Sequence record: CP053388.1
Reading direction: 5' to 3' (one strand)
DNA from: Escherichia phage CMS-2020a
Length of the DNA: 64,000 bases
Program-made: the position numbers and the translations under genes
The notes under the pieces: model-generated
The model's database searches: none
The model's input: only the letters and a program-made list of their open reading frames with translations
Told to the model about the DNA's origin: nothing
Part shown: piece after piece, positions 1-64,000 of the stretch
Layout of the letters: each line of letters opens with the position of its first letter
Numbering within the stretch: the stretch's first letter is position 1

Positions 1-104
1 TGTGAAAAAGGATTTGGCGTTCGGTTTCTTCAGTCATTACATCATTATTGCTGATATAGATAGGCTCAGCCCCATCGCAGAACAACACGCTGGCTGTTTG
101 TGGT

Positions 105-356
105 TTAATGACGCACCCACTTATCATACAACTCACGATGAACGGCAGAAGCATCTTTCTGACGTATTTTACTGCTCGTCTCATTCACCACTTTCACTGT
201 GTTTTGAAGTCGTTTTCTGTCTTCCTGTTTTGCCTTCTCTTCCATTGCTCGTCGCGCCGCATTCCCGCCCATCGTGTAAGCGCCGACAAGAACGAAAAGA
301 ACGGCAGCCAGCGTAATCAAAGCAACTTTTAGCTTTGTCATCAGGCTGCCTAGCAT
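105..356 (-). CDS. hypothetical membrane protein (N-terminal TM helix, charged C-terminus; possible spanin-like lysis component)
   Basis: 83-aa ORF with hydrophobic segment VALITLAAVLFVLVGAY; last gene of the late operon. Confidence 0.35.
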   Translation of the reverse strand: MLGSLMTKLKVALITLAAVLFVLVGAYTMGGNAARRAMEEKAKQEDRKRLQNTVKVVNETSSKIRQKDASAVHRELYDKWVRH

Positions 357-357
357 A

Positions 358-1077
358 TTAGACCATCCCTTTCTGGTGTCTTCTTACCTGCGACCAGGCA
401 ATGAATCCGGCCACAACAATAGTGGCAATGCCGAAGATGATGCGTACTGTATCCCCGCTAGAGATATGACCTTGTGCCTTATCCATAGCAGCGGAAACCT
501 GCGGCATAACATCGGCCAGCTGCGCCAGACCAATACCTGCTGTAACAGTTGCGCCTGCGGTTTCTTTAGTTACAGGAACAGCCTTCACGGTTTTCACCGG
601 CTTAACAACGCCAGCTCGACGCAGACCTTCCTCAATAACTTCTGCCGCATACCAGGTGTTCAGCGTTTTTAGCGGGCCTCGGCCATTCTCGTGGCGAATG
701 ATTGCCTCAACCAAAGGTCGAAGGATGTCGTAATCATGCAGATCGATGATCATGTCTGCGGTTACACCAACGGCTTTAGACACCTCATTAATGTAGGCGT
801 CAGTATTGTTTTCATTCGGCGGTGCCCAGCGTTCAATAACTTCACGAATGGTATCGATACTTGTGCCGTCTTTTGCGCGACGTTTATCGTGGTAGGTAAT
901 TAGAGTCACCGCCAGCGCACGAATCCCCCAAACAGGGTCTTTAAACGTGCAAAAGCGCGGTTCGGCAGGGTTGTCGATTAGCCCCTGCCACGGCGAACCT
1001 TTGTCGAGGTTGCCAGGGTTGTTATTACGAATGCCTCTCGGAGTTTTCATCCTTGATCTCCTGTTATTGCAGTCCAT
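358..1077 (-). CDS. hypothetical protein with C-terminal TM anchor (possible lysis or virion-associated protein)
   Basis: 239-aa ORF; RGIRNNNPGNL motif; C-terminal hydrophobic helix; sits between two small membrane proteins after the fibre genes. Confidence 0.45.
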   Translation of the reverse strand: MDCNNRRSRMKTPRGIRNNNPGNLDKGSPWQGLIDNPAEPRFCTFKDPVWGIRALAVTLITYHDKRRAKDGTSIDTIREVIERWAPPNENNTDAYINEVSKAVGVTADMIIDLHDYDILRPLVEAIIRHENGRGPLKTLNTWYAAEVIEEGLRRAGVVKPVKTVKAVPVTKETAGATVTAGIGLAQLADVMPQVSAAMDKAQGHISSGDTVRIIFGIATIVVAGFIAWSQVRRHQKGMV

Positions 1078-1399
1078 TCTTCACGCCATAAGCGGCCAGA
1101 CCCAGCAGCAGCGCGGTAATCAGGAACGACGTTATCTTTGAGATAATGCCGCCAAAGAACCCGCTGGAGATGGCGTCTAGCCGATTAAGTAGTTTGTCCA
1201 GGTTGGAGTGCTGAATGCTGTGTTGCGAAGGCGTCATATCGCCAAAGTAGGTTTTGAGCTGGTCGTTGACCTCCTGGCCAATTTCCTCACGCAACTCCTT
1301 ACCTAATTTGCCGACAACTTCACGCGCAACGATAGCGGCAATGCGCTCTACCTGCTCTGGCGTTACGCCTGCCATCTCGTTCGACATTATTTCCTCCAT
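1064..1399 (-). CDS. hypothetical small membrane protein (C-terminal TM; holin-like candidate)
   Basis: 111-aa ORF, C-terminal hydrophobic helix; overlaps start of downstream gene. Confidence 0.4.
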   Translation of the reverse strand: MEEIMSNEMAGVTPEQVERIAAIVAREVVGKLGKELREEIGQEVNDQLKTYFGDMTPSQHSIQHSNLDKLLNRLDAISSGFFGGIISKITSFLITALLLGLAAYGVKNGLQ

Positions 1400-1450
1400 G
1401 AATCGTCAAATCGGGATGGCGGTTTTATATCATAAAACGCCCACACTTGG

Positions 1451-1465
1451 TAGGTAAGTACTTAC
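1451..1465. promoter_or_regulatory. motif B palindrome
   Basis: taggtaagtacttac. Confidence 0.45.
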
Positions 1466-2301
1466 ACATGAGCGCCGTAAATTGCCCCAGCTTTAGTCCA
1501 TGTAGGCGCGTTGCCAGTTACGGCTTTACCAGCTGCTCCGCCGTTATATTCTGTACCGTTACCTTGAGTATTACATCTTCCTCCAGCAGCACCGACATTA
1601 CCACCCGAACCGCCTGTATATGCACTAAGAGACCCCTCACCAACAGATCCTTTACCAGGAGCGGAAATAGTACCAGCAGTTGCACCGGAACTCATATGAG
1701 AGGAAGACCCACCAGCACCGAATGGGCGACCACCGCCACCACCAAATATTAGTTTACCCCTGTTACCGCCGCCACCGCCGCCGCCACCTCCAGCGATTGC
1801 ACCATTATTCGTAATACGCAAGCGTGTACCGATGCCATTATTAATTGCGTTACCACCAGCAGCACCGGCAGCGTTACTACCACCATTGCCACCGCGTCCA
1901 TAGACAGTCACACCTGCGTTGATTACAAGGCTGATATAAGAGTTGGTAAGTGAACTCGGGAAATCTAAACATGGCACGCCGCTACTGGACGACACCAGAT
2001 CCCCTGTAATGGTAACAACGACTGGCGTCGCCCCCTGGGATTTTAAATAGTTGATCAGTGTGTCTTTGTTGTAGTTATGATTCGCACCGATGCTGTAATG
2101 AATTTCCTTAGAACGACCTGCTAACTGAGACATATTCCCAGCAGCAGACAATTGCACCGCCGTTCGAGCTGCACTCATCCATCTCTGGCCTGTCACACTG
2201 ACAGCCGAAGACCCAATCCAACCGGGAACACCGACAATTGGCACATCTAATCTCCTTTTTGATGTGAATATCCTGAATTGGTGAGGGTGGCCCCTCACCA
2301 T
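1462..2301 (-). CDS. glycine-rich protein (poly-Gly tracts; candidate adhesin or tail-fibre accessory)
   Basis: 279 aa with runs such as GGGGGGGGGN and many GGxGG repeats, directly downstream of the tail fibre gene. Confidence 0.6.
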   Translation of the reverse strand: MVRGHPHQFRIFTSKRRLDVPIVGVPGWIGSSAVSVTGQRWMSAARTAVQLSAAGNMSQLAGRSKEIHYSIGANHNYNKDTLINYLKSQGATPVVVTITGDLVSSSSGVPCLDFPSSLTNSYISLVINAGVTVYGRGGNGGSNAAGAAGGNAINNGIGTRLRITNNGAIAGGGGGGGGGNRGKLIFGGGGGRPFGAGGSSSHMSSGATAGTISAPGKGSVGEGSLSAYTGGSGGNVGAAGGRCNTQGNGTEYNGGAAGKAVTGNAPTWTKAGAIYGAHV

Positions 2302-2310
2302 TCACCTTGA

Positions 2311-5300
2311 TTACATTTTTGCCTTCAGTTCGCGCACTTCCTCGCGCAGCTCTTTGACAGCCTCGACCAACATGCCGATAACGCCGTTGTAGTTAAGACG
2401 CAGACGAGGCTCTCCTGACTGATCGTTATGGTCAACCGTTACCAGTTCAGGCTGAACATTCTGGACGTCCTGAGCGATGAGGCCGCCAGACTGCTCATAC
2501 CGGTCACAGACCTGAATCTCGTACAGAACACCTTCGATCCGATCCAGCTTGTCGAGCGCTCGTTCAATCTTGCGAATATTGCGTTTGCTACGACGGTCAG
2601 AGCGGATATAAACGTCATTAAAGCTGCCATTACCGCCACAAACCCAAGTACCATCATTCTGGAGGTATGCGTTCGCATCCGTGCCGTTTGCGGTACGTGA
2701 GTTGTTGATCATGTAAAAACCAAACTGACTGTTTCCCAAGCCACCCAAGAAGAATTTGCGATCCGCGTGGTCTTGTCTCAACAACGCTTGTGCAGAGCTT
2801 GTACTTACAGCGTTCCTCCCGAAGATGACGTTCTGGTTACGCATATCTATCCACGCGCCAGAGCCGCTGTTGATGGAAAAACGGTTGGCGTAAACCCACG
2901 CACTTGACGTGATGTCACCCGTTACACTCAACGGCTTAAGGCTTTGCAGCGTGCTATTAACGAACCTAAAAACATGGGCGCTATTGGCGTAAACATCCAG
3001 AATGCCATCTCCGTTCTGTTTAAAGCCGGTGTCATTGTCACCCAGAACAATGGAATTACCGCCAAGAGCACTGGATGTACCGATGCCCAGTGCACCATTC
3101 AATTGACCTCCAGATAATGATAACGCCCCAACATCAGCAGCAGTCGGTTTAATGTGCGAACTGTAAATTACATATACAGTTCCATCTGTCAGGCCTGTTG
3201 GTTTATTCGCTGTATAAGTTGGTGATGTATGAATCGTTACGCTGGCGTTACTGGTATAATCCCACTGGATATTAACACCTGTGGCGTAATTACCTATTTC
3301 TACATAAATGTCATAGGTATCACCGGATGTATTCACCCATGCAAAATTAGTAAATCCAACCGAGGTCCGTCGCCATAATGCACCAGTAATACCTTTGGGG
3401 TTCCCATTTCCTGCACGCAGAACCAGCTCAGAGATGCCTGCTTGCTGCGGGGAGCCAACGTTAAACCCTGCGCCACCAATCAGGCTTATGTAAACCACGG
3501 AACTGGCTTGTGGCATGGTTACAGTTGCCAGCTTGAACCATCCGGCACCACCACTAAAAGACATTGTTGCTGAGTTGATCGTGCCTATAGACCTTGGAGT
3601 TAGCTCAATATTTTTAGAACCGTCAAACGACACCCCATTTATAGTTCTAGCGGTTTGTAACTTGGTCGCTGTCGCTGCATTACCGGTTGTGTTCTGGTTA
3701 CCAGCAATGTTTACACCCGGCAGGTTGATATTGGCGGAGCCATCGAATGACACGCCGCCTATTGTGCGTGCTGTTTGCAGTTTTGTTGCAGTTGCAGCAT
3801 TACCGTTCAAACTACCATTGATGCCGCCAGTAACATTGAGTCCATTACCGATCGTAACAGCACCGCTGGTATTATTAATTATAATAGGTCGCAAACCGTT
3901 CCATGAACCTAATGTGTCTCCTGATGCTGTTAGCATGAAATATGTGTTCGATCCATCATTACGGATAAAGAATCCATAGTTGCCATAGGCAATGCGCAGA
4001 CCATTCGCCGATTTTGAAATAATCTCGCCAGCAGCAGTTAATCCGCCAGTTAACGCTCCTCCAGAAAGCGATAATGCTCCTACATCAGAAGCTGTTGGTT
4101 TGTTTCTAGTGTTATAAGAACGACGCCAGCCTGGCGCGTAATCACTGCCATTGTACACATAAATAAATTCCGCATTGTTAACACCACCATGACCCGATGT
4201 TGTTGTCGTTGTAACACGAATAGTGTAGTGGCTTGTTGCCTTATTACTAAACACCTCAATCACGGAACCAGATAGATCGATCCTACCGCAACCAGTGTCG
4301 TCTATATAATTATTGTTGGCGTAAGTCCATGAGCACCGTGCGATCCAATGTTTGTTTGTAAATGCCCCCTGATTATTTAGCCAAGTTATAAATTGAGCAG
4401 TCGTAAATGCCGTTCCGTTACCACTATTTAACCATCCAGCGGCAGCGGTTGGCGCGTTTATATCAGCCGGCTGAGGCATAAATCCAGTCGTGTAAACCTG
4501 CTCCCAACCACTTTCAAAACCATAGCCATCTCTTGAGGAACGGTAGAACAGACCACCATTTTTATAGTGAGCTTTAATTTGAAGCGTACGGCAACTACCT
4601 AAACCGGTATAAAAGTTGGCAAGAATATAACTGTGGCCTGTTCTATTTACATTATAAGCACCAGATTCAGCATTCCACGGCACGCCACCATCAGCATCCG
4701 CATATGACCCTGTTGCCCTTCTTGCGAAAGCGGCAACATGCGCAGCGGTTAAAGTGATATCAGTAGAACCATCAAATGGAACACCGGATATTTTTCTTAC
4801 CGTCTGAAGTTTTGTAGCAGTTGCAGCATTACCAGTGGTGTTCTGATTACCCGTAGTGTTTACACCTGGAAGGTTAATATTTGCAGAACCGTCGAAAACA
4901 ACTCCACCGATAGATCTTGCCGTCTGCAATTTCGTGGCTGTACTTGCATTACCATTCAATGAACCAGTTAATCCACCTGTAACAGACAACGGACCTGAAA
5001 CTGTTCCTCCGGTTGTTGGCAGTGCTCCAATATCTAACGGCGTCGGTTTCTGATGTGTGCTATACATCGTATAAACAACACCATCGGTAACGCTGGAAGG
5101 CTTACTCGCTGAATATGTTGGCGATGTATAAATAGAAACTGTCGCATTTGCAGTACAATCCCAATGGATATTTACACGAGTCGCATAATTGCCAATCTCA
5201 ACGTAAATATCATATGTATCGCCGGATGTGTTGATCCAGGCGAAATTCGTTAACCCGACGGCTGTACGCTTCCACAAAGCCCCGGTAATTCCTTTGGGGT

Positions 5301-7041
5301 TTCCATTGCCTGCTCGTAGAACCAGTTCTGAAATGCCTGCCTGATGTGGGGAACCGACGTTGTAACCAGCGCCACCAATCAATGCGATGTAAACGATGGA
5401 ACTCGCTTGTGGCATGGTAACCGTAGCCAGTTTGAACCACCCAGCCCCGCCAGAGAAAGACATCGTTACTGAATTTAAAGTACCAATATCTTTCGGCGTT
5501 AATGTTATATCCGCAGTCAGTGCTTTTCCGTTAACTTTTCGGTTAGATGGCACCCTGCTATTCGCATTGTCATTGGCTGCTTTAACTGCTTTTGGCGTTG
5601 CGGCCAGCGATTCACTGGTGCTATCAACAGCACTGCTAAGTTTCACAACACCTTTAGTTGTAAGGCTTGCGTCTTCCATCGCAACTGCACCGGCAATCTC
5701 TTCAGCACGATCAGCAGCAGCTTCCGCACGGGTCGCAGCGGATTCAGCAGCAGTTTTGCTCTGAGATGCTGCCGTCGCACTGCCTGCCGCCTCTGTTGCT
5801 TTCGTGGATGCCGTCGTGGCGCTGCCCTTCGCTGCTGACGCCTGTCTGGTCGCCTCATCTTTTGAAGCAGACGCAGATGATGCCGATGACGCTGCCGAAC
5901 TGGCGGACGATGCGGCTGCCGTTTTTGAGGATTCTGCACGGGTTTCCGACGCTTTCGCGTTCGTTTCGGATGTCTTCGCTGCGGAAGCAGACCTCGCTGC
6001 TGCGCTGGCCTGTTCAGTGGCTTCGCCAGCCTTCGTTGTGGCTGTTGAAGCAGACGATGCGGCACTTTCTGCCGATTTTCCGGCGGCGGTGGCACTGGCT
6101 GAGGCCTGCCCGGCACTTGTTGACGCGGCACTGGCAGACGACGCAGCCGCTGTTTTTGAGCCTGCCGCAGCTGAGGCACTCTGTCCCGCTGCCGTTTCAG
6201 AAGACCTGGCGTTCGTCTCGGACGTTTTTGCCGCCTTCGCGGAATTGCCTGCCGCTGTTGCCGAGGAGGCTGCACTACTGGCGCTCGAGGCTGCGCTCGT
6301 TTCTGATGATTTTGCCGCCTCTTTTGAAGCCGACGCATCTCTGGCTGAGGTGGCAGCTTCTGACGCTTTCGTGGTCGCGGTGGATGCAGAAGTGGCTGCA
6401 GATTTTTGTGACGCTGCAGCATTCGTTTCAGATTTTTTCGCAGCAGTTGCACTCGCACTTGCGGCACTTTGTGAGGATGCCGCAGCGGATGCACTTTGAG
6501 ACGCTTGAGAGGCTTTTTCTCCAGCGATATTGGCGCTTTCTGCTGCTGCGGCAGCACTGGCCGCCGCCTCACGAGCTTTGTCGCCAGCAGCATCAATCGC
6601 GTCAGTGTTATTTTTATACCACTCAACGTTTTCGTTGTGCTCGTTGACGATCTGCATTAGCGGCTTAACGGTCACTTCTGTACCGTCTTCACGCTCGATT
6701 GTCACCTCATCCAGAGCAGTCAACCAACTGCGCATGGACTTGGAATCAGCCGACATACGCGACATTAGTGCTGTAAAGCGCGCGCTAAACTGTGTTAAGT
6801 CGCCTTCATAGGTCGTAATGATTCGGCACGGAACTTCAGACTGAGTTTCGCCGGTATAAGGTTCTGAGAGAACAATGTTCGTATCACTGGTTACGCGCTT
6901 GATCTCATACAGCTTATTGTCGGGGCCAATGACGATCATCCCCGGCAACACACCATTAGCTGTTACGTTCCAGGCTGTCCCTGCCCCAACCAGAGTATTG
7001 CTACCCTGTGTAAATGTGATAGTACCTTCCCTGTACCACAT
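2311..7041 (-). CDS. long tail fibre protein with Ala/Ser-rich stalk, duplicated receptor-binding-type modules and C-terminal intramolecular chaperone (S74-like) domain
   Basis: 1576 aa; repeated TIGGVxFDGSxNIxL and NAATATKLQTAR fibre repeats; two copies of the MSFSGGAGWFKLATVTMPQASS module; C-terminal SDRRSKRNI motif. Confidence 0.9.
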   Translation of the reverse strand: MWYREGTITFTQGSNTLVGAGTAWNVTANGVLPGMIVIGPDNKLYEIKRVTSDTNIVLSEPYTGETQSEVPCRIITTYEGDLTQFSARFTALMSRMSADSKSMRSWLTALDEVTIEREDGTEVTVKPLMQIVNEHNENVEWYKNNTDAIDAAGDKAREAAASAAAAAESANIAGEKASQASQSASAAASSQSAASASATAAKKSETNAAASQKSAATSASTATTKASEAATSARDASASKEAAKSSETSAASSASSAASSATAAGNSAKAAKTSETNARSSETAAGQSASAAAGSKTAAASSASAASTSAGQASASATAAGKSAESAASSASTATTKAGEATEQASAAARSASAAKTSETNAKASETRAESSKTAAASSASSAASSASSASASKDEATRQASAAKGSATTASTKATEAAGSATAASQSKTAAESAATRAEAAADRAEEIAGAVAMEDASLTTKGVVKLSSAVDSTSESLAATPKAVKAANDNANSRVPSNRKVNGKALTADITLTPKDIGTLNSVTMSFSGGAGWFKLATVTMPQASSIVYIALIGGAGYNVGSPHQAGISELVLRAGNGNPKGITGALWKRTAVGLTNFAWINTSGDTYDIYVEIGNYATRVNIHWDCTANATVSIYTSPTYSASKPSSVTDGVVYTMYSTHQKPTPLDIGALPTTGGTVSGPLSVTGGLTGSLNGNASTATKLQTARSIGGVVFDGSANINLPGVNTTGNQNTTGNAATATKLQTVRKISGVPFDGSTDITLTAAHVAAFARRATGSYADADGGVPWNAESGAYNVNRTGHSYILANFYTGLGSCRTLQIKAHYKNGGLFYRSSRDGYGFESGWEQVYTTGFMPQPADINAPTAAAGWLNSGNGTAFTTAQFITWLNNQGAFTNKHWIARCSWTYANNNYIDDTGCGRIDLSGSVIEVFSNKATSHYTIRVTTTTTSGHGGVNNAEFIYVYNGSDYAPGWRRSYNTRNKPTASDVGALSLSGGALTGGLTAAGEIISKSANGLRIAYGNYGFFIRNDGSNTYFMLTASGDTLGSWNGLRPIIINNTSGAVTIGNGLNVTGGINGSLNGNAATATKLQTARTIGGVSFDGSANINLPGVNIAGNQNTTGNAATATKLQTARTINGVSFDGSKNIELTPRSIGTINSATMSFSGGAGWFKLATVTMPQASSVVYISLIGGAGFNVGSPQQAGISELVLRAGNGNPKGITGALWRRTSVGFTNFAWVNTSGDTYDIYVEIGNYATGVNIQWDYTSNASVTIHTSPTYTANKPTGLTDGTVYVIYSSHIKPTAADVGALSLSGGQLNGALGIGTSSALGGNSIVLGDNDTGFKQNGDGILDVYANSAHVFRFVNSTLQSLKPLSVTGDITSSAWVYANRFSINSGSGAWIDMRNQNVIFGRNAVSTSSAQALLRQDHADRKFFLGGLGNSQFGFYMINNSRTANGTDANAYLQNDGTWVCGGNGSFNDVYIRSDRRSKRNIRKIERALDKLDRIEGVLYEIQVCDRYEQSGGLIAQDVQNVQPELVTVDHNDQSGEPRLRLNYNGVIGMLVEAVKELREEVRELKAKM
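3125..3840 (-). repeat. intragenic direct repeat block, copy 2 (module X2 plus fibre-repeat set 2) within tail fibre gene
   Basis: About 80-85% nucleotide identity to 4760-5470; antisense ORFs at 3515 and 5414 start with the same MVTVASLNHPAPP peptide. Confidence 0.75.
4760..5470 (-). repeat. intragenic direct repeat block, copy 1 (module X1 plus fibre-repeat set 1) within tail fibre gene
   Basis: Paralogous to 3125-3840 (offsets about 1.15 and 1.9 kb for the two sub-modules). Confidence 0.75.
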
Positions 7042-7083
7042 GTTGAATATGCTCCTTGATTTGGCGGGCTATCCTTGCCCGCC

Positions 7084-7104
7084 ATTAAGTAAATACTTAC
7101 CTAT
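7084..7104. promoter_or_regulatory. motif B palindrome
   Basis: attaagtaaatacttacctat between J and tail fibre genes. Confidence 0.5.
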
Positions 7105-7134
7105 TTTTACCGATATAAAATTTTTTTTCCACCA

Positions 7135-10100
7135 TCACAGACGGCCAATTCTTACTCGTAAGACGTTGTTATCGTCATAAACGTCAATCCGCTGACCATT
7201 TATAACCAATCGCCCATTGCCGCCGCTATTACCGTTGATCTCAAGCGTTCCATTTTTGCCGAACCGCCATCCAGATCTACCGCTAACAAAATTGGTAGAT
7301 TGCAGATCGCCTACTTTTGCATTGGTGATTGTGCCATCCTTGATATACGCTCCATTCATATAGGCGATACTGTTTTCGATAACAAATGGCGTTGTGATCT
7401 TCCCGTTAACAGAGTTGACCAAACCAAACCTGTCAGCCTGCACCAAAAACTGAGAAAGGCCAGTGGTGTCGATACCAAGCGCAATACCAGCAACATACTT
7501 CTGCCCTCCGCTCGTTGAAGTTTCCATTTTCAACGTCCACGCGGTTGACACTTTTTTGTTGGTATCAGCAATAGCTGTTGCCTGCTGTTGAATTGTCGCG
7601 GTATTTCCATCCACCTCTGCTTTCAGAGTATCGATTCGCCCACTCAGAGCATTATCTGCCTGCGTTCTCGCTGTCGTTTCAGTTGTTACCGCCGCGGAAA
7701 TGTTGGCTGCCGTTTGAGACTCTAAGTTTGTGATTTGAGTCGCCAATGCGGCATCTTGCTCTGTACGCGTTTTCGTTTCGGTTGCTACAGCCGCTTTAAT
7801 ATCCTCTTTGTATTGAGAGGTCAGCTTGGTGATCTGAGACGACAACGCCGAGTCAGCATCAGTTCGAGCCTGCGTTTCAACTGCAACGGCCGCACTAATA
7901 TCTTTCGCTGTCTGTGCTTTTAAACTTGAAACCTCTTTTGTTAAAGCGGTATCACCATCTGCACGAGCCGTTGTTTCTCTGGCAAGAGACGCCTCGAGAT
8001 CATTAGCTTTTGCTGTAAGAGACGTAATCTGGGTAGACAATGCACTATCGGCATCAGTCCTTGCTTTTGTCTCTACAGCAACCGCTGCGGCAATATCAGT
8101 TCCGGTTTGTGCTCGCAGGCTGTTAATTTCTCGTGAGAGCGCCTGGTCAGCACTTGCCCTGGCCTCCTGCTCCTGAGTGATGGCAGCGGATATATCACCG
8201 TCAACCTTTGACTGAAGCTGGTTTATTTGTTTGGCTAACGCAGAGTCCCCGCTTGCTCGAGCCTCCTGCTCACTACGTATTGCAGCAGAAATATCATCAT
8301 CAACCTTTGCCTGAAGTTGGGTGATCTGGCTTGCCAGAGCCGAATCTTCCGTTGCTCGGGCTTCTTGCTCTTCCTTAATAGCTGCGACGATATCGTTGCT
8401 TACTTTCGACTCAAGCTGAGTGATCTGTGTCGTCAGAGCTTCATCGGCAGATGTACGAGCCTCCTGCTCTGTACTAATCGCCGCGCTGATATCTCCTTCA
8501 AACTTAGATTGCAGCTGAGTGACACGCTTTGCCAACGCTTCATCGCCATCGGCACGAGCGGTGGACTCTTCCAGAATACTGGCCTTAATGTCTTCGCCAA
8601 TTTCTACGCGAATTTCCTCAACCTTCGTGGCTATTGCAGACATATCATCAGCAAAGGTTTTCTGTGTTGTTGCGATCTTCGCGTTATTGACCATCTGCTT
8701 GTGCTGGTCTTCATCTTGACGAAGAGCCAGGTCAATATTTGTTTTGGCTAACGCCTCAATGTTCGTAGTCAGTTCTGCACTGGCACGATCGACCTCTGCA
8801 ACCGTCTTTTTCATTTCTTCAACGGCAGCGGAGCTTTCCTCTACCGTTGACTGCAACACTTCCAGTTGTTTAGCGTTTGCAGCATCGCCTTCAACACGAG
8901 CCTCGCTTTCCTTAGCAATAAGAGCCGCCGCTTCATCTCTTGCAGCCTTTATTGCCTCGACTGTATTAGCGAGAGCTTTATCGTGTTCAGATACGGTGTT
9001 TTCGATTTCAACAATTGCAGCATCAGTAGCATCAATTTTTTCAAACGCTTCATTGACCTTGTCAATCGTTGCCGAAACCTCACCTTTAAGCTCGGTTTGT
9101 GCGTTCTCCAAAGCATCGCTACGCTCGTTGAATTTTATTTCAAAATCCGCGAGGTTATCGCTGAACTGCTTATCTAATTCAGCTATATCTTCCTTAACGT
9201 CGTTTACCGCCCCCTCCAAAGATTCGACGCTCTGGTTGATATGCTCATTTAACTCGTCAACTGCTTCTTGAGAGGCTTTGCTGTTGATGTCCTCAAGCAG
9301 AGCCTGACCAAGCTCGGAAGATGTAATTTTGCCAGTCAGGAACGACAGTACATCGCGAGTTGTCGCCTCTGTACCCAAGTTTGAGTTCGGAGGACTTAAC
9401 ATACCTCGCTTGTTCGATGCTCGAACCCAGTAATACCACGTTTCGCTATCCCCAAGACCAGCATGTGTAAAGGTGGTGCTTGCAGACTCTGCGATCAGTT
9501 TCGCCGTATCCAGATTGTTGGTCTGGGATGCGTAAACATTAATGTGATCAAGGTCTACCGAATCTGGATTAACCCAATTCAGTATCACATTACGATAGTC
9601 TCCAACGGCCGTTAATGACGTTGGGGAATCCGGCGGTGTCATTGTGCCCAACACCTGATAAACGGTACTGATAATCTCTGTTTTTTTACCGTTGAATGAA
9701 ACCGCATACAGCTGGAAGTCGTAGCGTCCATTCTCCGCGACATTAACGATTTCGTATTGCTCTTCGGTTACACGCGCCGATTGCCAGTTCGATACATTGT
9801 TTTCATCAGAACGTCGCCAACTGATCCAATACTCTGGAGATTTCCCTTCCCATGTTGCAGTCAGTTTTACTGACAGGTTGCCAGGGCTTGAGAGATAAGT
9901 CCCTTCGGTGATTTGCAAATTAGACGGCTTGGAGTAAGTCGGGTCCAATACCGTCGTATTCTGCGGGATAAGCGTTGCACCATTGTCGATTGCCTCATAT
10001 TTAGACGGATTGTTCTCAACAGCGGTGATGTCAAAGCTACCCGGCGTTTCCCCCTGCGCGATGTTAACGATGCGAACGCGCATAGGTTCGAGATCTGGTT

Positions 10101-11868
10101 CTGTAATTGTCCAGACACCGTTCAAAACAGGCGTTTCCGCTGACGACAGGGCTTTTGAAAACGTAACCTTTGTTATGTTTTCGCCAGTTTCAAGAACATC
10201 GCGTTCAACGATTTTGCCTTCCTGATTCAGTATTCGAATAAAGCAGCCGCCTTTGGCTAACGACACCGGCGCATCGAGTGTGACGCTGTTTTTGGTAAAC
10301 GCCACAATTCGACCTGAGTTACGTTTGCCTGCGCGATATTTGTTCTGAATCAGAACGGTTTCACCAGGCATCAGAAATGACGCGTCTAAGCCGGCAGTAA
10401 ATGTAATTACATCCGACTCCATTCTGGCGGTATATAAAAGCCACAAACCAACTCGGTGAGCCTGCCCTCGGCTTGTACAGCCAAATGCTACGACTTCTGT
10501 CTTACGCTCACCATAACGGCGCATTGCGTCCTGATCTTCAACGTACTCGATGTTTTGCTTATAACCGTCCTCCTTGTTGTTGTAGGTTACGAGCGCAACG
10601 GATGGGCGATCTTTACGCGCAGAACCTTTATAGGTAAACAATCCATCTTTGACGTTAGAGTTGGTAAACATCATTACCGGATCTGATGGGCTATCCTGCA
10701 TGATGTTAACCATGCCACCAGCCCAAAACACCATACCGCGGAATGCACCGGCAATATCCTGAATTAATCGGTATGCGTCCTGTCGACTGGTGATCTGCGT
10801 ATTGATTGCAAAGCGTTTCTCTTTACCACCAAAGCCATCATCAACCTCTTCGTCACAATATCGACCGATCTGGTATAGCTGGCCGAGGTCAATCATAGAT
10901 TCCGACACATACTGACCAAGGCCATATCGAGCATTGGTAAGCAAATCAAAGAGAATCCACGCGGGGTTTGAAGAAGACAACAGCTTAAAAGTGCCATCCC
11001 ATACACCATCATAAGTGTTGCTGGCCTCGTTGTAGTTTGACGGCACGCGAATTTTTAATCCACGTACCAAATACGAACGAGATGGCATGGTGCTACCAAA
11101 CTGCTCAGAATTAACCTTCAGACCCACCAGCACAGAGTTTGGGTAGTTCATCGGTGTATCTACAATCTCACCTATTGAGTCCACCCATGTATCGTTATAG
11201 AGATACTGGCTGCTGTTATCATCGGTAATACGGACTACACGAACCTTGTACGCGCGTCCAGGCTTAGGCAGCTTCAGCTCATAGCTACGGTAATAAACAC
11301 CTGTCTTCTTTGCTGTTAGCTTAATGCCAACGCTTTTTTCACCTTCTGCGACCACATCTACAAATGTTGAGTCGCCATTTGCTATCTGGAACTTGTACTC
11401 AACGGTTGTACCGTTCGTGTCACCAGTTTTTTTATCTATGCTTCGCAAAGAAGGAAACTTCATGATGACACGAACCCGATCAGCTTCATCGTTATCGATT
11501 GAAACCGTTACATAATGTGTTTTTTTTAACTGGATATTGACGGATTTAGGCGTTTCAACGAAATCAAAGCCAGACATTGGAGTCTGGTCTTGCGAACCGT
11601 CGCGAAAATCCCATGTGATTCCGCTGAAGTTGGAGGAACCGTCTTCATTTACAATCGGCAGATCGTCGACAAAAATAGATCTTGCGCCATTTACCAAGCC
11701 GCCAATTACACCTTCCCCAAGAAGATCGAGGATAGCGGCCATTGCACGAGAATTTACGGTATCGTCGGCTTCAACCGGTGTACGGCTAGAGCTTTTGCTG
11801 CTTTTTTTACCACCCGCACCTGCAATAAACAGCGGTAACTTTTTCTTCTTGAACTGTTCCATGTTCAA
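7135..11868 (-). CDS. tail tip / host specificity protein (lambda J-like) with inserted coiled-coil repeat stalk
   Basis: 1577 aa; N-terminal region alignable to lambda J; about 10 tandem ~37-aa repeats of the ITQLxSKVxxDIxAAIxxEQEARxxxDxAL type. Confidence 0.9.
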   Translation of the reverse strand: MNMEQFKKKKLPLFIAGAGGKKSSKSSSRTPVEADDTVNSRAMAAILDLLGEGVIGGLVNGARSIFVDDLPIVNEDGSSNFSGITWDFRDGSQDQTPMSGFDFVETPKSVNIQLKKTHYVTVSIDNDEADRVRVIMKFPSLRSIDKKTGDTNGTTVEYKFQIANGDSTFVDVVAEGEKSVGIKLTAKKTGVYYRSYELKLPKPGRAYKVRVVRITDDNSSQYLYNDTWVDSIGEIVDTPMNYPNSVLVGLKVNSEQFGSTMPSRSYLVRGLKIRVPSNYNEASNTYDGVWDGTFKLLSSSNPAWILFDLLTNARYGLGQYVSESMIDLGQLYQIGRYCDEEVDDGFGGKEKRFAINTQITSRQDAYRLIQDIAGAFRGMVFWAGGMVNIMQDSPSDPVMMFTNSNVKDGLFTYKGSARKDRPSVALVTYNNKEDGYKQNIEYVEDQDAMRRYGERKTEVVAFGCTSRGQAHRVGLWLLYTARMESDVITFTAGLDASFLMPGETVLIQNKYRAGKRNSGRIVAFTKNSVTLDAPVSLAKGGCFIRILNQEGKIVERDVLETGENITKVTFSKALSSAETPVLNGVWTITEPDLEPMRVRIVNIAQGETPGSFDITAVENNPSKYEAIDNGATLIPQNTTVLDPTYSKPSNLQITEGTYLSSPGNLSVKLTATWEGKSPEYWISWRRSDENNVSNWQSARVTEEQYEIVNVAENGRYDFQLYAVSFNGKKTEIISTVYQVLGTMTPPDSPTSLTAVGDYRNVILNWVNPDSVDLDHINVYASQTNNLDTAKLIAESASTTFTHAGLGDSETWYYWVRASNKRGMLSPPNSNLGTEATTRDVLSFLTGKITSSELGQALLEDINSKASQEAVDELNEHINQSVESLEGAVNDVKEDIAELDKQFSDNLADFEIKFNERSDALENAQTELKGEVSATIDKVNEAFEKIDATDAAIVEIENTVSEHDKALANTVEAIKAARDEAAALIAKESEARVEGDAANAKQLEVLQSTVEESSAAVEEMKKTVAEVDRASAELTTNIEALAKTNIDLALRQDEDQHKQMVNNAKIATTQKTFADDMSAIATKVEEIRVEIGEDIKASILEESTARADGDEALAKRVTQLQSKFEGDISAAISTEQEARTSADEALTTQITQLESKVSNDIVAAIKEEQEARATEDSALASQITQLQAKVDDDISAAIRSEQEARASGDSALAKQINQLQSKVDGDISAAITQEQEARASADQALSREINSLRAQTGTDIAAAVAVETKARTDADSALSTQITSLTAKANDLEASLARETTARADGDTALTKEVSSLKAQTAKDISAAVAVETQARTDADSALSSQITKLTSQYKEDIKAAVATETKTRTEQDAALATQITNLESQTAANISAAVTTETTARTQADNALSGRIDTLKAEVDGNTATIQQQATAIADTNKKVSTAWTLKMETSTSGGQKYVAGIALGIDTTGLSQFLVQADRFGLVNSVNGKITTPFVIENSIAYMNGAYIKDGTITNAKVGDLQSTNFVSGRSGWRFGKNGTLEINGNSGGNGRLVINGQRIDVYDDNNVLRVRIGRL
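7670..8750 (-). repeat. tandem ~111-bp coding repeats (coiled-coil heptad array) inside J-like gene
   Basis: Repeating gcctcctgctc... units visible in DNA; protein repeats EQEARA(S/T)xDxAL. Confidence 0.7.
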
Positions 11869-11880
11869 AAAAATCCTTGT

Positions 11881-12474
11881 TTACATTAGCTGGTCAATCG
11901 TGATTGAAGAACTCACAACCTGTGAGCCAACCAGAATTTCCTCGCCATAGATAAGTTGTACTGGGTTGCCCTGGTTTTCTGTATTTTGAGGGCCGTCGAA
12001 ATAATAAGAGTTCGAGTTATCTGCCTGTCTCACACTTTCGTTAGTGGCTTGCGGCGATATGATTTGTGATATGCCGCCCATCATCAGTGACAAACCGAGA
12101 GGTGCTAAAGCAGGCATCACTACCGCCGATACAACCAACAAAGCGGCCCCTACTACCGTCTGAAACCACCCAAAAGCAGATCCACCGCTTCCTCGCGGAA
12201 CAGGTGTAATGCGGATTTTGGCAATGTTGTCAGACTGCCCCATCATCTGATATTCACTTTCGTCAACAGACCACTTGTGGCCCTGTTTATTGGTGATCTG
12301 GATGTGGTAACGGTCATAGGTTTTGATATTGCGCTTCATCCATGCTTTAAACCCAGGCTTGTTGGCCTCAATTAAATCCAGAGCCTGTTTTGTATTGCGC
12401 ACCTTTAGATGCCAGTGGCGGCCAAAATGTTTGGCCATAGGGCCGCCAAGCTGCACATGAACTAACTCAGACAC
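11881..12474 (-). CDS. tail assembly protein (lambda I-like)
   Basis: 197 aa, C-terminal hydrophobic Gly-rich segment; position between K and J. Confidence 0.75.
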   Translation of the reverse strand: MSELVHVQLGGPMAKHFGRHWHLKVRNTKQALDLIEANKPGFKAWMKRNIKTYDRYHIQITNKQGHKWSVDESEYQMMGQSDNIAKIRITPVPRGSGGSAFGWFQTVVGAALLVVSAVVMPALAPLGLSLMMGGISQIISPQATNESVRQADNSNSYYFDGPQNTENQGNPVQLIYGEEILVGSQVVSSSITIDQLM

Positions 12475-13286
12475 GTCTCATCTCCCTTGAGCAAGTCTCT
12501 GTGACGCAAGTGATGCGTCGTATGTTTCTGATACATTCCGCCGTAATAAGCACGACAACTAAGGCGGTCGATCTGGTGATGAAGAATCATTCCATCGCCG
12601 ATATAAACCGCGCAGTGGTCAGGCATTTTCCCGTATTGGATAAAGAAGATGTCCCCACGTTGAGGCTCTGTTCCGGGAGCAAGACGCACCAATCCCTCGT
12701 TACGGTAGTTCTGATCGAGAATGTCGTTATCGCCGGTGTACCACGATGGAATATGCAGGTGTGCGTTCGGGTTTAGTTCGACGTTAAACTCACGCTTCAA
12801 ATAGTCCCGACACAACATCCAGCAATCGAATACGCCAAATACATACGGTCTGCCCAGGTATGGCATTTCGAAACCATCAGGTGTGATCACATTCATCTCG
12901 CTAAAATGGAAAGGGGCATCTCCCTCAACATTCTTGCGAATAGCCAGAATCATCCACGGAACTTCCGTCGCTTCGCAGCCTGCACGATCGGCATCAGATG
13001 CTTCTGCTGATTCATCAGTATGTGAATGCCAGATTGCGATAACATCACCCGCATCCTCTGCCGCCATAATGTCGTCAACGTGCATTACAAAAGTGTTCTG
13101 CGGGTTCTCCGAAACATTCCGCGCTTCCATAAAGCGATATTTGTCGCCATTAGTTCTAACCAGAAAGCCACACGCTTCATTAGGGTAGCGATTTATGGCG
13201 CAGAGATAGATTTGCTGCATAACGTCAGAGCCAAGCTCAGGGATTGCTTTATTACCCATACCGCGTAGCTCCAATAAATCCGCCAA
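12462..13286 (-). CDS. tail assembly protein (lambda K-like; MPN/JAMM plus NlpC/P60 domains)
   Basis: HSHTDESAEASDAD JAMM-like motif and Cys/His NlpC-P60 region; position between L and I. Confidence 0.85.
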   Translation of the reverse strand: MADLLELRGMGNKAIPELGSDVMQQIYLCAINRYPNEACGFLVRTNGDKYRFMEARNVSENPQNTFVMHVDDIMAAEDAGDVIAIWHSHTDESAEASDADRAGCEATEVPWMILAIRKNVEGDAPFHFSEMNVITPDGFEMPYLGRPYVFGVFDCWMLCRDYLKREFNVELNPNAHLHIPSWYTGDNDILDQNYRNEGLVRLAPGTEPQRGDIFFIQYGKMPDHCAVYIGDGMILHHQIDRLSCRAYYGGMYQKHTTHHLRHRDLLKGDETCLS

Positions 13287-13983
13287 AATGGATCACACCG
13301 TCGGCAAAATAATTCCGACGCGCATTACAGGCGTCATAACGTTTTGTGCAGTAATCCGCACCAGACATAGACGTCTGCTGGTTATTTTTGTCGAAATATG
13401 GACCGGTATAGCCGCATTCTGGCCCTCGGTATTTCCACGGGCAGGTGTTTTTAATGATCTGACGATACGGCAGTTGCACCCCCATCAAATCGAACACACT
13501 AGACAATTCAAACTCGACAACCTGATGAGTTTCGAGAGTTTTCTGTTCGATAAACCACATTTCATCCGGGAAATGTTGGTTTGGATCTGCTGTTGGGTTG
13601 CCGTCTTTAAAATTAACGGCATCGAGGAAGCGAGCCAGCGTCATCTTGCGAATAATGCGGCAGCCAACAAGATCGTCGTTTGCCTGAACTTCCGCAGAGA
13701 CAGTTCCGGCAAAGTTCGATACCTGAATTTTTGGACGTGGCAACGTTCCCTGGCCAGTTTTGTCAAAGCCTGATGCTTTGATTGGCCACGGCTCGTATGT
13801 CACTCCTTGCCAGACGACCGGTTGCATCAGTTCGTTTGTTCCGGCGTGGAAGAATAACTTCCCCCCTGAAGTTGTGTTCGACATATCCAGTACGAACAAC
13901 TCAATGAGTGCAGAGGGAGATAAGCTCTGAATATCAGCTTTAATTCCCATTGTTTCATCCTTGAAATAAGTAGGCGCTAACAT
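13252..13983 (-). CDS. minor tail protein (lambda L-like)
   Basis: 243 aa with C-terminal Cys cluster; gene order M-L-K-I-J. Confidence 0.8.
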   Translation of the reverse strand: MLAPTYFKDETMGIKADIQSLSPSALIELFVLDMSNTTSGGKLFFHAGTNELMQPVVWQGVTYEPWPIKASGFDKTGQGTLPRPKIQVSNFAGTVSAEVQANDDLVGCRIIRKMTLARFLDAVNFKDGNPTADPNQHFPDEMWFIEQKTLETHQVVEFELSSVFDLMGVQLPYRQIIKNTCPWKYRGPECGYTGPYFDKNNQQTSMSGADYCTKRYDACNARRNYFADGVIHFGGFIGATRYG

Positions 13984-14000
13984 CCTGTCAGCGCCACAAT

Positions 14001-14025
14001 GATAGTAAATTAGTACTTACTTATC
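14001..14025. promoter_or_regulatory. motif B palindrome
   Basis: gatagtaaattagtacttacttatc between M and L genes. Confidence 0.5.
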
Positions 14026-14032
14026 CAGATAC

Positions 14033-14368
14033 TTAAGCCTCAAATACTTGTCTGAATGTAGCAGTTAAGACACAGTACCCCTGATATCGCTTGACCGTAT
14101 GACTGTCACATACAACTACAATCCGTTTTCCTCTTGGATTAACCCAATAGAACGACTCAACGCCTGCTCGCTCAGTCAGGAAGTCATCGATTGCATTAAT
14201 TTCGTTGTATGATCTGGTAAAGGTTAACGACCATTCTTCTTTAATACGATTAAGACCTTGAGCCTGTCTCTGCTCGTAGTCATCACCAAAATTAAGTACC
14301 GTTACATTCGGTTTTACGCTCTTTTCAGATTCGTAATCTGGATACCAATTAAACGTTTGTCTTTCCAT
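14033..14368 (-). CDS. minor tail protein (lambda M-like)
   Basis: 111 aa, immediately downstream of the tape measure gene. Confidence 0.7.
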   Translation of the reverse strand: MERQTFNWYPDYESEKSVKPNVTVLNFGDDYEQRQAQGLNRIKEEWSLTFTRSYNEINAIDDFLTERAGVESFYWVNPRGKRIVVVCDSHTVKRYQGYCVLTATFRQVFEA

Positions 14369-14410
14369 CTCACATCCTTGTGAGACTGCCCCGGTCGGGG
14401 CAGTCGATAG

Positions 14411-17400
14411 TTAGTTACGTTGAGTGTTTGGGTTGAGTGATCCGCCAGGGCGTTTCTCTTGAGCGATAGTCTCAAGCGCGATTGCTTTCATCCGTTGAGC
14501 GGCATTGTTCCATATGCTTTCTGTATCGCCGGATTCAGTTGTGCTACCGTCACTATGGACGTTGATCTCAATTGATACCGGAGAAAGAACATTTCCTCCT
14601 CCACTCATACCATCGGTACTGAGCGTTACAGGGATTGTTCGACCATCAGGCAATGGAACATACGCCTCATTCATATCGCCTTCCCCAAACAACGCCAATT
14701 GAGGTGAGTTGGCGATACCGCCTTTCTGGTATGCCCGGAGCGGGATCACGCCGTCTTTTCCGAATATGCCACCATTTGCAAACTTCGGAATTGCAGGAAT
14801 ACCATTCGTGCCATCGGCAGCAGAACTGGTCAGATTGTTGAACCCGGAAGTTGAGCCAGAAGAACCGGACATCAATCCATCGAATCCACCACCAGCCCAT
14901 ACTGAAACCAAACCAGATGCAACTGTCGCGCCGAAATTCAACCACTTATTACCAGAGCCGGAAGCATTAGCTCCAAGCATTGCAAACGCGGCAGACAGAG
15001 CGCCGGTAACAGAGCTGAGGTTCTGCATCGAGAAGATGGAGTCCTTCACTGCTTTTGTCTCAGCATCTTTGGCTTCGGTGCTATCAAATAGCCCCGATAC
15101 CCAGCTACCAATCGCATTTGTTGCTGTGCCAATTGCGCTGGTGGTCTGCTGTGTTGTTTGCCCCAATCCAGTTACCGAACTGGACGTCTCCTTCGTGGCT
15201 TCTCCTACCGACTTGTCGCCATTAACAGTGTTGCCCATTCGTACACCTTGATTGGCAACGGCAGAAGCAACTCCAGTGAGCAAATTGCCACTCTGTGAAC
15301 TACCAGCTGCGGTGGTTCCCATCCCCAACATGTTCATTAGAGGCAGCGTGATTTGCGACTTCACGACCATATTGGTGATATCTTTCAAAATGGACTGAGA
15401 TAGGCTGGAGAAGCTCATCTTCCCGTTAATAACGAAATCAGTCAGGACATCAGTTAAGCCACTAAACAAATCAGTCCAGGTGCTTTCGATCTGCTCTGCC
15501 AAGTTTTCGTATTCCAGTGCCAACTTCTGCGTCGCAGTCCCCGTCTCTTTAATAAGCGCGGTATTGCCAGCAGCAATCAGTTGATTGATTTTCTTTGTAT
15601 AAAGCGCCACAACTTTAGGATCAGACGCCTTATCACGAAGTTCTATCAACGCTTTGAGATTGCGGTTGTAGGTGTCTTCGAAATCAGCAACTTTCTCTTC
15701 GCGAGACGGCGTATAGCCAGCACTAATAATGGAATCCGCCTCCGGTGCCCAAGTGGAGATCATCTGCTCAACATTGCGGCGATTAAACATCTCGCGATAT
15801 TCAGGTGTCGCATTTTTGAGGTCTTCAAGACGTTTTTTCGCCTTGTCGATCATCTCTTGAGTGATGAACTCGTTAGGTACCGCATTAGCCAAATCTGTCA
15901 GCGATTTCGTTGTATCGCGAAGAGACTGATCAAACGATACCGTAGCCTTAGAGCTTTCACCCATTTGCCCCATAAGCTGATCAGCTTTGTCCAGAGCCTT
16001 CTGGTATCCGGCTGCCAGTTTCTGTTGCGCTGCCTGTTCCTTCTTGGCCGCACGCTGCGAGGCGTTAGCTGATCGTTGGGCTGCTTTCTCGGCAGCTGCT
16101 GCATCCTGTTCACGAGCTTTAGTAAGTGCGGCAATGGCTGCGGCACGCTCTTCATCGCTCATTTTCTCCAGAGAGCTGGCACTGGATGCTTTCTGCAAAT
16201 TAAGCTGCGTCTTGAGTTGTTTAGGCCCAATAATCGGCTTACCTTCGAAGTCCATCATCGGAGTGCCGTCAGGCAAAGTACGCTGATAAGTCGCAGAATC
16301 CATCTGGTTTCGCATATATTGCGCCAACGCCTTCTGAGCAGCTTTATCAGTTGTACCTAACCCAAGAACAGTCCCCTGGTTTGACATTACGCCCTTACCA
16401 GTTTTGGCCGCGTTATCTCTCTCGAACTCTGCCTGAGTCAGCTCCTGAGCAACGGCTTCCAAATGCTCCTGATAACCACGAATACTGCCTTGCAGTTTCT
16501 GGATCTGCTCGGTATTTCCATCCTTTTTGGCTTTTTCAAGCTGATCATTAAGAGTCGCAATTTGCTTCTCGGTCGCATTCTTACGAGAAGAAAGTGAATC
16601 AACCAGTTTTTGCGCAGGCTCCAGATAGCTTTTGTTTACCGTTTCACGTAACGGTGCCAATAGCTTGTTCTTTTCGTCATCTGAAAGTGAACCGTCATCA
16701 TTGATTTTCTGGATCTTATCCAGAGCCTCTTGCCGGGCTTTCACGAATGTTGCCGCGAAAATCTGGTTTTCCGCTCGAATTTTCTCAATCTGAGATTCGG
16801 CAGCCTCTTTAGCCAAACGCTTTGCTACAGCGCCGTCACCAAGAGCTATCGTGCCGGTTATCTTTTGATACTCCTCCTGATTTTTTTTCAGGCGTGCTTC
16901 GATGTCAGCCTTCGACTCTTTGTGAGTAATAACACCGGCAGAGTTAGATACGTAATTAACACCCTCACCAGTTTTTAATGCTCGTTGATCAGCAAGAATC
17001 TGCTTTTCGAGCTTTTCTGCGCGGTCGGCCATTTGTGCACGTTTGGCCGCTGTCATCGCTTCTGGTATTTTCCTAATCTCGTCAACGACCTTTGAAGTTT
17101 CGCTGCGGAGCATGGTCATGTACGTGATTAGGCCAGCAACAGCTACAGTGGCAACTGTAAATGCTGCCCCTATAGGGTTTGCTGCAATGAACGCCGTTAA
17201 TCCAGCAAAAGCGCCTTTAAGCCCCGTAATCGCCCCACGGATGGCGAAAATAAGAGAGGGGATCGGAGCCAGCCCCATACGTGCCGCACGATTGAATCGA
17301 GTTACTGCTGTAGCGCCGAGGTTAAATGGAGTCTGTATGGCGGTCGCCATCGTGGCAAAGGTGCTAACCATCTGGCTCCCAGCGCCAACTACCCCCATGA

Positions 17401-19000
17401 TCCCTGCTCGCATCAGTTTGAACGCAACCATCGCGGCCACGACCTTACCGAGATTAATTACCAGCTCTTGGTTCTTTGCTAACCATTGAGCAAGCTGACG
17501 CAACCCATCGATTGCCGTTGTTAACCCCGAACCTAAAGAATTGGCAAACGAAATCCCTTCGGCGCTATTCATGATTGAAGCCAGTTCTTTCATCCCCTTC
17601 GATAGAGAATCCAGATATCCGGCCTGACCAACCCGATCAGCAAATAACGTGAATGACGTCTGAAGTTGCGCCAGCGCACCTGTGTAGGTTTGCATCATGT
17701 CTTTCGCTGCGTTCTCATTCTCCGCACGCAGACCAACAAACATCAGAGACAACGCCTGTTTTGCCTCAACCGTACCGCTGGCAACGGCTTTAGTCAGTTC
17801 CCCCATAGTGATGCCTGCGGCGTCTGCCATTGCCTGCATCGCGTTAGGAACGGCTTCACCTAATTGCTGACGTAGCTCTTCCATTGACACGACGCCCTTA
17901 CCGGACATCTGCTGAACGGCCACAGCCGCACGTTTCAACAGCTCACTATCACCACCAAAACGAGCAACGGAGTCCACCAGCGCCTTCAGAGAGCCATCGG
18001 TTGGATCTAAGCCAGCAGAACGAAACTTCACGAAGGAATCTGTTAACGCCTGCATCGCGAACGGCGCATTTTGAGCCATGTCTACGATGTACTTCATGTC
18101 ATCGGCGGCAGCCTGGCCAGGGTTAGACTTCTCCTTATTCAACCCACGAAGCATCACCCGCATACGTTCCATTTCGGCCGCAGCTTCAACAATAGGCTTC
18201 TGCCATCCAAACATGATGTCAGTAACCGTTCTGGCTGCATCTCCGATCTCGCCAAGCAGGAAAATGTTGCCACGAAGGCCAGAGAACATACCTCCTTCGT
18301 TACTTTTACCGCTATGGCCAGAGCCGCTACGCCGCCCGCTGCCACCATCGCCACTTCCAGATGTACGAACGCGTACCGGCTTGCTAATCAGTTGCTGACG
18401 TCCGATAACTTCGTCCATCTGCTCACGAACCTTTTTCAGTCCCTCGGCAGCCTGACTCGTTGTGACACCCCAATTACTGAGTCGCTTCGTCGTGGTATTA
18501 AGGCGCGTATTCATGCCACTCACGGACGCAGAGGCTTCTTTGACCTCCGTACCAAAGCGGCTTGCGCTTTTGCTTGCATAGGTCGCCCAATCAGAGAAAT
18601 CATTTAGCTCTGATTGCACTTTACGTAATGACGCGGTGAGTTTATCTACTGAAGAAGTTGTCGTATCGACGCGCTCAATCAGGGCTTTAAGACCAGAATT
18701 GAGGCTGGTGATGTTGCCACGCATTTTACGCGTAGCATCTGAAGCAAGCTCAAAACCGGCAGCTACATCCTGTAGTTTATCTGCCGTAGAATCGAGCTTG
18801 CTTTCCAGAACGCCAATGATACGGGCGACCGAACCCAAAGAGCGTTCAAAGGTTTGGATTTTTTGAGCAGGCTTTGTTACCTGCTCACCAAATCGAGTAA
18901 GCAGTTTCCCCGCACGATCGATTGACGCTGTAAACTGTTTGTCTTCCAGCGACAGGATAAACTCTACGTTTTGTGACATTCCCTTGTCATCCTCTGCCAA
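14411..19000 (-). CDS. tail tape measure protein
   Basis: 1529 aa, extended helical/coiled-coil composition with hydrophobic central segments; follows G/GT chaperones. Confidence 0.9.
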   Translation of the reverse strand: MAEDDKGMSQNVEFILSLEDKQFTASIDRAGKLLTRFGEQVTKPAQKIQTFERSLGSVARIIGVLESKLDSTADKLQDVAAGFELASDATRKMRGNITSLNSGLKALIERVDTTTSSVDKLTASLRKVQSELNDFSDWATYASKSASRFGTEVKEASASVSGMNTRLNTTTKRLSNWGVTTSQAAEGLKKVREQMDEVIGRQQLISKPVRVRTSGSGDGGSGRRSGSGHSGKSNEGGMFSGLRGNIFLLGEIGDAARTVTDIMFGWQKPIVEAAAEMERMRVMLRGLNKEKSNPGQAAADDMKYIVDMAQNAPFAMQALTDSFVKFRSAGLDPTDGSLKALVDSVARFGGDSELLKRAAVAVQQMSGKGVVSMEELRQQLGEAVPNAMQAMADAAGITMGELTKAVASGTVEAKQALSLMFVGLRAENENAAKDMMQTYTGALAQLQTSFTLFADRVGQAGYLDSLSKGMKELASIMNSAEGISFANSLGSGLTTAIDGLRQLAQWLAKNQELVINLGKVVAAMVAFKLMRAGIMGVVGAGSQMVSTFATMATAIQTPFNLGATAVTRFNRAARMGLAPIPSLIFAIRGAITGLKGAFAGLTAFIAANPIGAAFTVATVAVAGLITYMTMLRSETSKVVDEIRKIPEAMTAAKRAQMADRAEKLEKQILADQRALKTGEGVNYVSNSAGVITHKESKADIEARLKKNQEEYQKITGTIALGDGAVAKRLAKEAAESQIEKIRAENQIFAATFVKARQEALDKIQKINDDGSLSDDEKNKLLAPLRETVNKSYLEPAQKLVDSLSSRKNATEKQIATLNDQLEKAKKDGNTEQIQKLQGSIRGYQEHLEAVAQELTQAEFERDNAAKTGKGVMSNQGTVLGLGTTDKAAQKALAQYMRNQMDSATYQRTLPDGTPMMDFEGKPIIGPKQLKTQLNLQKASSASSLEKMSDEERAAAIAALTKAREQDAAAAEKAAQRSANASQRAAKKEQAAQQKLAAGYQKALDKADQLMGQMGESSKATVSFDQSLRDTTKSLTDLANAVPNEFITQEMIDKAKKRLEDLKNATPEYREMFNRRNVEQMISTWAPEADSIISAGYTPSREEKVADFEDTYNRNLKALIELRDKASDPKVVALYTKKINQLIAAGNTALIKETGTATQKLALEYENLAEQIESTWTDLFSGLTDVLTDFVINGKMSFSSLSQSILKDITNMVVKSQITLPLMNMLGMGTTAAGSSQSGNLLTGVASAVANQGVRMGNTVNGDKSVGEATKETSSSVTGLGQTTQQTTSAIGTATNAIGSWVSGLFDSTEAKDAETKAVKDSIFSMQNLSSVTGALSAAFAMLGANASGSGNKWLNFGATVASGLVSVWAGGGFDGLMSGSSGSTSGFNNLTSSAADGTNGIPAIPKFANGGIFGKDGVIPLRAYQKGGIANSPQLALFGEGDMNEAYVPLPDGRTIPVTLSTDGMSGGGNVLSPVSIEINVHSDGSTTESGDTESIWNNAAQRMKAIALETIAQEKRPGGSLNPNTQRN

Positions 19001-19256
19001 ATATTTGCATCAGTTGCTCTTTGGCGTCAGGGTCTGCCTTATCCTGGCTTGGATCGTAGACTTTATCTGTTACGACTGGTCTTCCAATCCTGAGTTGCAA
19101 ACCCTCCATGAACGCCTTCACAGCCTCGCCATCCGCCTGGGACGCACGAGCGACTTGTAAGTTGCGGACATCCTCTTCCGCACGCAGACGGTCTATATTG
19201 CGACTGAGCATCCAGAACATCGTGAGAGGAACGTTCAGTAGCTCTAATGGCGACAC
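18987..19256 (-). CDS. tail assembly chaperone T-frame segment (probable -1 frameshift product GT)
   Basis: -1 frame is open from the last ~12 codons of the G ORF through this ORF. Confidence 0.5.
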   Translation of the reverse strand: MSPLELLNVPLTMFWMLSRNIDRLRAEEDVRNLQVARASQADGEAVKAFMEGLQLRIGRPVVTDKVYDPSQDKADPDAKEQLMQIFGRG

Positions 19257-19336
19257 GGCGTAGTGAGCAACTACACGACTGAAATAGAATCCGAGATCTA
19301 TTGAGACGGTCCTTGTCCCGGATTCATCGCGGGAAA

Positions 19337-19654
19337 TTACTTTGCCCCTTCGCCAGCCGCTTTTTCGTTTTCTTCATCAATCACTTCCATAGCGAAGGTG
19401 AAGATCTGCTGGAGTTGCGGAACAGTCAGTTTTTCAAGAACTTCGTCAGGTACTGAAGGGATAACCTTACGAACCAGATCTGCATAAGCTGTCACTTGCT
19501 CAACAGGAGACATGTTCATGAGATCTTTGCCTTCCATCTGCTTGATGGAAACGAACAGACCTACCGTCATTTCAACGATGGGATATTCCTGACCGCCAAA
19601 TTTGATGCTTTTCTTCGGAGGCAGAATGGAATCGAGATCGAGTAATTTGGTCAT
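19337..19654 (-). CDS. tail assembly chaperone (lambda G-like)
   Basis: 105-aa acidic protein between major tail and tape measure genes. Confidence 0.6.
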   Translation of the reverse strand: MTKLLDLDSILPPKKSIKFGGQEYPIVEMTVGLFVSIKQMEGKDLMNMSPVEQVTAYADLVRKVIPSVPDEVLEKLTVPQLQQIFTFAMEVIDEENEKAAGEGAK

Positions 19655-19709
19655 TGGTTAAAATCCTTTTAAAAGAGAGGCCCATCCTGAGCCTCTGCTT
19701 AATTACTGA

Positions 19710-20456
19710 TTAATCTGCGGGGTTAATCGTTACTGACTTAGTTGCCTTCTTACCACCGCTATTGCTGGTGAAGGAGATATTTGTAGAACCCTGCGCCACA
19801 CCACGTACCAGACCCGTTTGATCTACCGTGGCCTTTTTCTGGTCTTCGGATTCCCAAACACCGGTTTTGTCTGCGGCATCAGCTGGAGTAATTTCGACTG
19901 TCAGTTGCACAGTCTCCCCTGCTTTTACAGTTGGAGATTCCTGTTTGATCGACACGGTTTTTACCGGTTTAGGACCGCTCATTTTGCCCAGAACGCCTTC
20001 ATCATCCGGGTATGCGCTGAACTGAACAGAGAACACACGAACATCATCAGACTGGTAGGTCATAGTGAAGTTGCCCGCGGTTGCCGCTTTCGGGATGGTC
20101 AACACATAGTCGGTGGTGTCCTGCGGAGTCAGAACCAGCTCCTTCGCCACATCAATCAGGTTAACGCCCTGTGCAGATGTGATCGTGACAGAGCTGTCAT
20201 CTTCGCTCAGAGTAGAACCAGGCATCAGGTCAACCATGTTTTGGAGTACAGACTCAGCCAGAGGCGCGGTGATGGTAATGTTGCGCCCCTGAACTAATTC
20301 GGAAATTACGGTCTGCCCCAACTGATCGACGGTGACTTTCAGCGTTTCAGTGGCTACTTCAACCTGAACACCACCTTTGGTGTAACCCAAATCCACACCA
20401 CCAAACGACACCTTACAGGCACCAAGTTTGATGTTTTTTACATGGGTATTAGACAT
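19710..20456 (-). CDS. major tail protein with C-terminal Ig-like (Big_2) domain
   Basis: Start ATG at 20456 with AAGGAG RBS; C-terminal Big_2-type repeat. Confidence 0.75.
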   Translation of the reverse strand: MSNTHVKNIKLGACKVSFGGVDLGYTKGGVQVEVATETLKVTVDQLGQTVISELVQGRNITITAPLAESVLQNMVDLMPGSTLSEDDSSVTITSAQGVNLIDVAKELVLTPQDTTDYVLTIPKAATAGNFTMTYQSDDVRVFSVQFSAYPDDEGVLGKMSGPKPVKTVSIKQESPTVKAGETVQLTVEITPADAADKTGVWESEDQKKATVDQTGLVRGVAQGSTNISFTSNSGGKKATKSVTINPAD

Positions 20457-20504
20457 TGATGGAAAACTCCTTTTTCCGTTAATTCTACGCATTCATTGCG
20501 CTAA

Positions 20505-20524
20505 TAGTAAGTATATACTTACCA
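20505..20524. promoter_or_regulatory. motif B palindrome
   Basis: tagtaagtatatacttacca upstream of major tail gene. Confidence 0.5.
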
Positions 20525-20530
20525 ATTGAG

Positions 20531-20914
20531 TTAATTCAATAAATAGCCAGCAAATTCAACAGGAATGCCTGCTTCTATTAATGCCCCATCATTTTTGGGA
20601 TAAATGATTGGCATCGCCATCGGTCGTACAAGTCGAAAATAAACACCACCAGATTCCGTTTCCTCTACTGGAAACATCTCAATGATTTTATTGGCTTTCT
20701 CAACCGTCGTAGTAATTGACGAACCACGCACAATGATTGTGAATGATTCGTGATAAAAGCCCTGTAGCTCATGATCGATGCTGATACCGGTATTTGGGTT
20801 AATAAGCAGGACGCCAGATTTCACATTGGCAGGCAAGTAGTGACAGAAAATGTCAGTCCCGACCGTGCCAATCTTTGCCTTCTGCATCAAACTTGCAAAC
20901 GCTTCAATAAACAC
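20531..20914 (-). CDS. tail completion / terminator-like protein (start uncertain)
   Basis: ORF between neck genes and major tail gene; candidate GTG start with AGAGG RBS. Confidence 0.4.
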   Translation of the reverse strand: MFIEAFASLMQKAKIGTVGTDIFCHYLPANVKSGVLLINPNTGISIDHELQGFYHESFTIIVRGSSITTTVEKANKIIEMFPVEETESGGVYFRLVRPMAMPIIYPKNDGALIEAGIPVEFAGYLLN

Positions 20915-20915
20915 A

Positions 20916-21389
20916 TTAACCTCTCGTAAATCCGGCTTTTCTGGCAGCCTCAAGAATCGCTTCTGAGAACTGCTTCTCGCTAATTTCCACCGCTCTTTCC
21001 AGAAAGTGTGGCCCAACACGGGGTTTAACACCGGCAATTGGTGGGTTTGTCACGTTCTTCATTCGAGAAAGATAACCGAGTCGGTATTTACCCAGCTCCA
21101 TGTACTTAGCATAGTCACCGACTTCTACGCCCGGATGCCCCTGACGTGGTTTTGCTCCAGACACAGAAAGCTCAATGCGCAGCCCTGAATAACCTTCTTT
21201 AATCACCCTGGCAAAGATGGCTGTCTCCAGAGATCCGGTTTCCAGCGGGGCCATTGCACGGCTGAGGCGCTCAACCAAACGCGCCAGCTTTTCCATGTCC
21301 CGAATAAGATATCGCTTAAATGCTTTCTGGCTGTTGTTGAGTCTATTCCCCGCACGTTTGAACTGATGCGCATCGTATTTCAGACCCAT
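20916..21389 (-). CDS. neck / tail-component protein (HK97 gp10-like)
   Basis: PLETGSLETAI and GDYAKYMELG segments resemble the HK97 gp10 family. Confidence 0.55.
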   Translation of the reverse strand: MGLKYDAHQFKRAGNRLNNSQKAFKRYLIRDMEKLARLVERLSRAMAPLETGSLETAIFARVIKEGYSGLRIELSVSGAKPRQGHPGVEVGDYAKYMELGKYRLGYLSRMKNVTNPPIAGVKPRVGPHFLERAVEISEKQFSEAILEAARKAGFTRG

Positions 21390-21820
21390 ATATTCGCCCC
21401 TACTTCAAGATGCCCAGGTCTTCCTCGTAGCCCCCAGCGGCGATGAACACTGGACGCCTTTAATTTTTGACCTTCAAGGATCAGTACATCATCAAGTTGT
21501 ACAGCCGCTTCTAAAGGGACTACTAACACAGCATCAAACAGCTCCAGACTCGCCTTACCACGACTACCAGAGCTATCAGCACGAACTGACGATTTCTCAT
21601 TACTCTGTTCGAACTTAACCACGCCGACATTCGTCTTCCTGACGAATTGTAATTGCGCCTCACCGTAAACGTTCTTTGCGCCAAAGCGGTAGATCGCAAT
21701 TTCTGTTTGCCATGAAATATTCATGCTCTCTCCCTGTTGTTGTCGGTCGCTCTCATTACTGGCCAAAAACCCTTTCGACCAAAAGTAAATAATGCGACTG
21801 GCGTTACGCACGGCGAACAA
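21380..21820 (-). CDS. head-tail connector-type protein (hypothetical)
   Basis: Position in neck gene block; start may be the internal MNISWQ. Confidence 0.4.
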   Translation of the reverse strand: MFAVRNASRIIYFWSKGFLASNESDRQQQGESMNISWQTEIAIYRFGAKNVYGEAQLQFVRKTNVGVVKFEQSNEKSSVRADSSGSRGKASLELFDAVLVVPLEAAVQLDDVLILEGQKLKASSVHRRWGLRGRPGHLEVGANIWV

Positions 21821-22637
21821 TCATACGGTTGTTGATGTAACTGACCAGCAAGCGCCAGGTACTACGAGCCACATGCACGTTTGCAGCTTTACCGGTACGG
21901 TACATGTTGGTTGTTTCACCGATGGACTCTGACAAAATGCCATCCTCTCGTGCTGCGGCTACATCATTGCCATTTGCGATCTCACACGCTTCGTTGACAA
22001 CGGCAAGCATCAACGCTTCTTTGAAGTAGTCAGGGAACTCTTCAAACTTCTCCTGCGTCATCTTTTCCCAATCGACTAAATCATGCCGGTACGCTCCATC
22101 TGCTCCCCACGGAATGTCATACACATTCAGCATATTTTGAGGGCGATCGTATCGGTCAAAGTCGATACGTAGAATTTTGCGGATTGAGAACGGTAAAGTT
22201 TTAATTCGTCTGGTAGCCTCAATGAGACGCTTGCGCATTAAGCCTTCACCATCCGACAGCAAAGTGTCCCCATTCAGCATATCGATCGCCTGCATTTGAG
22301 CATCAGCGACAGTTGCAAACGACTGTTCTGGTATCGACAGTTCAAAACTATTCAGCAGAACATACATTTGCCGCTCTTCATGCGTCAGACCCGATGCAAC
22401 AGCCTTCACAATGACGTACCGCAGATCTCGCTCTTTCTCAGAGAGCTGGTTATATTCAGCCGACACGACAACCGGAATCGACATTTGACCGCTGGTAATT
22501 TCTAGCGGCTCGCCATCAACGAGAATAGCCCCGGTGCTGTCCTTTACTGTGTAGGTAGCAGATTCGATATCCAGCACGTTGAAGGCAAATGAAAGAGAAA
22601 CAGCTTCACCGCTACGATACGAGTCGATCTGCGCCAT
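21804..22637 (-). CDS. hypothetical virion protein
   Basis: 277-aa ORF in head/neck block. Confidence 0.45.
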   Translation of the reverse strand: MAQIDSYRSGEAVSLSFAFNVLDIESATYTVKDSTGAILVDGEPLEITSGQMSIPVVVSAEYNQLSEKERDLRYVIVKAVASGLTHEERQMYVLLNSFELSIPEQSFATVADAQMQAIDMLNGDTLLSDGEGLMRKRLIEATRRIKTLPFSIRKILRIDFDRYDRPQNMLNVYDIPWGADGAYRHDLVDWEKMTQEKFEEFPDYFKEALMLAVVNEACEIANGNDVAAAREDGILSESIGETTNMYRTGKAANVHVARSTWRLLVSYINNRMIVRRA

Positions 22638-23071
22638 TACTCACCGCCTTGTGCTTTCAGGATGCCTTCAATCATCTCGACAATTCCTTTCGCTTTGACA
22701 CCAACCTGATTACCAATAACTCGTAGACCGGCAATACCTTCGTTGTCTGCAATGGACTCCAGCTCTTCTCGTGTGAAAGCCTGGATCTGTTTGGCCGGTT
22801 CATCTGGTGTTCCACGTTTCATTGGCACAATGTCAGGCGCTGCTGGCTCGGTAATCAGGTCTGCTGTCAATTCACCACGATCACTGTATGCGGCAGACGG
22901 AGAAACATTTTTGCCCTCTACTGTTGACGCTCGCATTGAAGCACAAATCCTCTGCTGATCGATAAAAGGCAACTCCGCTACGGATACCCCGTTCTCGAAC
23001 TGAACGCCGCACAGCATTCCCGAATAACCGGAAAATTGCGGTTCTAATAAAACAATTTTTGCTGGTTTCAT
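22637..23071 (-). CDS. hypothetical virion protein
   Basis: 144-aa ORF downstream of decoration gene. Confidence 0.45.
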   Translation of the reverse strand: MKPAKIVLLEPQFSGYSGMLCGVQFENGVSVAELPFIDQQRICASMRASTVEGKNVSPSAAYSDRGELTADLITEPAAPDIVPMKRGTPDEPAKQIQAFTREELESIADNEGIAGLRVIGNQVGVKAKGIVEMIEGILKAQGGE

Positions 23072-23115
23072 AACGCTTTCTCTCCTCTTGGGCGGCTTTC
23101 GCCGCCCAATGTCGG

Positions 23116-24036
23116 TTATTCCTGTGCGGCAGTGACCTCTACGGTCGCTGTCGCTTTGTGGCTACCATCTTGGGTAGTAACCTCGATTGTGGCAGTACCA
23201 GCCGCAACACCAGTTACAACACCGGTTTCGCTGTCCACCGTTGCAAACTCGGTATTTTTAGATTCCCAAGTAACGGTTTTATTTGTGGCTCCTGCCGGCT
23301 CGACATTTGCGGTCAGCTGAACAGTTTTGTTTGCCTCAACGGTTGTGCTATTTGGGTCGATTCCGACGCCGGTAACAGCCACAACAGGCGCAGTTACTTC
23401 CACCGTTGCAGTTGCCTTTTTGCTGCCATCTTGGGAAACGATCTCAATCGTCGCAGTGCCAACTTCTACACCAGTAACGTTCCCGCTCTGGTCTACCGTT
23501 GCCTTGTCTTCATTTTTGGAAGACCAGGTAACTGCCTTATTCGTCGCATTTGACGGCTGAACATTCGCTTTCAGACTGACTGATTTCCCTTTCTCAACAG
23601 AGGTTGAGTCTGGCGTTACCGTTACGGATTTAACGGCTACCGGATTTACGGTGACTTCCACTGACGCGGAAAGCTGGGTTTCCTGATCAGTTGCGGTAAT
23701 TTTCACTTTGCCTGGGGCTACGCCAGTTACTAATCCAGTGCCGTTAACGGTTGCAATTTGATCATTGGCTGACTTCCAGGTAAATGAACTGGCACTCTTA
23801 CCCATACTAATACCTGCACTAAGTTGAACAGTTTTCCCAACCAAAACTGATGGTGAAGCCGGAGTTATGTTTACGGATTGGGAGAAGGGAACCGCCTGCA
23901 AACAAGCAGATAGCTGACTTTGTTGCCGCTCGGTTAAAGGTTCATCGGAGATAGAATTGGTAAATCCGGCGCGGCACATATGCCCCGTAAAATCCGAAAA
24001 TGCCTCTTCCGTAATCTTCATCTTTTGTTCTGGCAT
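23116..24036 (-). CDS. Ig-like (Big_2) repeat protein, probable capsid decoration
   Basis: Four tandem Big_2-type repeats (VTV.P.S.....G..V.L.A.V.P..ATNK.VTW.S); immediately after capsid gene. Confidence 0.6.
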   Translation of the reverse strand: MPEQKMKITEEAFSDFTGHMCRAGFTNSISDEPLTERQQSQLSACLQAVPFSQSVNITPASPSVLVGKTVQLSAGISMGKSASSFTWKSANDQIATVNGTGLVTGVAPGKVKITATDQETQLSASVEVTVNPVAVKSVTVTPDSTSVEKGKSVSLKANVQPSNATNKAVTWSSKNEDKATVDQSGNVTGVEVGTATIEIVSQDGSKKATATVEVTAPVVAVTGVGIDPNSTTVEANKTVQLTANVEPAGATNKTVTWESKNTEFATVDSETGVVTGVAAGTATIEVTTQDGSHKATATVEVTAAQE

Positions 24037-24080
24037 TTCTTGCTCCTACAAAAAGGGTGGGCGTATAGCCCACCCTTAAA

Positions 24081-24100
24081 CATAGATAATTACTTATCTA
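24081..24100. promoter_or_regulatory. motif B-like palindrome
   Basis: catagataattacttatcta. Confidence 0.4.
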
Positions 24101-24109
24101 CAACACTGA

Positions 24110-24985
24110 TTAAATTTTTACATTGGTCAGTGCAGCGATAGCCTTATCGTGCTTATTCGCCAGAGAGCAGTACCACTTCACACGGGTACGTACTGCGTCT
24201 TTGTTCTGTACAGTACCAATGTTTTCAACAACGATACCTGCGTTGTCGCCGCCATACAGACCAGTAACGCCGTTCTCTTCTGACAGATGCAGGCAGTAGA
24301 TGCTTGCTTTGCCAGCATCGGTCGGAATGAAGTCGTTTACGATAAACGGAACGCCGTTATGGCACAGCATCGGACGACCGAAGTTCTCCATCATGATTTC
24401 AGACGGACCTACGTTTACTGTACGCAGCAGCGCACGGTAAGCACGCAGGTGCTCTGAACGCATCATGATGCAGTCAGCACCAAGATCTTTCACCGCATCG
24501 ACCAGTTCGTCGAACATGGAGAAAGTCATAGATGCACCGGCGATATCGATCTTCTGATCTGCGTGCATCAGGCGTGGAATGCCGTCAAACGCCTTGTTGT
24601 TAGTGGTGGAGTCGCCAACAATCAGATTGCGACGGAAGGCACGAGCCAGACCTTTGACTTTCTGACGAACCTGGATAGCCAGCTGGTTGTTGGTATCAGC
24701 CATAGTGGTAGCCAGGAATTTGTCGACGTCAACGTCGCCAGCCAGAATGCGCAGCTTCGCAACTTTCTCTTCGAAGGTTGCTGCACCTTCGGTGATGGTG
24801 TCGTTCACATCAATGAAAGTAGCTTCGCTCAGCGTTTTTTCACGGTTGTACAGATATGCCTTTGAATTAATTTTCATAAAAGGCAGGATGGCAAACAGGT
24901 CATCGCGATCGATGATAGTTTCGATCACACCCTGTTCAAGTTCGTTGTTAGACAGCTTTTCAGCTTCTTCACGCAGTAATGGCAT
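24110..24985 (-). CDS. major capsid protein (putative)
   Basis: 291-aa ORF after scaffold gene and before decoration gene; highly expressed-type codons. Confidence 0.55.
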   Translation of the reverse strand: MPLLREEAEKLSNNELEQGVIETIIDRDDLFAILPFMKINSKAYLYNREKTLSEATFIDVNDTITEGAATFEEKVAKLRILAGDVDVDKFLATTMADTNNQLAIQVRQKVKGLARAFRRNLIVGDSTTNNKAFDGIPRLMHADQKIDIAGASMTFSMFDELVDAVKDLGADCIMMRSEHLRAYRALLRTVNVGPSEIMMENFGRPMLCHNGVPFIVNDFIPTDAGKASIYCLHLSEENGVTGLYGGDNAGIVVENIGTVQNKDAVRTRVKWYCSLANKHDKAIAALTNVKI

Positions 24986-25010
24986 CTATCAATTCCCTTT
25001 GATTTAGATG

Positions 25011-25898
25011 TTACTTAAGTCCAATTTTCCCCAGACCGGAGGCCAACTTATCCATAGTCGACTTGTTCTTCGGTTGGGATATTGTGTAGGTCGATTTGGA
25101 ATGTGAGCCTACACCCTGCTTGGCTTCGCTACGCATCAATGCGTCAGCTTCCGGATCTGCCCGCACAATGCGTTCAATCGCGGATTCAAACGGCAACGGC
25201 TTACCTTCACCGTCAACCAGAACAGCTCGTTCTTTATGACCTGCCGGTTTGTCATAACCCACTACGCTACCGTCTTCACCCACTTCAAAATGAGAACCGT
25301 AGATCACGCGGGCTTTTGCCGGGGTCATCAGAACTTTGTCACGTAGGAAGAGAGAGTTACTGAAGGAAGCGCCCACGGTCATCTCGACTAATTGAGATTT
25401 CAGTGATGCGTTTTCACTTTCCAGTGCTGTATAACGTTCGTCACGCTGTGCCAGCTCTGCCTGGTGTGCTTCGATCATCTGTTTTTTAACAGCATCGAAC
25501 TCACCACGACGCTCCAGTTCAGCTTGCTCCGCCTCACGACGTGCATTTTCTGCGGCCTGTTCAGCTTCTAAAAGCTGGCGAGCACGCGCCGGGTCGATAT
25601 CACCGTACTGAGCAAGCTGATCGGCCAATGTGCGCTCTTTCTCTTTGCGCTTCATGTTCTCCTTCAGCAGTTCAGCACCAGCTTTCTTGGTTTTACGAAG
25701 TTCGGCCAGTAACTCTTCCTGAGTCATGCCAGCGTATTCGTCATCGCCCTTCGGCTGCTCTTTTTGTTCACCCTGTTTGTCAGGATCTTGTGTGCTCTGC
25801 TCATTATCAGCAGCTACACCGCCAGCGCCTCCACGCTCATGCGCTTCAGCGACATCCATCAGACCACGACGGGCCAAAAGCATTTGCCACAGATTCAT
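25011..25898 (-). CDS. scaffolding protein (putative)
   Basis: Acidic, coiled-coil-rich 295-aa protein between portal and capsid genes. Confidence 0.5.
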   Translation of the reverse strand: MNLWQMLLARRGLMDVAEAHERGGAGGVAADNEQSTQDPDKQGEQKEQPKGDDEYAGMTQEELLAELRKTKKAGAELLKENMKRKEKERTLADQLAQYGDIDPARARQLLEAEQAAENARREAEQAELERRGEFDAVKKQMIEAHQAELAQRDERYTALESENASLKSQLVEMTVGASFSNSLFLRDKVLMTPAKARVIYGSHFEVGEDGSVVGYDKPAGHKERAVLVDGEGKPLPFESAIERIVRADPEADALMRSEAKQGVGSHSKSTYTISQPKNKSTMDKLASGLGKIGLK

Positions 25899-25919
25899 AA
25901 AAATTCCTTTTGTTACTTA

Positions 25920-27494
25920 TCACTCGTTCTCTTGAGTAGATGAGTCCCCATTCCCTCGGGGTTGATCTTGCCCGCTTTCTTGGGCTGCACCACGATAATA
26001 AGTAAGTACTGACTTATTTTCAAGGGTATTTAGATCATTTTTTGGAGGAAAATTCAAGAGATCTTTATCAAATTCCTTTTTCATCGCCTCAGTAATGTTC
26101 GGGAAAATCTTCTCAATAAGCATTTCCATCTGGTGACGACGTACAGAGTCCGGTGCCTGAAGTAATGACAGTTTCTCGGCAACAGAAAATTCATCAGTAA
26201 GGCCACGAATATCGAAACTTTCTGGATACGCAATTAAAGAGTGGTCTTCGTCCAGATCTGCCCCCATCCATTTCGCAACCAGTAGCATGATTTGGCGTTC
26301 AGCCCTTTCCAGACGCTCTGCTTTTGTGACAAGCAAGCTATTTACACGCTGGAAGTCATACATTTTTGCGGCACCAGATGAATTATCGATTCCCTGTGCG
26401 TTGTCCTGCTTCGTTCGCTCACCAGCTACACCAACTGAATGGTAGATTTCGTTAATCACCGTCTTAATCGTAGTGATGATCATCTGAGCTTGTTTCGGGT
26501 CTGGTGACAGATAAAACGGCTGGTTTCCACCTTCAGAATCGTAGGTGAAGACTCGCTTTGTGCCCATTTCAAGCACTTTAGTGTGGTTTTCATCACCAGG
26601 TAAAAGCGACTGTACCGGTATAGCCAACTGGCTAAATGTCTGATCCTGAATAATGGCATCAAGGTTTGACAGATAGTTTGCAACCGCACGATCAAGATAA
26701 GCGATATCATCGATCAACGATGGGCTGAAATACGGTGATTCACTTTCTCCAATACAATCAACAGGAAACACAGGAACTACGCCGAGATTATGCTCACCGC
26801 TATCCTCTAAAATAACTTTTGCCTGACGGCGACCTGCTCCACCAGCGCCCTTCTTCACTTCCTCACGGAACAGATACCACTCGTTTTGTGTCCACAGACG
26901 ATAACGTTGGTATTCCTGACCTGTAGAAGTAAAAGGATCTGCGTCATCACGAGCGACTTCCACAATTAACGCCCACAACATATTCCCGTCGTCGTCCCAT
27001 GCCACATCCAGCATTTGCTGAGGTGAAATCCAGTAGGCGTAGGCGCGAGCATCTTTCTTTTTCTCGTCAGCTACTGACTCAACATCACCACTCATCGTGC
27101 TATCGACAACAACCCATATGCGACCGTAAATAGACGACTGCAAATCAATAGCGGCCATAAATGAGTCAATAGAGGCATTCTGGCGAGTCGCACGTTTCCA
27201 GAAATTGCGGATCTGCTCTGGTGCCTCTTCGATATTTCTATGAATGTCTTCTTTAAAGAGATATTTGTTGATGAGGTTTACCACCTCACGAGTGTGGTTG
27301 AAGCGATAAGCACGTTCAACTCGCTCCTTAAACTCCTGATCTCCCTCTTTAAAGTAACGAAAGATATTGTCTGTAAACCAACCACGCCCGCCAGCGTAAG
27401 TGCTGGCGAGGAAGTCCCAATGTTCTTTTTTCTTTTCGTATTCCGGGTGGCGTCGCGCCACCAGATCCTTAATTTGTTTGTCGTTCAATTCCAT
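25920..27494 (-). CDS. portal protein
   Basis: 524 aa, immediately downstream of terminase large subunit. Confidence 0.75.
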   Translation of the reverse strand: MELNDKQIKDLVARRHPEYEKKKEHWDFLASTYAGGRGWFTDNIFRYFKEGDQEFKERVERAYRFNHTREVVNLINKYLFKEDIHRNIEEAPEQIRNFWKRATRQNASIDSFMAAIDLQSSIYGRIWVVVDSTMSGDVESVADEKKKDARAYAYWISPQQMLDVAWDDDGNMLWALIVEVARDDADPFTSTGQEYQRYRLWTQNEWYLFREEVKKGAGGAGRRQAKVILEDSGEHNLGVVPVFPVDCIGESESPYFSPSLIDDIAYLDRAVANYLSNLDAIIQDQTFSQLAIPVQSLLPGDENHTKVLEMGTKRVFTYDSEGGNQPFYLSPDPKQAQMIITTIKTVINEIYHSVGVAGERTKQDNAQGIDNSSGAAKMYDFQRVNSLLVTKAERLERAERQIMLLVAKWMGADLDEDHSLIAYPESFDIRGLTDEFSVAEKLSLLQAPDSVRRHQMEMLIEKIFPNITEAMKKEFDKDLLNFPPKNDLNTLENKSVLTYYRGAAQESGQDQPRGNGDSSTQENE

Positions 27495-27505
27495 TTGAAT
27501 AACCT

Positions 27506-27528
27506 TAGATAACTACTTACCTATCGAG
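27506..27528. promoter_or_regulatory. motif B palindrome
   Basis: tagataactacttacctatcgag between terL and portal genes. Confidence 0.5.
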
Positions 27529-28777
27529 AACCACCAAGAATAACACGGTTTTTGACTGGATACCTACGATGTACTGGATAGCCCAATGCGTCTGCACTAT
27601 GCTCAATGCCACCTGTCTTATCCATATCTCGTGTTCCAGGCTTGTAGATGACTTTTTCCAGTGAATCAATCAAATGCTTGCACTTCGGATCGATATACAG
27701 CCGGATATCTCCAGATGCGGACATCAGCATTCGGTTAACAGCATTAACACGATCCGCAATTGGCGGGTGCTTTTTCGAATAATCGACACGTAAGAATCCC
27801 TTCTCTTTGAATATGTCTACGTCAGACTCCCCACGAGCATGTTGGCGATAAGCACCTGCCGGATCTGGAAATACCGTTACCTGTGATTTCCAGCGCCAGA
27901 AGCGTCTCTCAAGCTCATCACAAACTTCTGCCGTGTTAGAGGAAAAGAGCACCAATTCATCAATTGCCCATAGCTCACCATTTGGCTGAGGTTGCAAAAT
28001 TACTGAAGACATCGGGTCAATGTTGAAGTCCTGCCCTACCCATATAGGCAACCGAGGGTTGAACTGAAGCGGTTTTACATGCACGTTACGATCGAACGGG
28101 TAGTAAACGCGCCCGGACATGTTCTCAAAGCTGGCCAGGTACTCCTGAGCGAACGATTTGGGGTCCATATCGTTCTTAGCAGCTTCAATTTCCGCCGTAG
28201 GTACAAACGGAGAATCGGCAGTTACAAACTGCCAGCTCTTCCACTGTCCCTTTCTTTGCAGCTCTACGTTCTGGCCTATCGTCCACAGTTTGTGAAATTC
28301 CGAGAAGCCTTTTGGCGTACCAATGATCAGTGCACCGCCGCGTGTCGATGAAAGAGTAGGTCGTAACACCTTGTACCAGGTGTCAGCCTTCATATCCTGA
28401 AATTCATCAAGCACTACAAAATGCAACGCTACGCCGCGCAGAGTGTCAGGCTTATCAGCACCTTTGAGGGCGATCTCCGAACCGTTCTTCAACACGATTG
28501 TCATCGTGGTGTCGTTCTTTTTCCTAACCCACTTACGAGGCAGAACTTCCTGTAGATCGTCCCACAAAATCTGGCGAGCCATCTGGTAAGTAGGAGCGAC
28601 ATACCAGACCCTTTGCTTTTTTTCCTTTGCCGCCGCACGAATAATAGTGGAGATCGACAACCGGGATTTTCCCCAGCGTCGACCAGCACAAACAACTTTA
28701 AATCGATGCGGAGACTGGAAGACTTTCATCTGTCCAGAATGCAGTTGCACAAGACTGAGCGAGGACGGGATTGCCAT
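27521..28777 (-). CDS. terminase large subunit
   Basis: Walker A-like CAGRRWGKS, Walker B VVLDEF, C-terminal nuclease-type Asp motifs (DFNIDP, DPAG). Confidence 0.85.
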   Translation of the reverse strand: MAIPSSLSLVQLHSGQMKVFQSPHRFKVVCAGRRWGKSRLSISTIIRAAAKEKKQRVWYVAPTYQMARQILWDDLQEVLPRKWVRKKNDTTMTIVLKNGSEIALKGADKPDTLRGVALHFVVLDEFQDMKADTWYKVLRPTLSSTRGGALIIGTPKGFSEFHKLWTIGQNVELQRKGQWKSWQFVTADSPFVPTAEIEAAKNDMDPKSFAQEYLASFENMSGRVYYPFDRNVHVKPLQFNPRLPIWVGQDFNIDPMSSVILQPQPNGELWAIDELVLFSSNTAEVCDELERRFWRWKSQVTVFPDPAGAYRQHARGESDVDIFKEKGFLRVDYSKKHPPIADRVNAVNRMLMSASGDIRLYIDPKCKHLIDSLEKVIYKPGTRDMDKTGGIEHSADALGYPVHRRYPVKNRVILGGSR

Positions 28778-29409
28778 TATTCGTCCTCCCCTTCACTTCC
28801 ATCATCTGTCGCATCAAATTCGCTTAGAGCTTCTTCTTCCAACGTCTCAAGCAATTCGTCATCGATGATTTCAGGCTCGTCGTCTTCCTGACGTAATTTC
28901 GCCACCTGGGAAGGCGTAAGCTCACCAAATACCAGGTTCGGAATTTCTTCCTCGTCATTTTCCGCATGATCCATGCCCAATGCTTTGGACGAAACTTCAA
29001 AGCATTTTGCAAGGGTATTACTGGCTCTCTGTAAGCTCTTGAGAGAATCCTCAATCGCCCCTAAAGGCTTACCCTCACGTTTGGCCGTAGTGACTTCGAC
29101 CATCACCATCTGCCCCAACGCATACGCCCAGCCGTCATAACGTGTACGACGTTCTTCTATCTTTTCCGCACGGGCTTTAGCGCGAAGCTCTGCGTCAGAT
29201 TTAAGAGACTCACGAACCATCTTCCCAACAGAGTCCGCGCCTTTCTCTAATCCTCGCTTTTTGAAATGTCTGGAGAGTGTTTCACGACGAATGCCGTACT
29301 CTTCCTCCAGCTTTGAGAGTGTATATTCGCCTGACGTCCATTTGGCTTCAGCTTCGGCCCACTCCGCTGGTGTCAGGCGAGTTTTTACCTCGTCTTTTTC
29401 GACCGTCAT
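28777..29409 (-). CDS. terminase small subunit (putative, HTH plus acidic tail)
   Basis: N-terminal HTH-like region, acidic C-terminus, immediately upstream of terL. Confidence 0.6.
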   Translation of the reverse strand: MTVEKDEVKTRLTPAEWAEAEAKWTSGEYTLSKLEEEYGIRRETLSRHFKKRGLEKGADSVGKMVRESLKSDAELRAKARAEKIEERRTRYDGWAYALGQMVMVEVTTAKREGKPLGAIEDSLKSLQRASNTLAKCFEVSSKALGMDHAENDEEEIPNLVFGELTPSQVAKLRQEDDEPEIIDDELLETLEEEALSEFDATDDGSEGEDE

Positions 29410-29418
29410 AGATCCCTC

Positions 29419-29450
29419 TAAAACACACAGAGCGCGTCCATGCGCTCTAA
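29419..29450 (-). terminator. hairpin plus U-tract in terS leader (candidate regulated terminator)
   Basis: Minus strand reads AGAGCGCATGGACGCGCTCT followed by GTGTGTTTT, then GAGGG RBS and terS ATG. Confidence 0.5.
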
Positions 29451-29492
29451 AACAACTTGTTTACTGCATCTGCTAACCAACTTGTTTTCTGG
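29448..29492. promoter_or_regulatory. two copies of motif A (AAACAAnTTGTTT palindrome) upstream of terS
   Basis: aaaacaacttgtttac and aaccaacttgttttctgg. Confidence 0.55.
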
Positions 29493-29525
29493 GGTGTTTA
29501 ATTAGGTCTGGCATGTCTTACGAAG

Positions 29526-29580
29526 CCTGCTTCCGTATATATTTAATAAGTTACTTATTATTTATATATACAGAAGCAGG
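29526..29580. repeat. 55-bp near-palindrome, copy 1
   Basis: cctgcttccgtatatat ... atatatacagaagcagg arms with central AATAAGTtACTTATT palindrome; copy 2 at 59621-59677. Confidence 0.8.
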
Positions 29581-29604
29581 TCTTTAAATAAGCTCCCAGA
29601 CCGA

Positions 29605-29871
29605 TTACATCACCAGTAACTTCGCTTTGGCTCGACCTAAAGTAGTTAACCCAAGAGTTCGGCGGTGATAGCGATTGTCACTGCGTTGGCGCGTATGCCC
29701 TTTCTCCACCAGCCCCTTTTTTATCAGAGCGCGAATTGAGAACTGGATACTTTGCTTGGTTGTCTTGTACGGCAAAACTTCAAGCAATTCGTCCAGGTCA
29801 AGTAGATGACCTCGCTCATAACCGAGATTGAGCGTTTTGATGATGTCCTTTTGTTTATCGGTTAACGTCAT
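29605..29871 (-). CDS. small winged-helix DNA-binding protein (putative regulator)
   Basis: 88 aa; helix-turn-helix-like segment and basic C-terminus. Confidence 0.45.
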   Translation of the reverse strand: MTLTDKQKDIIKTLNLGYERGHLLDLDELLEVLPYKTTKQSIQFSIRALIKKGLVEKGHTRQRSDNRYHRRTLGLTTLGRAKAKLLVM

Positions 29872-29880
29872 GGCAAATCC

Positions 29881-30780
29881 TTATGCCGGTAAAGCAATTT
29901 CTAACGGTTTATCCAAAGGTTGTTTGTCGAATGCCAGCAGTGGCAGCGTGTCAGGCAGTCGACGACCAAAGTCAGGGTTTCGATACACACCATACAACGG
30001 AGACGTAAAGCTCAGGTTGTGAATGTCCTTGAGCAGCTTCACAATGCTGGCCTCGTCCACCAGACTGTCGGCAATGTCCTGAATCGTCGTGCCACGATTC
30101 CGCCCAGCTTTTGCCAGGGAACTGTTCTTGTGGTAGTCCGCCACCAGATCACGCAGTGCACGGCGACGACGAGACTCGCTCATAGCGAACAACTCTTTGA
30201 CGATCGCCTCGTTATCACCCGGGTCGGAGCGGAAATGGCGCTGGAACACACGCAGTGCACTTTCATAGCTCTTCGGTCGCTCAGGGCGGATGAACTTAAA
30301 CCCTGCTTTCATGGCGAAGGGATTGTATTTGCTCATCGATGACTGGATCTCAATGATTGGCCGGTCATGCATCCTGCTAACCAGGTTAATCATTCGATAA
30401 GAGACGCCTACGCCACGGTACTGAGTATCCACAACTGAGCGGCTGATCACCGCAAAGTTGTTATTCACGTACCGGCCCCAGTACTGGTTAGCCACGGTGG
30501 TATTGGTAGTTGGTTTCAACTTAGGAAACATGCGATGGCGAGGTGCCAGCAGAAGTTTCGGGTAAGCCATAACCACGACGCCCACCAGACGGTCATCCAG
30601 TTCGCAGCGATAGTATGTTGGCGCGAAAGGTTTGCCGTCTGTTTTGTAGTGAAGCGATTTAAGAGCGTGCCAGTCCTCTACAGTTCCCTTTGTGACAGTC
30701 ATTCGCTCCAGAAAGTCCAGATGACGCGGAAACTCTTCAGGGCGGTAGCGTTTGATGATGATATCTGCCATCTCGATCAC
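29881..30780 (-). CDS. GNAT-like acetyltransferase-fold protein (function unknown)
   Basis: VVDTQYRGVGVSYRMINL resembles the GNAT acetyl-CoA-binding motif. Confidence 0.45.
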   Translation of the reverse strand: MIEMADIIIKRYRPEEFPRHLDFLERMTVTKGTVEDWHALKSLHYKTDGKPFAPTYYRCELDDRLVGVVVMAYPKLLLAPRHRMFPKLKPTTNTTVANQYWGRYVNNNFAVISRSVVDTQYRGVGVSYRMINLVSRMHDRPIIEIQSSMSKYNPFAMKAGFKFIRPERPKSYESALRVFQRHFRSDPGDNEAIVKELFAMSESRRRRALRDLVADYHKNSSLAKAGRNRGTTIQDIADSLVDEASIVKLLKDIHNLSFTSPLYGVYRNPDFGRRLPDTLPLLAFDKQPLDKPLEIALPA

Positions 30781-31031
30781 CTGCGCTCGATATTGGCATT
30801 GATGAAATCCAGGCGAAGAGACTCCATCGCCCCTACCATGACATACGGGCGCCCGCCGTTATGCCAGCAATCAAGAACACTGCCGTCGTTGTTGATCATC
30901 AACAGCGCCAGGCTCTGGCTTTTTCCTTCTCTGGCGTGCTGAAGTGCTTCTTCCAGCAGGCGGATGACTTCCACGTTGTTGTTATCAGTCTCTTTCGATG
31001 GCTTCAGCTCTACGATCTTCAAATCAGGCAT
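30777..31031 (-). CDS. hypothetical protein
   Basis: 84-aa ORF translationally coupled to flanking genes. Confidence 0.4.
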   Translation of the reverse strand: MPDLKIVELKPSKETDNNNVEVIRLLEEALQHAREGKSQSLALLMINNDGSVLDCWHNGGRPYVMVGAMESLRLDFINANIERR

Positions 31032-31662
31032 ATTCCACCTTCACGCGTTCTTTGTAGTGCTTGGTGATCTGCATATCCGGGCGCAGCGCGTTCTTCAGGT
31101 CTTCGTGAGTCGTCGCCACCATTACCGTCGCACCAACCTTTCGAGCGGCACGCTGGAGGTTAGATGCCACAACCTGAGCGGTTACACGGTCGAGAACAGC
31201 GCCGAACTCGTCAGCAGCCCACACTTTAGCGCCTGACTCAATCAGTTTGGCAATCTTGAGACGATATTTCTGACCGTCTGACATTTCAGAAGGCTTGCGA
31301 ACAAACAGATATGCATCGTTCAGACCAGCCATAGATAACAACCCAAGCGCATCACTGGTAGTTTTGCCCAGTTGGTCAATGACGTTAACCTCATTATCGA
31401 AGGTAAAATCATCGATGGAGGCCACAGATAGCCCTTCATCCTTCATCTGGTGTTGCAGCTCGCGCAGCACAACGGATTTGCCGGAACCGGATTGGCCGGT
31501 AATGTACACCACATCGCCCTGCTTCACTTCCAGCTCCAGATTGTCGTAAAGCGTCCACTCTTTTTCGTCCAGGCCAAGCCCGAACGACTCAGCGATTTCC
31601 AACGTGCGCGTGGTTTTATTTACGCGTGTCTGAAACGATACGTTGATGATGTATTTGCTCAT
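31024..31662 (-). CDS. stand-alone ABC-type ATPase
   Basis: Walker A GQSGSGKS, signature-like MSDGQKYRL, Walker B VWAADE, H-loop TTHE. Confidence 0.7.
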   Translation of the reverse strand: MSKYIINVSFQTRVNKTTRTLEIAESFGLGLDEKEWTLYDNLELEVKQGDVVYITGQSGSGKSVVLRELQHQMKDEGLSVASIDDFTFDNEVNVIDQLGKTTSDALGLLSMAGLNDAYLFVRKPSEMSDGQKYRLKIAKLIESGAKVWAADEFGAVLDRVTAQVVASNLQRAARKVGATVMVATTHEDLKNALRPDMQITKHYKERVKVEYA

Positions 31663-32360
31663 GCAGCCATCTCCCCGGAAGAGATCTTCTCCGCATATGC
31701 CACAAATGCGTCTACCCCGCTTTCTCCCGTCATTTCTTCCATGTGGGCAAGCAAATCACCAACAACAATGGCAGAGCCAGCAGGGAGCGTTTTAAAGCCC
31801 AATACGTCGACAACACGTACTTCTTCCGCTGCAACTTCACGACTGATCTCGGTGTGTTCATCCTTCTGTCGTTTAGTTTCTTCGCCAAGATCGATAACTA
31901 GCGAGTCGGTGTCCATTTCTTCTGTCATACTGCCAACGAGAACATTCAACTCACGCTCTTCAAAGCCGAAAACCTCGATATCGTCCAGAACAAGCGACTC
32001 AAGCTCTTTCTGTAGCTTAATTGCATCGTAATCAATGCTGGCAAGTCGGTTATCTTCAAGGCGCTTCGCACGAACCTCGTCATCACTGAGATCATCGCGA
32101 ACAATAACCGGTACGCGCTCAAGTCCAGCAAAAATTGCAGCCTCACGGCGGCCGTGGCCAGTAATAATTACGTCGTTCTTATCGACCGTAATTGGCTGGT
32201 CAAATCCGCGCTTTTTAATGGCTGCGGCTAGATCTCGGATCTGCTGTTCATCATGCTTTTTGGCATTCATCTCATAGGGAATAAGATCTGCCGGGTCGCG
32301 ATATACGATTTCAAACTTTTTGGTCATTACATACGCTCCTTGTAGTAGTCGACCAGCCAT
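31659..32360 (-). CDS. ParB-like nuclease-domain protein
   Basis: ITGHGRREAAIFAG ParB/Srx-type motif. Confidence 0.65.
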   Translation of the reverse strand: MAGRLLQGAYVMTKKFEIVYRDPADLIPYEMNAKKHDEQQIRDLAAAIKKRGFDQPITVDKNDVIITGHGRREAAIFAGLERVPVIVRDDLSDDEVRAKRLEDNRLASIDYDAIKLQKELESLVLDDIEVFGFEERELNVLVGSMTEEMDTDSLVIDLGEETKRQKDEHTEISREVAAEEVRVVDVLGFKTLPAGSAIVVGDLLAHMEEMTGESGVDAFVAYAEKISSGEMAA

Positions 32361-33025
32361 ACCAGAGCCTCACCAGCGTTCTCCATTTCATTACCGGTGT
32401 TAATAGCCTGCTCTTTGATGATGTTTTTTATGGTTTCTGCAACACGATCTGACGCATCGAAAGTTACTTTGAAGCGCATGGTCTGATGTTCCGCACCCAC
32501 ACGTTCGGTTTTCTCTCGTTTGTCGGTATCGACAGGCTCATCACTACCACGAGACAACGCCTCCAGTGCTTCAAGGTCGATTGCCGCCTCTTTTGCTAAA
32601 ACCATCGAGATTTCGTCGTCATACGGGGCGATTTCAGACAGTTGATAGTCAAGTTCTGACTGAATTTCTTCAATGAAGCGTTGCAATGCGATTTGGTCGT
32701 CTTCACCGTATCGCTCGTTGTCCACCAGTGACATCTGTTTAGCTACGACATCGCTAATTTTGCCCACAGAAAGCACCGGAACCGTTGAAATTCCTTGCTC
32801 AATAGCAGCACGCCAGCGATGTTCGCCGCCGAGGATTTCAAAAAATCCATCTTCAAGTTCACGAGCCAAAATTGGCTTAAAAAAGCCCAATTTTTCGATA
32901 GAACCTTTCAGTTTTTCAAAATTCTGCGCACCAACCGAATTGGTGTTCCAGGTATTCGGGCGAAGGTTGGCAACATCAACCTGCAAAATCGTGATTTTTA
33001 CATCCATTTTATTGCTACAATCCAC
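32327..33025 (-). CDS. ParB-like nuclease-domain protein (second paralogue)
   Basis: ILGGEHRWRAAIEQG ParB/Srx-type motif. Confidence 0.65.
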   Translation of the reverse strand: MDCSNKMDVKITILQVDVANLRPNTWNTNSVGAQNFEKLKGSIEKLGFFKPILARELEDGFFEILGGEHRWRAAIEQGISTVPVLSVGKISDVVAKQMSLVDNERYGEDDQIALQRFIEEIQSELDYQLSEIAPYDDEISMVLAKEAAIDLEALEALSRGSDEPVDTDKREKTERVGAEHQTMRFKVTFDASDRVAETIKNIIKEQAINTGNEMENAGEALVWLVDYYKERM

Positions 33026-33045
33026 TAAGTAATCACTTACTTATT
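33025..33045. promoter_or_regulatory. motif B-type palindrome in divergent intergenic region
   Basis: ctaagtaatcacttacttatt between the ParB-like gene (-) and the helicase gene (+). Confidence 0.45.
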
Positions 33046-33089
33046 ATAATAGCCAAATAACATACAAAAGGCACTAAGGAAAGAGGTTT

Positions 33090-34649
33090 ATGACTGTTCG
33101 GATTGTATCTAACGCAGTAAATGCGCTTATTTCTGGCGCAGATGACAAGGTAAAGCAACTGGTGCAGCAAATGTTGAGCTACGAAGTCGAGACTGGCGAC
33201 TGGAAGGGCACAAGCACGATGTTCAACTGGAGTAAAAACTCGTTCCCTGCTGGCTTTGCCAAGCCTGTAGCGGCGAACTTGAACAAGGCGGGCATCAAAT
33301 GTGTTCATATCCGCAAAGACAAAGCCCCGGCGCTTGGTAAACCAAATCCGGCGGTTAACCCATTCCCATACAATCCTGATTATGCGTATCAGGATCAGAC
33401 TGTGGAAACACTGGTTCGAGAGGGAATGATGATTGCGCAGATCGCTACTGGTGGCGGGAAATCTAACGTTGCCTGCAAAGCAGCTGCACGTATCGGTCGA
33501 ATGACATTATTTTTAACAACTCGCTCTGTTCTGATGTTTCAAATGGCCGAAAACTTCCAGAGATCCATCGACTACCGCGCCGAAAATGGCGAACCGTGGT
33601 TAAAGGGCCAAAAGGTTGGAGTCATTGGCTCGGGTGAGTTCCAGGTATCACGACATATCAACGTCGCTACAGTTCAAACTCTGGCAAGTTTCCTTGAAGA
33701 ACCACCACGCGATGCAACACCAGATAAAAAGAGCTACCATCTCAAACGTCGGGAGTTGGTGAAACGCTTCCTTTCAAGTGTGTCTCTGCTTATTCTGGAA
33801 GAAGCGCATGAGTCTTCAGGCTCTAATTTCTATGACATTGCCAGATTATGTGTGAACGCAGACTATCGTCTGGCGCTTACAGCCACGCCGTTCATGAAGG
33901 ATTCGACGGAAGCCAACATGCGCCTGATGGCGGTGGCCGGGCGAATTGAAATTAAAGTCACAGAAAAGTACCTGATTGATCGAGGCATTCTGGCAAAGCC
34001 GTACTTCCTTTATCATAAAGTTGCCTACAAGCCAGACGAGGCCAGAATCAAGGCCGAACTTGCCAACAAACACCTCAATTTTAGAGTTGGTATGAGCACC
34101 GCCTACCAAAAGGCTTATCAGTTGGGGATCGTGTATAATTTGGGACGTAACGAGGCCATAGTGCGCGAGGCATTGCTTTATAAGCAACATTCACTCAACT
34201 GCATGACTCTGGTTCGTCTTAAACGCCACGGGCAAATCCTGATGGAGATGATGAAGGAGTCAGGTCTTAAAGTTGATTTCATCTATGGGGAATCTAACCA
34301 GACGACAAGGCAAGCAAAGCTGAATAGTTTAGCGTCTGGTGAAATAGATGTTTTAATAGGCTCGACTATTCTGGATGTTGGTGTTGATGTGCCAAGCGTT
34401 GGTGCGGTCATTCTTGCTGGTGGTGGGAAAGCAGAAGTTGAAATGAGACAGCGTGTCGGTCGTGGCTTACGAGCCAAAAAAAATCAGGCAAACGTGTGTT
34501 TTATCACTGATTTCATTGACATTAGCAACAAATACCTGTTGTCTCACTCTTATGAGCGAAAACACATCATCGACACCACACCTGGCTTTGCAGAAGGTGT
34601 ATTGCCTATTGATGGAGCATTCGATTTTGGAGTTCTGAAACGAGATTAG
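33090..34649 (+). CDS. SF2 (DEAD/DEAH-type) helicase
   Basis: Walker A ATGGGKS, DExH-like LEEAHE, C-terminal helicase domain motifs. Confidence 0.8.
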   Translation: MTVRIVSNAVNALISGADDKVKQLVQQMLSYEVETGDWKGTSTMFNWSKNSFPAGFAKPVAANLNKAGIKCVHIRKDKAPALGKPNPAVNPFPYNPDYAYQDQTVETLVREGMMIAQIATGGGKSNVACKAAARIGRMTLFLTTRSVLMFQMAENFQRSIDYRAENGEPWLKGQKVGVIGSGEFQVSRHINVATVQTLASFLEEPPRDATPDKKSYHLKRRELVKRFLSSVSLLILEEAHESSGSNFYDIARLCVNADYRLALTATPFMKDSTEANMRLMAVAGRIEIKVTEKYLIDRGILAKPYFLYHKVAYKPDEARIKAELANKHLNFRVGMSTAYQKAYQLGIVYNLGRNEAIVREALLYKQHSLNCMTLVRLKRHGQILMEMMKESGLKVDFIYGESNQTTRQAKLNSLASGEIDVLIGSTILDVGVDVPSVGAVILAGGGKAEVEMRQRVGRGLRAKKNQANVCFITDFIDISNKYLLSHSYERKHIIDTTPGFAEGVLPIDGAFDFGVLKRD

Positions 34650-34651
34650 TT

Positions 34652-34930
34652 ATGAGTGAAAAGAAAACAACTTACTGTCAGGTAGCATTGTCTGATAAGG
34701 CCAATGACAAACTTGGAAAGTTTCAAGTGAAACTAAAAGAAAAAAATATCAAAATGTCTAAGGCTGAAGTCATAAATACCATTCTGGAACAATTGACAAT
34801 GGCCGACTTTGACAAGGTTATATCTTCTGTCGGGGCTTCCGCTAAGACTCGTGAGAAAATCATGCGTATCTATGAGAACTCTAATATGACAAAGGAAGAT
34901 CTCGAAACGCTATTAAGCAGATTAAAATAA
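34652..34930 (+). CDS. hypothetical protein
   Basis: 92-aa ORF, Lys-rich. Confidence 0.45.
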   Translation: MSEKKTTYCQVALSDKANDKLGKFQVKLKEKNIKMSKAEVINTILEQLTMADFDKVISSVGASAKTREKIMRIYENSNMTKEDLETLLSRLK

Positions 34931-34956
34931 TCACGCTATCAATTAGGGAGACAAAG

Positions 34957-35421
34957 ATGAAGTCTCCCATACTGTTCACTTTCTGTTCTAAAACTATCAT
35001 GAAATACTCGCTTCTCCCTCTACTAACGTTACCAGTGTTGATGCTTACCGCGTGCCAATCACGCCCAATATCAATCCATGACGCCAAACCAGCACCGCAG
35101 GCCAAAGTGTTCAAGTATCAAAGCGCAGCGCCAGCTACGTTGGTGGTAATGAGAGACACAGGTTTTGTAGGAGCTGGATGTGATGCTTCCATTTTCATCA
35201 ACGGCGAAACTGTCGCAAAACTGGCTACAGGCGAAAAAGCGACTTTCCATTTAAATGCCGGAGTATTAATTGTGGGTGCATCTCTTGAAGGTGCAGGTTT
35301 ATGTGCTCTAAACCCCGCTCGTCAAGAGCGAGAAACGACTCTGAAGAATGGAGACACAAAAGCGTTCAGGGTGTTCACCAGCAATTCTGGTGACATCGAC
35401 ATTCTGCCAACAACTCTGTGA
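34957..35421 (+). CDS. putative lipoprotein
   Basis: GGGAG RBS; signal peptide with LTAC lipobox. Confidence 0.55.
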   Translation: MKSPILFTFCSKTIMKYSLLPLLTLPVLMLTACQSRPISIHDAKPAPQAKVFKYQSAAPATLVVMRDTGFVGAGCDASIFINGETVAKLATGEKATFHLNAGVLIVGASLEGAGLCALNPARQERETTLKNGDTKAFRVFTSNSGDIDILPTTL

Positions 35422-35425
35422 TGAC

Positions 35426-35950
35426 ATGACAACCAAAGATATTACCTACGGTATCCAAGCTGAACTCTGGCCGCGAGATTACACTAACGTTGAAAAACTA
35501 CTGATGTTCTGGCGCAGAGAACAAATTCCTGTAAGGGTCACTCTCGAAGATGGCCAGGCGTTTTGCATGTACGTTTATGGCCTCATGCCATCTCGTAACA
35601 AAGTTGACCTTTGCCCAGCCCCTTTTGACAAAGAAAATCGTATAAGGCTCCCACTTGAACGCATTAGTACAATTGAATCAGGTGTGGTTGACAGTATCGC
35701 TCACGATTTCAAAGGTCGACTAACAGTTCACCCTGATTATGTCGATAATCGGCCATCACGCCGCGATTTTTTTGCAATTTGCAACCAAGCCTACAAAGCA
35801 AACAAATCTATAAGGGTGTACATGGCGGATGGCCGTGAAATTGAGGGGGTGTCAGCAGGTGCAGATGCTTGTCAGGTTACACTACGTGTCGAGAACGGTA
35901 GAAAAATAGTTGTTTTGTTCGATTGGGTTGAACGAATTTTGCCTTTTTGA
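35426..35950 (+). CDS. hypothetical protein
   Basis: ORF starting MTTKDITYG after lipoprotein stop. Confidence 0.45.
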   Translation: MTTKDITYGIQAELWPRDYTNVEKLLMFWRREQIPVRVTLEDGQAFCMYVYGLMPSRNKVDLCPAPFDKENRIRLPLERISTIESGVVDSIAHDFKGRLTVHPDYVDNRPSRRDFFAICNQAYKANKSIRVYMADGREIEGVSAGADACQVTLRVENGRKIVVLFDWVERILPF

Positions 35951-35953
35951 GTT

Positions 35954-36262
35954 ATGAAATCGATATTGTTACCACCATTATTTTTACTTTGCTCAGTTGC
36001 AGCAAATGCAATGGACTATAAGCCTGTCATTCAGTCGCTGATGAATGACGTGTGCTCAACGTCTCAGAATGTATCAGTTTGCATGTATCAATTTTCGGCA
36101 GCCGTAAAAGCAGGAAAAGCGATAGGCGAGAATGTGGAACTGTGTAAGAAAGTGGCAAATGAAGAACGGGCAATGTTGGATTGCGAATCTAGCGAGTCAT
36201 CGGCACAGTTCGTTGATGCGCTATTTGACACCAATCGTAAGGCTGTAGAGTCTGTTCAATAA
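35954..36262 (+). CDS. small secreted Cys-containing protein
   Basis: N-terminal signal peptide, several Cys. Confidence 0.5.
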   Translation: MKSILLPPLFLLCSVAANAMDYKPVIQSLMNDVCSTSQNVSVCMYQFSAAVKAGKAIGENVELCKKVANEERAMLDCESSESSAQFVDALFDTNRKAVESVQ

Positions 36263-36274
36263 ATCTATAAGGTT

Positions 36275-36306
36275 AATAACCGGCTAAGTCCGGTTATTAT
36301 TTTTCA
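36275..36306 (+). terminator. rho-independent terminator
   Basis: aataaccggctaagtccggttatt followed by T-run. Confidence 0.7.
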
Positions 36307-36453
36307 CATCACTTCTTTATATCTACAAATCAAATAACCTAAATATATATAAGGTCTAAAGCCGCAATCGATTATTTATTTAGGGAACACCTTCGACGAT
36401 CTCGCTTTTATTTCTAGGACTTTCATCCCTGCAAAAAATTTTAAAAAAAACAC

Positions 36454-36481
36454 TTGCAATCTTTTTTCGTATATCGATAAT
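36454..36481 (+). promoter_or_regulatory. sigma70-type promoter candidate for 36547-37701 cassette
   Basis: TTGCAA, 16-bp spacer, GATAAT; A/T-rich upstream tract. Confidence 0.45.
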
Positions 36482-36546
36482 TGAACTCGTCGAAAGCGAA
36501 GACGCTAACGACAATAAATTTTAAATTTACATAAGGAAAAATCATC

Positions 36547-37197
36547 ATGGCTAACATTATCATTTCTAAAAAATCCATCGTTGAAGCTGCTTCCATTGTA
36601 TCCGATGAACTGCGCGAAAAAGCAGATCTGGCAACTCAAACATACAACGAACATTATAAAAATGGTACGCACACTAAAGCAGACAAAGCAAATATGCAAG
36701 CTGCGACCACTAAACTAGCTTACTTCATCAACAACGTTGTAAACGCTGTAGAAGACGAAAAATTGTGCTCTGTTTTCTACTATGCGATTAAAGCAAGCAA
36801 ACAAGCGCCAGAAGTATTTTTTCGTGATGCAATGACTAATAGTTATTCTCTGGAAAAACTGGTTTATCTGGTTAAATCAATTAAATCTGGTAAATGCATT
36901 TATTCCATCGCTGATATGTCTGGATCTCGTGTATTCGCTTTAATCGATATGATTAACGACGAGATCGACACGTTCACCAATGGCGCTGTTTTCGATTTAA
37001 TGAATGAAGCTAAAAAAGCGTGTGAAATTAAATTGGACGCTGGCTATACTCAAGCCAACCAGTTGATCAATCTTTGCGAACGTCTCGGACTTGTTGAAAA
37101 AGTCAAAGGAGCTGGGAGCGCCAAAGCTGGTACACAGCAATATCGCTTTATCAAGAATGATTTCTACAATTATTTAGCTGATGCTTTTAAAGCGTAA
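36547..37197 (+). CDS. hypothetical protein (cassette gene 1)
   Basis: 216 aa, strong RBS TAAGGAAAAA. Confidence 0.6.
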   Translation: MANIIISKKSIVEAASIVSDELREKADLATQTYNEHYKNGTHTKADKANMQAATTKLAYFINNVVNAVEDEKLCSVFYYAIKASKQAPEVFFRDAMTNSYSLEKLVYLVKSIKSGKCIYSIADMSGSRVFALIDMINDEIDTFTNGAVFDLMNEAKKACEIKLDAGYTQANQLINLCERLGLVEKVKGAGSAKAGTQQYRFIKNDFYNYLADAFKA

Positions 37198-37245
37198 TTA
37201 ATGGAATCAAGCGCCCACAATGGGCGCTTTAAAGGAGCTTTAAAG

Positions 37246-37449
37246 ATGGTCAGCTATGACAAGATCCGCGCAGAATATCGCGCAAATTATCGCGCTTATA
37301 AACTGGAATTAATCGACGATTTGATCGCGCAACGCGACCAATTAAATTTTACGTTTTCTGATTTGCTTAACAGCAAGCGAGATTGCAAGCGCAAACGTGA
37401 ATACTTACGCTTAAGCGCATTAATCGGAAAACTTCAAAATTCTATTTAA
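37246..37449 (+). CDS. hypothetical small protein (cassette gene 2)
   Basis: AAGGAG RBS, preceded by hairpin agcgcccacaatgggcgct. Confidence 0.45.
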   Translation: MVSYDKIRAEYRANYRAYKLELIDDLIAQRDQLNFTFSDLLNSKRDCKRKREYLRLSALIGKLQNSI

Positions 37450-37470
37450 TTTTTTTTAAGGAGCTTAATC

Positions 37471-37701
37471 ATGTTTGTTCTTATCGCTGGCGTTAACGTC
37501 CATAATGAATATTATGTTAATCGCATCGCTGGGATCGCTGGTTACGCTGGGCGCGTAGTCGAGCTTATAGACGAAACGACGCGCAAAATTGACTTATTGA
37601 GCGACCAGGAGCGAAAAAAAGCAGACGTGAACGACGCTGATATATTTTTAATGTTAAAAGCGTTCGTAGAAATGGGATTTAAAATCAGTTTACACAAATA
37701 A
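37471..37701 (+). CDS. hypothetical small protein (cassette gene 3)
   Basis: AAGGAG RBS; followed by terminator. Confidence 0.45.
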   Translation: MFVLIAGVNVHNEYYVNRIAGIAGYAGRVVELIDETTRKIDLLSDQERKKADVNDADIFLMLKAFVEMGFKISLHK

Positions 37702-37705
37702 AATC

Positions 37706-37731
37706 GAGCGCCCACTATGGGCGCTTTTTTC
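37706..37731 (+). terminator. rho-independent terminator
   Basis: agcgcccactatgggcgct plus TTTTTT. Confidence 0.75.
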
Positions 37732-37751
37732 GTTTCCAATACACCTACCAT

Positions 37752-37777
37752 AACGCGCCAATGATGGCGCGTTTTTA
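37752..37777 (+). terminator. second tandem terminator hairpin
   Basis: aacgcgccaatgatggcgcgttttt. Confidence 0.6.
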
Positions 37778-38317
37778 TTGTCTTTAACTCACTCCAACAA
37801 CATAAAAATAAGCGCCAAAATAACGCCATAGACGCGCTTTTATATCCTTACCAGTACATGCCCATTACTTAACACATTAACGCGCTTAAAACGCGTTATA
37901 TTGCGCTATAGAGTATGGTTAATCATTGGCTTTTAGTCTTGCTATGTGATCCGCGCTTATTTGTCGGTGCGGATCGGTATTTTGTTTTGTTCTGTATCCG
38001 CTCGCGTATTATGTGCGCGTGATTTTTCACTTAATCACACCACTTAATCACGTATGTGATTATGCTACGAAAGAAATCTGGATGTCTCAGGTGACGAAAG
38101 TCATCATAATTTTCCCCGCTCACCTGTCCGACAACCGCTGGTTGGATTCCACCAGCTTCCCGATGTTTTTTCTACACAAAGGCGAATGCAGCCGTTTCCC
38201 GAAAAAATCCTGGCCGTTCCCCCGTCGGCTCATGAATACGTTCCTCGCCGCTTCTGAAAATTTCCCTGCGGCAGCTGGTGGCTATAGAGAAAGGGCCGTT
38301 TCTGGCCCTCTTCTCAG

Positions 38318-38800
38318 TTACACGCCATCAAGGATGTGGATGCGGTTGCTTGCGTATACATTCAGCATAAAGTTAGCGCAAAACAGTTTCCATGTATCAA
38401 CGCCAGCGGTATACGTAATGTTTTTGCATTTAATCGCATTGTTGGCGATCCGCATCCCCTGCGATACTGCTTCATCGTCGGAAAATTTGAACGACGATTG
38501 AGTTTTAATCCAGACAGAAATCTGCGTAGCGAACTCAATCAGCTTGGACTGGCAGAATCGCCCGGAGCGCACCGGAAAGACGAACGTTCCGAATCCAGAA
38601 TTTACCACATATGCTTTCTCAAATACCCTCGAGTAACGACGATTGCCAATGATGTCGCGTGCAATAATGCATTTTTCTTGTGCTGACAGTTCTACCGTCT
38701 CATTGTCGCGCCATGCACCAAGTACTCGTTTTTCAATGTCAGAGAACGTTACAGCGATATTGCCATGTGCGGGTGCGTTTACAGTAGCGATAAAATTCAT
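38318..38800 (-). CDS. hypothetical protein
   Basis: 160-aa ORF with TAAGGAA RBS and motif A upstream. Confidence 0.5.
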   Translation of the reverse strand: MNFIATVNAPAHGNIAVTFSDIEKRVLGAWRDNETVELSAQEKCIIARDIIGNRRYSRVFEKAYVVNSGFGTFVFPVRSGRFCQSKLIEFATQISVWIKTQSSFKFSDDEAVSQGMRIANNAIKCKNITYTAGVDTWKLFCANFMLNVYASNRIHILDGV

Positions 38801-38821
38801 GATTAATTCCTTATCGTAAAT

Positions 38822-38842
38822 AACAAATTGTTTTCTTGTTGG
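38822..38842. promoter_or_regulatory. motif A
   Basis: aacaaattgttttcttgttgg about 20 nt upstream of ATG. Confidence 0.55.
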
Positions 38843-38882
38843 TGTTAATTATCGTTGTACGAATAAGGCGTCAAAGTGGAAA

Positions 38883-38955
38883 GTTGCGGTAGCCGGACGG
38901 GAACAGGTGGGTTTGTCGGTTGCCTGGAGGTAAGAGGTTGGTGTTTTTAGCCTGC
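38883..38955. repeat. ~75-bp GT-rich repeat, copy 1
   Basis: About 75% identical to 42055-42130 (cggtagcc..aggtgggt..tcggt.gcctg..aagaggttggt). Confidence 0.6.
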
Positions 38956-39002
38956 GGGAAACAAGATGGTCATTTAAGGCCACCAATGCTGATGGCCTTA
39001 AT

Positions 39003-39148
39003 AATTATCGCACGATTACGCTAAGGATCTTTTCCTCAACTGATTTGTTGTTGCGACTAAACTGCCTTGCGTATCTGATGACAGAAGAGGCGTTTTGCTT
39101 TCTGACCATCTCGGCTCTTTCCTTCAGGCGTTTCTTGAAATCGCCCAT
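39003..39148 (-). CDS. hypothetical small basic protein (not in ORF track)
   Basis: 47-aa ORF MGDFKKRLKERAEMVRKQNASSVIRYARQFSRNNKSVEEKILSVIVR. Confidence 0.25.
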
Positions 39149-39150
39149 AT

Positions 39151-39525
39151 TTACCACCAGGCGCAGAAGGTCAGTCTGTTATTGTGAAAGTCGTGGTTCT
39201 TAATCAGATCTTCCACAAGCTCTTTCAACTGCCCCACATCATGCCAGTAACCTTCATCGTACTCCTGACTGCCGAAGAAAAAACCTTCCCGGGTAGGCAA
39301 GTACTCTTCGCAATTACTTTCGTTTATGTGCATCAAATGAGCCTTCAGAAAACAAATGTCATTCATCGTTAATTCTAAAAGCTCACAATTTTCGACTTCA
39401 CCTACGTTGCGCTCCATCCACCCAACGAGCGCATTGAACTTACGGAAGTAAGCAACCTGCTTTCTGGATGCCTCGTTATTCAGATCGTTTTTAGGCTGTG
39501 TCTCGATATAGATATCAAGTCCCAT
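39151..39525 (-). CDS. hypothetical protein
   Basis: Start MGLDIY with AAGGAA RBS. Confidence 0.5.
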   Translation of the reverse strand: MGLDIYIETQPKNDLNNEASRKQVAYFRKFNALVGWMERNVGEVENCELLELTMNDICFLKAHLMHINESNCEEYLPTREGFFFGSQEYDEGYWHDVGQLKELVEDLIKNHDFHNNRLTFCAWW

Positions 39526-39582
39526 GATGGTTTCCTTATTAAGTTGCTTCAGTGAAATCATTTTCACAAATCAGATAAGGCA

Positions 39583-39600
39583 GAAAACAAATTGTTATCG
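39583..39600. promoter_or_regulatory. motif A
   Basis: gaaaacaaattgttatcg. Confidence 0.5.
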
Positions 39601-39634
39601 GGCTTAATAAAATGGCGCGGTTTACGCGCCATTT
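39601..39634 (-). terminator. rho-independent terminator
   Basis: GC hairpin ggcgcg..cgcgcc with flanking T-run on minus strand. Confidence 0.6.
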
Positions 39635-39642
39635 AAAGAGGA

Positions 39643-40038
39643 TTAAGCGAATACGCTTTCAGGGATTAAGGTGTCGGCAGGAATGCCAGAGGTAATGCGC
39701 AGGCCGTACTGACCAATCCAGGTAGTGTTGGTATTCAGGTTGGAGGCGAATACGGTGTTAACCATATTCATCATGGTTTCAAACACCTCTTCATCAACCT
39801 GGCGGAAGTAGTTCTCGATTTTCAGCAGCAGCGGGTCAGTTGCATCGAGAATGGACTGGTATTGAGTCGCGTACTCGCCGTCGGAGGCATCACCTTTACG
39901 CACGATCGTACTGGCCTGGACTTCGGCACCAGTTTCGGTGTTGTACGTAACAACGGTGATTTTTGCCACATTCTTACCTTCGGCGGTTTCAGAGGCATAG
40001 TAAACATCAACTGTCAGTTTTTCGCGTTTAACGGTCAT
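39643..40038 (-). CDS. hypothetical protein
   Basis: Start MTVKREK with GGAGAG RBS. Confidence 0.5.
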   Translation of the reverse strand: MTVKREKLTVDVYYASETAEGKNVAKITVVTYNTETGAEVQASTIVRKGDASDGEYATQYQSILDATDPLLLKIENYFRQVDEEVFETMMNMVNTVFASNLNTNTTWIGQYGLRITSGIPADTLIPESVFA

Positions 40039-40074
40039 TTCACTCTCCGTAGTGTTTTGGTTATTTTTATATTC

Positions 40075-40102
40075 TATGATAGTAAGTATGTACTTACAAT
40101 AC
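40075..40102. promoter_or_regulatory. motif B palindrome
   Basis: tatgatagtaagtatgtacttacaatac between terminator and RBS. Confidence 0.5.
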
Positions 40103-40131
40103 AAAAAAGCCCCGTAAGGATGGCGGGGCTG
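40101..40131 (-). terminator. rho-independent terminator
   Basis: agccccg..cggggct hairpin followed by TTTTTT on minus strand. Confidence 0.7.
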
Positions 40132-40164
40132 TCGTACTGTCGACTAATTGCCACTTGCACATTA

Positions 40165-40476
40165 TCAGGCTATTGCCATCACTGATGCTCTCTGAATCTC
40201 TTGCTGGGCCACGCGGTTAACTTCCATCAAAGCCAGTTCGAGCTGATGTTCCGGCCACATTCTTTGAAATGCCACCCAGCCTTTTCCACGCTGGCGACGA
40301 ACATTCATTACATAACGAGTAAAGGTGTTTTTATCGAAAGACACCGCTGTTTCACGGAACAGACGAATAGAGGTTCCATTGGCAACGATGTCCAGCAAAG
40401 TTAATTGAGCAACCAGCGCAGGCTTCTCTTTTCTCTTCTGGTCTTTGTCCAGACCAAGAACCAATGATTTTTTCAT
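40165..40476 (-). CDS. hypothetical protein
   Basis: Start MKKSLVLG with GGAG RBS. Confidence 0.5.
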   Translation of the reverse strand: MKKSLVLGLDKDQKRKEKPALVAQLTLLDIVANGTSIRLFRETAVSFDKNTFTRYVMNVRRQRGKGWVAFQRMWPEHQLELALMEVNRVAQQEIQRASVMAIA

Positions 40477-40486
40477 TACAACTCCG

Positions 40487-40509
40487 TAAACAACTTGTTT
40501 TCTCAATGG
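40487..40509. promoter_or_regulatory. motif A
   Basis: taaacaacttgttttctcaatgg. Confidence 0.55.
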
Positions 40510-40629
40510 CGTAAATAATACCAGTAAGAAAACGGCTACAAAGCATATTGATCAGGTGCATGAGCGATATGCAGGTTCTTCCCTGCGGCTATAGAGAAAT
40601 TAAGCCAGCATTGCTGGCTTTGGTTGGGG

Positions 40630-40959
40630 TTACTCGAATACTTCAAGAAACTCCTGAACGTCCCAATGCTGGACGAGGTGAAGATAGACCTTAGAAATCA
40701 CGTCATTTTCGCTATCGCATGTGAAGTAGTACTTCTGGCTGCGGTTGTATGTGTCCACACAAAATTCGCTCATATCCATAAAGTCAGCATCTTCACCCAG
40801 GTCGCTGATCATCAAAGCAGGTGCGTCATCACGAGTCATCAGTTCCAGCACCCATCTTGAATTGATCAGAGTGGAAGACCAACCTTCTAACTCATAAAAC
40901 TGATCAAACTCTTTTTGAGTTAATTTCTTGATTTGGTTGATGTCGATATTTGTAAACAT
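40630..40959 (-). CDS. hypothetical protein
   Basis: Start MFTNIDIN with AAGGA RBS. Confidence 0.5.
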   Translation of the reverse strand: MFTNIDINQIKKLTQKEFDQFYELEGWSSTLINSRWVLELMTRDDAPALMISDLGEDADFMDMSEFCVDTYNRSQKYYFTCDSENDVISKVYLHLVQHWDVQEFLEVFE

Positions 40960-40971
40960 AAAGCAATCCTT

Positions 40972-40993
40972 AAACATGTTGTTTTCTTGATGG
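40972..40993. promoter_or_regulatory. motif A
   Basis: aaacatgttgttttcttgatgg. Confidence 0.55.
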
Positions 40994-41317
40994 TGTTATT
41001 ATCGCAATAACACACAGGCGGAAAAGGATTTTATTCCGGTGAATGTGGTTTTGGCAGTGAGTTTTCAGGTTCAGTACCGAGTACACTTTTTACATTATTC
41101 TGATTTAGTGGCCGAAAGTGGCTGGTGGCAGAGTAATCCTCTCCCCAAAAACCTACTGAAATCGATTGTGCCCCGTTGGCTGTCTGGCACAATTACGCTG
41201 TAGCTGGGCATTCAGAGGGAATCCAGCGGTAAGCAAGTCCGCCTACGTGAGCGCCTCTCTTCTTCCCGCACATTACAGGTGGGTAGCCGCAACTCTCCCT
41301 CTCGCTATACCGGTACG

Positions 41318-41475
41318 CCACCGTTCCTGAACCGGCATCGAGCCTTCTCCCGAAATCCACACAGGCAACTCGACCGTTTCTCTGAAAACCTCCAGCCGTT
41401 CCCCGAAGGCAACCCAGCCGTTTCTGTAGCGGGATGCAGCCTTTTCCCTGTATGGACCGAAGGCTGACCGTAGGG
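41318..41475. repeat. iteron-like array (6-7 degenerate ~22-bp direct repeats)
   Basis: Units cagccgtt(c/t)c..gaa at 41318, 41340, 41371, 41394, 41415, 41437. Confidence 0.6.
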
Positions 41476-42054
41476 GTGTTACGGGGGGATAAAATCAGGA
41501 GTTGAATAAATACGAAAAAGGAGGCGACACCTCTCCTTCCCTCCCCACTTATACATACCTGGCTTCTTCGCTATACATGTTGTGTTTTCTTCGTGTTTTA
41601 TCTGTCTCAACCTCTCTATAGGCGTTAATGCTCACTCCTTCCAGAACGTTCTATACGGCGACTATTTCTGTTGGTGAATTGGGTGTGTTGTTTTCTCTGT
41701 CGGTGTATGTGGTTTCGTTCGTTTTGCGGTGGTTCTTCTAGGGGGTGTTCTCGTCGTTTTGGTGATTGTTCTTCTCCATGTATGGAGTAATGGCAGGTGG
41801 GCGATTCCTTTCGTTGTTGTGTTTGAGTTGTTTGTCTGGAGTGCGTGAAGGGCTTTTGTAGTTATTCGTGTATTGGGTAATGGCGTTTCCCGTGATTGTT
41901 ATGTTTCGTGTCTTTTGGGATTGAGAGAATCCTTGTGGTTACAGGCTTCGTTGGGGTTTCAGTGATTCTGGTGTTTCTTCGCTGTTTGGGTAATGGCCTG
42001 TCGTGGGTATCGCGCGTATGAATGTTTTCGGATTGCCTGTGAAAGTTAGGTTGG

Positions 42055-42130
42055 TTGTCCGGTAGCCTGGGGAGAAGAGGTGGGTCTTTTCGGTAGCCTG
42101 CCATAAAGAGGTTGGTTGTTTTTGGGAATG
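42055..42130. repeat. ~75-bp GT-rich repeat, copy 2
   Basis: Paralogous to 38883-38955. Confidence 0.6.
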
Positions 42131-42512
42131 GCATGTGTGTTATTTAGTTGTTTTGTTATACCTGAAAATGAGTTGTTTATATGGTTGTGTAACGCAACGG
42201 GAGCGATTTTGAGCGTGTGTTTTTGTTGGTAGTGTGTTGGGTCGTCTGTGGTGAAAATTGGACGCTGTGGCGCTGTCTGCTGCGTAGAGTTACGGGTATA
42301 AGAAGTGATGTGTGAAAACGTCAATTTTTTAGACCAAATCGGGTGAAAGCGTTGACGTTTCGTTGATCTGTTATTTAGTTGTTTTCTTATTTGTATAAAC
42401 AACCATAACCTATTGATATTTAAAGATATGATTGCAGCTATGGAAGGGGAGTAGTGGCGATCAACGGATTCTTATAGAAAAGAATCAAATTGTGACCGCC
42501 ATTATCAATGTT

Positions 42513-43247
42513 TTACATAGTTTTGTTTAGCAGAGAGAGAATTTCATCACTAATTTCACTCGCCTGTTTTATAGCCAATGCAGTTACCTCTTCTATGGTT
42601 GGTGACTGTTGATGCTCATGTTTGGTTTCAGTTATGACAATGTGTTCTTCACCTGAATTTGCGCATAGTGCCGCATTGACGATAAGGTTTGAGTAAGAAT
42701 TTAGCAGAGCACTGTTGATAAACGCTTTCACGGTATTACTGTCTGCACCAAATACATCTTTTCTGACCGCTTCAGCCTCACAGCGAACCCCTGCAGCAAC
42801 ATCGTGAAGAACATGTATGGCCTTGGGGCTTGTTTGTTCACAGTACTCAATCATTATTGTCGAATTGTTCTGTTCAACAAACGATCTGATGCCTGACGAT
42901 TCACCCATAGCATCGAAGGCAGCGTGACCCGCACTGGTAGAGATATCTTCATAGAGTTCTTCATCGCTATCTTTTTCTTCAGGTGTCGAGGTGTCTTCAT
43001 CGTCGTAATAGATATTGCCTTTAATCAGTGTTTTGGACACTTGATATAAACAATAAGAAACGAGATTTAAGCATTGGATTTTAGCTGTATTGTCCTTTGT
43101 CGCCTCGCTCTTCAGTTCTTTCGCTTCTTCAGTAAGGCTGTTGATAAGACTTTGTATTTTTTCCAACGCGTTAGGCGCACACTCCGCGTTGTCCATAAAG
43201 AATTTATAACCAGTCCCAGGGATTTCTAAACTTTTCAACTTTTTCAT
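42513..43247 (-). CDS. hypothetical protein
   Basis: 244-aa acidic ORF. Confidence 0.5.
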   Translation of the reverse strand: MKKLKSLEIPGTGYKFFMDNAECAPNALEKIQSLINSLTEEAKELKSEATKDNTAKIQCLNLVSYCLYQVSKTLIKGNIYYDDEDTSTPEEKDSDEELYEDISTSAGHAAFDAMGESSGIRSFVEQNNSTIMIEYCEQTSPKAIHVLHDVAAGVRCEAEAVRKDVFGADSNTVKAFINSALLNSYSNLIVNAALCANSGEEHIVITETKHEHQQSPTIEEVTALAIKQASEISDEILSLLNKTM

Positions 43248-43292
43248 TTCTTTGATAATCCTAAAAACAAACTACCAATGCTTTAATATCTG

Positions 43293-43592
43293 TTACCAGT
43301 TCCAGCACTCAAGCCCTTCAACGACTGGTGCTCCACAATCAAAATGTACAGAGTCAAAGCCTACATCAAGTACTTTCTGAATGTTAGCAATCGCGCCTTC
43401 GGATATACCATATCGACGCAAGTCGTCTTTCCAGACATCATCCTGTAACCCGGCGTGAACAATACAACCGCCATCAATTTGTGAAACCCAATCCAGCTCA
43501 TTGCTTGCGATCATGAATCGGCGAGCATCTTCCTCTGATGTATGAGATGAACTGATCAATGCCACCTGGTAGGCTTGGGTAATGTTCAACAT
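43293..43592 (-). CDS. hypothetical protein
   Basis: 99 aa; GGAG RBS; two motif A copies upstream. Confidence 0.5.
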   Translation of the reverse strand: MLNITQAYQVALISSSHTSEEDARRFMIASNELDWVSQIDGGCIVHAGLQDDVWKDDLRRYGISEGAIANIQKVLDVGFDSVHFDCGAPVVEGLECWNW

Positions 43593-43604
43593 TTCAACTA
43601 CTCC

Positions 43605-43629
43605 AAAACAAGTTGTTTTCTTATGTGGC
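43605..43629. promoter_or_regulatory. motif A
   Basis: aaaacaagttgttttcttatgtggc. Confidence 0.6.
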
Positions 43630-43646
43630 TTATTATCTCAATCAAC

Positions 43647-43675
43647 AAAAGGTAGAAAACAAATTGTTTTAGGGC
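43647..43675. promoter_or_regulatory. motif A variant
   Basis: aaaaggtagaaaacaaattgttttagggc; candidate -10 GATAAT lies between the two copies. Confidence 0.5.
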
Positions 43676-43704
43676 TTGTGTAAATCAGGAGGGATTGTGT
43701 CTAT

Positions 43705-43736
43705 ATGAAAATGCCCGGCGTGTTGCCGGGCATTGT
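43705..43736 (-). terminator. metG terminator hairpin
   Basis: aatgcccggc..gccgggcatt just after the metG stop. Confidence 0.5.
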
Positions 43737-43753
43737 GAAAAATGGTTGTTTAG

Positions 43754-45787
43754 TTACTTAACTTGGTGGCCTGGTTTAGCACCAGCATCCGGGCTTAACA
43801 GGAAGATATCTTTTCCGCCAGGGCCAGCAGCCATCACCATGCCTTCGGAGATACCGAAGCGCATTTTACGCGGTGCCAGGTTAGCCACCATAATGGTGTG
43901 ACGACCAATCAGTGCCTGTGGATCTGGATAAGCGGAACGAATGCCTGAGAAGACATTACGTTTTTCTCCGCCGAGATCCAGTGTCAGGCGCAGCAGTTTG
44001 TCAGAACCTTCGACAAACTCCGCGTTTTCAATCAGCGCCACACGCAGGTCAACTTTGGCGAAGTCGTCAAAGGTGATGGTTTCCTGAATCGGGGCGTCAG
44101 CCAGTGGGCCAGTTACCGGTGCAGCTGTGGCTTTCACTTCTTCTTTGGATGCTTCCACCAGTGCTTCCACCTGTTTCATATCGATACGGTTATACAGTGC
44201 CTTGAACGGATTCACTTTATGGCCCAGCAGCGGTTGCTGGATACCATCCCAGGTCAGTTCTGTATTCAGGAATGCTTCTGCACGTTCAGTCAGTTTCGGC
44301 AGTACCGGTTTCAGGTACGTCATCAGCACGCGGAACAGGTTAATGCCCATAGAGCAAATCGCCTGCAGATCGGCATCGCGTCCTTCCTGCTTCGCCACCA
44401 CCCACGGAGCCTGTTCATCAACATAGCGGTTAGCCAGGTCAGCCAGTGCCATGATTTCACGGATAGCTTTGCCAAATTCGCGGCTTTCCCATGCTTCGCC
44501 AATCACTTCAGCGGCATCAGTAAAGGTTTTGTACAGTTGCGGGTCAGCCAGTTCGCTTGCCAGCACGCCGTCAAAACGCTTGTTGATAAAGCCTGCATTA
44601 CGGGAGGCCAGGTTAACCACTTTGTTCACGATATCGGCATTCACGCGCTGAACGAAATCTTCCAGGTTGAGATCGATATCATCAATGCGCGAAGAGAGTT
44701 TCGCAGTGTAGTAGTAACGCAGGCTGTCGGCGTCAAAATGATTCAGCCAGGTGCTGGCTTTAATAAAGGTGCCGCGAGACTTGGACATCTTCGCACCGTT
44801 CACCGTCACATAGCCATGAACAAACAGGTTGGTCGGCTTGCGGAAGTTGCTGCCTTCTAGCATGGCAGGCCAGAACAGGCTGTGGAAGTAAACGATATCT
44901 TTGCCGATGAAGTGGTACAGCTCGGCGGTGGAGTCTTTCTTCCAGTATTCGTCGAAGCTGGTAGTGTCGCCGCGTTTGTCGCACAGATTCTTGAAGGAAC
45001 CCATGTAGCCAATCGGCGCGTCCAGCCAGACGTAGAAGTATTTGCCCGGTGCGTTCGGAATTTCAAAACCGAAGTAAGGTGCGTCACGGGAGATATCCCA
45101 CTGTTGCAGGCCAGATTCAAACCACTCCTGCATTTTGTTTGCCACCTGCTCCTGCAACGCACCGCTGCGGGTCCATGCCTGCAACATTTCGCTGAAAGAA
45201 GGCAGATCAAAGAAGAAGTGTTCGGAATCACGCATTACCGGTGTAGCGCCAGAAACTACCGATTTCGGCTCGATCAGTTCCGTCGGGCTGTATGTCGCGC
45301 CGCAGACTTCACAGTTATCGCCGTATTGATCCGGCGCTTTACATTTCGGGCATGTGCCTTTTACAAAACGGTCCGGCAGGAACATGCCTTTTTCCGGGTC
45401 GTACAGCTGAGAGATGGTGCGGTTTTTAATAAAACCGTTCTCTTTCAGGCGAGTGTAGATAAGCTCGGACAACTGACGGTTCTCTTCGCTGTGCGTCGAG
45501 TGATAGTTGTCATAGCTGATGTTAAAGCCTGCGAAATCAGTCTGATGTTCCTGACTCATTTCGCCAATCATCTGCTCCGGTGTGATACCAAGCTGCTGTG
45601 CTTTCAGCATGATCGGCGTACCGTGGGCATCGTCGGCACAGATGAAATTAACCTCGTGGCCGCGCATTCGCTGGTAACGAACCCAGACATCAGCCTGGAT
45701 GTGCTCCAGCATATGGCCGAGGTGGATTGAGCCGTTAGCGTACGGCAGCGCGCACGTCACCAGAATTTTCTTCGCGACTTGGGTCAT
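43754..45787 (-). CDS. metG: methionyl-tRNA synthetase
   Basis: Start [25 protein letters not shown] (HIGH motif), KMSKS motif, C-terminal tRNA-binding domain; matches enterobacterial MetG as recalled from memory. Confidence 0.97.
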
Positions 45788-45944
45788 AGTAGGCATTACT
45801 TCTTTGTAGTGAAAAGGGGCTTGATAGTAACAAAATGGCCTTATGTCTGCCATGTGATAACAGCATTTCTCATAAATGATTAAATGTCGTAGCTGGAGTA
45901 CACTACAAGGCGACAATTGCGCAAATTAAAATAAAGGAGACGGG

Positions 45945-47045
45945 ATGAGCGAGTCCAAATCGCCGGATGCCCTGAGAGCAATGGTAGCCGGTACGCTGGC
46001 TAATTTTCAGCACCCAACCCTGAAACACAACCTGACTACGCTTAAAGCGTTACACCATGTTGCGTTGATGGATGACACACTGCATGTCGAACTAATCATG
46101 CCTTTCGTGTGGAATAAGCCTTTTGAAGACCTGAAAGAGCAATGTAGTGGTGATCTGCTCCGTATCACTGGCGCAAAGGCTATTGACTGGAAGCTGTCGT
46201 ACAACATTGCCACGCTTAAGCGTGTCAAAAACCAACCAGGCATTAATGGCGTTAAGAACATTATCGCCGTCAGCTCAGGCAAGGGCGGCGTGGGTAAATC
46301 CTCCACGGCGGTAAACCTGGCACTGGCGTTGGCTGCTGAAGGTGCGAAAGTTGGTATTTTGGATGCCGATATCTATGGTCCATCAATTCCAACCATGCTG
46401 GGCGCGGAAAACCAACGTCCAACCTCACCTGACGGTACTCACATGGCACCTATCATGTCTCATGGCCTGGCAACCAACTCTATTGGTTATCTGGTCACCG
46501 ACGACAATGCAATGGTGTGGCGTGGACCGATGGCCAGCAAGGCGCTGATGCAGATGTTGCAGGAAACATTGTGGCCTGATCTGGACTATCTTGTTCTCGA
46601 TATGCCGCCGGGCACTGGTGATATTCAGTTGACGCTGGCGCAGAACATTCCTGTAACTGGTGCTGTTGTGGTAACTACGCCGCAAGACATCGCGCTGATC
46701 GATGCGAAGAAAGGCATTGTGATGTTCGAAAAAGTCGAAGTGCCGGTACTGGGTATCGTTGAAAACATGAGTGTGCATATTTGCAGTAACTGCGGTCATC
46801 ACGAGCCAATTTTTGGCACCGGTGGCGCACAGAAACTGGCCGAGAAATACAACACGCAGTTGTTAGGCCAAATGCCACTTCATATCTCTCTTCGTGAAGA
46901 TCTGGATAACGGAACACCAACCGTTATTAGTCGTCCAGATAGCGAATTTACAGCTATTTATCGTGACCTCGCAGATCGCGTTGCCGCCCAAATGTATTGG
47001 CAAGGTGAAGTAATACCTGGCGAAATCGCATTCCGCGCAGTGTGA
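45945..47045 (+). CDS. apbC: Fe-S cluster carrier ATPase ApbC/Mrp
   Basis: P-loop SGKGGVGKSS and CxxC motif; divergent from metG with AAGGAG RBS, the native enterobacterial arrangement. Confidence 0.95.
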   Translation: MSESKSPDALRAMVAGTLANFQHPTLKHNLTTLKALHHVALMDDTLHVELIMPFVWNKPFEDLKEQCSGDLLRITGAKAIDWKLSYNIATLKRVKNQPGINGVKNIIAVSSGKGGVGKSSTAVNLALALAAEGAKVGILDADIYGPSIPTMLGAENQRPTSPDGTHMAPIMSHGLATNSIGYLVTDDNAMVWRGPMASKALMQMLQETLWPDLDYLVLDMPPGTGDIQLTLAQNIPVTGAVVVTTPQDIALIDAKKGIVMFEKVEVPVLGIVENMSVHICSNCGHHEPIFGTGGAQKLAEKYNTQLLGQMPLHISLREDLDNGTPTVISRPDSEFTAIYRDLADRVAAQMYWQGEVIPGEIAFRAV

Positions 47046-47072
47046 TAAAAAGGCGGTGCATTGCACCGCCTA
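47046..47072. terminator. hairpin terminator at the apbC / UmuD'-like junction
   Basis: aaaaa + ggcggtgcattgcaccgcc; U-tract is on the minus-strand side. Confidence 0.55.
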
Positions 47073-47082
47073 ATCAGTTCTC

Positions 47083-47472
47083 CTACATCACGGGACAATC
47101 ATCAAACTCGCCACTTCTTGCGTCGTTGATAATGTGAGTGATCACACCAAACACGGCATTGCTGCCCGTGCATCCATCGTCATCCTTTGGCAATGCTTCC
47201 TTCTTACCGGTTCTTAAATCCTCCAGATGCTGACGTGGGTACTTCCGGTATCTTTTTACGCGATATTCCCCATCCAGAGCGCATACAAGCAGAGAACCAT
47301 CAACCGGGGTAAGTGAGGAATCGACCACCAGCAATGCACCCTGTAATATTCCCTCACGATGATGACTATCAGCTGCCCTCATGAAGTAGGTCGCTGAAGG
47401 ATGTCTAATTATCTGCTGATCAAGAGAAATACGGCTCTCAACATAATCCGCCGCAGGAGAAGGGAAGCCCAT
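47083..47472 (-). CDS. UmuD'-like S24 peptidase-family protein (N-terminally pre-truncated, HumD-like)
   Basis: GFPSPAADYVESRISLDQQIIRHPSATYF aligns with UmuD from its autocleavage-site region onward; no umuC. Confidence 0.85.
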   Translation of the reverse strand: MGFPSPAADYVESRISLDQQIIRHPSATYFMRAADSHHREGILQGALLVVDSSLTPVDGSLLVCALDGEYRVKRYRKYPRQHLEDLRTGKKEALPKDDDGCTGSNAVFGVITHIINDARSGEFDDCPVM

Positions 47473-47488
47473 AATACTCGCCTCTTAA

Positions 47489-47508
47489 TACTGTATACAC
47501 ATACAGTA
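47489..47508. promoter_or_regulatory. LexA (SOS) box overlapping the UmuD'-like promoter
   Basis: tactgtatacacatacagta = CTGT-N8-ACAG; -35 TTCAAA and -10 TATACT on minus strand. Confidence 0.85.
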
Positions 47509-47803
47509 TATATTGAAGCTATATATTTTTGAACTCTATCTCTTAAAAAAGATGTTAATAAGATGCTAACTATTGAAAGGCATAAATATATACAATTCAA
47601 ACAAACGTTATTTTTAACAAATTTTTTCTTCCCATTGACTTTTTCGAACGCCTTGTCCGGTCTAAAGTGCGCAGAAGTCACTTTTTCCTTCCTGAGTTAT
47701 CCACAGGCTTATGCACTTGCATGAAAAATCTATTCACACTATCTTAATTCGCAAGACACTGATGTTGCAGTATTGAGGGTATGTTGGGTTAAAAATAGAC
47801 ATT

Positions 47804-47836
47804 AAAAAGCCCAGTTGACTAGGCTGGGCTTTTTAA
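47804..47836. terminator. bidirectional terminator hairpin
   Basis: aaaaagcccagttgactaggctgggcttttt. Confidence 0.65.
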
Positions 47837-48229
47837 AAGGAAACAGAGTTTGCGGCTCTGTTCCTGAGCCATAAGTATCTGGCGACTGAGCTAAGATTAA
47901 CCGAATGTACTGGATTCATCAAGAAACGTTGAGTGGTCATACTAGGTAATAATGACCATTTACTAAACATCGTTGTTCTCAAAGAAGATTTAAGTCCAGG
48001 TTTTTGGTGACTCTAAAACCTTACCTTAACTCGAAATCGTGCCGTAAGTATCTGGCGACTACAGATATTGCAACTGCAAAGGCAAGCTCAAAGGTATTTG
48101 CAGCTAGGTGCGATAAAACTAAGTGAGGCCTATAGTGCTTAACTTACTTTTCAAAATCGTGCCGCCTATGTTCGCAATCATCGAAGCGATCATTGAGTAC
48201 GTCAACCAGCGCCCATAATGCTAGTTGTT

Positions 48230-48257
48230 ACCGGCCCCATCCAAATGGGGCCATTTT
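48230..48257 (+). terminator. plus-strand rho-independent terminator
   Basis: ggccccatccaaatggggcc followed by atttt. Confidence 0.55.
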
Positions 48258-48267
48258 ATTGTATTGA

Positions 48268-48900
48268 CTACATACTTTCTGATCTAATTGAGTTGTTCAC
48301 TGCTCTGGCAATCTTCTCCCGCAATTGCTGCGCTCCGTGGTACTGAACCGCAATATCCCGCAACTCGTTCACCAGTTCTCTAATCTGGTGATCTTTAAGC
48401 TCATTATTTGGGTGATGGGTAACAACTCTGGTTAATTCACCCTTGTCTTTTGCTCTTACGTATGCAGCTCTTGTGCATTCGACCCATGTATTACCGCCTA
48501 CATTAACTTCGTAGATTAGGCTGGACTTATCTGTCAATTCGGAACAAATACGGGCCGTGGTCTGGCAACTAGAGCATTCGCAGTTATCGCGGAAACCGTG
48601 ATCTACCGGTCGAGAAAGAGGTTTAACTTTTTCATCCAACTTCATCACAGCATCGTGATAAGCGTTCCAGCCGTCATCTTTACCAAGTTGATAAATCTCT
48701 GAAGGCTCCATGTAGTCTATATCGCAACCTTCTTCATCCGATCTATCTGGTCGCTTCCCTGGTAATCGCTCATAAAAACGTTTTCTGTCTCGACGTTCGG
48801 CTCTCAGAGCTAACGCAAGAAGTTGCTCAAGCGAGGTATTTGCACCAGCAATAATTTCATTGAGAATATCTTCTGTGAGATCTTTCGCTACCGTGCTCAT
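48268..48900 (-). CDS. hypothetical protein
   Basis: 210-aa ORF. Confidence 0.5.
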   Translation of the reverse strand: MSTVAKDLTEDILNEIIAGANTSLEQLLALALRAERRDRKRFYERLPGKRPDRSDEEGCDIDYMEPSEIYQLGKDDGWNAYHDAVMKLDEKVKPLSRPVDHGFRDNCECSSCQTTARICSELTDKSSLIYEVNVGGNTWVECTRAAYVRAKDKGELTRVVTHHPNNELKDHQIRELVNELRDIAVQYHGAQQLREKIARAVNNSIRSESM

Positions 48901-49280
48901 TTATCTCTCTCAGTATGTTGCGATGGCGTAAATTTGACGACATCAAATATTTTGGATGGCATCAACTTTATCCGCGAGCTTAGTTCGGCTCTTCTCTGTA
49001 ATGCGGTTAATAATGTTTTCGTTCTGACGCCTTCGTGTATCCTCATCCCTGGCACAAGAACTACATCGCAGGGGAGATGCTCAGGTGACAAATCATTTTG
49101 GGCATCGCTAATCAGTCGTGTAATCTCTCTTTCAAGCCGACCGCCTAGCTCTGTTTTAGTGCAATGTTCTGACCAATCGCCAGCCTCAAGCAGCGCGAGA
49201 ATGCTTAAAATATCGTCCAATAGAACGGTAGTATTATCGACTTCCTTCTGAAACTCACCGGCTACTGATTTATGCATCAT
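48897..49280 (-). CDS. hypothetical protein
   Basis: 127-aa ORF, coupled to neighbours. Confidence 0.45.
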   Translation of the reverse strand: MMHKSVAGEFQKEVDNTTVLLDDILSILALLEAGDWSEHCTKTELGGRLEREITRLISDAQNDLSPEHLPCDVVLVPGMRIHEGVRTKTLLTALQRRAELSSRIKLMPSKIFDVVKFTPSQHTERDK

Positions 49281-49930
49281 TCGTCATCCTCATCCGAGTC
49301 ATCCTCATCACAGGATGAGAGTAGTGGGTTAGTCATTCGCCCTACTTGAGTGGCGTAGCCACGCCGACAGAGATTGCGCAGCACACTGTATATTTCGAAC
49401 ATCTCGGTTCGTTCATCGCCAACATCAAGCTCAGATGCTATAGCGTGGCATTCAGTCGCGAGAGCCGATATTTTCTGAAATAACTCTGCATTATTCACTG
49501 TTCGACTCCTGCGGCGTTCTGGTAGTGACATCCAGTGTGTGACATTGCTAATCAGACCATATTCATTAGTTTGAGGATGGTTGCCGTTAGCGTCTCCGTA
49601 TTTAAGACTCTCCATAAAGCCATAATGCCTATCACCATTAACGCTCACAAAGCCGTAATAAGCAGGTATAACGCCGATCTCACACGTAACCAGTAAAGGA
49701 AAACTAGTTCTCCAATTTAGCTCGCCAATTACAGGCATTCGCTCACTACAGCTTATCCAACCATCCTTAGATGCGGCTGTATTGGCATAGGCCTTACGGT
49801 GCTTCTGTAGCTCTGCTGCAATCGCTCTCACGACTTCAACTGGTGCTCTTGCAGCAAACTCAATGTTGGTGATCAGCTCATTAAGATATTTCTCGCTTGG
49901 GTAGCATTTCTTATTGTTAACGGTGGTCAT
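49277..49930 (-). CDS. DUF551-like phage early protein
   Basis: GWISCSERMP ... VTHWMSLPERRR pattern. Confidence 0.55.
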   Translation of the reverse strand: MTTVNNKKCYPSEKYLNELITNIEFAARAPVEVVRAIAAELQKHRKAYANTAASKDGWISCSERMPVIGELNWRTSFPLLVTCEIGVIPAYYGFVSVNGDRHYGFMESLKYGDANGNHPQTNEYGLISNVTHWMSLPERRRSRTVNNAELFQKISALATECHAIASELDVGDERTEMFEIYSVLRNLCRRGYATQVGRMTNPLLSSCDEDDSDEDDE

Positions 49931-50115
49931 TAGGCAGCTCTCTCAACAACAAGCAATTCGTCGTAGTCATAATCAGTTTCGGAACCATCCGTACCGAACA
50001 GAGTCACTTTGTCATTTTCCATCCAAAAAGATTTAACCGCACATTGTTGACCTTTAGATGTTATGAGCACATCACCAGGGATTACGTCTTCAGCGCGAAC
50101 CTCTAGTGTTCTCAT
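49930..50115 (-). CDS. hypothetical small protein
   Basis: 61-aa ORF. Confidence 0.35.
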   Translation of the reverse strand: MRTLEVRAEDVIPGDVLITSKGQQCAVKSFWMENDKVTLFGTDGSETDYDYDELLVVERAA

Positions 50116-50642
50116 CGTGCTGCCCCCTCTTTGGTGAAAATGCCTGCTGCAATGCTGTTTATGATGCTGTCAGTGCATGGAGTAGAAAGCTGGGCATCTC
50201 CAGCAATTTTCATGACCTCAACATCCGCATATCGAATACCGAGGTGTATCAGACCGGCTATACCTGACTTAAGTCGAACATTTTCCATAAACAGATCTTT
50301 TTCCCGCTGTTTAGCGCCTTCCAACTCCATCGACAATTTTTCCAACTGCTCTTTATGCTTCTTGTATTCCTGATACGCGTGCCAAGACTGACCTTTGCGC
50401 ACACTATCAGTGATATCAGCAACCTGCTCTGGTGTTAGCGTGGTCAGTGGCTGTGCTGGAAAAATCATCACTTGCCCGGCATCCCAATCAAAACCCGCCT
50501 GAATTGACTGAACCTCAACTGATGGTGTTGAACCGATGCGACCAGGCGAATGAACAACGATCGTTACATCCATATCGCGACGATGGCTGTGGTTGTTGGA
50601 CAAAATACGATTCACCAACTCAGAAAATTTGGATAATTTCAT
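50112..50642 (-). CDS. hypothetical protein (start set at MKLSKF)
   Basis: ATG overlaps stop of upstream gene (ATGA). Confidence 0.45.
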
Positions 50643-50962
50643 GCTGATCTCTCTTTCTCTCCCCGGATAATTCTGTTGCACACATCCACACACTCGTCGC
50701 AGATGAAAACGGCGTCCCCAGCAATTAACTTTTTGACGGCGTACTGGGATTTGTTGCAGAAGCTGCAACAAAGTGTTCGCCTGACTGATAAGGATGGAGC
50801 GCCAGATGTCAGCCGCTCCATATCGTTCTTGCGACGCAATATCACACGGCTGAACTCAACCAGTTTCTCCGGGGATATCTCCTCCTCCGTAGCGAGCGTC
50901 TCTAGTCGTTCGAGTATGTTGAAGGCTTTTTCTTGGGTAATAGCAGAGTGCGATGTGGTCAT
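50639..50962 (-). CDS. ClpX-type C4 zinc-finger domain protein
   Basis: [35 protein letters not shown] closely parallels the ClpX N-terminal zinc-binding domain. Confidence 0.6.
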
Positions 50963-51360
50963 TTTCTTTCACCTTCAATGTTCGTGGCGCTGGCACGATT
51001 GTCCTTGCGAAGAAGAGCGGCTATGCGCTTACTTCCATCCGAGATAACGCCCTCGTAATACTCACGCTGCTCGTTGAGTTTTGATTTTGCCAACTCCAGT
51101 TGTTTTGTTAGTTCCGCAATACGGCAAACATCGTTGATACGCGTTTCCTCTAATGCGTTGATCTCATCCAGTAGTGCCAGCACGGTTTCTGGTCCGGCCA
51201 GAAATTTGAAGGCGTTGAGGGCATCAATATCAACACCGCTATCTTTAAGTTCCTGTTCGCATATCAGATCATCATCAACTGGCAACATTAACAGGCGTTC
51301 CATTGCCGGAATTGCACGCTCTGCCGCCTCACGCAGTGCCTGATAGTCAATCTTGCTCAC
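50959..51360 (-). CDS. hypothetical coiled-coil protein (Ea22-like?)
   Basis: 133-aa ORF. Confidence 0.4.
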
Positions 51361-51857
51361 TGGATGACTCCTTTACGAAGCTGTTCAGCAATACTTACGC
51401 ATATCTCTGCGCCTCTAATCAGCCCCGGAACGTTCTTGTTTGGCCCAACTTCACCATCAACAAAATCAATCATCGCGTTACGAGCCATATCCACGCCCTG
51501 CGCACGTACTTCAGCCAGAAAAGCATCGGTGGCTGGAGTCTCCGTCAATTCGCTAACCCAATTATCTCCGTGTTCCTCGGCACACATCGCATCGAATGCT
51601 CGCTCAGATTCTTTCAGGGCTGCATTCTCCGCCGCTAATGCGTCTCTTTGCGCCAGCAACTTCTCAATTTCGGCAGCCATGTAGTAACCAACCATAGCGA
51701 AGACGGCAAAAGAGTTATCTGCCTCATCAGGCGACACTGAGGCCATTAGCAGGCCATCGTAAAAATCGTGACTCCCATTGGTGATCGCCACCGCATAGGA
51801 GTCGTGGTTCTCGCGCTTGTGAATGAGAACTACGGGATTTTCGATTTTGTTACTCAT
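51357..51857 (-). CDS. hypothetical protein
   Basis: 166-aa ORF; motif A variant upstream. Confidence 0.5.
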   Translation of the reverse strand: MSNKIENPVVLIHKRENHDSYAVAITNGSHDFYDGLLMASVSPDEADNSFAVFAMVGYYMAAEIEKLLAQRDALAAENAALKESERAFDAMCAEEHGDNWVSELTETPATDAFLAEVRAQGVDMARNAMIDFVDGEVGPNKNVPGLIRGAEICVSIAEQLRKGVIQ

Positions 51858-51920
51858 GTGTTTTTCTCTTCTTTGCTGTTACATAAGCACTACCAAGTGC
51901 TGGTTTATTTTCACAAATAA

Positions 51921-51948
51921 GAAAAGGTAGAAAACAATTTATTTAAGG
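51921..51948. promoter_or_regulatory. motif A variant
   Basis: gaaaaggtagaaaacaatttatttaagg. Confidence 0.45.
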
Positions 51949-51995
51949 CCACAACTTATGGCCTTTATTTATTCATGCCGAAGGATTTGTAGCGT

Positions 51996-52376
51996 CTAAT
52001 TGCCGGATAAAATGGGGTGAGGTGCTTGCCAGTAGGCTCCACCGTTCCATGTGAACCCCATGCGAATAAGAGTGTTTATTGCGGCTTTGGTAGCCTCCGA
52101 TTCGACACTGGCTTTTCGAAACTCTTGAACCTCTTTCGCCAACTTGTATGTAATTGTGCAGGGGACGATTGCAGCCCAGCCTTTCTCATGACTGTTAATG
52201 ACCATCTGGATGTGACCATCCAGAATAGGTTGATTAGGCATGTTATTGAAAATGTCTGCCTGTTTTTGAATGTGAAGAAAAAGCCTTGCCAGCTCCATTT
52301 GCTCACTCCGAGACAAGGGATTATCAAGAGGGCTTTTTGCAAAAGCGGCTACACGCTGTGCGTCAATGCCAAACAT
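51996..52376 (-). CDS. hypothetical protein
   Basis: 126-aa ORF. Confidence 0.45.
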   Translation of the reverse strand: MFGIDAQRVAAFAKSPLDNPLSRSEQMELARLFLHIQKQADIFNNMPNQPILDGHIQMVINSHEKGWAAIVPCTITYKLAKEVQEFRKASVESEATKAAINTLIRMGFTWNGGAYWQAPHPILSGN

Positions 52377-53080
52377 CAGCGCACCTCACCATCTTTATGG
52401 CTGGAGTTAACTTCCGCCATTAAATGTCTGACGTAATCGACAAGAGAGCCACCTGGTGGAATCTGGCATTCCTCGACTAACTGGAAGTAGATATCCGCAG
52501 CATTACGTGTATTGCTACCCGCACATATTCTTTCTTCCCGAAGTGCATGAAGCTCGTTGATCAAACGGTCACACTCTCCGTTACGCTGATCCACAACGGC
52601 CTCAAGCTCTGCGACGCGTTCACCTGGCGTCTTACCTTCTTTGCGTTGGATGGTAACGACGAAATCGCCAATTTCCGGGACGTTGTAATCCAGCTCAAGG
52701 TAGTTTTTGGCACCGCTGCGGACGAACTCACCCGCGAACATGGTAGCGAACATCGCAGAGGCCACTTCGCCGTTGAAAAGTGACTCCAGATCTAACGGAG
52801 TACCGGCAGCAAGAGCCTCTTTTGCTGTATCCATTGCATCCATGAACCGATCAAACTCATTGGCGCGCTTTTCCAGGTTTTTCCATTGCTCGCTCCAACG
52901 TTTGGCAACGAAGTCTATGAATGTTTTCGCGGATTCATCAAAATTCCCCTCAAACTTAACGATGCCTTTATCAATAATGATCTGGCCTACCGCATCCTCT
53001 GCATAACCTTTCAATGTAAACTTGAAAGGAAAATCGGAATGGCCTGTGACGTTAAAATGCTCTAACTGGAGGTTGCTCAT
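52376..53080 (-). CDS. hypothetical protein
   Basis: 234-aa ORF. Confidence 0.5.
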   Translation of the reverse strand: MSNLQLEHFNVTGHSDFPFKFTLKGYAEDAVGQIIIDKGIVKFEGNFDESAKTFIDFVAKRWSEQWKNLEKRANEFDRFMDAMDTAKEALAAGTPLDLESLFNGEVASAMFATMFAGEFVRSGAKNYLELDYNVPEIGDFVVTIQRKEGKTPGERVAELEAVVDQRNGECDRLINELHALREERICAGSNTRNAADIYFQLVEECQIPPGGSLVDYVRHLMAEVNSSHKDGEVR

Positions 53081-53121
53081 GTGTTTTCTCTTATCGTTTA
53101 GTTACTACATTCTTACATAAA

Positions 53122-53142
53122 CTAAGTAAGTATTTACCTATC
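53122..53142. promoter_or_regulatory. motif B palindrome
   Basis: ctaagtaagtatttacctatc at the MTase gene stop. Confidence 0.5.
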
Positions 53143-54826
53143 ATTTAACGCGTTTGAAAACGTATACGCTGACTGTGATCCCTGTGTCTTCAAACTCGTT
53201 GGTAAACGACTTCCCTCTGGCATAAACGTAATTATCCATCGTCATCCAGTCCAGTATTGGCGCAGTGCCCGGCAATACTGCTACAAGACGCCCGCCGACT
53301 TTCAGATGCCCCAGCGCAGCCAGCGTGTGCTCTCTATGACGACCAAGCGAGTACGGCGGGTTCATAACGATTTTGTCGAACTGATAACCTACGTTGTCCT
53401 CAGACCACTTTATGAAGTCGCAGCAAATCGTGTTCGTATACCCTTTTCCGCGCAGGATATCAGCGAAGAGAGGTGCGATTTCTATGCAGGTAACATCTTC
53501 CAGATCGGCGTTGATATAGGCCAGAAGATCCCCACGTCCGGCTTGAGGCTCCAGCAGCTTCTCACCAGACTTCAATTCAGTGGCTCTGGCAACGTACTCA
53601 GCAATCAAGCGTGGGGTAGGGTAGAACTGGTGTGATTTTGTATCCGGTATTAATCCGGTAGCCACAATCGTATTTAGCGTATGGCCGATCTCATACGGGA
53701 ACTGCCAGTGTTTTTTCTCCTGCACGCCGCCAATGAAGCTCAGTGTGCGCTCAAGCTCTTCCACCTGCGACTTCTGGAGAGCTGAATCAGAGAAGTACCA
53801 TACGCCTTTGTCTTTGCTCAATCGCCCGTCACGAAGCGCAGTGCGAACCGGCACGGAGATCGTCTTCTGGATTAACCCGAACTGCTTTGGTGCCCGTGTT
53901 TTTGGCGCAGTTCGGCATGGCGCGGGGATTGCAGCAGGCATACTGTAAGCCAGCACCTCATTCAACTTCCAGGCCACGTCAGGATGTATTTCAAAGTGAA
54001 CGTTGCCGTTCTTGAACATCTTCACGCGCATCAGATTTCCATCGACGTTCATCCAGTCACCGGTCTGGCAGTCGTTTGCTCGATACGCAGCTGATAGCAC
54101 CTCAGCAGTGCGGTTGATGGTAATAAATTCTTTGTGCGCGAAGAAATGAAGCAAGACACGCAGATCGTCGATGTAGTCCTCTTTGCGATAGTTCACGCTA
54201 ACGCTGTCCCGCCAGAAATCAGAAATGCAGTCAGCGATTATCAGACGCTCGCTGAAACCGTTTGTCTTATTTGTCTTGTGCGCAGGACTCAGCGCCTTAA
54301 ACAAGCCATACACGCGCTCAGAGAGATATTTGTGCCTGTCATTCAGCAAATTAAGCATCGTGGGTATGACCGTTTCTGCTTTGAACTCCGGTACACCAAC
54401 GAACTCTTTAACCTTCATCTGGTAGCCGGTTCTGTCAGTTTTGATGACTTCCTGTTTGCCCTCTATAAACTGCTCGCGCCACTCATCTCGACGGGAAGCT
54501 GGCATGATCAGCAAAACGTTAGTCATGTCCGTGACCTTCCTCCAGTACTCGGCCCAAATATTCTGTTTCACCCATTCCAGATCGACTTTATCCAACCAAC
54601 CTCGATTTAAACGCGAGCGATCTTCATCTGGTCGATGGTTTAGTCTCAGCAGGCGATTAATCATGTTGTGGCGTTCGTCGCCATAAACGAAGTCGTGTAC
54701 CTGATACATGAAGGCGATCTCTTTCTCGCACTCGGCCACAATTTCGTGGATGACGTTCATTTCCTGCCGATAGTCGATAGCAGTGTTTGAGTTGGCATCG
54801 TCGATGATGGAAAGGGCTGTATTCAT
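53141..54826 (-). CDS. DNA methyltransferase (NPPY class) with ~380-aa N-terminal domain of unknown function
   Basis: C-terminal FYPTP, EPQAGRGDL (SAM-binding) and IVMNPPY motifs. Confidence 0.7.
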   Translation of the reverse strand: MNTALSIIDDANSNTAIDYRQEMNVIHEIVAECEKEIAFMYQVHDFVYGDERHNMINRLLRLNHRPDEDRSRLNRGWLDKVDLEWVKQNIWAEYWRKVTDMTNVLLIMPASRRDEWREQFIEGKQEVIKTDRTGYQMKVKEFVGVPEFKAETVIPTMLNLLNDRHKYLSERVYGLFKALSPAHKTNKTNGFSERLIIADCISDFWRDSVSVNYRKEDYIDDLRVLLHFFAHKEFITINRTAEVLSAAYRANDCQTGDWMNVDGNLMRVKMFKNGNVHFEIHPDVAWKLNEVLAYSMPAAIPAPCRTAPKTRAPKQFGLIQKTISVPVRTALRDGRLSKDKGVWYFSDSALQKSQVEELERTLSFIGGVQEKKHWQFPYEIGHTLNTIVATGLIPDTKSHQFYPTPRLIAEYVARATELKSGEKLLEPQAGRGDLLAYINADLEDVTCIEIAPLFADILRGKGYTNTICCDFIKWSEDNVGYQFDKIVMNPPYSLGRHREHTLAALGHLKVGGRLVAVLPGTAPILDWMTMDNYVYARGKSFTNEFEDTGITVSVYVFKRVK

Positions 54827-54929
54827 AATTGCACCATTAAGAAGTGATTTGTTTAATGGTGCAATTATTTCAAAAATGAAAAGGTACTAAATAGAAATAA
54901 ACAGGCAATCGTTCAAATAAAGGCATTGG

Positions 54930-55535
54930 CTAATCATACTTGGAGGTATTTATCACCAGAATTTTGTTTGTATAAATCTTCTTAATATCCCATGTGACAT
55001 TACCGGAATACCATTGACCGTTATATACTTGGTTTCCAGTTGCACCTGTCATTGTTACATAGACAGGTCTGTCGTAATCGGTTCGTCTATAGTTATATAC
55101 CCCAACCATAGCAGGCATTACCGCACATGGATACCCCATATCTATTGTAAATTGAGGGTCAGAAATAGTGATAAGTTTCGCATCAAGGGGCATCATCTCA
55201 CCGTGATACACCATTGCGCCTGCGCTGTTATACATGGCAATGCCATAGCCAGAATGTGGTAACACCATATCAGAAAAAGCATAAACTGTTATTGTTCCGG
55301 GGCTACCATTTACCTGATGCAATCTGAGAGCATTGTATCCGTTACTATGCTCATGAATAAACATCATGTTCGCCTTATTACTGCTTTTTATGAAGAAAAA
55401 GCATGATTTGTTTGATGGGATTGATGTTTGAAAAACAGAACCTTTAGATGTAGACATTGTCCCTTTATTAATCAGATTTTGCGGAGTAAATTCTGGACTC
55501 ATCCACAAACTTCCATCTGATTGAGTAATTGACAT
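54930..55535 (-). CDS. hypothetical protein (AT-rich cassette gene 2)
   Basis: Asn/Tyr/Gly-rich; start MSITQSDG. Confidence 0.45.
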   Translation of the reverse strand: MSITQSDGSLWMSPEFTPQNLINKGTMSTSKGSVFQTSIPSNKSCFFFIKSSNKANMMFIHEHSNGYNALRLHQVNGSPGTITVYAFSDMVLPHSGYGIAMYNSAGAMVYHGEMMPLDAKLITISDPQFTIDMGYPCAVMPAMVGVYNYRRTDYDRPVYVTMTGATGNQVYNGQWYSGNVTWDIKKIYTNKILVINTSKYD

Positions 55536-55546
55536 CCCGAACATAA

Positions 55547-55828
55547 TTATCCCCAGTATGTGTATATGTAAGAACCAAGCCCCGTATATAAATTTGACCA
55601 ACTAACCGTATTTCCATTAATAGTAACTGTTGGAACAGGTAAATTAATGTAGTTGTCGTTGTTAAGAGGCATCAATGACCACACGGCATGTAGCGATTTA
55701 CCCGGTGGCGGATTGGAGTACGTCTTAGAGCCTGATGACGCAGTAAATCGATCAAGAAAAAAAATAGGAGTAAGGAAGCCAGTAACGTTAATTCCTTTAT
55801 TGTTGTAAATCCCTGTACCGTATGACAT
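55547..55828 (-). CDS. hypothetical protein (AT-rich cassette gene 1)
   Basis: 93 aa, Asn/Tyr/Gly-rich. Confidence 0.45.
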   Translation of the reverse strand: MSYGTGIYNNKGINVTGFLTPIFFLDRFTASSGSKTYSNPPPGKSLHAVWSLMPLNNDNYINLPVPTVTINGNTVSWSNLYTGLGSYIYTYWG

Positions 55829-55882
55829 TTTTCACCCTTGTTTTTATCAACACAATATGGCCGATCATGCGGCCATATCAGA

Positions 55883-56452
55883 TCAATTAGAGCTTTGAAA
55901 GACTTTGTGTGGTTGTGTTGCGAGGTTATGTCGATGGCTTAACTCACGCATCATGTCTTCAAGCCGACTCTTTGTGTCGTCGAGTTGGTCGGCCATTGCT
56001 CCCAAAAGCTGACGAACGGCCATCGGATCATCGCTGTTTAGTGATGGCATTTTATAACCCGCCTGAGAAGACATAAGATTGAACGCAGACATCAACATCG
56101 TTAGAGAGGATTTAAGCCCAGCAATTTCACGATCTTTGCTGGCAATAATCGCCTCACTCTTGTTAGTGTCATCAGTTCGTTGAGTCTCGCTCACCATATC
56201 CAAAGTCGCCTGCAACTTATCAGCGCGCTCTTTTTCAGCAAGATAATGAACACCGAAATGATGTGCTAAAGCTACAACCTGAGTTGGCTCTTCAAAGGTG
56301 GACTCAAAATTAAGTGCTGTAACCACTCTCTCAAATATGGAAACGTCTTCTATTCCTCGAAGAATGGCTAACATTTTGACCAGTTCATTAGCATCCATTT
56401 CTTCGAATAAGGCGTTTTGTTCATCAGCTATCGCTTTGCATTTCTTGCACAT
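55883..56452 (-). CDS. hypothetical coiled-coil protein
   Basis: 189-aa ORF; motif A upstream. Confidence 0.5.
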   Translation of the reverse strand: MCKKCKAIADEQNALFEEMDANELVKMLAILRGIEDVSIFERVVTALNFESTFEEPTQVVALAHHFGVHYLAEKERADKLQATLDMVSETQRTDDTNKSEAIIASKDREIAGLKSSLTMLMSAFNLMSSQAGYKMPSLNSDDPMAVRQLLGAMADQLDDTKSRLEDMMRELSHRHNLATQPHKVFQSSN

Positions 56453-56468
56453 GTGTTTTTCCTAATGC

Positions 56469-56493
56469 TTAAACAAGTTGTTTTCTTATTGGC
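56469..56493. promoter_or_regulatory. motif A
   Basis: ttaaacaagttgttttcttattggc. Confidence 0.6.
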
Positions 56494-56559
56494 TTTATTG
56501 TGATGTGGCATAAAAGGGGAGCAAGCTAAACGTAAAGGTGCAAACTCTCTATTTCGGTC

Positions 56560-56590
56560 AACGAAACACAAGGGCCATTTGGCCCTTGTC
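56560..56590 (-). terminator. rho-independent terminator
   Basis: aagggccatttggccctt hairpin, T-rich tail on minus strand. Confidence 0.6.
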
Positions 56591-56749
56591 ATTAACACGT
56601 TGCTTTACGGACTAGCGGATAAGCGAAGTAGATCGCCAGACCAATGAGGACGCCATCAGAAATGACAGACATCATCTTTCCCGTAAAATCCACCAACACC
56701 GCCATCACCAGAAGAGCAATGACGATCACAAGCCGGAATCTCTCAAGCA

Positions 56750-57175
56750 TTAGAGATAAGCATCCAGTGACAACTGAAGCGCCTGGGCGATCTTTTTCAG
56801 TGCCTGCTCTTCTTGTTCACCAATGCCGTCCTGATCGGCAATATCAAGGCACAGACACAGAACATCGACCGCCTCTGGAGTACCCGCAATATCAGACAGC
56901 TCACGAATAGCCTGTGCATTAGCAGAACGAGGGGACGCTTCGTAACGAGCACGGATATTGGCGCTCATTTGGGCAATTTCACCAGCAAACGGAGAAAACG
57001 CAGGCAGAGCTGCAATTGTCTTCTCAAGAATGGCAATTTCTTTTGCGTCACATGTGCCGTCGGCATAGGAGATCATGTACGCGCCCCACACGGTGGCCTC
57101 AACCGCATCACGGTTCTCCATTTTTTTGACTTCGATAACAGCTTTACGAGTTTTCTTTTTGAAGAAACCTAACAT
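56750..57175 (-). CDS. TerB-like domain protein
   Basis: Tandem YADG / DIADQDG acidic motifs. Confidence 0.5.
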   Translation of the reverse strand: MLGFFKKKTRKAVIEVKKMENRDAVEATVWGAYMISYADGTCDAKEIAILEKTIAALPAFSPFAGEIAQMSANIRARYEASPRSANAQAIRELSDIAGTPEAVDVLCLCLDIADQDGIGEQEEQALKKIAQALQLSLDAYL

Positions 57176-57197
57176 GTGCTTTCCTTTTATTATTTGT

Positions 57198-57220
57198 CAA
57201 AACAAGTTGTTTTCTAATTA
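57198..57220. promoter_or_regulatory. motif A
   Basis: caaaacaagttgttttctaatta. Confidence 0.6.
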
Positions 57221-57268
57221 CATAAATTGCTTACGCAGAGATGGTCAATGCATATGCACTAACAGCCG

Positions 57269-57457
57269 TCAGAAATAACCAAGTACCGAACCAACTGGAA
57301 AAACAAAAATCCCAACAACACGAGCCAAGGTCATACCAGCCTGAAACTGGAGATCGCCAGAGCAAACAAGTTTTATAATGTTCGATACCCAACCGGCGGC
57401 CATGAGGGCAAGAATTGCCAGCCAAATTTTTCCAAAGTGATTTGAAAACCAGTTCAT
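57269..57457 (-). CDS. small two-TM membrane protein
   Basis: 62 aa with two hydrophobic helices; ATG overlaps upstream stop. Confidence 0.4.
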   Translation of the reverse strand: MNWFSNHFGKIWLAILALMAAGWVSNIIKLVCSGDLQFQAGMTLARVVGIFVFPVGSVLGYF

Positions 57458-57672
57458 ACAACCGCCTTAGTCACAGCATGATCCTGAGTAACTGGATGAA
57501 CTTGAGGTATCGCATCCACCGTCATCCCATCCAGAGTGACAGGACGCTCTACTGGAGTGGTGGTAATTGTCGTCGACGAAGGTGTGGTGGTGGATGAATC
57601 CGGCATCAAAAGGCTCTGACCGGCTGGAACGGCTACCGTCGCCAGTGAAACTATAATGAGAACGTAGGCCAT
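57454..57672 (-). CDS. small secreted Thr/Pro-rich protein
   Basis: Start MAYVLIIVSLATVAVPA with AAGAGG RBS; overlaps 57467-57961 in another frame. Confidence 0.4.
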   Translation of the reverse strand: MAYVLIIVSLATVAVPAGQSLLMPDSSTTTPSSTTITTTPVERPVTLDGMTVDAIPQVHPVTQDHAVTKAVV

Positions 57673-57961
57673 TGGTTTCAGCCTCTTTCTTTGAAAATTT
57701 TCCATTCGAACTGTCCTTGTTGTTTTTCTCCTTCACTAAAGGCCGTGCATTTTTCGCTTCGCGTGAAGAACCAGAGGCAACAATCGCCCCCACGTTCGCA
57801 ACAACTGACGCTTGATTATCTAAACGTTCATTCAGCAACCGAACGGTAGTCTCTAGTTCTTCAAGGCGTGACATAACACGACCGCTAAATAATTCGGCCA
57901 AAATTTGACGTAAAGAACGAGGGCGTTTAGTTACAGAAGTGAAATAGGTTTGACGTGCCAT
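57467..57961 (-). CDS. hypothetical protein (3' half doubtful)
   Basis: N-terminal 100 aa look protein-like, C-terminal part low-complexity. Confidence 0.35.
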   Translation of the reverse strand: MARQTYFTSVTKRPRSLRQILAELFSGRVMSRLEELETTVRLLNERLDNQASVVANVGAIVASGSSREAKNARPLVKEKNNKDSSNGKFSKKEAETNGLRSHYSFTGDGSRSSRSEPFDAGFIHHHTFVDDNYHHSSRASCHSGWDDGGCDTSSSSSYSGSCCD

Positions 57962-58089
57962 GTGGACTCCATCCAGTGTCAGAAAGAGTTGCGGCTGGCG
58001 ATTGCCAGCCGCCTTTCTCGTTCCATCCTGGAACTGTGTCTTACCGACACATTGTCATCCTGACGCCGATAAGATACATGATTTAAAAT

Positions 58090-58110
58090 GATAGGTAAAC
58101 ACTTACTTAC
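58090..58110. promoter_or_regulatory. motif B palindrome
   Basis: gataggtaaacacttacttac at RNase H stop. Confidence 0.5.
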
Positions 58111-58700
58111 TATTTATTATAAACAAAACCAATATCTTTCTTGTGAGGCATATCTGCTGCTGAAAAAGCTGCGATCTTCGCGAGTCGATCACATATTTCA
58201 TTTTCACGATGCCCGGCGTGACCTTTAACCCACTTCCAGCGAACATTATGTCGACTTGCGGCCTCATCCAGACGCTTCCACAGATCAACATTCTTTACCG
58301 GTTTTTTGTCAGAAGTCATCCATCCATTGCGTTTCCACCATTTCATCCACTGTGTCATGCCGTTTTTCAGATACTGGCTATCAGAGTGCAAAATAACGTT
58401 GCATGGATATTTCAAACGCTCCAGCCCGATAAGTGCCCCCATCATCTCCATGCGGTTATTGGTGGTGCTATGAAAACCATCTGAGAACTCGCGTTCCTCT
58501 CCACGATACTGAAGAACGATACCGTAACCGCCCGGGCCACCCGGATTTTTAAGGCAAGAGCCATCACTGAAGATTTTCACGGTTTTAAGCTGGGGATTGA
58601 ACTCTACGACAGGCGTTGTGGGATTGGTGCGGGGAGAATTTTTGTTTTTGGCTTTTTTGCGAGTTTTCGCTTGCGATCGGGCTGGTGTCTTCGTCGTCAT
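58110..58700 (-). CDS. ribonuclease HI
   Basis: [41 protein letters not shown] motifs; start MTTKTPARS with AGGAG RBS. Confidence 0.85.
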
Positions 58701-59283
58701 ATAAACTCCTGAATCAAGCGCCGCGCCGATTTTTCCTCGCGCGTGCGCACACGCGTGCGTGTTAATAATTATTAAAATAAACAAATTACTTCCCAGAACA
58801 GGTTTTTATAAACCTGAACTGAACGAACGAAGTGAGTGAAGTTCACCTCGAACGAAGTGAGAGGTTGTCTTTTCAGGTAATACTCTCCCAGGGAGGTGAG
58901 TATAAAAATCTCTCACCAACCTGGTCGTTTCATAACCTGAAAAGTTATGGTCTAAGTCTACTGCCAGCTTAGACTTGGGAAGTTATGGATGACAGCACCC
59001 CAGAACCGAGATCTTCCCACACTTTATGAAGGGGAGTACTGGATTCAACCTCTCGAAACACCCCAGACTCGACAATCATAAAGTGACCCTTGTCTCTGCT
59101 CACTTTGGTTCCCCCTTCCCCGACACCTAAACGGCACCAGTTCTACGCTGGTAGTGAGCTTTTTTTAAACCTGACGCCAGTGACGCTTACCCCCACCCAT
59201 CAGGTCGAGTCTCCAGTCTACGACTGGAAACTATCAGATCTTAGCACTTACAATTCACTTTATGAATAGTTTGTACTTATCTA

Positions 59284-59538
59284 TCATTGTGATTGATTAT
59301 TTTCTCTACCATGTAGTTGAACATTCAAGGCAAACACCTCATTGATCAACTCACCTAAAAGCTGTTCAACAAGTTCGCGATGCTCGCCAAGATGCAAGCA
59401 CTTAATTGCCCATTCGTACAAGTTGAAAGCCTGCTCACGATCTTTCATCATTTCACGAGCCTGGGCCAGAAAATCGCTCTCTACGAGCGCAACGACATTA
59501 GTCGGGTATGACATGTTGGTTTCCTTAAAGTGGTTCAT
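59284..59538 (-). CDS. hypothetical protein
   Basis: 84-aa ORF. Confidence 0.45.
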   Translation of the reverse strand: MNHFKETNMSYPTNVVALVESDFLAQAREMMKDREQAFNLYEWAIKCLHLGEHRELVEQLLGELINEVFALNVQLHGRENNQSQ

Positions 59539-59620
59539 AAAATCGATTTTAAAGCGTCTGGGAAGGGGTTCTAGTGGATTCTGTAGTGATGTTCAGGTCT
59601 GGAGTCTCTGATACAAAGCT

Positions 59621-59677
59621 GCCTGCTTCCGTATATTAATAATTAATATGTAGTTATTTATATATACAGAAGCAGGC
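59621..59677. repeat. 55-bp near-palindrome, copy 2
   Basis: gcctgcttccgtatat ... atatacagaagcaggc. Confidence 0.8.
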
Positions 59678-59699
59678 TAATTACAGACGCCAGAACAAA

Positions 59700-60293
59700 C
59701 TAAGCAGCCTTCTTTGATGGTCTTTTTTTCCTGATCACATTCGCAGGATCATACCCTCCCAGACTTTTCATGACGTCCAAAGGGATCTTGCTTATAGAGT
59801 GCCCAGCGTCCTGACAGAATCCTCGAAAAACAACGAGCATACTGCCACCTGGGTTGATGTTTACTTCTACCTGACCCAGATTTACGTCAGGCTCGACAAA
59901 CGCTACGCGGCCACCAGACAGAATAATCGTCTCATTCGCACACTCTGTTGCACGCTCATACCACTTTGTATCTAGGGATTGAGGAATTAGCATCACTGTT
60001 GTAACTCCACGAGCCTGCTCACGTATAGCCGCATCAATCCAGGGGGAGATTTTGGAGTAGGGTGGATTGAGGAAGGCAATTGTACCTGGCTGTCCCCATT
60101 CAGATTTCAAAGCATCACGCTCAACGCCTATGAAATTAGGCAGCTTTGCATTGTCCTTGTTGCAGGCAACGTCAACATCAAATGTCACTCCAAGATAACG
60201 TTGAATGGCAGAAAACAGCCAGTCAGGTGTTCTCCAGAGGTCACGAAGAGAGTTGTCGCGCTTTCGCTGTTTGATTTTTTCGGCTGCAATCAT
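59700..60293 (-). CDS. phage-type DNA N6-adenine methyltransferase (Dam family)
   Basis: WRTPDWLF, DVDVAC, FLNPPY motifs. Confidence 0.7.
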   Translation of the reverse strand: MIAAEKIKQRKRDNSLRDLWRTPDWLFSAIQRYLGVTFDVDVACNKDNAKLPNFIGVERDALKSEWGQPGTIAFLNPPYSKISPWIDAAIREQARGVTTVMLIPQSLDTKWYERATECANETIILSGGRVAFVEPDVNLGQVEVNINPGGSMLVVFRGFCQDAGHSISKIPLDVMKSLGGYDPANVIRKKRPSKKAA

Positions 60294-60303
60294 CTTCTTT
60301 CTC

Positions 60304-60324
60304 GATAGGTAAGTATATACCTAT
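60304..60324. promoter_or_regulatory. motif B palindrome
   Basis: gataggtaagtatatacctat. Confidence 0.5.
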
Positions 60325-60351
60325 TTTTGCATTTGATTTTATGTCTGGCAA

Positions 60352-60403
60352 TCAAATAAAACGCGCCAGAAATGCAAACGAGAAGCTCTCTGGCGCGTTT
60401 TTG
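60352..60403 (-). terminator. hairpin terminator
   Basis: acgcgccaga..tctggcgcgt with T-rich flank on minus strand. Confidence 0.5.
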
Positions 60404-60476
60404 TGGTGCTGGGTATGTGATTGGCTTACCCAGTACTATAAAGCTCTCTATGGGCTTTATTTTAAGTAGGGGAACG

Positions 60477-61286
60477 TCATCCAATAGTGTACTCCGCGAC
60501 AAACTTCTTAACGATCGGTGATTCTTCGTTCAATGTTAGATTTCCACCGTCTCTAACGGCAATTCCTGTCGCTGGAAATACAGCCATCATTTGCCCAGCC
60601 TGAGTTGACGCAGTATTAAGCGGATACGGTTTTTCTGGATTGCTCATTAAAGCAATCTTAATACTATTACTTGTAGCCTTCTTTTCTGTGAGAAGGTGTC
60701 TCATGGAAATTACCGTGTAAACACTAATATCTGGACCTCCGCTAAACCAATTAAGAAGGTTTAATATCTTATCCTTTGCTTTGACAGGCGCGTTATCGTA
60801 AGCGTCTAAGAAAATATCTTTTTCTAAGCCCGCTTTATTGAAAAACGAATCATCTTTATCACTTAAAGTAAAACGAGGACCTCTTGCAGTACGCGCTTTT
60901 TTATTTGTATTGCTATCATTTGACTGTTGAACTTTTAATTCATCATTAACCTCAACACACTCTTCAACCTCAATAAATCCCAATTGTTCTGGCTCGTTTT
61001 CGGCAGCTTCAACACTTTCAGCGTTAATTACGTTTATAGGCTCATGCGCTAACTCCAACTCATTTAAAGCAGAGCTGAAATCACCTGCTTTTTCTTCATT
61101 GAACAGTTCTTCGGCAACATCATCAGAACTCATGGCTACGCCAGCATCTAGGCCGAGCAGCAGATCGTCAATATCATCAGTATTTTCAACCTGTGCAGCT
61201 TTTTTTACTGGTTCATCAAGTGATTGCAACATGGCTGTCAGCTCGTCCAGATCAGCATTTGTCATTACATTTTCAACCGAACTCAT
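60477..61286 (-). CDS. hypothetical acidic protein
   Basis: 269-aa ORF. Confidence 0.45.
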   Translation of the reverse strand: MSSVENVMTNADLDELTAMLQSLDEPVKKAAQVENTDDIDDLLLGLDAGVAMSSDDVAEELFNEEKAGDFSSALNELELAHEPINVINAESVEAAENEPEQLGFIEVEECVEVNDELKVQQSNDSNTNKKARTARGPRFTLSDKDDSFFNKAGLEKDIFLDAYDNAPVKAKDKILNLLNWFSGGPDISVYTVISMRHLLTEKKATSNSIKIALMSNPEKPYPLNTASTQAGQMMAVFPATGIAVRDGGNLTLNEESPIVKKFVAEYTIG

Positions 61287-61444
61287 GTAAGTCTCCTTCT
61301 GTTTGGTTACATTTGCGTTTCGATGGCTGCATTTTGACTAAACCTATCAGGCGGAAAAGTATTAAATACAGGCAGGAAATGATTGAAAGGCGACTGTTCT
61401 TTAAAAAAAAGCCTACTTTAAACTTTTTAAAGTAGGCTTTTGTT

Positions 61445-62002
61445 TTACACAATTTCAGAGGGTAATTTAAAAAATCCGTACTTATTACGTGCCTTAAAGA
61501 AGCATTGCATCATTAAGTTTGTGTCATATAAGGCACTATGTGCTTTGGCATGATCGTATATAAAGCCAAGAGAGAAGGCCAACTCTTCAAGGCGGGGACG
61601 TTTACCGTCTTCTGTGGCCCACAATCCCGATAACATAGTATCTATAACAGGAACTTCTGGCAGTCTTACTCCATACCCTGAAAACTCGTGTCGAATAAAT
61701 GGTATATCAAATGCTTCGCCGTTATGAGCAACCCACACACTACATGCCCCCATATAAGCGCCAATTTCGCTGGCATGATTTGACAACAAAGGTTCAGCTG
61801 CGAGCTGTTCCAATGAAATGCCATGAACGGCTTGAGCTTTCGGATCTATGTTTCTGCGAGGGTTAAAACGCATCTCCAGACTATCAATATGTCTCTGTGT
61901 CTCCAGTTCATAGCGGGTAATTGCGATTTCAATAATTTTATGACCAGCAAGGAAATCCAGTCCCGTAGACTCGATATCGATGCCTGCAACAATCGTTGTC
62001 AT
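61445..62002 (-). CDS. DEDDh 3'-5' exonuclease (DnaQ-like)
   Basis: Exo I DIESTG, Exo II HNGEAFDIPF, Exo III HSALYDT. Confidence 0.75.
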   Translation of the reverse strand: MTTIVAGIDIESTGLDFLAGHKIIEIAITRYELETQRHIDSLEMRFNPRRNIDPKAQAVHGISLEQLAAEPLLSNHASEIGAYMGACSVWVAHNGEAFDIPFIRHEFSGYGVRLPEVPVIDTMLSGLWATEDGKRPRLEELAFSLGFIYDHAKAHSALYDTNLMMQCFFKARNKYGFFKLPSEIV

Positions 62003-62011
62003 CAGAACTCC

Positions 62012-62431
62012 TTACAACTTCTTAGCGCCCTTAAGTAGTGCGCTACGTACAAATTGAGCCGCTTTTTTCAAAGTTTCTTCACTGGTTTCACAGACAATCG
62101 GATCTTTCCACTTACCTGACACAGTGTTGAGAATATTGATTTGGTTGCTATCCAGACAAACAGAGATATAAAGCACCGTGCCACCAGCCAGCATCAAATG
62201 CATAGGAAACAGAGGCTTTTTACTGCCTTCACTGAACTGAGACATGGCGATGTTAATGGCTTCACCCACTTGTGTACCAACAAGCCCCTGCGCAGTTTCG
62301 AATATGGCACGAATAGCCAGACGAGCCTCTCGATCGCTCATAAGCGACCGGGAATGTTCGTCCGCTACACGAATCAAAGCCTCTGTTGTTTTCCGATCCA
62401 GTTCATCTTCAAGCAACATTTCACTAAACAT
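62012..62431 (-). CDS. hypothetical protein
   Basis: 139-aa ORF. Confidence 0.45.
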   Translation of the reverse strand: MFSEMLLEDELDRKTTEALIRVADEHSRSLMSDREARLAIRAIFETAQGLVGTQVGEAINIAMSQFSEGSKKPLFPMHLMLAGGTVLYISVCLDSNQINILNTVSGKWKDPIVCETSEETLKKAAQFVRSALLKGAKKL

Positions 62432-62492
62432 TTTTTATCCTTAACCCATTTTGAGAGTTTTATTGTCGCAATGTCGAAGAGGCGAACAATTT

Positions 62493-63137
62493 CTAATGAA
62501 CGGTCACTCGGCCACAGAACCGGTTTTCTATCTTTTCTACAGCGTTATCTAGCATTCTCATCACTGATCTGGCTCTTGCTTCAACCGTGCGATATCGGTT
62601 GGAAACGACGAAGGTTTGCAGATCTCCCCTTTGCGGATGCAGGTGAATTTTTGTCAGTTCCCCGCACATCAACGCATCAATACGAGCGACATACAGACGG
62701 TCTAATGATGCTCGTTGTGATCGCAAGTAATCTCGCTCTGAGAGAGCGACTCCCGGGCGTAAGCCAGCAATGGCGTTAAAGTTTGAAATAGCAGTTTTGT
62801 GGCAAAACTTTTCGATATCGAGGGCTAACTCAATACACCGATCTTCATTTGTATGGCCGACCAAATCCAACGTGTAGGCCATAACATCAGCAGGTGTGCG
62901 ATCGATAACAAAGCCTTCAACACCACGCGTAAGTAGCTCTATATGCTTTGCTATTTCCATTTGAATCTGAAGCCGCTCATATAGAGGCATAGAATCACCT
63001 ACTCGAACACCGAGGCGGCTCATCAAACTTCCGACACCAGCATCCACGTAAGGGATTCCGTAATGTTTGTCGATATATTTAGCCAGGGTTGTTTTCCCAC
63101 TGCCCTGAGCACCAGTGATCCCAATCCGGTAATCCAT
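62493..63137 (-). CDS. P-loop NTPase (putative nucleotide kinase)
   Basis: Walker A GAQGSGKTT near N-terminus. Confidence 0.55.
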   Translation of the reverse strand: MDYRIGITGAQGSGKTTLAKYIDKHYGIPYVDAGVGSLMSRLGVRVGDSMPLYERLQIQMEIAKHIELLTRGVEGFVIDRTPADVMAYTLDLVGHTNEDRCIELALDIEKFCHKTAISNFNAIAGLRPGVALSERDYLRSQRASLDRLYVARIDALMCGELTKIHLHPQRGDLQTFVVSNRYRTVEARARSVMRMLDNAVEKIENRFCGRVTVH

Positions 63138-63613
63138 TACGACCTTCTGTATACGATCTGCGAAAAGCCAGGCTCTTCCTCGCTGGCTCGTTGGGTATAA
63201 GCTGTTTCAACAGGCACAAAGCCTAAATTACGCATCATGCTTGCCGGGAAGAATGCATCGGCGTTTGGCACATCAACGCCGATGTGGGAGAGCCAAATCT
63301 CTTCAACATGCGGCATGAATAGCGAGTAAATTTGTTCCCCGCCAATCACCCACACAGGCTCTGGTAATCGCAACACATCATCCACACCAGCAGGGTAGAA
63401 TCCATTTGGTACAAAGCCATGAGAGCGCGTCAAAACGAGGTTATGACGCTCTGGAAGAGGGCGTTTGAGACTTTCCATCGTTTTACGCCCCATAACGACA
63501 GTGGCGTTTTTGGTGAGTCTCTTAAATAGCTTCAGATCGGTAGAACAACGCCAGGGCAGTTCGTTCGCTATGCCGATCTCATAGTTACGGCCAACAGCAG
63601 CTATCATCTTCAT
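63137..63613 (-). CDS. dihydrofolate reductase
   Basis: MIAAV..N..G..N.LPW, VVMGRKT, VIGGEQIY pattern typical of DHFR. Confidence 0.8.
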   Translation of the reverse strand: MKMIAAVGRNYEIGIANELPWRCSTDLKLFKRLTKNATVVMGRKTMESLKRPLPERHNLVLTRSHGFVPNGFYPAGVDDVLRLPEPVWVIGGEQIYSLFMPHVEEIWLSHIGVDVPNADAFFPASMMRNLGFVPVETAYTQRASEEEPGFSQIVYRRS

Positions 63614-64000
63614 TTGCTCACCTCATAGATGACCGGTCTATGATGAGAGTCAGCTAAAGCGGCACGGAGTCGAGGATCGTGCACCAGCGCAGCGATAAGC
63701 AGATCGCCTTTATGCTCCGCTAATGTGCGCTTAATATGCTTCTCATAACTGGTGCCATTCGGTACTAGATGAAGCCAGTCATAATCAACACCAAAATCTT
63801 TCAGCCATCGTTTAGTGGGCGCTTCAAGAGTTTCAGAGCGGCTACTGATAAGCACCACTTCAGCCCCTGAGCGAGCAAAACCACGCAACATACGGCTGGT
63901 GGGGAAAATGAGTTCATCACCGGCAATGAATTGGCCTGCATCCGAGTCAGATACAGATTTACGATGGCTGGTATTTGCCAGCACACCTTCAATTTCGCAT
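63610..64000 (-). CDS. hypothetical protein, 5' end beyond window
   Basis: ORF runs to the window edge; overlaps DHFR start. Confidence 0.35.
   Translation of the reverse strand, partial: CEIEGVLANTSHRKSVSDSDAGQFIAGDELIFPTSRMLRGFARSGAEVVLISSRSETLEAPTKRWLKDFGVDYDWLHLVPNGTSYEKHIKRTLAEHKGDLLIAALVHDPRLRAALADSHHRPVIYEVSK

Follow-up and report, generated by a model that had tools for sequence, protein, structure and literature searches.

The metG-apbC gene pair lying among phage genes in the stretch of DNA analysed here (64,000 nucleotides; hereafter, the window) very probably belongs to a phage-plasmid of the SSU5 supergroup, in which it forms an insulated, host-derived unit that may have been captured long ago and whose metG may later have undergone gene conversion. 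The residence of metG-apbC on a phage-plasmid is a genuine feature, but one that has already been described. Tam et al. (2024; medRxiv 10.1101/2024.10.27.24316207) are said to have linked an auxiliary metG on Shigella sonnei pWPMR2 to antimicrobial persistence; because a phage-plasmid metG had been reported in that element, we rate the feature as already known. The mosaic nature of the metG-apbC module is the one detail that may be new. The features referred to below are the following (positions are those of the window):

43293-43592, minus strand: DUF5983-family gene (CYRAN_101 homologue), left neighbour of the module and left edge of the variable hotspot
43593-51356: variable accessory hotspot with metG-apbC, humD and lambdoid ea22/eaa-like genes
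43605-43620 and about 43655-43671: motif A, a 16-bp palindrome AAAACAANTTGTTTTC, upstream of the DUF5983 gene
43,700-47,082: metG-apbC unit, metG on the minus and apbC on the plus strand, with hairpin terminators at both ends
43703-43734 (hairpin 43710-43734), minus strand: rho-independent terminator of metG, with a 10-bp stem, a 5-nt loop and a U-rich tail
43754-45787, minus strand: metG, full-length methionyl-tRNA synthetase gene (677 aa plus stop)
45788-45944: divergent intergenic region of 157 bp, with the presumed metG and apbC promoters
45945-47045, plus strand: apbC (mrp), iron-sulfur cluster carrier P-loop NTPase gene (366 aa plus stop)
47051-47071, minus strand: hairpin between apbC and humD (-17.9 kcal/mol)
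47083-47472, minus strand: humD, UmuD'-like S24 peptidase, translesion-polymerase subunit (HumD equivalog, 222 bits)

The product of metG is methionyl-tRNA synthetase (MetRS; MetG, a class I aminoacyl-tRNA synthetase), as established from its motifs (HLGH at residue 22, KMSKS at 333 and CPKC/CEVC at 146/159), its C-terminal domain (TIGR00399, 163 bits) and a score of 1019 bits against the NCBIfam equivalog NF001100 (cut-off 587); its PDB matches were E. coli MetRS structures (1f4l and 1qqt, E = 0). At the protein level, identity is 98.7% with K-12 MetG and 99.3% with E. albertii MetG, and the plasmid gene is 93.4-94.3% identical in DNA to E. coli chromosomal metG and 93-96% to Escherichia metG. 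The window encodes the common phage-plasmid MetRS WP_001755492 with one private change, D565A. Since no more than 1-5 residues separate plasmid MetRS from host alleles, and since the sole near-fixed difference from the host, S151A, is found in E. albertii too, a distinctive biochemistry of the enzyme is not evident. The product of apbC is the ApbC/Mrp carrier, a P-loop NTPase of the Mrp/NBP35 type, and not MinD: it displays a deviant Walker A motif (GKGGVGKS) at 112 and a CxxC motif (CSNC) at 280, scored 759 bits against the equivalog NF008669 (cut-off 348) but only 57 bits against the bacterial MinD model (cut-off 213), and matched an iron-sulfur cluster carrier protein in the PDB (8zkc, E = 5e-236). 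The 'MinD' label that ApbC bears in the Cyrano annotation is thus not supported by family scores. Extra aminoacyl-tRNA synthetases carried by plasmids and transposons are known to confer inhibitor resistance, as in the case of the MupA/MupB IleRS, which likewise reside on mobile elements beside a housekeeping copy. MupA/MupB, however, are highly diverged, inhibitor-insensitive paralogues, whereas the plasmid MetRS is 99% identical to that of the host; with the MupA/MupB models yielding 33 bits only, target-replacement resistance of the MupA type was rejected.

Cyrano (pLF82; OV696614) was found to be collinear with the window over its full length, at 97-98% DNA identity. The two outer parts of the window aligned as follows:

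1-25000: Cyrano 28125-4544, 97.5% identity, 88% coverage; tail, tape-measure and capsid genes
39001-64000: Cyrano 97786-73758, 97.8% identity, 94% coverage

The features under the Cyrano match included the major capsid protein, tape measure protein, tail protein J and tail fibre, and the Cyrano segment carrying ParB, a ParB-like nuclease and the UvsW helicase mapped to 31868-34902 of the window (97.2%). Siphovirus structural genes and plasmid partition genes (ParB) therefore co-reside on one molecule and, as both window ends match Cyrano in circular order, the window runs round the circular map of a single SSU5-like phage-plasmid. Cyrano, a siphovirus resembling SSU5, both forms virions and replicates as a plasmid, being present at ~5.5 copies per cell (PMC9928086). 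The window would accordingly be part of an Escherichia/Shigella phage-plasmid that belongs to the SSU5 supergroup and is of the pLF82/Cyrano type, probably a circular plasmid of ~108 kb that gives rise to siphovirus particles as well. The same type of element is represented by Cyrano and its relatives PhiR41_1, CMS-2020a, pECOH89/pB20 and p09EL50; Cyrano presents the identical order DUF5983, metG, apbC, humD (CYRAN_101 to CYRAN_98), and the group differs from the window by a few per cent of nucleotides and the swapping of some accessory genes. The first-pass annotation had placed a full-length metG and a divergent apbC within one phage-like element, and coordinates, motifs, family scores and the Cyrano match all agree with this; collinearity with Cyrano at 97-98% on both sides of the pair likewise speaks for the option, among those it had offered, of a phage or phage-plasmid genome with a captured host segment. 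No tRNA genes were found within the 64-kb window.

Salmonella phage SSU5 and plasmid pHCM2 (S. Typhi) have a backbone in common with the window (structural genes, with SSU5 displaying 81% identity across them, DUF4942, RNase H, ParB and the UvsW-like helicase) and the same hotspot between the homologues of the DUF5983 gene and of the gene at 51357, but they are devoid of metG, apbC and humD. In pHCM2, whose DUF5983 homologue is 43% identical, the two bracketing backbone homologues (43293-43592 and 51357-51857 in the window) are only ~1.2 kb apart, with ydfZ between them. A gene of the DUF5983 family also adjoins a divergent form of the module (variant 2). On the right, humD, which is ~85% identical to humD of P1, D6, RCS47 and SJ46, is the neighbour in most copies of the module, its place being taken elsewhere by der, a deacetylase gene or ea-like genes. 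The metG-apbC unit is thus kept while the neighbours on both sides vary.

Several properties set the unit apart from the element around it. Its GC content is 0.51, versus 0.43 in the 10 kb to the left and 0.455 in the 10 kb to the right, a difference of the kind that a comparison of insert and flanks had been proposed to look for. Motif A (AAAACAANTTGTTTTC) yielded 20 strand-hits at ~12 sites of the window against 0.29 expected by chance; in line with the earlier description of this motif on both flanks, sites were located at 51930, 56470 and 57199 to the right of the insert as well as to its left, and the window scan returned none inside it. These palindromes look like operator sites of the element. 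Homology to chromosomes ends at the two stop codons (43754 and ~47041-47046), the chromosomal neighbours yehE and yehF/DUF4132 are absent around the plasmid pair, and no direct repeat of at least 7 bp is common to both insert junctions, as expected from the initial report of junctions without att-like repeats. The metG terminator hairpin (-19.1 kcal/mol, z = -6.75) lies 20 nt past the metG stop and is followed by UUUUCAUAU. At the other end, the hairpin at 47051-47071 is followed by a U-run on the minus strand and would thus serve as the humD terminator, shielding apbC from antisense read-through.

The same divergent pair, encoding the same protein families and with a terminator past metG, is found as metG-mrp(apbC) on Enterobacteriaceae chromosomes, where the intergenic region measures 131 bp as opposed to 157 bp in the plasmid copy. 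The plasmid region is ~68% identical to that of E. coli and 94-100% identical among the 13 phage-plasmid copies compared, where nucleotide diversity is lowest in this region. Its alignment to E. coli or E. albertii covers only 47 bp on the metG side; it is closer to the Citrobacter/Salmonella types (75-78% over ~135 bp; Citrobacter, 77% over 137 bp). The length of ~160 bp originally assigned to this region was therefore accurate, but its designation as native was not. The same distinction applies to the terminator, which is present as described and occupies a position corresponding to that of chromosomal metG terminators, without being homologous to them in sequence. An AAGGAG ribosome-binding site precedes the apbC ATG by 6 nt; a promoter scan of the intergenic region returned no sigma-70 consensus match at the threshold used. 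With its own presumed 157-bp promoter region, its metG terminator and a GC content above that of the flanks, the insulated, host-derived divergent pair would fit the pattern of a 'moron', a self-standing accessory transcription unit of a prophage.

The two genes of the unit appear to differ in their history. In separate comparisons of metG, the intergenic region and apbC with 80 loci plus Salmonella Infantis and K. aerogenes, the identity of apbC to a chromosome was never above 82.5%. The dS of plasmid metG to K-12 (0.295) is below that between K-12 and E. albertii (0.34), whereas that of apbC (~1.5) exceeds that between K-12 and Citrobacter (1.18). Plasmid apbC, which is three codons shorter than chromosomal apbC, is ~82% identical in DNA to every chromosome sampled, a set without E. 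fergusonii, E. marmotae and E. ruysiae. Sites separating the phage-plasmid from the chromosomal type numbered 42 in metG (2%), 41 in the intergenic region (26%) and 155 in apbC (14%). The trees conflict in the same manner, phage-plasmid apbC falling outside all sampled chromosomes and phage-plasmid metG being nested within Escherichia. A second phage-plasmid lineage displays the pattern more strongly, with apbC 72-76% identical to all else and metG 96.9% identical to K-12. Chromosome-type states in pB20 are contiguous (12 of 12; probability ~3e-9), contiguous runs of this type also occur in Ealb2014C, PhiR41_1 and FMU073332, and the metG of PhiR41_1 contains a 296-bp stretch identical to CFT073 chromosomal metG. 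These observations are based on 13 phage-plasmid copies and five E. coli chromosomal alleles, simple runs of diagnostic sites and neighbour-joining trees. In the window's own metG, scattered sites only were seen and no clear chromosome-type tract.

On balance, we lean towards an explanation in which plasmid metG evolves in concert with each chromosome that the element visits, being overwritten in patches by homologous recombination, while apbC and the promoter region represent an old lineage specific to phage-plasmids, with a second, deeper lineage elsewhere. The pair would have been captured long ago from an enterobacterium other than E. coli; metG would since have been overwritten repeatedly through RecA-type gene conversion, with the metG of the resident chromosome as template, and apbC and the intergenic region, probably too diverged for recombination, would have retained the old sequence. 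Should this be true, the element would be a virus-borne, horizontally moving recombination partner of an essential housekeeping gene, in which chimeric MetRS alleles are continually made; such alleles could be the reason why the metG associated with persistence is 'highly variable', and their return to chromosomes would in principle be conceivable. If the mosaic pattern holds, the module would also be a natural system, and a tractable one, in which to study how a mobile element and an essential chromosomal gene exchange sequence by gene conversion. The ApbC protein search brought to light variant 2, a divergent lineage (P0074) borne by other E. coli elements; the donor is not resolvable in this way, because clustering at 90% merges plasmid ApbC with the E. 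coli, Salmonella and Citrobacter clusters. A MetRS-relative scan using one genome per species did not have E. coli, Salmonella or other Escherichia among the matches listed. We had also considered that chromosomal metG diversity might be inflated by plasmid imports. Of 141 biallelic sites in metG, 136 have in the plasmid a base that is also one of the two chromosomal alleles; since the apbC control is similar (49 of 62), shared polymorphism does not discriminate and the idea was dropped. In the comparison of K-12 with CFT073, metG (96.3%) is no outlier against its chromosomal neighbour apbC (97.0%).

With regard to function, each lysogen would gain a second, essentially wild-type MetRS and a distinct ApbC at plasmid dosage, and the module might be of selective value by altering, as a form of lysogenic conversion, the translation and Fe-S physiology of the host. 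In an LF82 lysogen, the apbC homologue was expressed 9-fold over the prophage background and called a moron (PMC9928086). The expression value of MetRS in the same lysogen was ~16, compared to 5-7 for silent neighbours; with so weak a transcript, which was not classed as a moron either, an effect of gene dosage on ordinary growth is no more than a possibility. Passages in PMC12452169, summarising Tam et al. 2024, tie phage-plasmid metG to antimicrobial persistence, the extra copy favouring a persister/tolerant subpopulation under antibiotics; a further secondary description (bioRxiv 10.1101/2025.09.12.675607) concerns pWPMR2-type metG and persistence. In such secondary accounts, pWPMR2 appears, like the elements discussed here, as an SSU5-supergroup phage-plasmid (Shigella and E. 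coli) with a second, variable metG. No mention of metG is made in papers on pLF82, pHCM2, pECOH89 or SSU5, or in those on phage-plasmids as a group. An aminoacyl-tRNA synthetase had been called an unusual cargo from the outset; it is indeed unusual for a temperate phage-plasmid, albeit not unprecedented, given the phage-plasmid metG cited in PMC12452169.

Alternatively, the module might serve the phage side, with the extra MetRS (charging initiator and elongator Met-tRNA) and the Fe-S carrier aiding the lytic translation burst and the maturation of phage enzymes, or countering host or competitor systems that target Met-tRNA charging. The orientation of metG, which is that of the surrounding leftward early-region genes, the many DNA-metabolism enzymes encoded by the element (PMC12928451) and the presence of der, a ribosome-assembly GTPase gene hinting at a translation theme, at the same hotspot of related elements are all compatible with such a role, and the barely detectable expression of MetRS in the uninduced lysogen leaves room for induction-dependent expression. 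We nevertheless regard it as unlikely, in that terminators insulate the unit, the operator motif of the element is missing from it, the lysogen transcribes apbC in the manner of a moron, SSU5, pHCM2 and Klebsiella relatives are viable phages or plasmids without the module, and the published phenotype is that of the lysogen.

Much less probable still is that metG-apbC is carried along without any selective effect of its own, owing its persistence to the success of the phage-plasmid backbone, even though miscellaneous genes do gather at the hotspot (ydfZ in pHCM2; humD, ea22-like genes, der and restriction-modification genes elsewhere) and the MetRS protein hardly differs from that of the host. 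A neutral 3.3-kb duplicate would be expected to accumulate frameshifts and nonsynonymous changes, but all 13 sampled copies were full length, and their polymorphic codons were synonymous-only in 352 cases versus 19 amino-acid-changing ones (244 versus 14 in metG; 108 versus 5 in apbC). The dN/dS of the plasmid genes was 0.01-0.02, and the ApbC protein was identical in 10 of the 13 copies despite DNA differences of 1-5%. Both genes are therefore intact and under strong purifying selection. The retention of the unit between varying neighbours and the intactness of both genes in the older, divergent lineage further argue against neutrality.

The search for metG in 5,426 complete E. coli genomes returned matches in all of them, at 5,424 chromosomal and 219 plasmid places; ~4% of these genomes (219 places over 5,426 genomes) thus have a plasmid metG. 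The second, chromosomal metG that the first-pass annotation had suggested looking for is therefore present in these genomes, at 93.4-94.3% identity, and the plasmid unit always accompanies the chromosomal copy and never substitutes for it. The 6-kb region around metG-apbC was retrieved at full length and in the same order from 114 of the 5,426 genomes, and the 3.5-kb metG-apbC segment from 202 PLSDB plasmids (E. coli, Shigella and E. albertii), all complete and, among the matches listed, mostly 95-128 kb in size, and from the phage records Cyrano, PhiR41_1 and CMS-2020a. Matches to Cyrano and to over 200 plasmids extended over the full length, at 97-99%. The unit is thus kept across hundreds of independent replicons. 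An artefact or one-off event, be it an assembly chimera at metG, a plasmid-chromosome cointegrate or a prophage beside chromosomal metG, is scarcely credible, for although a 94%-identical chromosomal paralogue could mislead assemblers and the public record KP792123 (plasmid ESBL242) breaks within metG, the same junctions recur in over 200 complete, circular plasmids, sequenced by numerous laboratories on various platforms, as well as in three phage records, chromosomal flanks are missing beyond the stop codons, plasmid metG is a distinct allele (93-94% to the host's) and motif A occupies both flanks. The cointegrate and chimera options raised at first are excluded by the identical arrangement in these independent assemblies, and the view that the locus is not a prophage inserted next to metG was upheld.

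For annotation purposes, metG-apbC found between phage genes in Escherichia or Shigella is to be read as a phage-plasmid of this type rather than as a misassembly. As the extra metG of Shigella sonnei pWPMR2 has been tied, according to secondary descriptions, to antibiotic persistence and to resistance-evolving lineages, spotting the module in new genomes has surveillance value; six of the PLSDB matches to the metG-apbC segment were Shigella plasmids.

The first-pass annotation had placed a full-length methionyl-tRNA synthetase gene and a divergent apbC gene between phage genes, and both its coordinates and its description of the segment were borne out by the ORF table, the translations and family scores.

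Features of the metG-apbC unit and its right-hand neighbour (window coordinates)
43754-45787, minus strand: metG, 677 codons (ORF table and translation)
20 nt past the metG stop codon, minus strand: metG 3' hairpin with U-rich tail, -19.1 kcal/mol, z = -6.75
45788-45944: metG-apbC intergenic gap, 157 bp
45945-47045, plus strand: apbC, 366 codons (ORF table and translation)
47051-47071: hairpin between apbC and convergent humD (folding)
47083-47472, minus strand: humD, convergent with apbC

MetRS carries the complete class I signatures (HLGH at residue 22, KMSKS at 333), two CxxC knuckles (residues 146 and 159) and the C-terminal tRNA-binding domain; it scored 1019 bits against the NCBIfam equivalog (cut-off 587) and matched E. 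coli MetRS crystal structures with E = 0. ApbC displays the deviant Walker A motif GKGGVGKS together with CSNC, scored 759 bits against the ApbC equivalog (cut-off 348) versus 57 bits against MinD, and has the iron-sulfur carrier 8zkc as its closest solved structure. Family scores likewise identify as ApbC/Mrp the product of CYRAN_99 (L001 15446-16546) in the reference SSU5-like phage-plasmid Cyrano (pLF82, OV696614), which was deposited as 'Septum site-determining protein MinD' and is also so named in Table 1 of PMC9928086. The comparison of GC content between insert and flanks, proposed in the first-pass annotation, yielded 0.51 for the insert versus 0.43 and 0.455 for the adjoining 10 kb on the left and right, respectively. 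Judging from the sequence, metG-apbC appears to be built like a moron: it has a regulatory region of its own, is flanked by terminators, differs from its surroundings in composition and is free of the element's operator-like motif.

Both flanks belong to a single element. Window 1-25000 corresponded to Cyrano 28125-4544 (97.5% identity), where the genes for capsid, tape measure, tail J and tail fibre are located, and window 39001-64000 to Cyrano 97786-73758 (97.8%); genes for ParB and a UvsW-like helicase occupy 31868-34902. Because the two matched stretches and the ParB/helicase genes are collinear, the window follows the circular map of Cyrano. Experiments have established Cyrano as an SSU5-like phage-plasmid, with virion production and a maintained copy number of ~5.5 per cell (PMC9928086). 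The Salmonella phage SSU5 itself was 81% identical to the structural half of the window. This collinearity is more decisive than the motif shared by the two flanks, a 16-bp palindrome, AAAACAANTTGTTTTC, that gave 20 strand-hits at ~12 sites in the window where 0.29 were expected by chance. Motif counting on both strands placed it at 29449, 29474, 35901, 38820, 39584, 40487, 40971, 43605, 43656, 51930, 56470 and 57199; in agreement with what had been noted at first reading, the sites at 43605 and 43656 adjoin the insert on the left and those at 51930, 56470 and 57199 lie to its right. A scan of the window found none inside metG-apbC. The sites are intergenic and confined to that half of the element which holds early and accessory genes, and the palindrome is probably the operator of a dimeric regulator that the element encodes. 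A partly palindromic 22-nt repeat (TAAGTAA..ACTTAC-like) has three copies, one to the left of the insert (33026-33047) and two to the right (53123-53144 and 58092-58113), and may be the second flanking motif of the first-pass annotation.

The 6-kb stretch at window 42500-48500 was found full-length on plasmids in 114 of 5,426 complete E. coli genomes (97-99% identity), and the 3.5-kb metG-apbC segment on 202 PLSDB plasmids from E. coli, Shigella and E. albertii (mostly 95-128 kb among the matches listed) as well as in three phage records. An assembly chimera is excluded by the presence of the same segment in these independent plasmids, genomes and phage records. The same recurrence rules out a plasmid-chromosome cointegrate, also entertained at first reading; moreover, homology to the chromosome is bounded by the metG and apbC stop codons, without chromosomal neighbours. 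A prophage inserted beside chromosomal metG, which the first-pass annotation had doubted, is excluded as well, since no chromosomal neighbours of metG-apbC were found at the window locus and no direct repeat of 7 bp or more was common to the two insert junctions. The first-pass annotation had also proposed to look for a separate chromosomal metG: all 5,426 complete E. coli genomes searched had a metG match, and the search counted 5,424 places on chromosomes, which were 93.4-94.3% identical to the window, and 219 further copies on plasmids. The reading it had preferred, in which a phage-plasmid has captured genes of its host, is supported. The 'complete' record of plasmid ESBL242 (NZ_KP792123.1, L004/L005) starts within the metG 3' end, with 284 bp equivalent to window 43600-43883, and is devoid of the remainder of metG, of apbC and of humD; the chromosomal metG paralogue in its host, MG1655, probably made the assembly break at this point.

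The module's two halves differ greatly in their evolutionary past.

Divergence between plasmid copies and Escherichia chromosomes, by region
metG: identity 93-96%; 42 distinguishing sites (2%); dS window versus K-12 0.295 (reference, K-12 versus E. albertii, 0.34)
Intergenic region: identity ~68%; 41 distinguishing sites (26%)
apbC: identity ~82%; 155 distinguishing sites (14%); dS window versus K-12 ~1.5 (reference, K-12 versus Citrobacter, 1.18)

On neighbour-joining trees, plasmid metG was nested within Escherichia, whereas plasmid apbC fell outside all sampled chromosomal apbC genes and was ~82% identical to every one of them (E. coli, E. albertii, Citrobacter, Salmonella [80.6%], Klebsiella, Enterobacter and others). 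The intergenic region, described at first reading as native and ~160 bp long, was of that size (157 bp), but only the 47 bp beside metG could be aligned to E. coli or E. albertii, and the region was nearer to Citrobacter or Salmonella types (75-78% across ~135 bp). Among 13 phage-plasmid copies, nucleotide diversity was ~0.01 at 45704-46136, a stretch that takes in the intergenic region together with the start of metG and of apbC. Values in the rest of metG were 0.03-0.07, and those in apbC reached 0.05; the low diversity of the stretch suggests either strong constraint on a regulatory core or a recent sweep.

Within metG, distinguishing sites crowd at the extreme 3' end, where the flanking homology ends, and none lies within 44522-45200. 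In the carrier pB20, all 12 chromosome-type states among the 42 metG sites are adjacent (probability ~3e-9); Ealb2014C has eight adjacent chromosome-type states, PhiR41_1 and FMU073332 several such tracts each, and the window's own copy only scattered chromosome-type sites. The PhiR41_1 metG shares 296 identical bp with the chromosomal metG of CFT073, its whole allele being 94-96% identical to E. coli chromosomal alleles. This mosaic evidence comes from adjacency runs and neighbour-joining on a small sample of 13 phage-plasmid copies, with E. coli and E. albertii as the Escherichia chromosomes. The simplest reading of these sequences would be an old capture of metG-apbC from an enterobacterium, followed by recurrent gene conversion in which the resident chromosomal copy overwrites plasmid metG, apbC and the intergenic region being left out as too diverged for conversion. 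E. coli assemblies also hold a second metG-apbC lineage that is deeper (P0074; L101-L103: GCA_016987495, GCA_021861085 and GCA_016989725; genes at 5845-9101). It resembles the window in its DUF5983 neighbour and 366-aa ApbC (N-terminus MSDSKSP versus MSESKSP in the window) and shows a more extreme pattern: its metG is 96.9% identical to K-12, whereas its apbC DNA shares only 76% identity with that of the window and 72-73% with chromosomal apbC (ApbC protein, 81% to that of the window). In the three assemblies, IS605-family TnpB and Rpn/Transposase_31 genes lie to the left, and BOF-domain and Hok genes to the right.

Both genes are under strong purifying selection, with dN/dS values of 0.01-0.03 across all comparisons. 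Among the 13 copies, 244 polymorphic metG codons were synonymous-only and 14 changed an amino acid (108 and 5, respectively, in apbC), and the ApbC protein was identical in 10 of 13 despite DNA differences of 1-5%. The predicted MetRS is essentially the host-type enzyme: the window's version differs from WP_001755492, the common plasmid protein, by a single private change, D565A, in the linker preceding the C-terminal domain, and the sole near-fixed difference from E. coli alleles, S151A, is also found in E. albertii. RNA-seq of LF82 classed the ApbC homologue as a moron expressed 9-fold over prophage background, with HumD high and MetRS just slightly over background (PMC9928086). According to a passage of PMC12452169 citing Tam et al., plasmid metG expression gives rise to a subpopulation predisposed to gaining cephalosporin resistance. 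A survey preprint (bioRxiv 10.1101/2025.09.12.675607) gives this element the name pWPMR2, assigns it to the SSU5 supergroup and reports it from E. coli CC131, CC23 and CC73 as well. Given the identities of the two genes and the phenotype in the literature, the most likely role of the unit is lysogenic conversion through additional MetRS and ApbC, at the dosage of a plasmid gene, which would alter host translation and Fe-S physiology and thereby promote persistence, the phenotype being literature-derived. The abstract of Tam et al. reportedly agrees with a metG-driven predisposed subpopulation. Neither the element nor the metG it carries is new, and hundreds of public records annotate them; still of interest are the pattern of mosaicism and concerted evolution and the question of what ApbC, so strongly conserved, does.

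Protein synteny with the S. Typhi plasmid pHCM2 placed the insert in a hotspot: the backbone genes at 43293-43592 (DUF5983) and 51357-51857 are 7.8 kb apart in the window, but their pHCM2 homologues are only ~1.2 kb apart and enclose ydfZ (L003 12866-13069, NZ_CP029889.1), a small host-type gene for a putative selenium delivery protein. Across members, metG-apbC is adjoined on the left by a DUF5983 or DUF1380 gene and on the right by humD, humD with pol III theta and a type I restriction-modification system, a deacetylase gene, ea-like genes or a der copy; as the neighbours vary while metG-apbC stays, the unit is the one invariant component of this hotspot. The der gene (EngA, a ribosome-biogenesis GTPase) replaces humD directly 3' of apbC in pZ1323HEC0016-2 (L088 5199-6449; NZ_CP148383.1 78123-79595); it has a 99.3% match on two E. 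marmotae plasmids, shares only ~91% identity with the chromosomal der of E. coli, and is a third host translation-related gene captured at this site. The window humD (47083-47472) is ~85% identical to that of the P1-group phage-plasmids P1, D6, RCS47 and SJ46 and is thus an accessory gene common to two unrelated phage-plasmid families; in two of the compared loci (L094 and L096), humD is followed by the pol III theta homologue and the type I restriction-modification system.

Follow-up and report, generated by a model that had tools for sequence, protein, structure and literature searches.

A copy of humD behind a putative LexA box on a phage-plasmid-like element of Escherichia coli

HumD of bacteriophage P1 reportedly complements UmuD′ of E. 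coli and binds both UmuC and RecA filaments, findings said to go back to McLenigan and colleagues in 1999. The same study is said to have found P1 HumD to be poorly expressed, with good complementation only from a high-copy plasmid, and because the P1 protein complements well only at high copy, the physiological share of HumD in translesion synthesis is unproven. In the P1 genome record (AF234172), HumD is annotated as a protein that 'functionally complements E. coli UmuD′', and a 'LexA binding site in the regulatory region of lxr and humD' is marked 20 bp before the humD ATG. The gene has also been listed as a LexA-regulated SOS gene (PMC9603915). For P1, the gene and its LexA site have been on record for over 20 years, and RefSeq names the gene HumD on E. 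coli plasmids nearly identical to the DNA studied here, where its labels are 'HumD family translesion DNA polymerase' or 'S24 family peptidase'. The other point of comparison is UmuD itself, in which Gly25 is the first residue past the Cys24/Gly25 site of RecA-dependent cleavage. The mutagenesis operons mucAB, impAB, samAB and rumAB of plasmids and ICEs each encode a cleavable, full-length UmuD-like protein and, in addition, a UmuC-like polymerase of their own. These UmuD homologues of mobile elements are under SOS control (PMC11541004). Unlike them, the locus described here has neither the N-terminal arm nor the polymerase.

We analysed this locus within a 64-kb window (the whole stretch of DNA under study). 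The feature is an ordinary copy of humD, an already described phage gene which encodes UmuD′, a subunit of the error-prone DNA polymerase V, in ready-made form, and presents a known gene in a known arrangement. We think it probable that humD is a stand-alone, LexA-repressed gene which supplies a ready-made UmuD′ for the host UmuC and is carried on a phage-plasmid. The elements of the locus are the following:

47083..47472, minus strand: humD coding sequence, 129 aa plus stop (open reading frame; NF051876, PF00717, PHROG 811)
47481..47486, minus strand: Shine-Dalgarno sequence AAGAGG, 8 nt 5′ of the humD ATG, read from the sequence
47489..47508, no strand assigned: putative LexA (SOS) box, 18/20 to the 20-mer consensus, ending 16 nt before the ATG
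47505..47533, minus strand: predicted sigma-70 promoter-like site TTCAAA-17-TATACT (consensus scan, 9/12 matches)
47051..47071, minus strand: intrinsic-terminator-like hairpin of 9 pairs, 7 of them G-C, with TTTTAT after it, 11 nt past the humD stop
47802..47836, no strand assigned: bidirectional terminator-like hairpin, formed by a perfect inverted repeat of 13 nt that T runs flank on either strand

The humD open reading frame starts with ATG on the minus strand (translation MGFPSPAADYVE...). With 221.7 bits, where the cutoff is 120, its product matches the NCBIfam equivalog NF051876 ('HumD family translesion DNA polymerase'), and the coverage is complete, residues 1-129 of HumD falling on profile positions 1-129. 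By comparison, the UmuD subfamily model (NF007621/PRK10276) gives 88 bits, which is under its cutoff of 110. The protein also scores 38 bits (cutoff 23.3) with the Pfam family PF00717, Peptidase_S24, and matches PHROG 811, 'UmuD-like'. Aligned with E. coli UmuD, the protein shows 39% identity (E = 6e-27); with UmuD′ the identity is 39-45%. The protein is 99% identical to its counterpart in Escherichia phage Cyrano, 92-93% to the HumD proteins of P1 and P7, 91.5% to the one of D6, and 69-72% to N15 gp26 and phiKO2 gp23 (65-72% when HK140 and HK639 are included). The homology to P1 HumD that a sequence-only reading of this DNA had proposed is therefore established by both the profile score and the identity. 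Solved UmuD′ structures were matched both by sequence and by fold: the UmuD′ chain 1UMU from the PDB hit the HumD family profile with E = 1.3e-26, profile positions 2-118 corresponding to chain residues 1-114, and an AlphaFold model of HumD, built on a diverse alignment (mean pLDDT 72.1; a model from 95 close homologues, with a mean pLDDT of 43.7, was set aside), gave 8gmt, 1umu, 1ay9 and 1i4v, all UmuD or UmuD′, as its best PDB matches in Foldseek, followed by LexA C-terminal domains.

After the initiator methionine, HumD begins at the counterpart of UmuD Gly25 (M-G2 = UmuD G25), and the true similarity between the two proteins begins there. An in-frame TAA lies four codons 5′ of the humD ATG, and the four intervening codons include no ATG, GTG or TTG. 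A longer humD product is therefore impossible, and the earlier description of a 129-aa protein already truncated at the residue that follows cleavage in UmuD holds. The same start is found in hundreds of full-length HumD relatives. No cleavable Ala/Cys-Gly bond is present in the N-terminal segment, since HumD starts at the Gly. A tblastn alignment with UmuD that runs on into the promoter, considered as a vestigial N-terminal arm, was rejected: upstream of the ATG it runs through a stop codon and is nearly devoid of identities. Since Gly follows the initiator Met, removal of the Met is expected by the usual rule of N-terminal processing, and the mature N-terminus of HumD is expected to equal that of UmuD′. 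HumD thus resembles E. coli UmuD′ (PDB 1UMU, 1AY9, 1I4V) in fold, in first residue, in the positions of Ser and Lys and in its predicted LexA control. It differs in being made directly, without cleavage; having no arm, it has neither a cleavage site nor the partner-binding sites of the arm. Compared with UmuD, ADSH stands in place of the GDSM motif, the C-terminus is longer by about 10 residues (SGEFDDCPVM), and the gene is not in an operon with umuC.

The putative LexA box reads TACTGTATACACATACAGTA at 47489-47508 (TACTGTATGTGTATACAGTA on the gene strand, 47508..47489), and its two mismatches to the 20-mer consensus both fall in the centre. No other site in the 64 kb comes within three mismatches of the LexA consensus, and sites of that quality occurred in 0 of 100 dinucleotide-preserving shuffles. 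These results bear out the near-consensus SOS box proposed earlier, which overlaps a predicted −10 element: the −10 TATACT occupies 47510-47505 and the −35 TTCAAA 47533-47528, with 17 nt between them, and the last four bases of the −10 fall inside the box. The promoter elements are a match to consensus only. Promoter-like sites in the AT-rich stretch number 3, against 3.4 expected by chance, and since such sites are no commoner than chance, the prediction of the humD promoter rests on its position and not on its score. We infer from the sequence that LexA binds the box at 47489-47508; conservation of the box in diverged copies and the P1 annotation lend indirect support to LexA binding, repression and induction by DNA damage. 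The window has just one more CTGT-N8-ACAG, at 40347-40362, which was rejected as a LexA site, as it has a GC-rich spacer and matches the consensus at 9/20 positions; it probably arose by chance.

The absence of umuC, also noted in the sequence-only reading, was seen at two scales. A tblastn search of the 64-kb window with E. coli UmuC produced no match (best E = 0.27), and the annotation of the 99.9% identical, 109-kb plasmid NZ_LR882992.1 contains no umuC and no Y-family polymerase anywhere. Escherichia phage Cyrano and E. coli plasmids 106-111 kb long share 99.7-99.9% identity with the region, and positions 34222-97670 of NZ_LR882992.1 are colinear with the window. That plasmid is annotated with a RepB replication protein, partition genes and siphovirus-type head and tail genes, and it also encodes DnaE, a DnaB-like helicase, primase, ligase, RecA, NrdAB and ThyA. 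From this annotated gene content, the carrier looks like an SSU5/pHCM2-type phage-plasmid of E. coli. Within it, humD is preceded by an AT-rich spacer of 760 bp and followed by a captured apbC-metG pair. The hairpin at 47051..47071 faces the convergent apbC gene. The arms of the inverted repeat at 47802-47836 are TTAAAAAGCCCAG and CTGGGCTTTTTAA, and this hairpin would insulate humD from the leftward operon upstream. Searches of the whole window, the 760-bp spacer upstream of humD included, against Rfam at gathering thresholds returned nothing, and PADLOC gave no defence-system match for HumD or the two genes upstream.

The arrangement in P1 is closely similar. P1 HumD (AAQ14073) also has 129 aa (92-93% identity), the M-G-F-P-S start and the same C-terminal tail, and it too comes without umuC. 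In both elements a LexA box with identical outer half-sites lies 16-20 nt before the ATG (the five differences between the two boxes are all in the central spacer), and in both the carrier is a plasmid prophage. The carriers themselves are different, P1 being a myovirus and the present element an SSU5/pHCM2-like siphovirus phage-plasmid, and so are the neighbours: P1 humD has a divergent lxr on its upstream side and phd-doc after it. We found no homologue of Lxr, the LexA-regulated divergent neighbour of P1 humD, in the window. In addition, the promoter-like site here is nearer to consensus than anything beside the P1 box. Similarity between the window and P1 at the DNA level extends from about 10 bp before the box to the stop codon, and because it spans just that stretch, the unit shared by the two is the operator plus the gene, about 430 bp. 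Comparison of the two coding sequences gave a dN/dS of 0.048, with 3.7% of non-synonymous and 49% of synonymous sites different (pS = 0.49). The gene is thus under strong purifying selection, and this value indicates that it is functional. The synonymous divergence of about 49% shows that it is not a recent copy of the P1 gene, and the SSU5-type and P1-type copies split long ago.

More distant phages have related arrangements. The UmuD-like proteins of N15 (gp26), phiKO2 (gp23), HK140 and HK639, 65-72% identical to HumD, are likewise pre-truncated, end in the same tail and are encoded in a moron-like position. In N15 a LexA box is found at −34 to the humD-type gene. In HK140, by contrast, the UmuD-like gene follows a small ORF in a unit of two genes, and the box is further upstream, before the small ORF, in the intergenic region with a divergent dinI. 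Collections of viruses and genomes yielded 160 related loci, 117 of which encode the pre-truncated (HumD) type. CTGT-N8-ACAG is perfect at −34 to −37 in all HumD-type loci that are at least 90% identical. Among the 117, a perfect box core is present within 120 nt in 79 and a core with 7 of 8 bases in 17 more, so that a good box within this distance is missing in about a fifth to a third of the loci; some of these, e.g. HK140, have a small upstream ORF whose promoter holds a box. When 58 distinct upstream sequences were anchored on the core, the unselected positions of the box matched the LexA consensus in 88-100% of them, and the columns upstream of the box carried about 1 bit or less. This supports the view that the operator is under constraint, though the 58 sequences are related and thus provide support but no proof.

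The same collection separates the two types of gene by their association with umuC. In arm-bearing UmuD loci, umuC follows immediately downstream nearly always, and in most of these loci a box precedes the start of the umuD gene itself by about 30 nt. In HumD-type loci, umuC is missing within 3 kb in 116 of 117. A Cedecea locus has a HumD-type gene, with box and tail, directly before a umuC whose product is 84% identical to E. coli UmuC. Since the HumD-type gene there occupies the umuD position of a umuC operon, this locus shows that the HumD type is a natural partner of UmuC.

Residues Ser36 and Lys73 of HumD correspond to Ser60 and Lys97 of UmuD, and both are present in the window copy. The dyad, whose conservation had been put forward earlier for checking, is there in the protein itself but outside a GDSM context, and the family does not maintain it: of 179 distinct close relatives, 108 have Ser at the Ser site and 70 have another residue (Thr in 65, Met in 3, Ala in 2). 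At the Lys position the same set has Lys in 164, Arg in 8, Met in 3 and Ser in 1. Among representatives at 50% identity, the pre-truncated proteins are variable at both sites (S7, T7, A3, H2, G2 and others at the Ser site; K13, R8, C3, V2 and I1 at the Lys site), whereas the arm-bearing ones retain Ser in 32/35 and Lys in 32/35. The GDSM motif is lost in the close relatives; the Met adjacent to the Ser is kept in 31/35 arm-bearing representatives. This is the pattern of a catalytic site that is apparently decaying in the pre-truncated lineage and no longer under selection. Such decay fits a protein that never needs to cleave itself, and it argues against a role as a trans-acting protease or a sensor of RecA*.

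On the reading we prefer, host LexA in the undamaged cell would occupy the box, which overlaps the −10 and start region, and keep humD off. Upon DNA damage, LexA cleavage induced by RecA* would derepress the gene. The product, once its Met is removed, would start at the same Gly as RecA-processed UmuD′, and since it begins at this residue, HumD needs no activation step. A HumD dimer would then be expected to bind host UmuC and, with RecA-ATP, to form a translesion enzyme resembling polymerase V. The slow processing of UmuD to UmuD′ would be skipped, and replication of damaged DNA of the element or of the host would be helped. In this scheme, binding to UmuC and RecA filaments and the replacement of UmuD′ are carried over from the work on P1 HumD; a benefit to the carrier element is an inference. 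The earlier suggestion that the protein could modulate host translesion synthesis agrees, by analogy, with the published function of P1 HumD, i.e. complementation of UmuD′.

The C-terminal tail, EFDDCPVM (residues 122-129), is found in HumD and not in UmuD, and it has no role in a plain UmuD′/polymerase V model of the protein. In 179 distinct members of the family its positions are E in 174, F in 173, D in 175, D in 168, C in 152, P in 174, V in 160 and M, I or L in 172; these columns, 84-98% conserved, are among the most conserved positions of the whole family. Variants include EFDDIPVI, EFDDTPF and EFDDNPCM, and EFHDNLPF and EFDEIPCI in more distant representatives. The motif [DE]-F-D-D-x-P-x-[MILF]-COOH was found only in pre-truncated UmuD′ homologues: it is present in 0 of 43 arm-bearing UmuD-type representatives versus at least 6 of the 18 classified as pre-truncated. 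It ends 118 of the 6346 ORFs of the compared DNA, all 118 of them HumD, in a set that is small and not a proteome. The tail has no counterpart in the solved UmuD′ chains, and in the AlphaFold2 model residues 123-129 have a pLDDT below 50, the tail being predicted as disordered and not docked on the core. Literature searches found no paper that mentions the HumD tail, and nothing relevant on SSU5 together with UmuD or on mimicry of the SSB C-terminus by phage proteins.

The C-terminus of E. coli SSB is MDFDDDIPF, and the HumD tail is reminiscent of it in its acidic stretch that closes with Pro and a hydrophobic last residue. Mimicry of this tip by the HumD tail, giving the protein a docking handle for the SSB network or for UmuC in place of the absent arm, is a tentative idea which we hold to be doubtful. 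We likewise consider it unlikely that HumD is mainly a docking or decoy protein, whose acidic disordered tail imitates the SSB tip (DDDIPF-COOH) and recruits HumD to SSB partners, or competes for them, beside or instead of a UmuD′ role. The near invariance of the tail in the 179 members speaks for such a function, as do its confinement to pre-truncated forms, its low pLDDT and its absence from UmuD′ chains; the variants EFDDTPF, EFDDIPVI and EFHDNLPF come closer to the SSB tip, and the DDDIPF hexapeptide is a known hub of protein interactions (PMC5872125, PMC9565051). The likeness, however, is that of a short acidic motif, in which the proline is one position off and the last residue is mostly Met or Ile rather than Phe, the background set of ORFs is small, and no paper reached by the searches mentions the tail. 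Nevertheless, the tail is the only part of the locus that could open a new question: should it prove to dock as the SSB tip does, it would represent a new way of directing translesion factors to damaged DNA.

HumD might also act as a brake, binding host UmuC, UmuD or RecA filaments and so damping mutagenesis or recombination, or shifting the timing of the SOS response, to the advantage of the element. UmuD′2C is known to inhibit recombination by RecA, and heterodimers of UmuD and UmuD′ to be directed to degradation; the UmuD′ fold and N-terminus of HumD imply the same partners, and in some phages, HK140 for example, the gene lies beside that of the SOS modulator DinI. P1 HumD, however, is said in the 1999 work to restore mutagenesis and UV survival rather than suppress them, its complementation of UmuD′ is noted in AF234172, and in the Cedecea genome a HumD-type gene takes the place of umuD in an operon with umuC, all of which makes a brake distinctly improbable. 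Far less credible still is an active S24 protease or damage sensor that cleaves host UmuD, LexA or a phage repressor in trans, or reports on RecA*. Ser36 and Lys73 are both in place and the Lys is kept in 164 of 179 close relatives, but HumD has no cleavable arm, the part by which RecA* is sensed in S24 proteins, the GDSM motif is lost, and the Ser site (Thr, Met or Ala in 65, 3 and 2 of the 179) is variable in pre-truncated representatives. We rejected this reading on the family-level residue counts; the earlier suggestion that HumD could act as an induction sensor is not supported. The least probable reading, to which we give practically no weight, is that humD is the remnant of a decaying umuDC operon that has lost its 5′ end and umuC. 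Only the superficial anatomy, a short umuD without umuC, points this way. Against it, the gene has an ATG, a Shine-Dalgarno sequence, an operator and a terminator of its own, a dN/dS of 0.048, hundreds of full-length relatives with the same start and a conserved tail specific to the family, and these selection and conservation data refute a pseudogene.

A similar unit of operator and humD is present in P1, P7, D6, N15 and many prophages, and in its SOS-controlled form it recurs in unrelated phage-plasmid lineages (P1, N15 and SSU5-like). The recurrence of the unit in unrelated lineages, together with the strong purifying selection on the gene, suggests that a ready-made UmuD′ is useful to temperate elements.

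In HumD, the 129-aa pre-truncated UmuD'-like protein of the phage, both residues of the S24 catalytic dyad are intact, and the protein ends in a short acidic tail. The corresponding positions in the window are:

47365-47367, minus strand: Ser36, S24 catalytic dyad
47254-47256, minus strand: Lys73, S24 catalytic dyad
47083-47106, minus strand: EFDDCPVM tail, residues 122-129; present also in loci L115-L117, L121 and L113

Family alignments show that the dyad is decaying among the pre-truncated relatives (Ser to Thr, Ala or Met; Lys to Arg, Cys or Val), whereas the arm-bearing UmuD homologues, with their cleavable N-terminal arm, retain it. The C-terminal tail is nearly invariant across the HumD family (variants include EFDDIPVI, EFDDTPF and EFDDNPCM), and is absent from UmuD and from all arm-bearing homologues. 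The tail is predicted to be disordered, and resembles the C-terminal tip of SSB, DDDIPF.

A umuC partner was found at only one of the 117 pre-truncated loci:

L113 3001-4654 (Cedecea sp. S5-13, NZ_JBHIKW010000004.1): HumD-type gene followed by umuC

Here the HumD-type gene has an MAFPS start, the EFDDNPCM tail and a LexA box at position -35. A full-length umuC, whose product is 84% identical to E. coli UmuC, lies 8 nt downstream of it. The phage-plasmid itself also carries genes for a RecA and a DnaE homologue, which lie outside the window (4413-5486 and 8463-11981 of NZ_LR882992.1, a 99.9% identical E. coli plasmid). Activated polymerase V is built from three types of protein; together with HumD, the element thus provides UmuD' and RecA, whereas the third, UmuC, is missing from it. 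In phage HK140 (L169 1910-2890) the HumD-like gene is the second one, behind a 79-aa ORF, and the LexA box is located in the intergenic region common to the divergent dinI, so that one operator region next to attP serves two SOS modulators.

On the phage-plasmid, humD is flanked by a gene pair and by a long spacer:

43754-47045: metG (methionyl-tRNA synthetase) and apbC/mrp, divergent
47510-48267: spacer upstream of humD, 760 bp, 38% G+C
47802-47836: perfect 13-nt bidirectional hairpin, inside the spacer
47868-47887 and 48041-48060: 20-nt direct repeat, 95% identical, inside the spacer

The metG-apbC/mrp pair has the same arrangement as on the E. coli chromosome, with DNA about 90% identical, and looks like captured host DNA; among complete E. 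coli genomes, the segment is present at 223 places on plasmids. The spacer contains no ORF longer than 53 aa and gave no match to Rfam. In the sister plasmid pR9-658-1 (L001 10497-13281), an ISEcp1-blaCTX-M-15 unit is inserted inside the Ea22/Eaa-like gene block, at a site whose counterpart in the window is some 2 kb upstream of humD, and the Ea22/Eaa-like stretch just upstream of humD therefore accepts cargo.

Two further LexA-box-like sites were considered:

40347-40362: CTGTTTCACGGAACAG, the sole other CTGT-N8-ACAG site in the window
NZ_LR882992.1 17674-17693, outside the window: CACTGTATAAGTAAACAGTA, second good predicted LexA box, 16/20

The former is probably a chance occurrence, because its spacer is GC-rich and it matches the LexA consensus at 9 of 20 positions. 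The latter lies about 27 bp upstream of a tyrosine recombinase/integrase gene and adjoins a helix-turn-helix regulator, and may be a second SOS input to the phage-plasmid.

Follow-up and report, generated by a model that had tools for sequence, protein, structure and literature searches.

A predicted type I toxin-antitoxin-like cassette of the dinQ/agrB kind in an SSU5-like phage-plasmid of Escherichia coli

Introduction

In tisB/istR-1 and zorO/orzO, toxin-antitoxin (TA) systems of type I, a divergent, trans-encoded sRNA pairs far upstream of the closed RBS of a toxin mRNA with a long 5' UTR. The peptides have 29 residues, and control is exerted through a standby site or through processing. 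The leader of zorO has been described (PMC5397157). The system dinQ/agrB is a type I TA of E. coli K-12 (Weel-Sneve 2013, PMC3567139; Kristiansen 2016, PMC5066626), and the most variable part of the dinQ/dql mRNAs is their 5' end (PMC5066626). The plasmid dqlB/agrB loci share the plan of K-12 dinQ, and on pOXA-48 dqlB/agrB is a validated plasmid addiction module (Nat Commun 2025, PMC12365149), for which toxicity, compensatory base-pairing and post-segregational killing have been shown by experiment (PMC12365149).

In this work we describe a cassette that is probably a self-contained type I TA-like system of the same kind. It was found in the window, that is, the whole stretch of 64,000 nucleotides that was analysed. 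Both dqlB/agrB and the present cassette are often missed by annotation because of their small size. The phage-plasmids of the SSU5-like group are common in E. coli, and they are reported to carry resistance genes. If the cassette works as an addiction or abortive module, it would affect persistence and curing, as shown for dqlB/agrB on pOXA-48 (PMC12365149).

Results

The window is an SSU5-like E. coli phage-plasmid, whose remaining genes include those for tail, capsid, portal, terminase and a ParB-like protein. The locus lies in an 800-bp gap that is unannotated both in RefSeq and in the phage record, between an S24-peptidase gene and a gene for a hypothetical protein (Table 1). The 801 bp around it match ~110-kb plasmids of 119 of the 5426 complete E. 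coli genomes, as well as 88 PLSDB plasmids and phage Cyrano. The cassette adjoins, at 43754-47045, genes for a methionyl-tRNA synthetase-like protein (minus strand) and for the ApbC/MinD-like protein (plus strand). A Cor phage-exclusion lipoprotein is annotated in the near-identical plasmid NZ_CP023851 (35966-36202, which by correspondence is ~1798-2034 of the window).

The cassette covers ~665 bp, roughly 47595-48260, and this block moves as a unit between differing neighbourhoods. By distant blastn, which detected the core in plasmids of Citrobacter, Enterobacter, Klebsiella and Kosakonia, and by pattern scans of viral, genome and metagenome collections and one tblastn hit, we gathered 73 loci of about 20 distinct lineages; they stem from plasmids, phage-plasmids, prophages and metagenomes. 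Its neighbours vary by lineage, with repA, Phd, ASCH, IS3 and genes of chromosomal prophages among them. The distance to repA in Citrobacter plasmids is ~0.6-1 kb, and further copies are present in an Enterobacter chromosome, in viral contigs and, apart from replication genes, in a conjugative IncFIB plasmid. One typical enterobacterial copy (L057, NZ_JBHSON010000272.1, 744 bp) is labelled Actinomadura rugatobispora, most likely as a result of assembly contamination. Some loci also hold Rfam matches of other kinds: SraC/RyeA and SdsR in L048 (13350-13494), ~10 kb from the cassette; STnc100 in L055 (1082-1252) and L008 (940-1142); and, in the IncI plasmid locus L082 (423-935), sok and two AgrB copies beside dqlB.

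Table 1. Features of the cassette and of the neighbouring genes, in positions of the window
Feature	Position	Strand	Remarks
apbC-like (ApbC/MinD-like) gene	45945-47045	plus	Near the cassette
S24-peptidase gene	47083-47472	minus	One flank of the 800-bp gap
Plus promoter Pup	47717-47745	plus	-35 TTGCAT (47717-22), 17-nt spacer, -10 TATCTT (47740-45)
GC-rich hairpin, sRNA terminator	47802-14 / 47824-36 (arms)		Perfect 13-nt inverted repeat
Predicted antitoxin-like sRNA	47887->47802	minus	~86 nt; promoter, covarying stem-loop, terminator
Repeat copy 1	47868-47887	plus	20 nt; DNA template of the predicted sRNA 5' seed
sRNA promoter	47894-47922	minus	-35 TTGATG (47922->47917), 17-nt spacer, -10 TAATCT (47899->47894)
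Structured 5' leader of ORF-B	47995-48122	plus	RNAalifold consensus
Leader, two nested helices	47998-48026	plus	RNAalifold consensus
11-mer AAATCGTGCCG, leader copy	48034-48044	plus	Pairs with 48107-13 in the consensus structure
Leader, basal stem	48037-43 with 48107-13	plus	RNAalifold consensus
Repeat copy 2	48041-48060	plus	Predicted sRNA binding site; ends ~74-75 nt upstream of the start codon
Leader, target hairpin	48047-48069	plus	RNAalifold consensus
Target hairpin arms, window lineage			5' AGUAUCUG / 3' CAGAUAUU
Target hairpin arms, main distant class			5' UGUAUC / 3' GAUACA
Target hairpin arms, L073/L078			5' CACUG / 3' CAGUG
Target hairpin arms, L081			5' GUUAAC / 3' GUUAAC
Leader, invariant hairpin	48074-48103	plus	RNAalifold consensus
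Shine-Dalgarno (SD) GAGG	48125-48128	plus	Mostly paired with codons 2-4 in a local hairpin
Small ORF, ORF-B	48135-48218	plus	27 codons + stop; predicted type I toxin
11-mer AAATCGTGCCG, ORF copy	48154-48164	plus	Codons 7-10 of ORF-B
Intrinsic terminator of the predicted toxin mRNA	48233-48259	plus only	Terminator scan
210-aa hypothetical gene	48268-48900	minus	Other flank of the 800-bp gap

The small ORF, which we call ORF-B, encodes in the window the peptide MLNLLFKIVPPMFAIIEAIIEYVNQRP, and across the loci the peptide is found as MVNLLFKIVPPMFAIIKAIIEYVNQRP and variants of it. Its start codon is GTG in the window and ATG in most relatives, and its stop is located 14 nt before the terminator stem. 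The frame is intact in 70 of the 73 loci, and the SD and the start codon are conserved across the relatives. Among 19 distinct DNA variants, the variable columns are distributed by codon position as 14/4/20 and the mean pN/pS is 0.28. ORF-B is therefore under purifying selection at the protein level. In several lineages a paralogous second small ORF (MQMLLLFLKLAHPVAVIIMTLLGYWKDR) follows in tandem. A minus-strand promoter inside ORF-B (48205->48177, TTGACG-17-GATGAT) scores well in the window and was discarded; the G of its -35 falls on a synonymous site and is not conserved in the relatives, so that this candidate is probably a by-product of the codons.

The peptide is small and hydrophobic (<60 aa), as is required of a type I toxin, and it is probably an inner-membrane peptide. 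With a best 19-residue hydropathy window of 1.85-2.33, the variants fall among the known type I toxins and below DinQ and TisB. A central Pro-Pro is conserved, and the C-terminal tail is polar. None of 94 plasmid records, nor that of phage Cyrano, annotates ORF-B; an exact-sequence look-up of the peptide gave unnamed or "uncharacterized" records only, and its single annotation is "uncharacterized protein" in a viral record derived from a metagenome. Four peptide variants matched none of the Pfam families (Hok/Gef, Ldr, Fst, TisB and others) at E<=10, nor the DinQ (NF041472) and DqlB (NF041473) models even at E<=10, with DinQ (54 bits) and DqlB (66.9 bits) as positive controls of the latter search. 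There were likewise no matches for the ORF-B peptides in PHROGs or in NCBIfam, the hhalign probability against the dinQ/dql toxins was 3.9%, and a full-text literature search with the peptide strings returned no papers.

On the minus strand, a single sRNA is predicted to start at A47887 and to consist of a 5' seed (AGUCGCCAGAUACUUAUGGC), a stem-loop (SL1, 47839-47864) and a terminator. Both the promoter and the terminator of this sRNA are conserved in the computational comparison. The promoter, which is below the threshold of a simple promoter scan, is the top minus-strand promoter in all 12 lineages scanned (consensus TTGA[T/A]G-17-TAA[T/G]CT); in every case its -10 stops 7 nt short of GTCGCC, and lineages differ in the sequence of the spacer. 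The terminator hairpin is flanked by an A-run and a T-run. All lineages have the T-run on the minus side; a plus-side T-run (TTTTT in the window) is restricted to the window lineage and L024. A covariance model of the sRNA, R1, found one copy per locus in 36 loci, with scores of 71-101 bits.

Both RNAs have a conserved structure and strand-specific G.U pairs. In the sRNA, 94.7% of the cells are paired, compared with 33-64% in slid controls, five pairs have changed on both sides, and the terminator includes covarying pairs (A-U/G-C and G-C/A-U). The G.U pairs are frequent, and they would be A.C on the opposite strand; the z-score of the fold is -5.15. In the leader, the figures are 95.3% against 33-48% in slid controls, with five pairs showing double-sided changes, many U.G pairs that fit the plus strand only and a z-score of -3.24. 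For the SD, the probability of being unpaired was computed in sequences of six lineages: four gave ~0.03-0.04, the one that matches the window 0.28 and L024 0.54. When the target site was blocked in silico, the accessibility of the SD was unchanged (a result valid for two lineages only), which would favour, by analogy, repression through a standby site or RNase III over a structural switch. After the stop codon of ORF-B, a hairpin with a T-run of varying strength is present in every lineage, whatever gene adjoins.

The sRNA and the leader are connected by a direct repeat. The 16-mer core of this repeat, TAAGTATCTGGCGACT, occurs in exactly two copies in the 64 kb, 173 bp apart, compared with 0.38 matches expected with up to three mismatches. 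Copy 1 sits exactly at the predicted +1 of the minus-strand promoter. The 5' end of the sRNA is the reverse complement of copy 1, and it is therefore complementary to copy 2 in the leader. In every lineage the cognate seed and target form predicted duplexes of 20-25 bp (dG -38 to -47 kcal/mol). Copy 2 makes up the 5' arm and the loop (GCGACUA) of the target hairpin, and the loop GGCGAC(U) faces the 5' end of the sRNA.

The seed, the target and the hairpin arm covary between lineages. We found five seed classes (TAAGTATCTGGCGACT, AATGTATCTGGCGACT, AATGTATCCGG[C/T]GACT, GTAAAACACTGGCGAC and GTTGTTAACCGGCGAC), each of them occurring unchanged in both repeat copies of a given lineage, and in four of the five the target hairpin has a 3' arm that changes together with the seed (Table 1; the L073/L078 rows are misaligned in alignment A7, and their hairpin arms were verified by hand). 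Read from copy 1 to copy 2, the four types of one-sided difference in the core are all substitutions A->G or C->T. In this direction, G.U wobble pairing is kept only if an RNA antisense to copy 1 pairs with the RNA of copy 2. Mirrored changes in two direct repeats could come partly from gene conversion; however, gene conversion between direct repeats cannot explain the changes in the inverted partner, which argues for selection at the RNA level and not for a protein-binding DNA repeat. The RNAduplex energies do not separate the seed classes cleanly, and the window target is fairly well bound by several non-cognate seeds.

Several of these elements had been pointed out in an earlier reading of this DNA made from its letters alone (the sequence-only reading). 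The plus-strand terminator announced there was recovered by the scan, which lists it at 48233-48252 with a T-tail and on the plus strand only. The supposed bidirectional terminator is a real hairpin, but it is two-way only in the window lineage and in L024; the scan lists it on the minus strand only, and the plus side was judged by eye from its TTTTT, so that in the window lineage it may also terminate plus-strand transcription. Regarding the repeats, the longer one was confirmed as GCC[A/G]TAAGTATCTGGCGACT at 47868-87 and 48041-60. The 11-mer AAATCGTGCCG also exists as described (48034-44 and 48154-64), but taken alone it does not exceed chance, with three occurrences found and 1.58 expected when one mismatch is allowed. 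Both 11-mer copies are complementary to GGTGCGAT at 48106-13. The copy in ORF-B pairs with GGTGCGAT in the window MFE structure only; the relatives have GTA instead of GTG in their ORF copy, and thus such alternative pairings are limited to the window lineage. Finally, it had been stated that all genes of this half are on the minus strand, which is contradicted by the apbC-like gene.

The promoter Pup is the best or near-best plus-strand sigma-70 PWM match, at the same position, in all 15 lineages scanned, and in the relatives it reads TTGT[A/G]C-16-TA[G/A/C]AAT. Its predicted start is at ~47752-53, and it points into the sRNA gene and its terminator. Between the sRNA gene and the leader, the lineages scanned show no convincing plus promoter that is conserved. 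The spacer at 47925-47990 is highly variable, with indels, and the search for a toxin promoter in 47925-47995 yielded only weak candidates whose positions differ by lineage (for instance, TTGAGA-18-TAAAAG in L004 and TTCATC-17-CATACT in the window). Since no conserved plus promoter is located near the leader, the toxin mRNA may start from a weak lineage-specific promoter near 47990, in the manner of dinQ and dql with their variable 5' end, or it may come from read-through of Pup, whose role in the cassette is inferred.

Regarding control of this region, two copies of the palindrome CTA[C/T]ATGTAG (e.g. CCACTACATGTAGTGG) are present in distant lineages at ~+1 and ~+40 of Pup (L004 at ~3735-3775, L022, L003 and L008, aligned to ~47750-47790 of the window) and are absent from the window lineage; they may be the operator of a repressor. 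By eye, no LexA operator (CTG-N10-CAG) was found near Pup or the leader. The sole LexA-box-like site seen, the palindrome TACTGTATACACATACAGTA at 47491-47510, ~200 bp from Pup, overlaps the -10 of the minus-strand S24-family peptidase promoter, which suggests SOS control of the peptidase gene. Upstream of Pup, a block of ~120-130 nt (~47595-47716) accompanies the cassette in all lineages; it contains an A/T-rich run and then TTGAC[A/T], and the relatives add a TATAAG-like hexamer only 14 nt away. An 80-aa ORF called there by DFAST in AP026520 (47563-47805 of the window) was taken as spurious because the window has a different stop in it, giving 53 aa.

Discussion

We consider it likely that the cassette is a self-contained type I TA-like system of the dinQ/agrB kind. 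We are more confident of the regulation of the small ORF by the sRNA than of this reading as a whole, and less confident of toxicity and of a role in addiction. Probably, the cassette represents a new type I TA family that functions like dinQ/agrB without being a recognisable member of it.

The mechanism that we propose is as follows. A plus-strand mRNA, formed by a long structured leader and the 27-codon ORF for a hydrophobic peptide, would be transcribed up to the 48233-48259 terminator, with its RBS largely shut by the local hairpin. The ~86-nt minus-strand sRNA (47887->47802), divergently oriented, would have a promoter to itself. It would make its first contact, through a single-stranded 5' end (AGUCGCC...), with the leader hairpin loop GGCGACU and from there zip up 20-25 bp with the 5' arm at copy 2, which lies 74 nt upstream of the start codon. 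On the analogy of agrB/dinQ and IstR-1/tisB, translation would be blocked by this pairing and/or RNase III cleavage would be triggered, and the block could act through an occupied ribosome standby region. Should the sRNA be the less stable of the two RNAs, a cell that has lost the phage-plasmid would be exposed to the peptide, with death or arrest as the outcome (post-segregational killing), and the cassette would in this way serve plasmid maintenance.

We also propose, in a speculative manner and with considerable doubt, a broader scheme: a distinct type I TA family confined to temperate phages and phage-plasmids of Enterobacteriaceae, with dual control, five or more co-diversified recognition classes and, in some cases, tandem toxins. 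A regulated Pup would fire head-on into the antitoxin gene, and its induction, for instance upon prophage induction, would silence the sRNA and yield a read-through toxin transcript. The classes of seed, target and hairpin arm would let co-resident elements avoid cross-protection, acting as natural "incompatibility" groups, and in some lineages two tandem paralogous toxins would be placed behind one target.

Pup is also the centre of a cis-antisense variant of the hok/sok or ldr/rdl type, which we see as possible, if on the unlikely side. Here the toxin mRNA would start at Pup (~47753) and read through the 47802-36 hairpin, so that its 5' part would be perfectly complementary to the whole sRNA and copy 2 would be a second, trans-type site; when Pup is derepressed, convergent transcription would interfere with the synthesis of the sRNA. 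It agrees with this variant that Pup is the only plus promoter with a conserved position in all lineages, its hexamers being invariant and its spacers variable, and that the palindromes at +1 and ~+40 in the relatives suggest a regulated promoter. In addition, the hairpin lacks a plus-side T-run in most of the distant lineages, where read-through from Pup is therefore likely, and the site of the sRNA seed at copy 1 would contribute -52 kcal/mol if the plus RNA covers copy 1. However, in the window lineage the TTTTT after the hairpin should end much of the Pup transcript at ~47836, and the strict covariation of copy 2 with its hairpin is left unexplained. Furthermore, the variable spacer at 47925-47990 fits a variable 5' end like that of dinQ/dql (PMC5066626) equally as well as a passive leader.

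The nature of the peptide has to be considered as well. Instead of a toxin, it might be a small membrane protein that is regulated without being toxic, such as a phage moron with a modulating effect on a host membrane protein or on superinfection. The hydropathy below that of DinQ and TisB, the conserved Pro-Pro and the polar C-terminal tail are consistent with such a function, and the element, being a phage, has further accessory genes, among them that of the Cor exclusion lipoprotein. Nevertheless, we find this rather doubtful, because the signature of a type I toxin is to combine a peptide of fewer than 30 residues with a dedicated, divergent antisense sRNA, a long leader and a closed RBS, and the architecturally identical dqlB/agrB is toxic and addictive (PMC12365149).

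According to the sequence-only reading, the region between the two terminators would produce a plus-strand non-coding sRNA or antisense regulator without a protein product. The strongly structured and conserved leader and the absence of a protein-family match for ORF-B speak for this view, which in our opinion is nonetheless very unlikely: the codon pattern and pN/pS given above, the frame kept in nearly all loci, the conserved SD and start codon, and the tandem paralogous ORF of several lineages all point to a coding sequence, and no Rfam family corresponds to such an RNA. Thus, a structured plus RNA ending at the 48233-48257 terminator is supported, but the non-coding part fails, since this RNA is an mRNA leader followed by a conserved 27-codon ORF. 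The region had been called ORF-free, and yet it contains ORF-B, which has an SD, immediately precedes the plus terminator and shows conservation at the protein level. An antisense regulator does seem to be present, but as a separate minus-strand sRNA that had not been predicted. Of the checks proposed with that reading, promoter prediction located a conserved plus promoter, Pup, but nothing convincing between the sRNA gene and the leader, and the Rfam search left the whole window without a match at the curated (gathering) thresholds.

In the best reading, the suggestion of a cis-acting DNA site gives way to the repeats as predicted seed template and target of the sRNA. We judge it highly improbable that a protein recognises them as iterons, a partition site or operators and that the region is a cis-acting replication or maintenance site, as could be thought from the two identical 16-mers 173 bp apart, from repA nearby in the Citrobacter plasmids and from the joint change of both copies between lineages. 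Against it, every one-sided difference has the wobble-compatible direction, the partner inverted to copy 2 changes along with it as the other arm of a hairpin, copy 1 coincides with the predicted +1 of a promoter-terminator unit and the cassette is also found away from replication genes.

Coming back to the type I TA-like reading, a model of the sRNA and the peptide of the cassette would improve annotation; the sRNA is annotated in none of the public records examined. Furthermore, the five natural seed variants, with matched changes in sRNA and target and, for four of the classes, also in the paired hairpin arm, are a ready test set for the evolution of antisense specificity.

Regarding relatedness to described systems, the Rfam model AgrB (RF02891) matches the window over the same span as the predicted sRNA with 27.6 bits, below the 40-bit gathering threshold, which was reached by none of 11 related loci; in the controls, K-12 AgrA/AgrB scored 106-108 bits and the dql sRNAs 46-56 bits. 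OrzO-P gave 20-22 bits, compared with a cut-off of 60, driven by the terminator, and in the E-value mode of Rfam the weak matches all fell on the 47802-36 terminator. In the reverse search with R1 on the dinQ/dql loci, AgrA, AgrB and the dql sRNAs ranked first with 28-32 bits; a terminator-driven match on the opposite strand was as strong (29 bits). Sensitive blastn between the cassette and the dinQ/dql loci gave best E-values of 0.07-0.5, which are not significant; together with the hhalign probability of 3.9%, this leaves homology to dinQ/dql not demonstrable. A distant common origin with dinQ/agrB is possible but unproven.

The systems hok/sok and ldr/rdl resemble the cassette in having a small membrane peptide encoded behind a long folded mRNA, and the sRNA would be cis-antisense and convergent, as in them, if Pup were the toxin promoter. 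In contrast to these systems, the sRNA of the cassette overlaps neither the ORF nor the RBS, and there is no match to Hok/Ldr in Pfam, nor to sok or rdl in Rfam for the window. With tisB/istR-1 and zorO/orzO the cassette would share the divergent, trans-encoded sRNA, the pairing far upstream of a closed RBS and the long 5' UTR; unlike them, it lacks LexA control, and no sequence or Rfam match connects it to them.

The module dqlB/agrB is, like the cassette, plasmid-borne and located in an unannotated gap, its trans-acting sRNA pairs with the toxin's 5' UTR, as predicted here, and by analogy post-segregational killing is the likely role of both. The differences concern the sequences and the hosts. 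DqlB (MINLLIIVLRAV..., 31-32 aa) and the ORF-B peptide share only an N-terminal M-x-N-L-L; the dql sRNAs pass the Rfam AgrB model, which the sRNAs of the cassette do not; the seed pairing extends over 20-25 nt here and over 35 nt in dqlB/agrB; and the hosts of the cassette are mainly phage-plasmids and prophages.

The closest counterpart in plan is dinQ/agrB of K-12. It differs from the cassette in that its toxin promoter has a LexA box, in its two sRNA copies, compared with one here, and in lacking an additional conserved convergent promoter such as Pup; moreover, the peptide described here falls outside the NCBIfam DinQ/DqlB models and the sRNA below the Rfam AgrB cut-off. In both cases, the peptide has 27 residues with a single hydrophobic helix, and the toxin start codon is GTG in dinQ K-12 as in the ORF-B of the window. 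An sRNA of ~85 nt is transcribed opposite to the toxin gene and is composed of a 5' seed, one stem-loop, an A-rich linker and a terminator, and the SL1 loop CAGAGCCGCAAACUCUG resembles CAGAGCCACCAACUCAG of AgrB. As judged from its promoter, terminator, structure, duplexes and covariation, the sRNA of the cassette is predicted to be an antisense sRNA of the type I kind. The seed and the target form a direct repeat in the DNA, the target lies ~75 nt upstream of the start codon (74 here and, by our own count, ~76 in dinQ), and the SD is closed in a stem-loop. The architecture of dinQ/agrB, with an opposite sRNA, a seed and target in direct repeat and the target upstream of a closed SD, is thus found in the cassette as well.

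Follow-up and report, generated by a model that had tools for sequence, protein, structure and literature searches.

Why would a temperate coliphage carry a small protein that ends in the docking domain of ClpX? ClpXP governs the turnover of lambda O and MuA, the stability of Phd and other antitoxins, sigma-S levels and restriction alleviation, and it also removes LexA and CI fragments in SOS and prophage induction. A phage copy of the domain at which ClpX receives adaptors and substrates would therefore be a simple way to tilt the decisions of temperate phages and plasmids. The stretch of DNA analysed here (the window) comprises 64,000 nt, read on one strand, from Escherichia phage CMS-2020a (CP053388.1). 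The initial annotation had placed at 50639-50962 a phage protein with a ClpX-type zinc finger, and the ORF list and translation confirm a complete gene of 107 aa on the minus strand (50639..50962; start ATG at 50960-50962, stop codon at 50639-50641), carried by a phage-plasmid element.

The gene lies within a run of eight minus-strand ORFs that overlap end to end, from 51857 to 48268. Its start shares an ATGA overlap (50959-50962) with the stop of the upstream gene, which encodes a 133-aa Ead/Ea22-like protein (50959..51360, minus strand; Pfam PF13935, 82.5 bits). A second ATGA overlap (50639-50642) joins its stop to the ATG of the downstream gene, which encodes 176 aa (50112..50642, minus strand; ORF list and sequence). 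Direct reading of the sequence located a Shine-Dalgarno-like GAAGGTGA 6 nt 5' of the ATG (50969..50976, minus strand), and no promoter- or terminator-like site was found flanking the gene. The gene would be expressed as part of a long operon whose accessory genes are translationally coupled, in a temperate phage-plasmid. The protein matches the PHROG 6797 profile over its full length (E=6.2e-58; its residues 1-106 align with positions 1-106 of the 107-position profile), and its record in the 99.3%-identical plasmid pAVS0223-B is RefSeq WP_024187529.1, 'ClpX C4-type zinc finger protein'. The domain call is thus already present in RefSeq and in PHROGs, where PHROG 6797 lists no function, and a full-text literature search returned nothing on phage proteins of this hairpin-plus-zinc-domain type.

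Residues 62-101 (50660..50779, minus strand) form a ClpX-type C4 zinc-binding domain (ZBD) of the treble-clef fold, recognized by Pfam, NCBIfam, phmmer against the PDB and Foldseek. Pfam PF06689 (zf-C4_ClpX), the sole significant Pfam domain in the 107-aa protein, aligned to residues 65-100 at profile positions 2-38 of 39 with 57.5 bits (gathering cutoff 27; E=1.2e-15). Against the PDB, phmmer returned the E. coli ClpX ZBD structures 1ovx and 2ds5 (E~1e-14) for residues 62-103, with ~70% identity to E. coli ClpX residues 11-52, rising to 80% for the subtype found in phage P88. All four zinc-ligand cysteines, which the initial annotation had singled out for careful alignment, are present: C66 (50765-50767), C69 (50756-50758), C88 (50699-50701) and C91 (50690-50692), all on the minus strand. 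Their CxxC-x18-CxxC spacing aligns with the ClpX ligands, and they are invariant in all 25 family members. C65, the first Cys of a 'CC' pair, is not a ligand; its counterpart in ClpX is Tyr14, and most alleles have Tyr at this position as well.

An AlphaFold2 (AF2) model built from 23 family members predicted a beta-hairpin and a helix for the zinc domain (pLDDT 71-81). Foldseek superposed this predicted domain on 2ds5, 2ds6, 2ds7 and 2ds8 with an rmsd of 0.8-1.0 Å over 38 residues at 71% identity; 2ds8 is the complex of the ZBD with the SspB tail (XB). The match is genuine, complete and far beyond chance, and the close resemblance to the ClpX N-terminal C4 domain that had been described earlier is borne out by score, identity and a fold within 1 Å. 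The string quoted for it is present exactly, at residues 65-99, although it counts 35 residues rather than 40, and the domain extends over about 62-103. NCBIfam TIGR00382 and NF003745 scored 39-42 bits against cutoffs of 359-371 and matched at model positions ~4-48 only. The 107-aa protein contains no AAA+ module and is therefore not a ClpX. Given the conserved ligands and hydrophobic positions, we infer that it probably binds zinc and forms homodimers.

The remainder of the protein has no relative of this kind. A predicted helical hairpin occupies residues 8-53 (helices 10-25 and 31-52; 50804..50941, minus strand; pLDDT 82-89), followed by a flexible linker at residues 54-61 with an SGAPSLSV-like sequence (50780..50803, minus strand; pLDDT <50 for 56-61), into which the P88 subtype inserts three residues. 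The hairpin is specific to the family: a phmmer search of 1.84 billion representative proteins never found it alone or on another domain, and its matches there were ZBD-fused family members or truncated and frameshifted copies. Foldseek of the AF2 model against the PDB and the BFVD viral structure library gave no fold match. With no Pfam, PDB or BFVD match and no occurrence beyond the family, assignment of the hairpin to a known domain was ruled out, and the earlier description of a fusion to an unrelated N-terminus of 60 aa holds, as these ~60 residues match nothing outside the family. Three subtypes are distinguished, the MTTSHSAIT-type, the P88 MQHIDREKAQ-type and P0121, and alleles of 119-121 aa are 5' chimeras with the N-terminus of a D6 orf91-like gene. 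The docking domain is a known one, but the standalone architecture around it is new and specific to phages.

The structural module of the window is 98.3% identical to that of phage Cyrano and 80.8% identical to that of Salmonella phage SSU5 (94% coverage of 22 kb), and the element is therefore an SSU5-group phage-plasmid. Its accessory region matches E. coli plasmids of ~106-113 kb and phage PhiR41_1. The gene is absent from the close relatives SSU5 and Cyrano and is therefore accessory. Full-length family members are limited to mobile elements of Escherichia, Salmonella and Shigella, where they are carried by SSU5-group and ~90-kb P1/D6-like phage-plasmids and by P88-like phages and prophages of the P2 family; in the latter, the gene occupies a variable position flanked by replication gene A/ParM-StbB on one side and the portal gene on the other. 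The family was found in 220 of 5,426 complete E. coli genomes (~4%); 127 of its places there are chromosomal and 106 are on plasmids. As a portable single-gene module, the gene is shared by three unrelated temperate backbones (SSU5-group, P1-like D6 and P2-like P88).

This distribution bears on the least flattering interpretation, namely that the ORF is a decaying or functionless fragment, has been mis-called, or encodes an enzyme. In its favour, SSU5 and Cyrano lack the gene, which is therefore dispensable, some copies are truncated or frameshifted, and many database entries carry the name 'carboxylate--amine ligase'. However, intact copies persist in the 220 complete E. coli genomes and on three phage backbones, the hairpin is under purifying selection, and the gene has a good Shine-Dalgarno sequence and translational coupling. 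Neither a ligase nor an ATP-grasp domain accompanies the ZBD, and since Pfam and NCBIfam gave no ATP-grasp/GCS2-type domain, the older NCBI name appears to be a propagated mis-annotation. We regard this interpretation as highly improbable; judged from the sequences, the conservation effectively refutes it.

How closely the phage domain has kept to ClpX was assessed column by column against 11 true ClpX ZBDs. Every structural or hydrophobic position invariant in the true ClpX ZBDs is retained in the phage family, the K-L-I-A-G of the beta-hairpin is kept in most members, and surface residues unneeded for folding (the equivalents of K20, Q22, K26/27, N45 and R49) are mostly kept as well. In the main subfamily, surface positions invariant or conserved in ClpX are changed at three places (P32 to D/E, acidic 24 to A/T, acidic 46 to R/N/S), and one subgroup has an altered beta-hairpin (K27L, A30T, Y35C). 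The equivalents of helix positions 43 and 47 are variable (V/A/D/L and I/V/L/A/G, respectively). DNA comparison with K-12 clpX gave 61% identity and agreement at 19 of 43 third codon positions, and identical codons are used for 13 of the 28 identical residues. A recent capture of host clpX is ruled out by these values, and because synonymous sites have largely diverged, the similarity of the proteins must be old and kept by selection.

Selection does not weigh equally on the two parts. In the hairpin region, 18 of ~59 columns are invariant among 23 cluster representatives and dN/dS is 0.11-0.35, while the ZBD gave 0.2-1.3 in small samples, above the value of the hairpin. The hairpin is conserved to the same degree as the ZBD and is under stronger purifying selection, which argues that the protein is more than a bare decoy. 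Nucleotides 1-182 of the window gene differ from the D6 gene at three sites; divergence starts at the 3' end of the linker, and the later differences are clustered in codons 61-65, 74-76 and 94-98 and in the tail. This pattern indicates either allele shuffling with a breakpoint in the linker or diversification of surface patches. With three ClpX-conserved surface positions changed and patches varying between alleles, the specificity of the phage ZBD may differ from that of ClpX.

The reading that we favour, with a probability of roughly 0.4, is that the gene product, a small zinc-binding protein and probably a dimer, mimics the N-terminal docking domain of ClpX in trans and sequesters the ligands of this domain. 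The ClpX ZBD is a constitutive dimer with a hydrophobic interface formed by helix and hairpins (PMC5890618, PMC7226468), and it is the docking platform common to SspB and RssB, which compete for one site (PMC7226468). When the ZBD is removed from ClpX, RssB-dependent sigma-S degradation is lost and degradation of ssrA-tagged substrates is unaffected (PMC7226468). There is an in vitro precedent for a decoy, since a separate ClpX ZBD supplied in trans inhibits the degradation of sigma-S via RssB (PMC7226468). Peptides of the XB type bind the isolated domain at 35-82 nM (PMC12373786). By analogy, the phage ZBD would occupy ClpX N-domain ligands, either the XB-type motifs of SspB, RssB or UmuD or N-domain-dependent substrates. 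Withdrawal of these ligands from ClpXP would stabilize a subset of its substrates, and the conserved hairpin could provide a second, family-specific contact that sets the choice of target or the oligomeric state. Possible outcomes would include altered thresholds for sigma-S or for SOS and induction, given that SOS and prophage induction are gated by ClpX removal of LexA and CI N-terminal fragments (PMC10584840). A block of protease-dependent toxin-antitoxin or abortive-infection responses is conceivable too, in analogy with lambda RexB.

Several observations count against this mimicry. The gene is dispensable, as SSU5 and Cyrano do without it, and a strongly conserved hairpin would be superfluous in a pure decoy. 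The surface changes at P32, 24 and 46, together with K27L, A30T and Y35C, could abolish XB-type binding. Patches that vary between alleles would be unexpected if invariant host adaptors were the only targets, and the higher dN/dS of the ZBD and the clustered allele differences fit a variable target better. It is chiefly the altered surface residues and the allele-variable patches that speak against a simple decoy aimed at invariant host adaptors.

The same features suit a different proposal, which we consider doubtful: that the ZBD serves solely as a compact, zinc-stabilized dimerization scaffold, and that the hairpin and the variable face of the ZBD together bind a target outside ClpXP. Examples of such a target would be a transcription factor, a sigma factor, a protein of a competing phage or a host defence protein. 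CsfB of Bacillus subtilis, the only other dimeric treble clef like the ClpX N-terminal domain, is an anti-sigma factor whose function has nothing to do with ClpX (PMC5890618), and in metagenomes ZBDs occur in other non-ClpX architectures, such as a ZBD with a second C4 ribbon. A scaffold would also accommodate the replacement of conserved ClpX surface positions, the variation of patches between alleles and the stronger constraint on the hairpin. Yet the 65-85% identity to ClpX ZBDs is far above what the fold alone needs, as CsfB manages with ~20%, and it has been kept despite diverged synonymous sites. The residues equivalent to K20, Q22, K26/27, N45 and R49 are mostly retained although unneeded for folding, which likewise speaks against a scaffold.

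The dimeric nature of the ClpX ZBD opens a further route, in which the protein joins ClpX itself, through a ZBD heterodimer or through docking of the hairpin. It would then either deliver a chosen protein for destruction as a phage adaptor, with a restriction subunit or the repressor of a rival as conceivable cargo, or block the N-domain platform as a poison subunit. As ClpX ZBDs are constitutive dimers (PMC5890618, PMC7226468) and the matching hydrophobic positions stay hydrophobic in the phage family, a mixed dimer is imaginable, and the AF2 model, with a binding hairpin, a flexible linker and a docking domain, has the layout of an adaptor. Tethering a protein to the ZBD is sufficient for its degradation (PMC12373786), and restriction alleviation rests on ClpXP-dependent degradation of HsdR (PMC11109961). 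On the other hand, the variation at the equivalents of helix positions 43 and 47 would put any fixed contact with host ClpX at risk, and no cargo candidate was found. We considered an internal XB-like tether in the hairpin, the invariant L42-R43-R44-K45 of helix 2, and set it aside as a weak idea: this LRRK motif agrees with the LKxh consensus for ZBD binding at no more than two positions and is part of a predicted helix. We judge incorporation into ClpX to be unlikely.

A broader version of the favoured mimicry, possible though tentative, is that of a virus-encoded 'pseudo-N-domain', a portable module by which temperate phages of enterobacteria would redirect ClpXP selection, through sequestration of adaptors and degrons or as a phage-supplied adaptor. 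The variation of the ZBD surface between alleles would then be the mark of an arms race against rival prophages, or against defence or addiction systems that depend on proteases.

The neighbourhood points to no partner gene. An all-against-all BLASTP of five genomic contexts found no shared neighbour beyond proteins of the Ead/Ea22 type. D6 and P2-like prophages, too, have an Ea22-like gene next to the ZBD gene or close by, and it is the sole recurrent neighbour of the family; these Ea22-like proteins have just the Ea22 N-terminal motif in common, and Ead/Ea22-type proteins are ubiquitous in such regions. The 176-aa downstream gene had no Pfam, NCBIfam or PADLOC match, and it does not resemble the genes that follow the ZBD gene in D6, P88 or P2-like prophages. 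A conserved partner gene or two-gene module is ruled out, with unrelated downstream genes in the window, D6, P88 and P2-like prophages. Searches with PADLOC-DB 2.0 returned zero families at E<=0.01 for the ZBD gene and eight neighbours, and membership of a known defence system is thus ruled out. As the gene is portable, occurs on three unrelated backbones and has no partner, it can be argued that it acts on a host factor that Escherichia and Salmonella share, or at least on something common to these hosts, rather than on a phage-specific partner.

One nearby gene deserved separate consideration. HumD, a UmuD'-like protein and pre-cleaved homologue of UmuD', is encoded 3 kb from the ZBD gene. 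UmuD/UmuD' is a ClpXP substrate tethered through the N-domain. Shielding of the phage's own HumD from UmuD-tethered ClpXP degradation was ruled out as a general role, as P88 carries the family without HumD or an S24 protein. That the protein controls the fragment of the LexA-like repressor of its phage (PMC10584840) was discarded as a general role too, since the P88 repressor is of the non-cleavable P2 C-type.

Among known systems, the ClpX N-terminal ZBD itself (PF06689; 1OVX, 2DS5-2DS8) is the nearest relative, sharing the ligands, the treble clef and the conserved hydrophobic core and interface; the phage protein differs in that it lacks the linker to an AAA+ ring and has its ZBD at the C-terminus instead of the N-terminus. 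The closest functional precedent, by analogy only, is lambda RexB, likewise an accessory protein of a temperate coliphage and a proposed stabilizer of Clp substrates, which protects lambda O, Phd and MazE from ClpXP/ClpAP-dependent degradation (PMC11077077, PMC10286901). RexB, however, is located in the membrane and is unrelated to the phage ZBD protein in sequence and fold. The anti-adaptors IraD, IraP and IraM are small proteins that stabilize sigma-S by blocking RssB delivery to ClpXP. Unlike the phage protein they are not ZBD homologues, but the sites of IraD and the ClpX ZBD on RssB overlap (PMC7226468), and it is this site that a free ZBD would occupy. T7 gp4.5 and T4 PinA are small phage proteins that neutralize a host AAA+ protease and so block the activation of toxins that depends on it, an anti-toxin-antitoxin strategy (PMC10286901); they differ in that they target Lon, belong to lytic phages and do not mimic a domain of the protease. 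CsfB (Gin) is a small standalone dimeric treble-clef zinc protein and structurally the nearest to the ClpX N-terminal domain (PMC5890618), yet with its ~20% identity to ClpX it has another interface pattern, binds sigma factors and has no hairpin domain.

If docking-domain mimicry is correct, this would be, in the literature searched and to our knowledge, the first phage mimic of the docking domain of a host protease. Host-takeover or counter-defence proteins would gain a new class, and a natural means of steering ClpXP specificity would be at hand; should the idea prove false, the family illustrates the re-use of a ClpX domain as a scaffold. The idea is unlikely to startle a ClpXP specialist, and its value lies in being a clean hypothesis that is cheap to test. 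It can be tested directly with existing assays (SspB/GFP-ssrA, RssB/sigma-S and XB-peptide binding), and an active carrier propagated in K-12, PhiR41_1, is available for genetics. The carriers are phage-plasmids common in clinical and environmental E. coli.

Small proteins with a ZBD alone might be thought frequent in metagenomes. The impression that standalone ZBD proteins are widespread is largely an artefact: on long contigs, small PF06689 proteins turned out to come from clpX genes that are split within the tig-clpP-clpX-lon locus, and gp258 of Bacillus phage G is a complete ClpX. True free ZBDs occur, but they are rarer than the small PF06689 proteins suggest. Free phage ZBDs with no AAA+ module were found in PHROG 12435, in a 65-aa protein of Pseudomonas phage PP9W2 and in a small ORF of Caulobacter phage Cr30; in contrast to the protein in the window they have no N-terminal hairpin and only 36-44% identity, and they constitute independent families.

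The ZBD gene of the window (50639-50962, minus strand) and its copy in phage D6 (4001-4321 of locus L003) differ at only 3 sites across nucleotides 1-182. Past nucleotide 182, the differences are grouped in four patches, at codons 61-65, 74-76, 94-98 and 101 onward, and the zinc-binding domain itself shows 10 nonsynonymous and 2 synonymous changes. The gene appears to be an intragenic mosaic between the two elements, a pattern that could stem from recombination in the linker or from diversifying selection. A different exchange is visible at the 5' end, where four family alleles of 119-121 aa (P0005, P0007, P0012 and P0020) carry MKSEGLTPAQLAERNAEL in place of the first 8 residues; the conserved hairpin of the family starts at I8/T9. 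Since MKSEGLTPAQLAERNAEL is the N-terminus of a gene like D6 orf91 (L003 2980-3336), which is related to Ea22, these longer alleles are recombinant 5' chimeras.

In the window, eight consecutive small ORFs on the minus strand (48268-51857) are joined by start/stop overlaps of 1 or 4 nt, mostly ATGA, which imply that they form one accessory operon with translational coupling. No Pfam domain was present in six of these ORFs; the other two encoded DUF551 and Ead/Ea22. In P88-like P2-family prophages, the ZBD gene lies directly downstream of genes for a ParM/StbA-type actin-like segregation protein and its Plasmid_stab_B partner (8856-10131 in the P88 loci L002 and L017; 4439-5714 in the prophage loci L004-L010), so that plasmid-partition functions are present in all three backbone types carrying the hairpin+ZBD family.

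Also near the ZBD gene of the window is a gene for a 129-aa HumD-family protein (47083-47472, minus strand) that starts with MGFPSPAADYVE and matched the NCBIfam equivalog NF051876 with 221.7 bits (cutoff 120). The protein is a pre-cleaved UmuD' homologue. UmuD/UmuD' is a substrate tethered to the ClpX N-domain, so that in phage-plasmids HumD and the ZBD gene could conceivably be linked in function; such a link is not general, given that HumD is absent from P88 although P88 has the ZBD gene. A 234-aa protein (52376-53080, minus strand) gave only a sub-threshold Pfam match, to the DrmE-like N-terminal domain, a DISARM component (E=0.009; 15.9 bits, below the cutoff of 27). It had no match in a PADLOC search, and the DrmE-like match is probably due to chance.

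The window also contains a divergent pair of metG (methionyl-tRNA synthetase, minus strand) and apbC/mrp (45945-47045, plus strand), spanning 43754-47045 and laid out as in the E. coli chromosome. As its identity to K-12 is only 88.4% across 3,297 bp, the pair is a foreign enterobacterial copy rather than a recent acquisition from E. coli. The MetRS of the window is a second copy kept by the phage-plasmid.

Many GenBank/RefSeq records, including those of D6 and P88, name the family 'carboxylate--amine ligase'. We rejected this identity, as it lacks any domain support; the name appears to be a mis-annotation that has propagated between records. In newer PGAP runs, the protein is called 'ClpX C4-type zinc finger protein' instead. 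Two small 'standalone' PF06689 proteins, on long metagenome/MAG contigs (L015 4001-4345 and L016 4001-4234), were rejected as standalone ZBD genes. Each lies in a tig-clpP-clpX-lon locus, flanked by clpP and an AAA+ ORF, and results from a clpX call that is split or frameshifted. This artefact inflates database counts of free ZBD proteins. A separate standalone architecture was found in five metagenome proteins of 123-138 aa (P0031, P0035, P0048, P0061 and P0076), in which an N-terminal ClpX-type ZBD is followed by a low-complexity linker and a second C4 zinc ribbon with the motif CxLCG...CGxCA..VE.AL.
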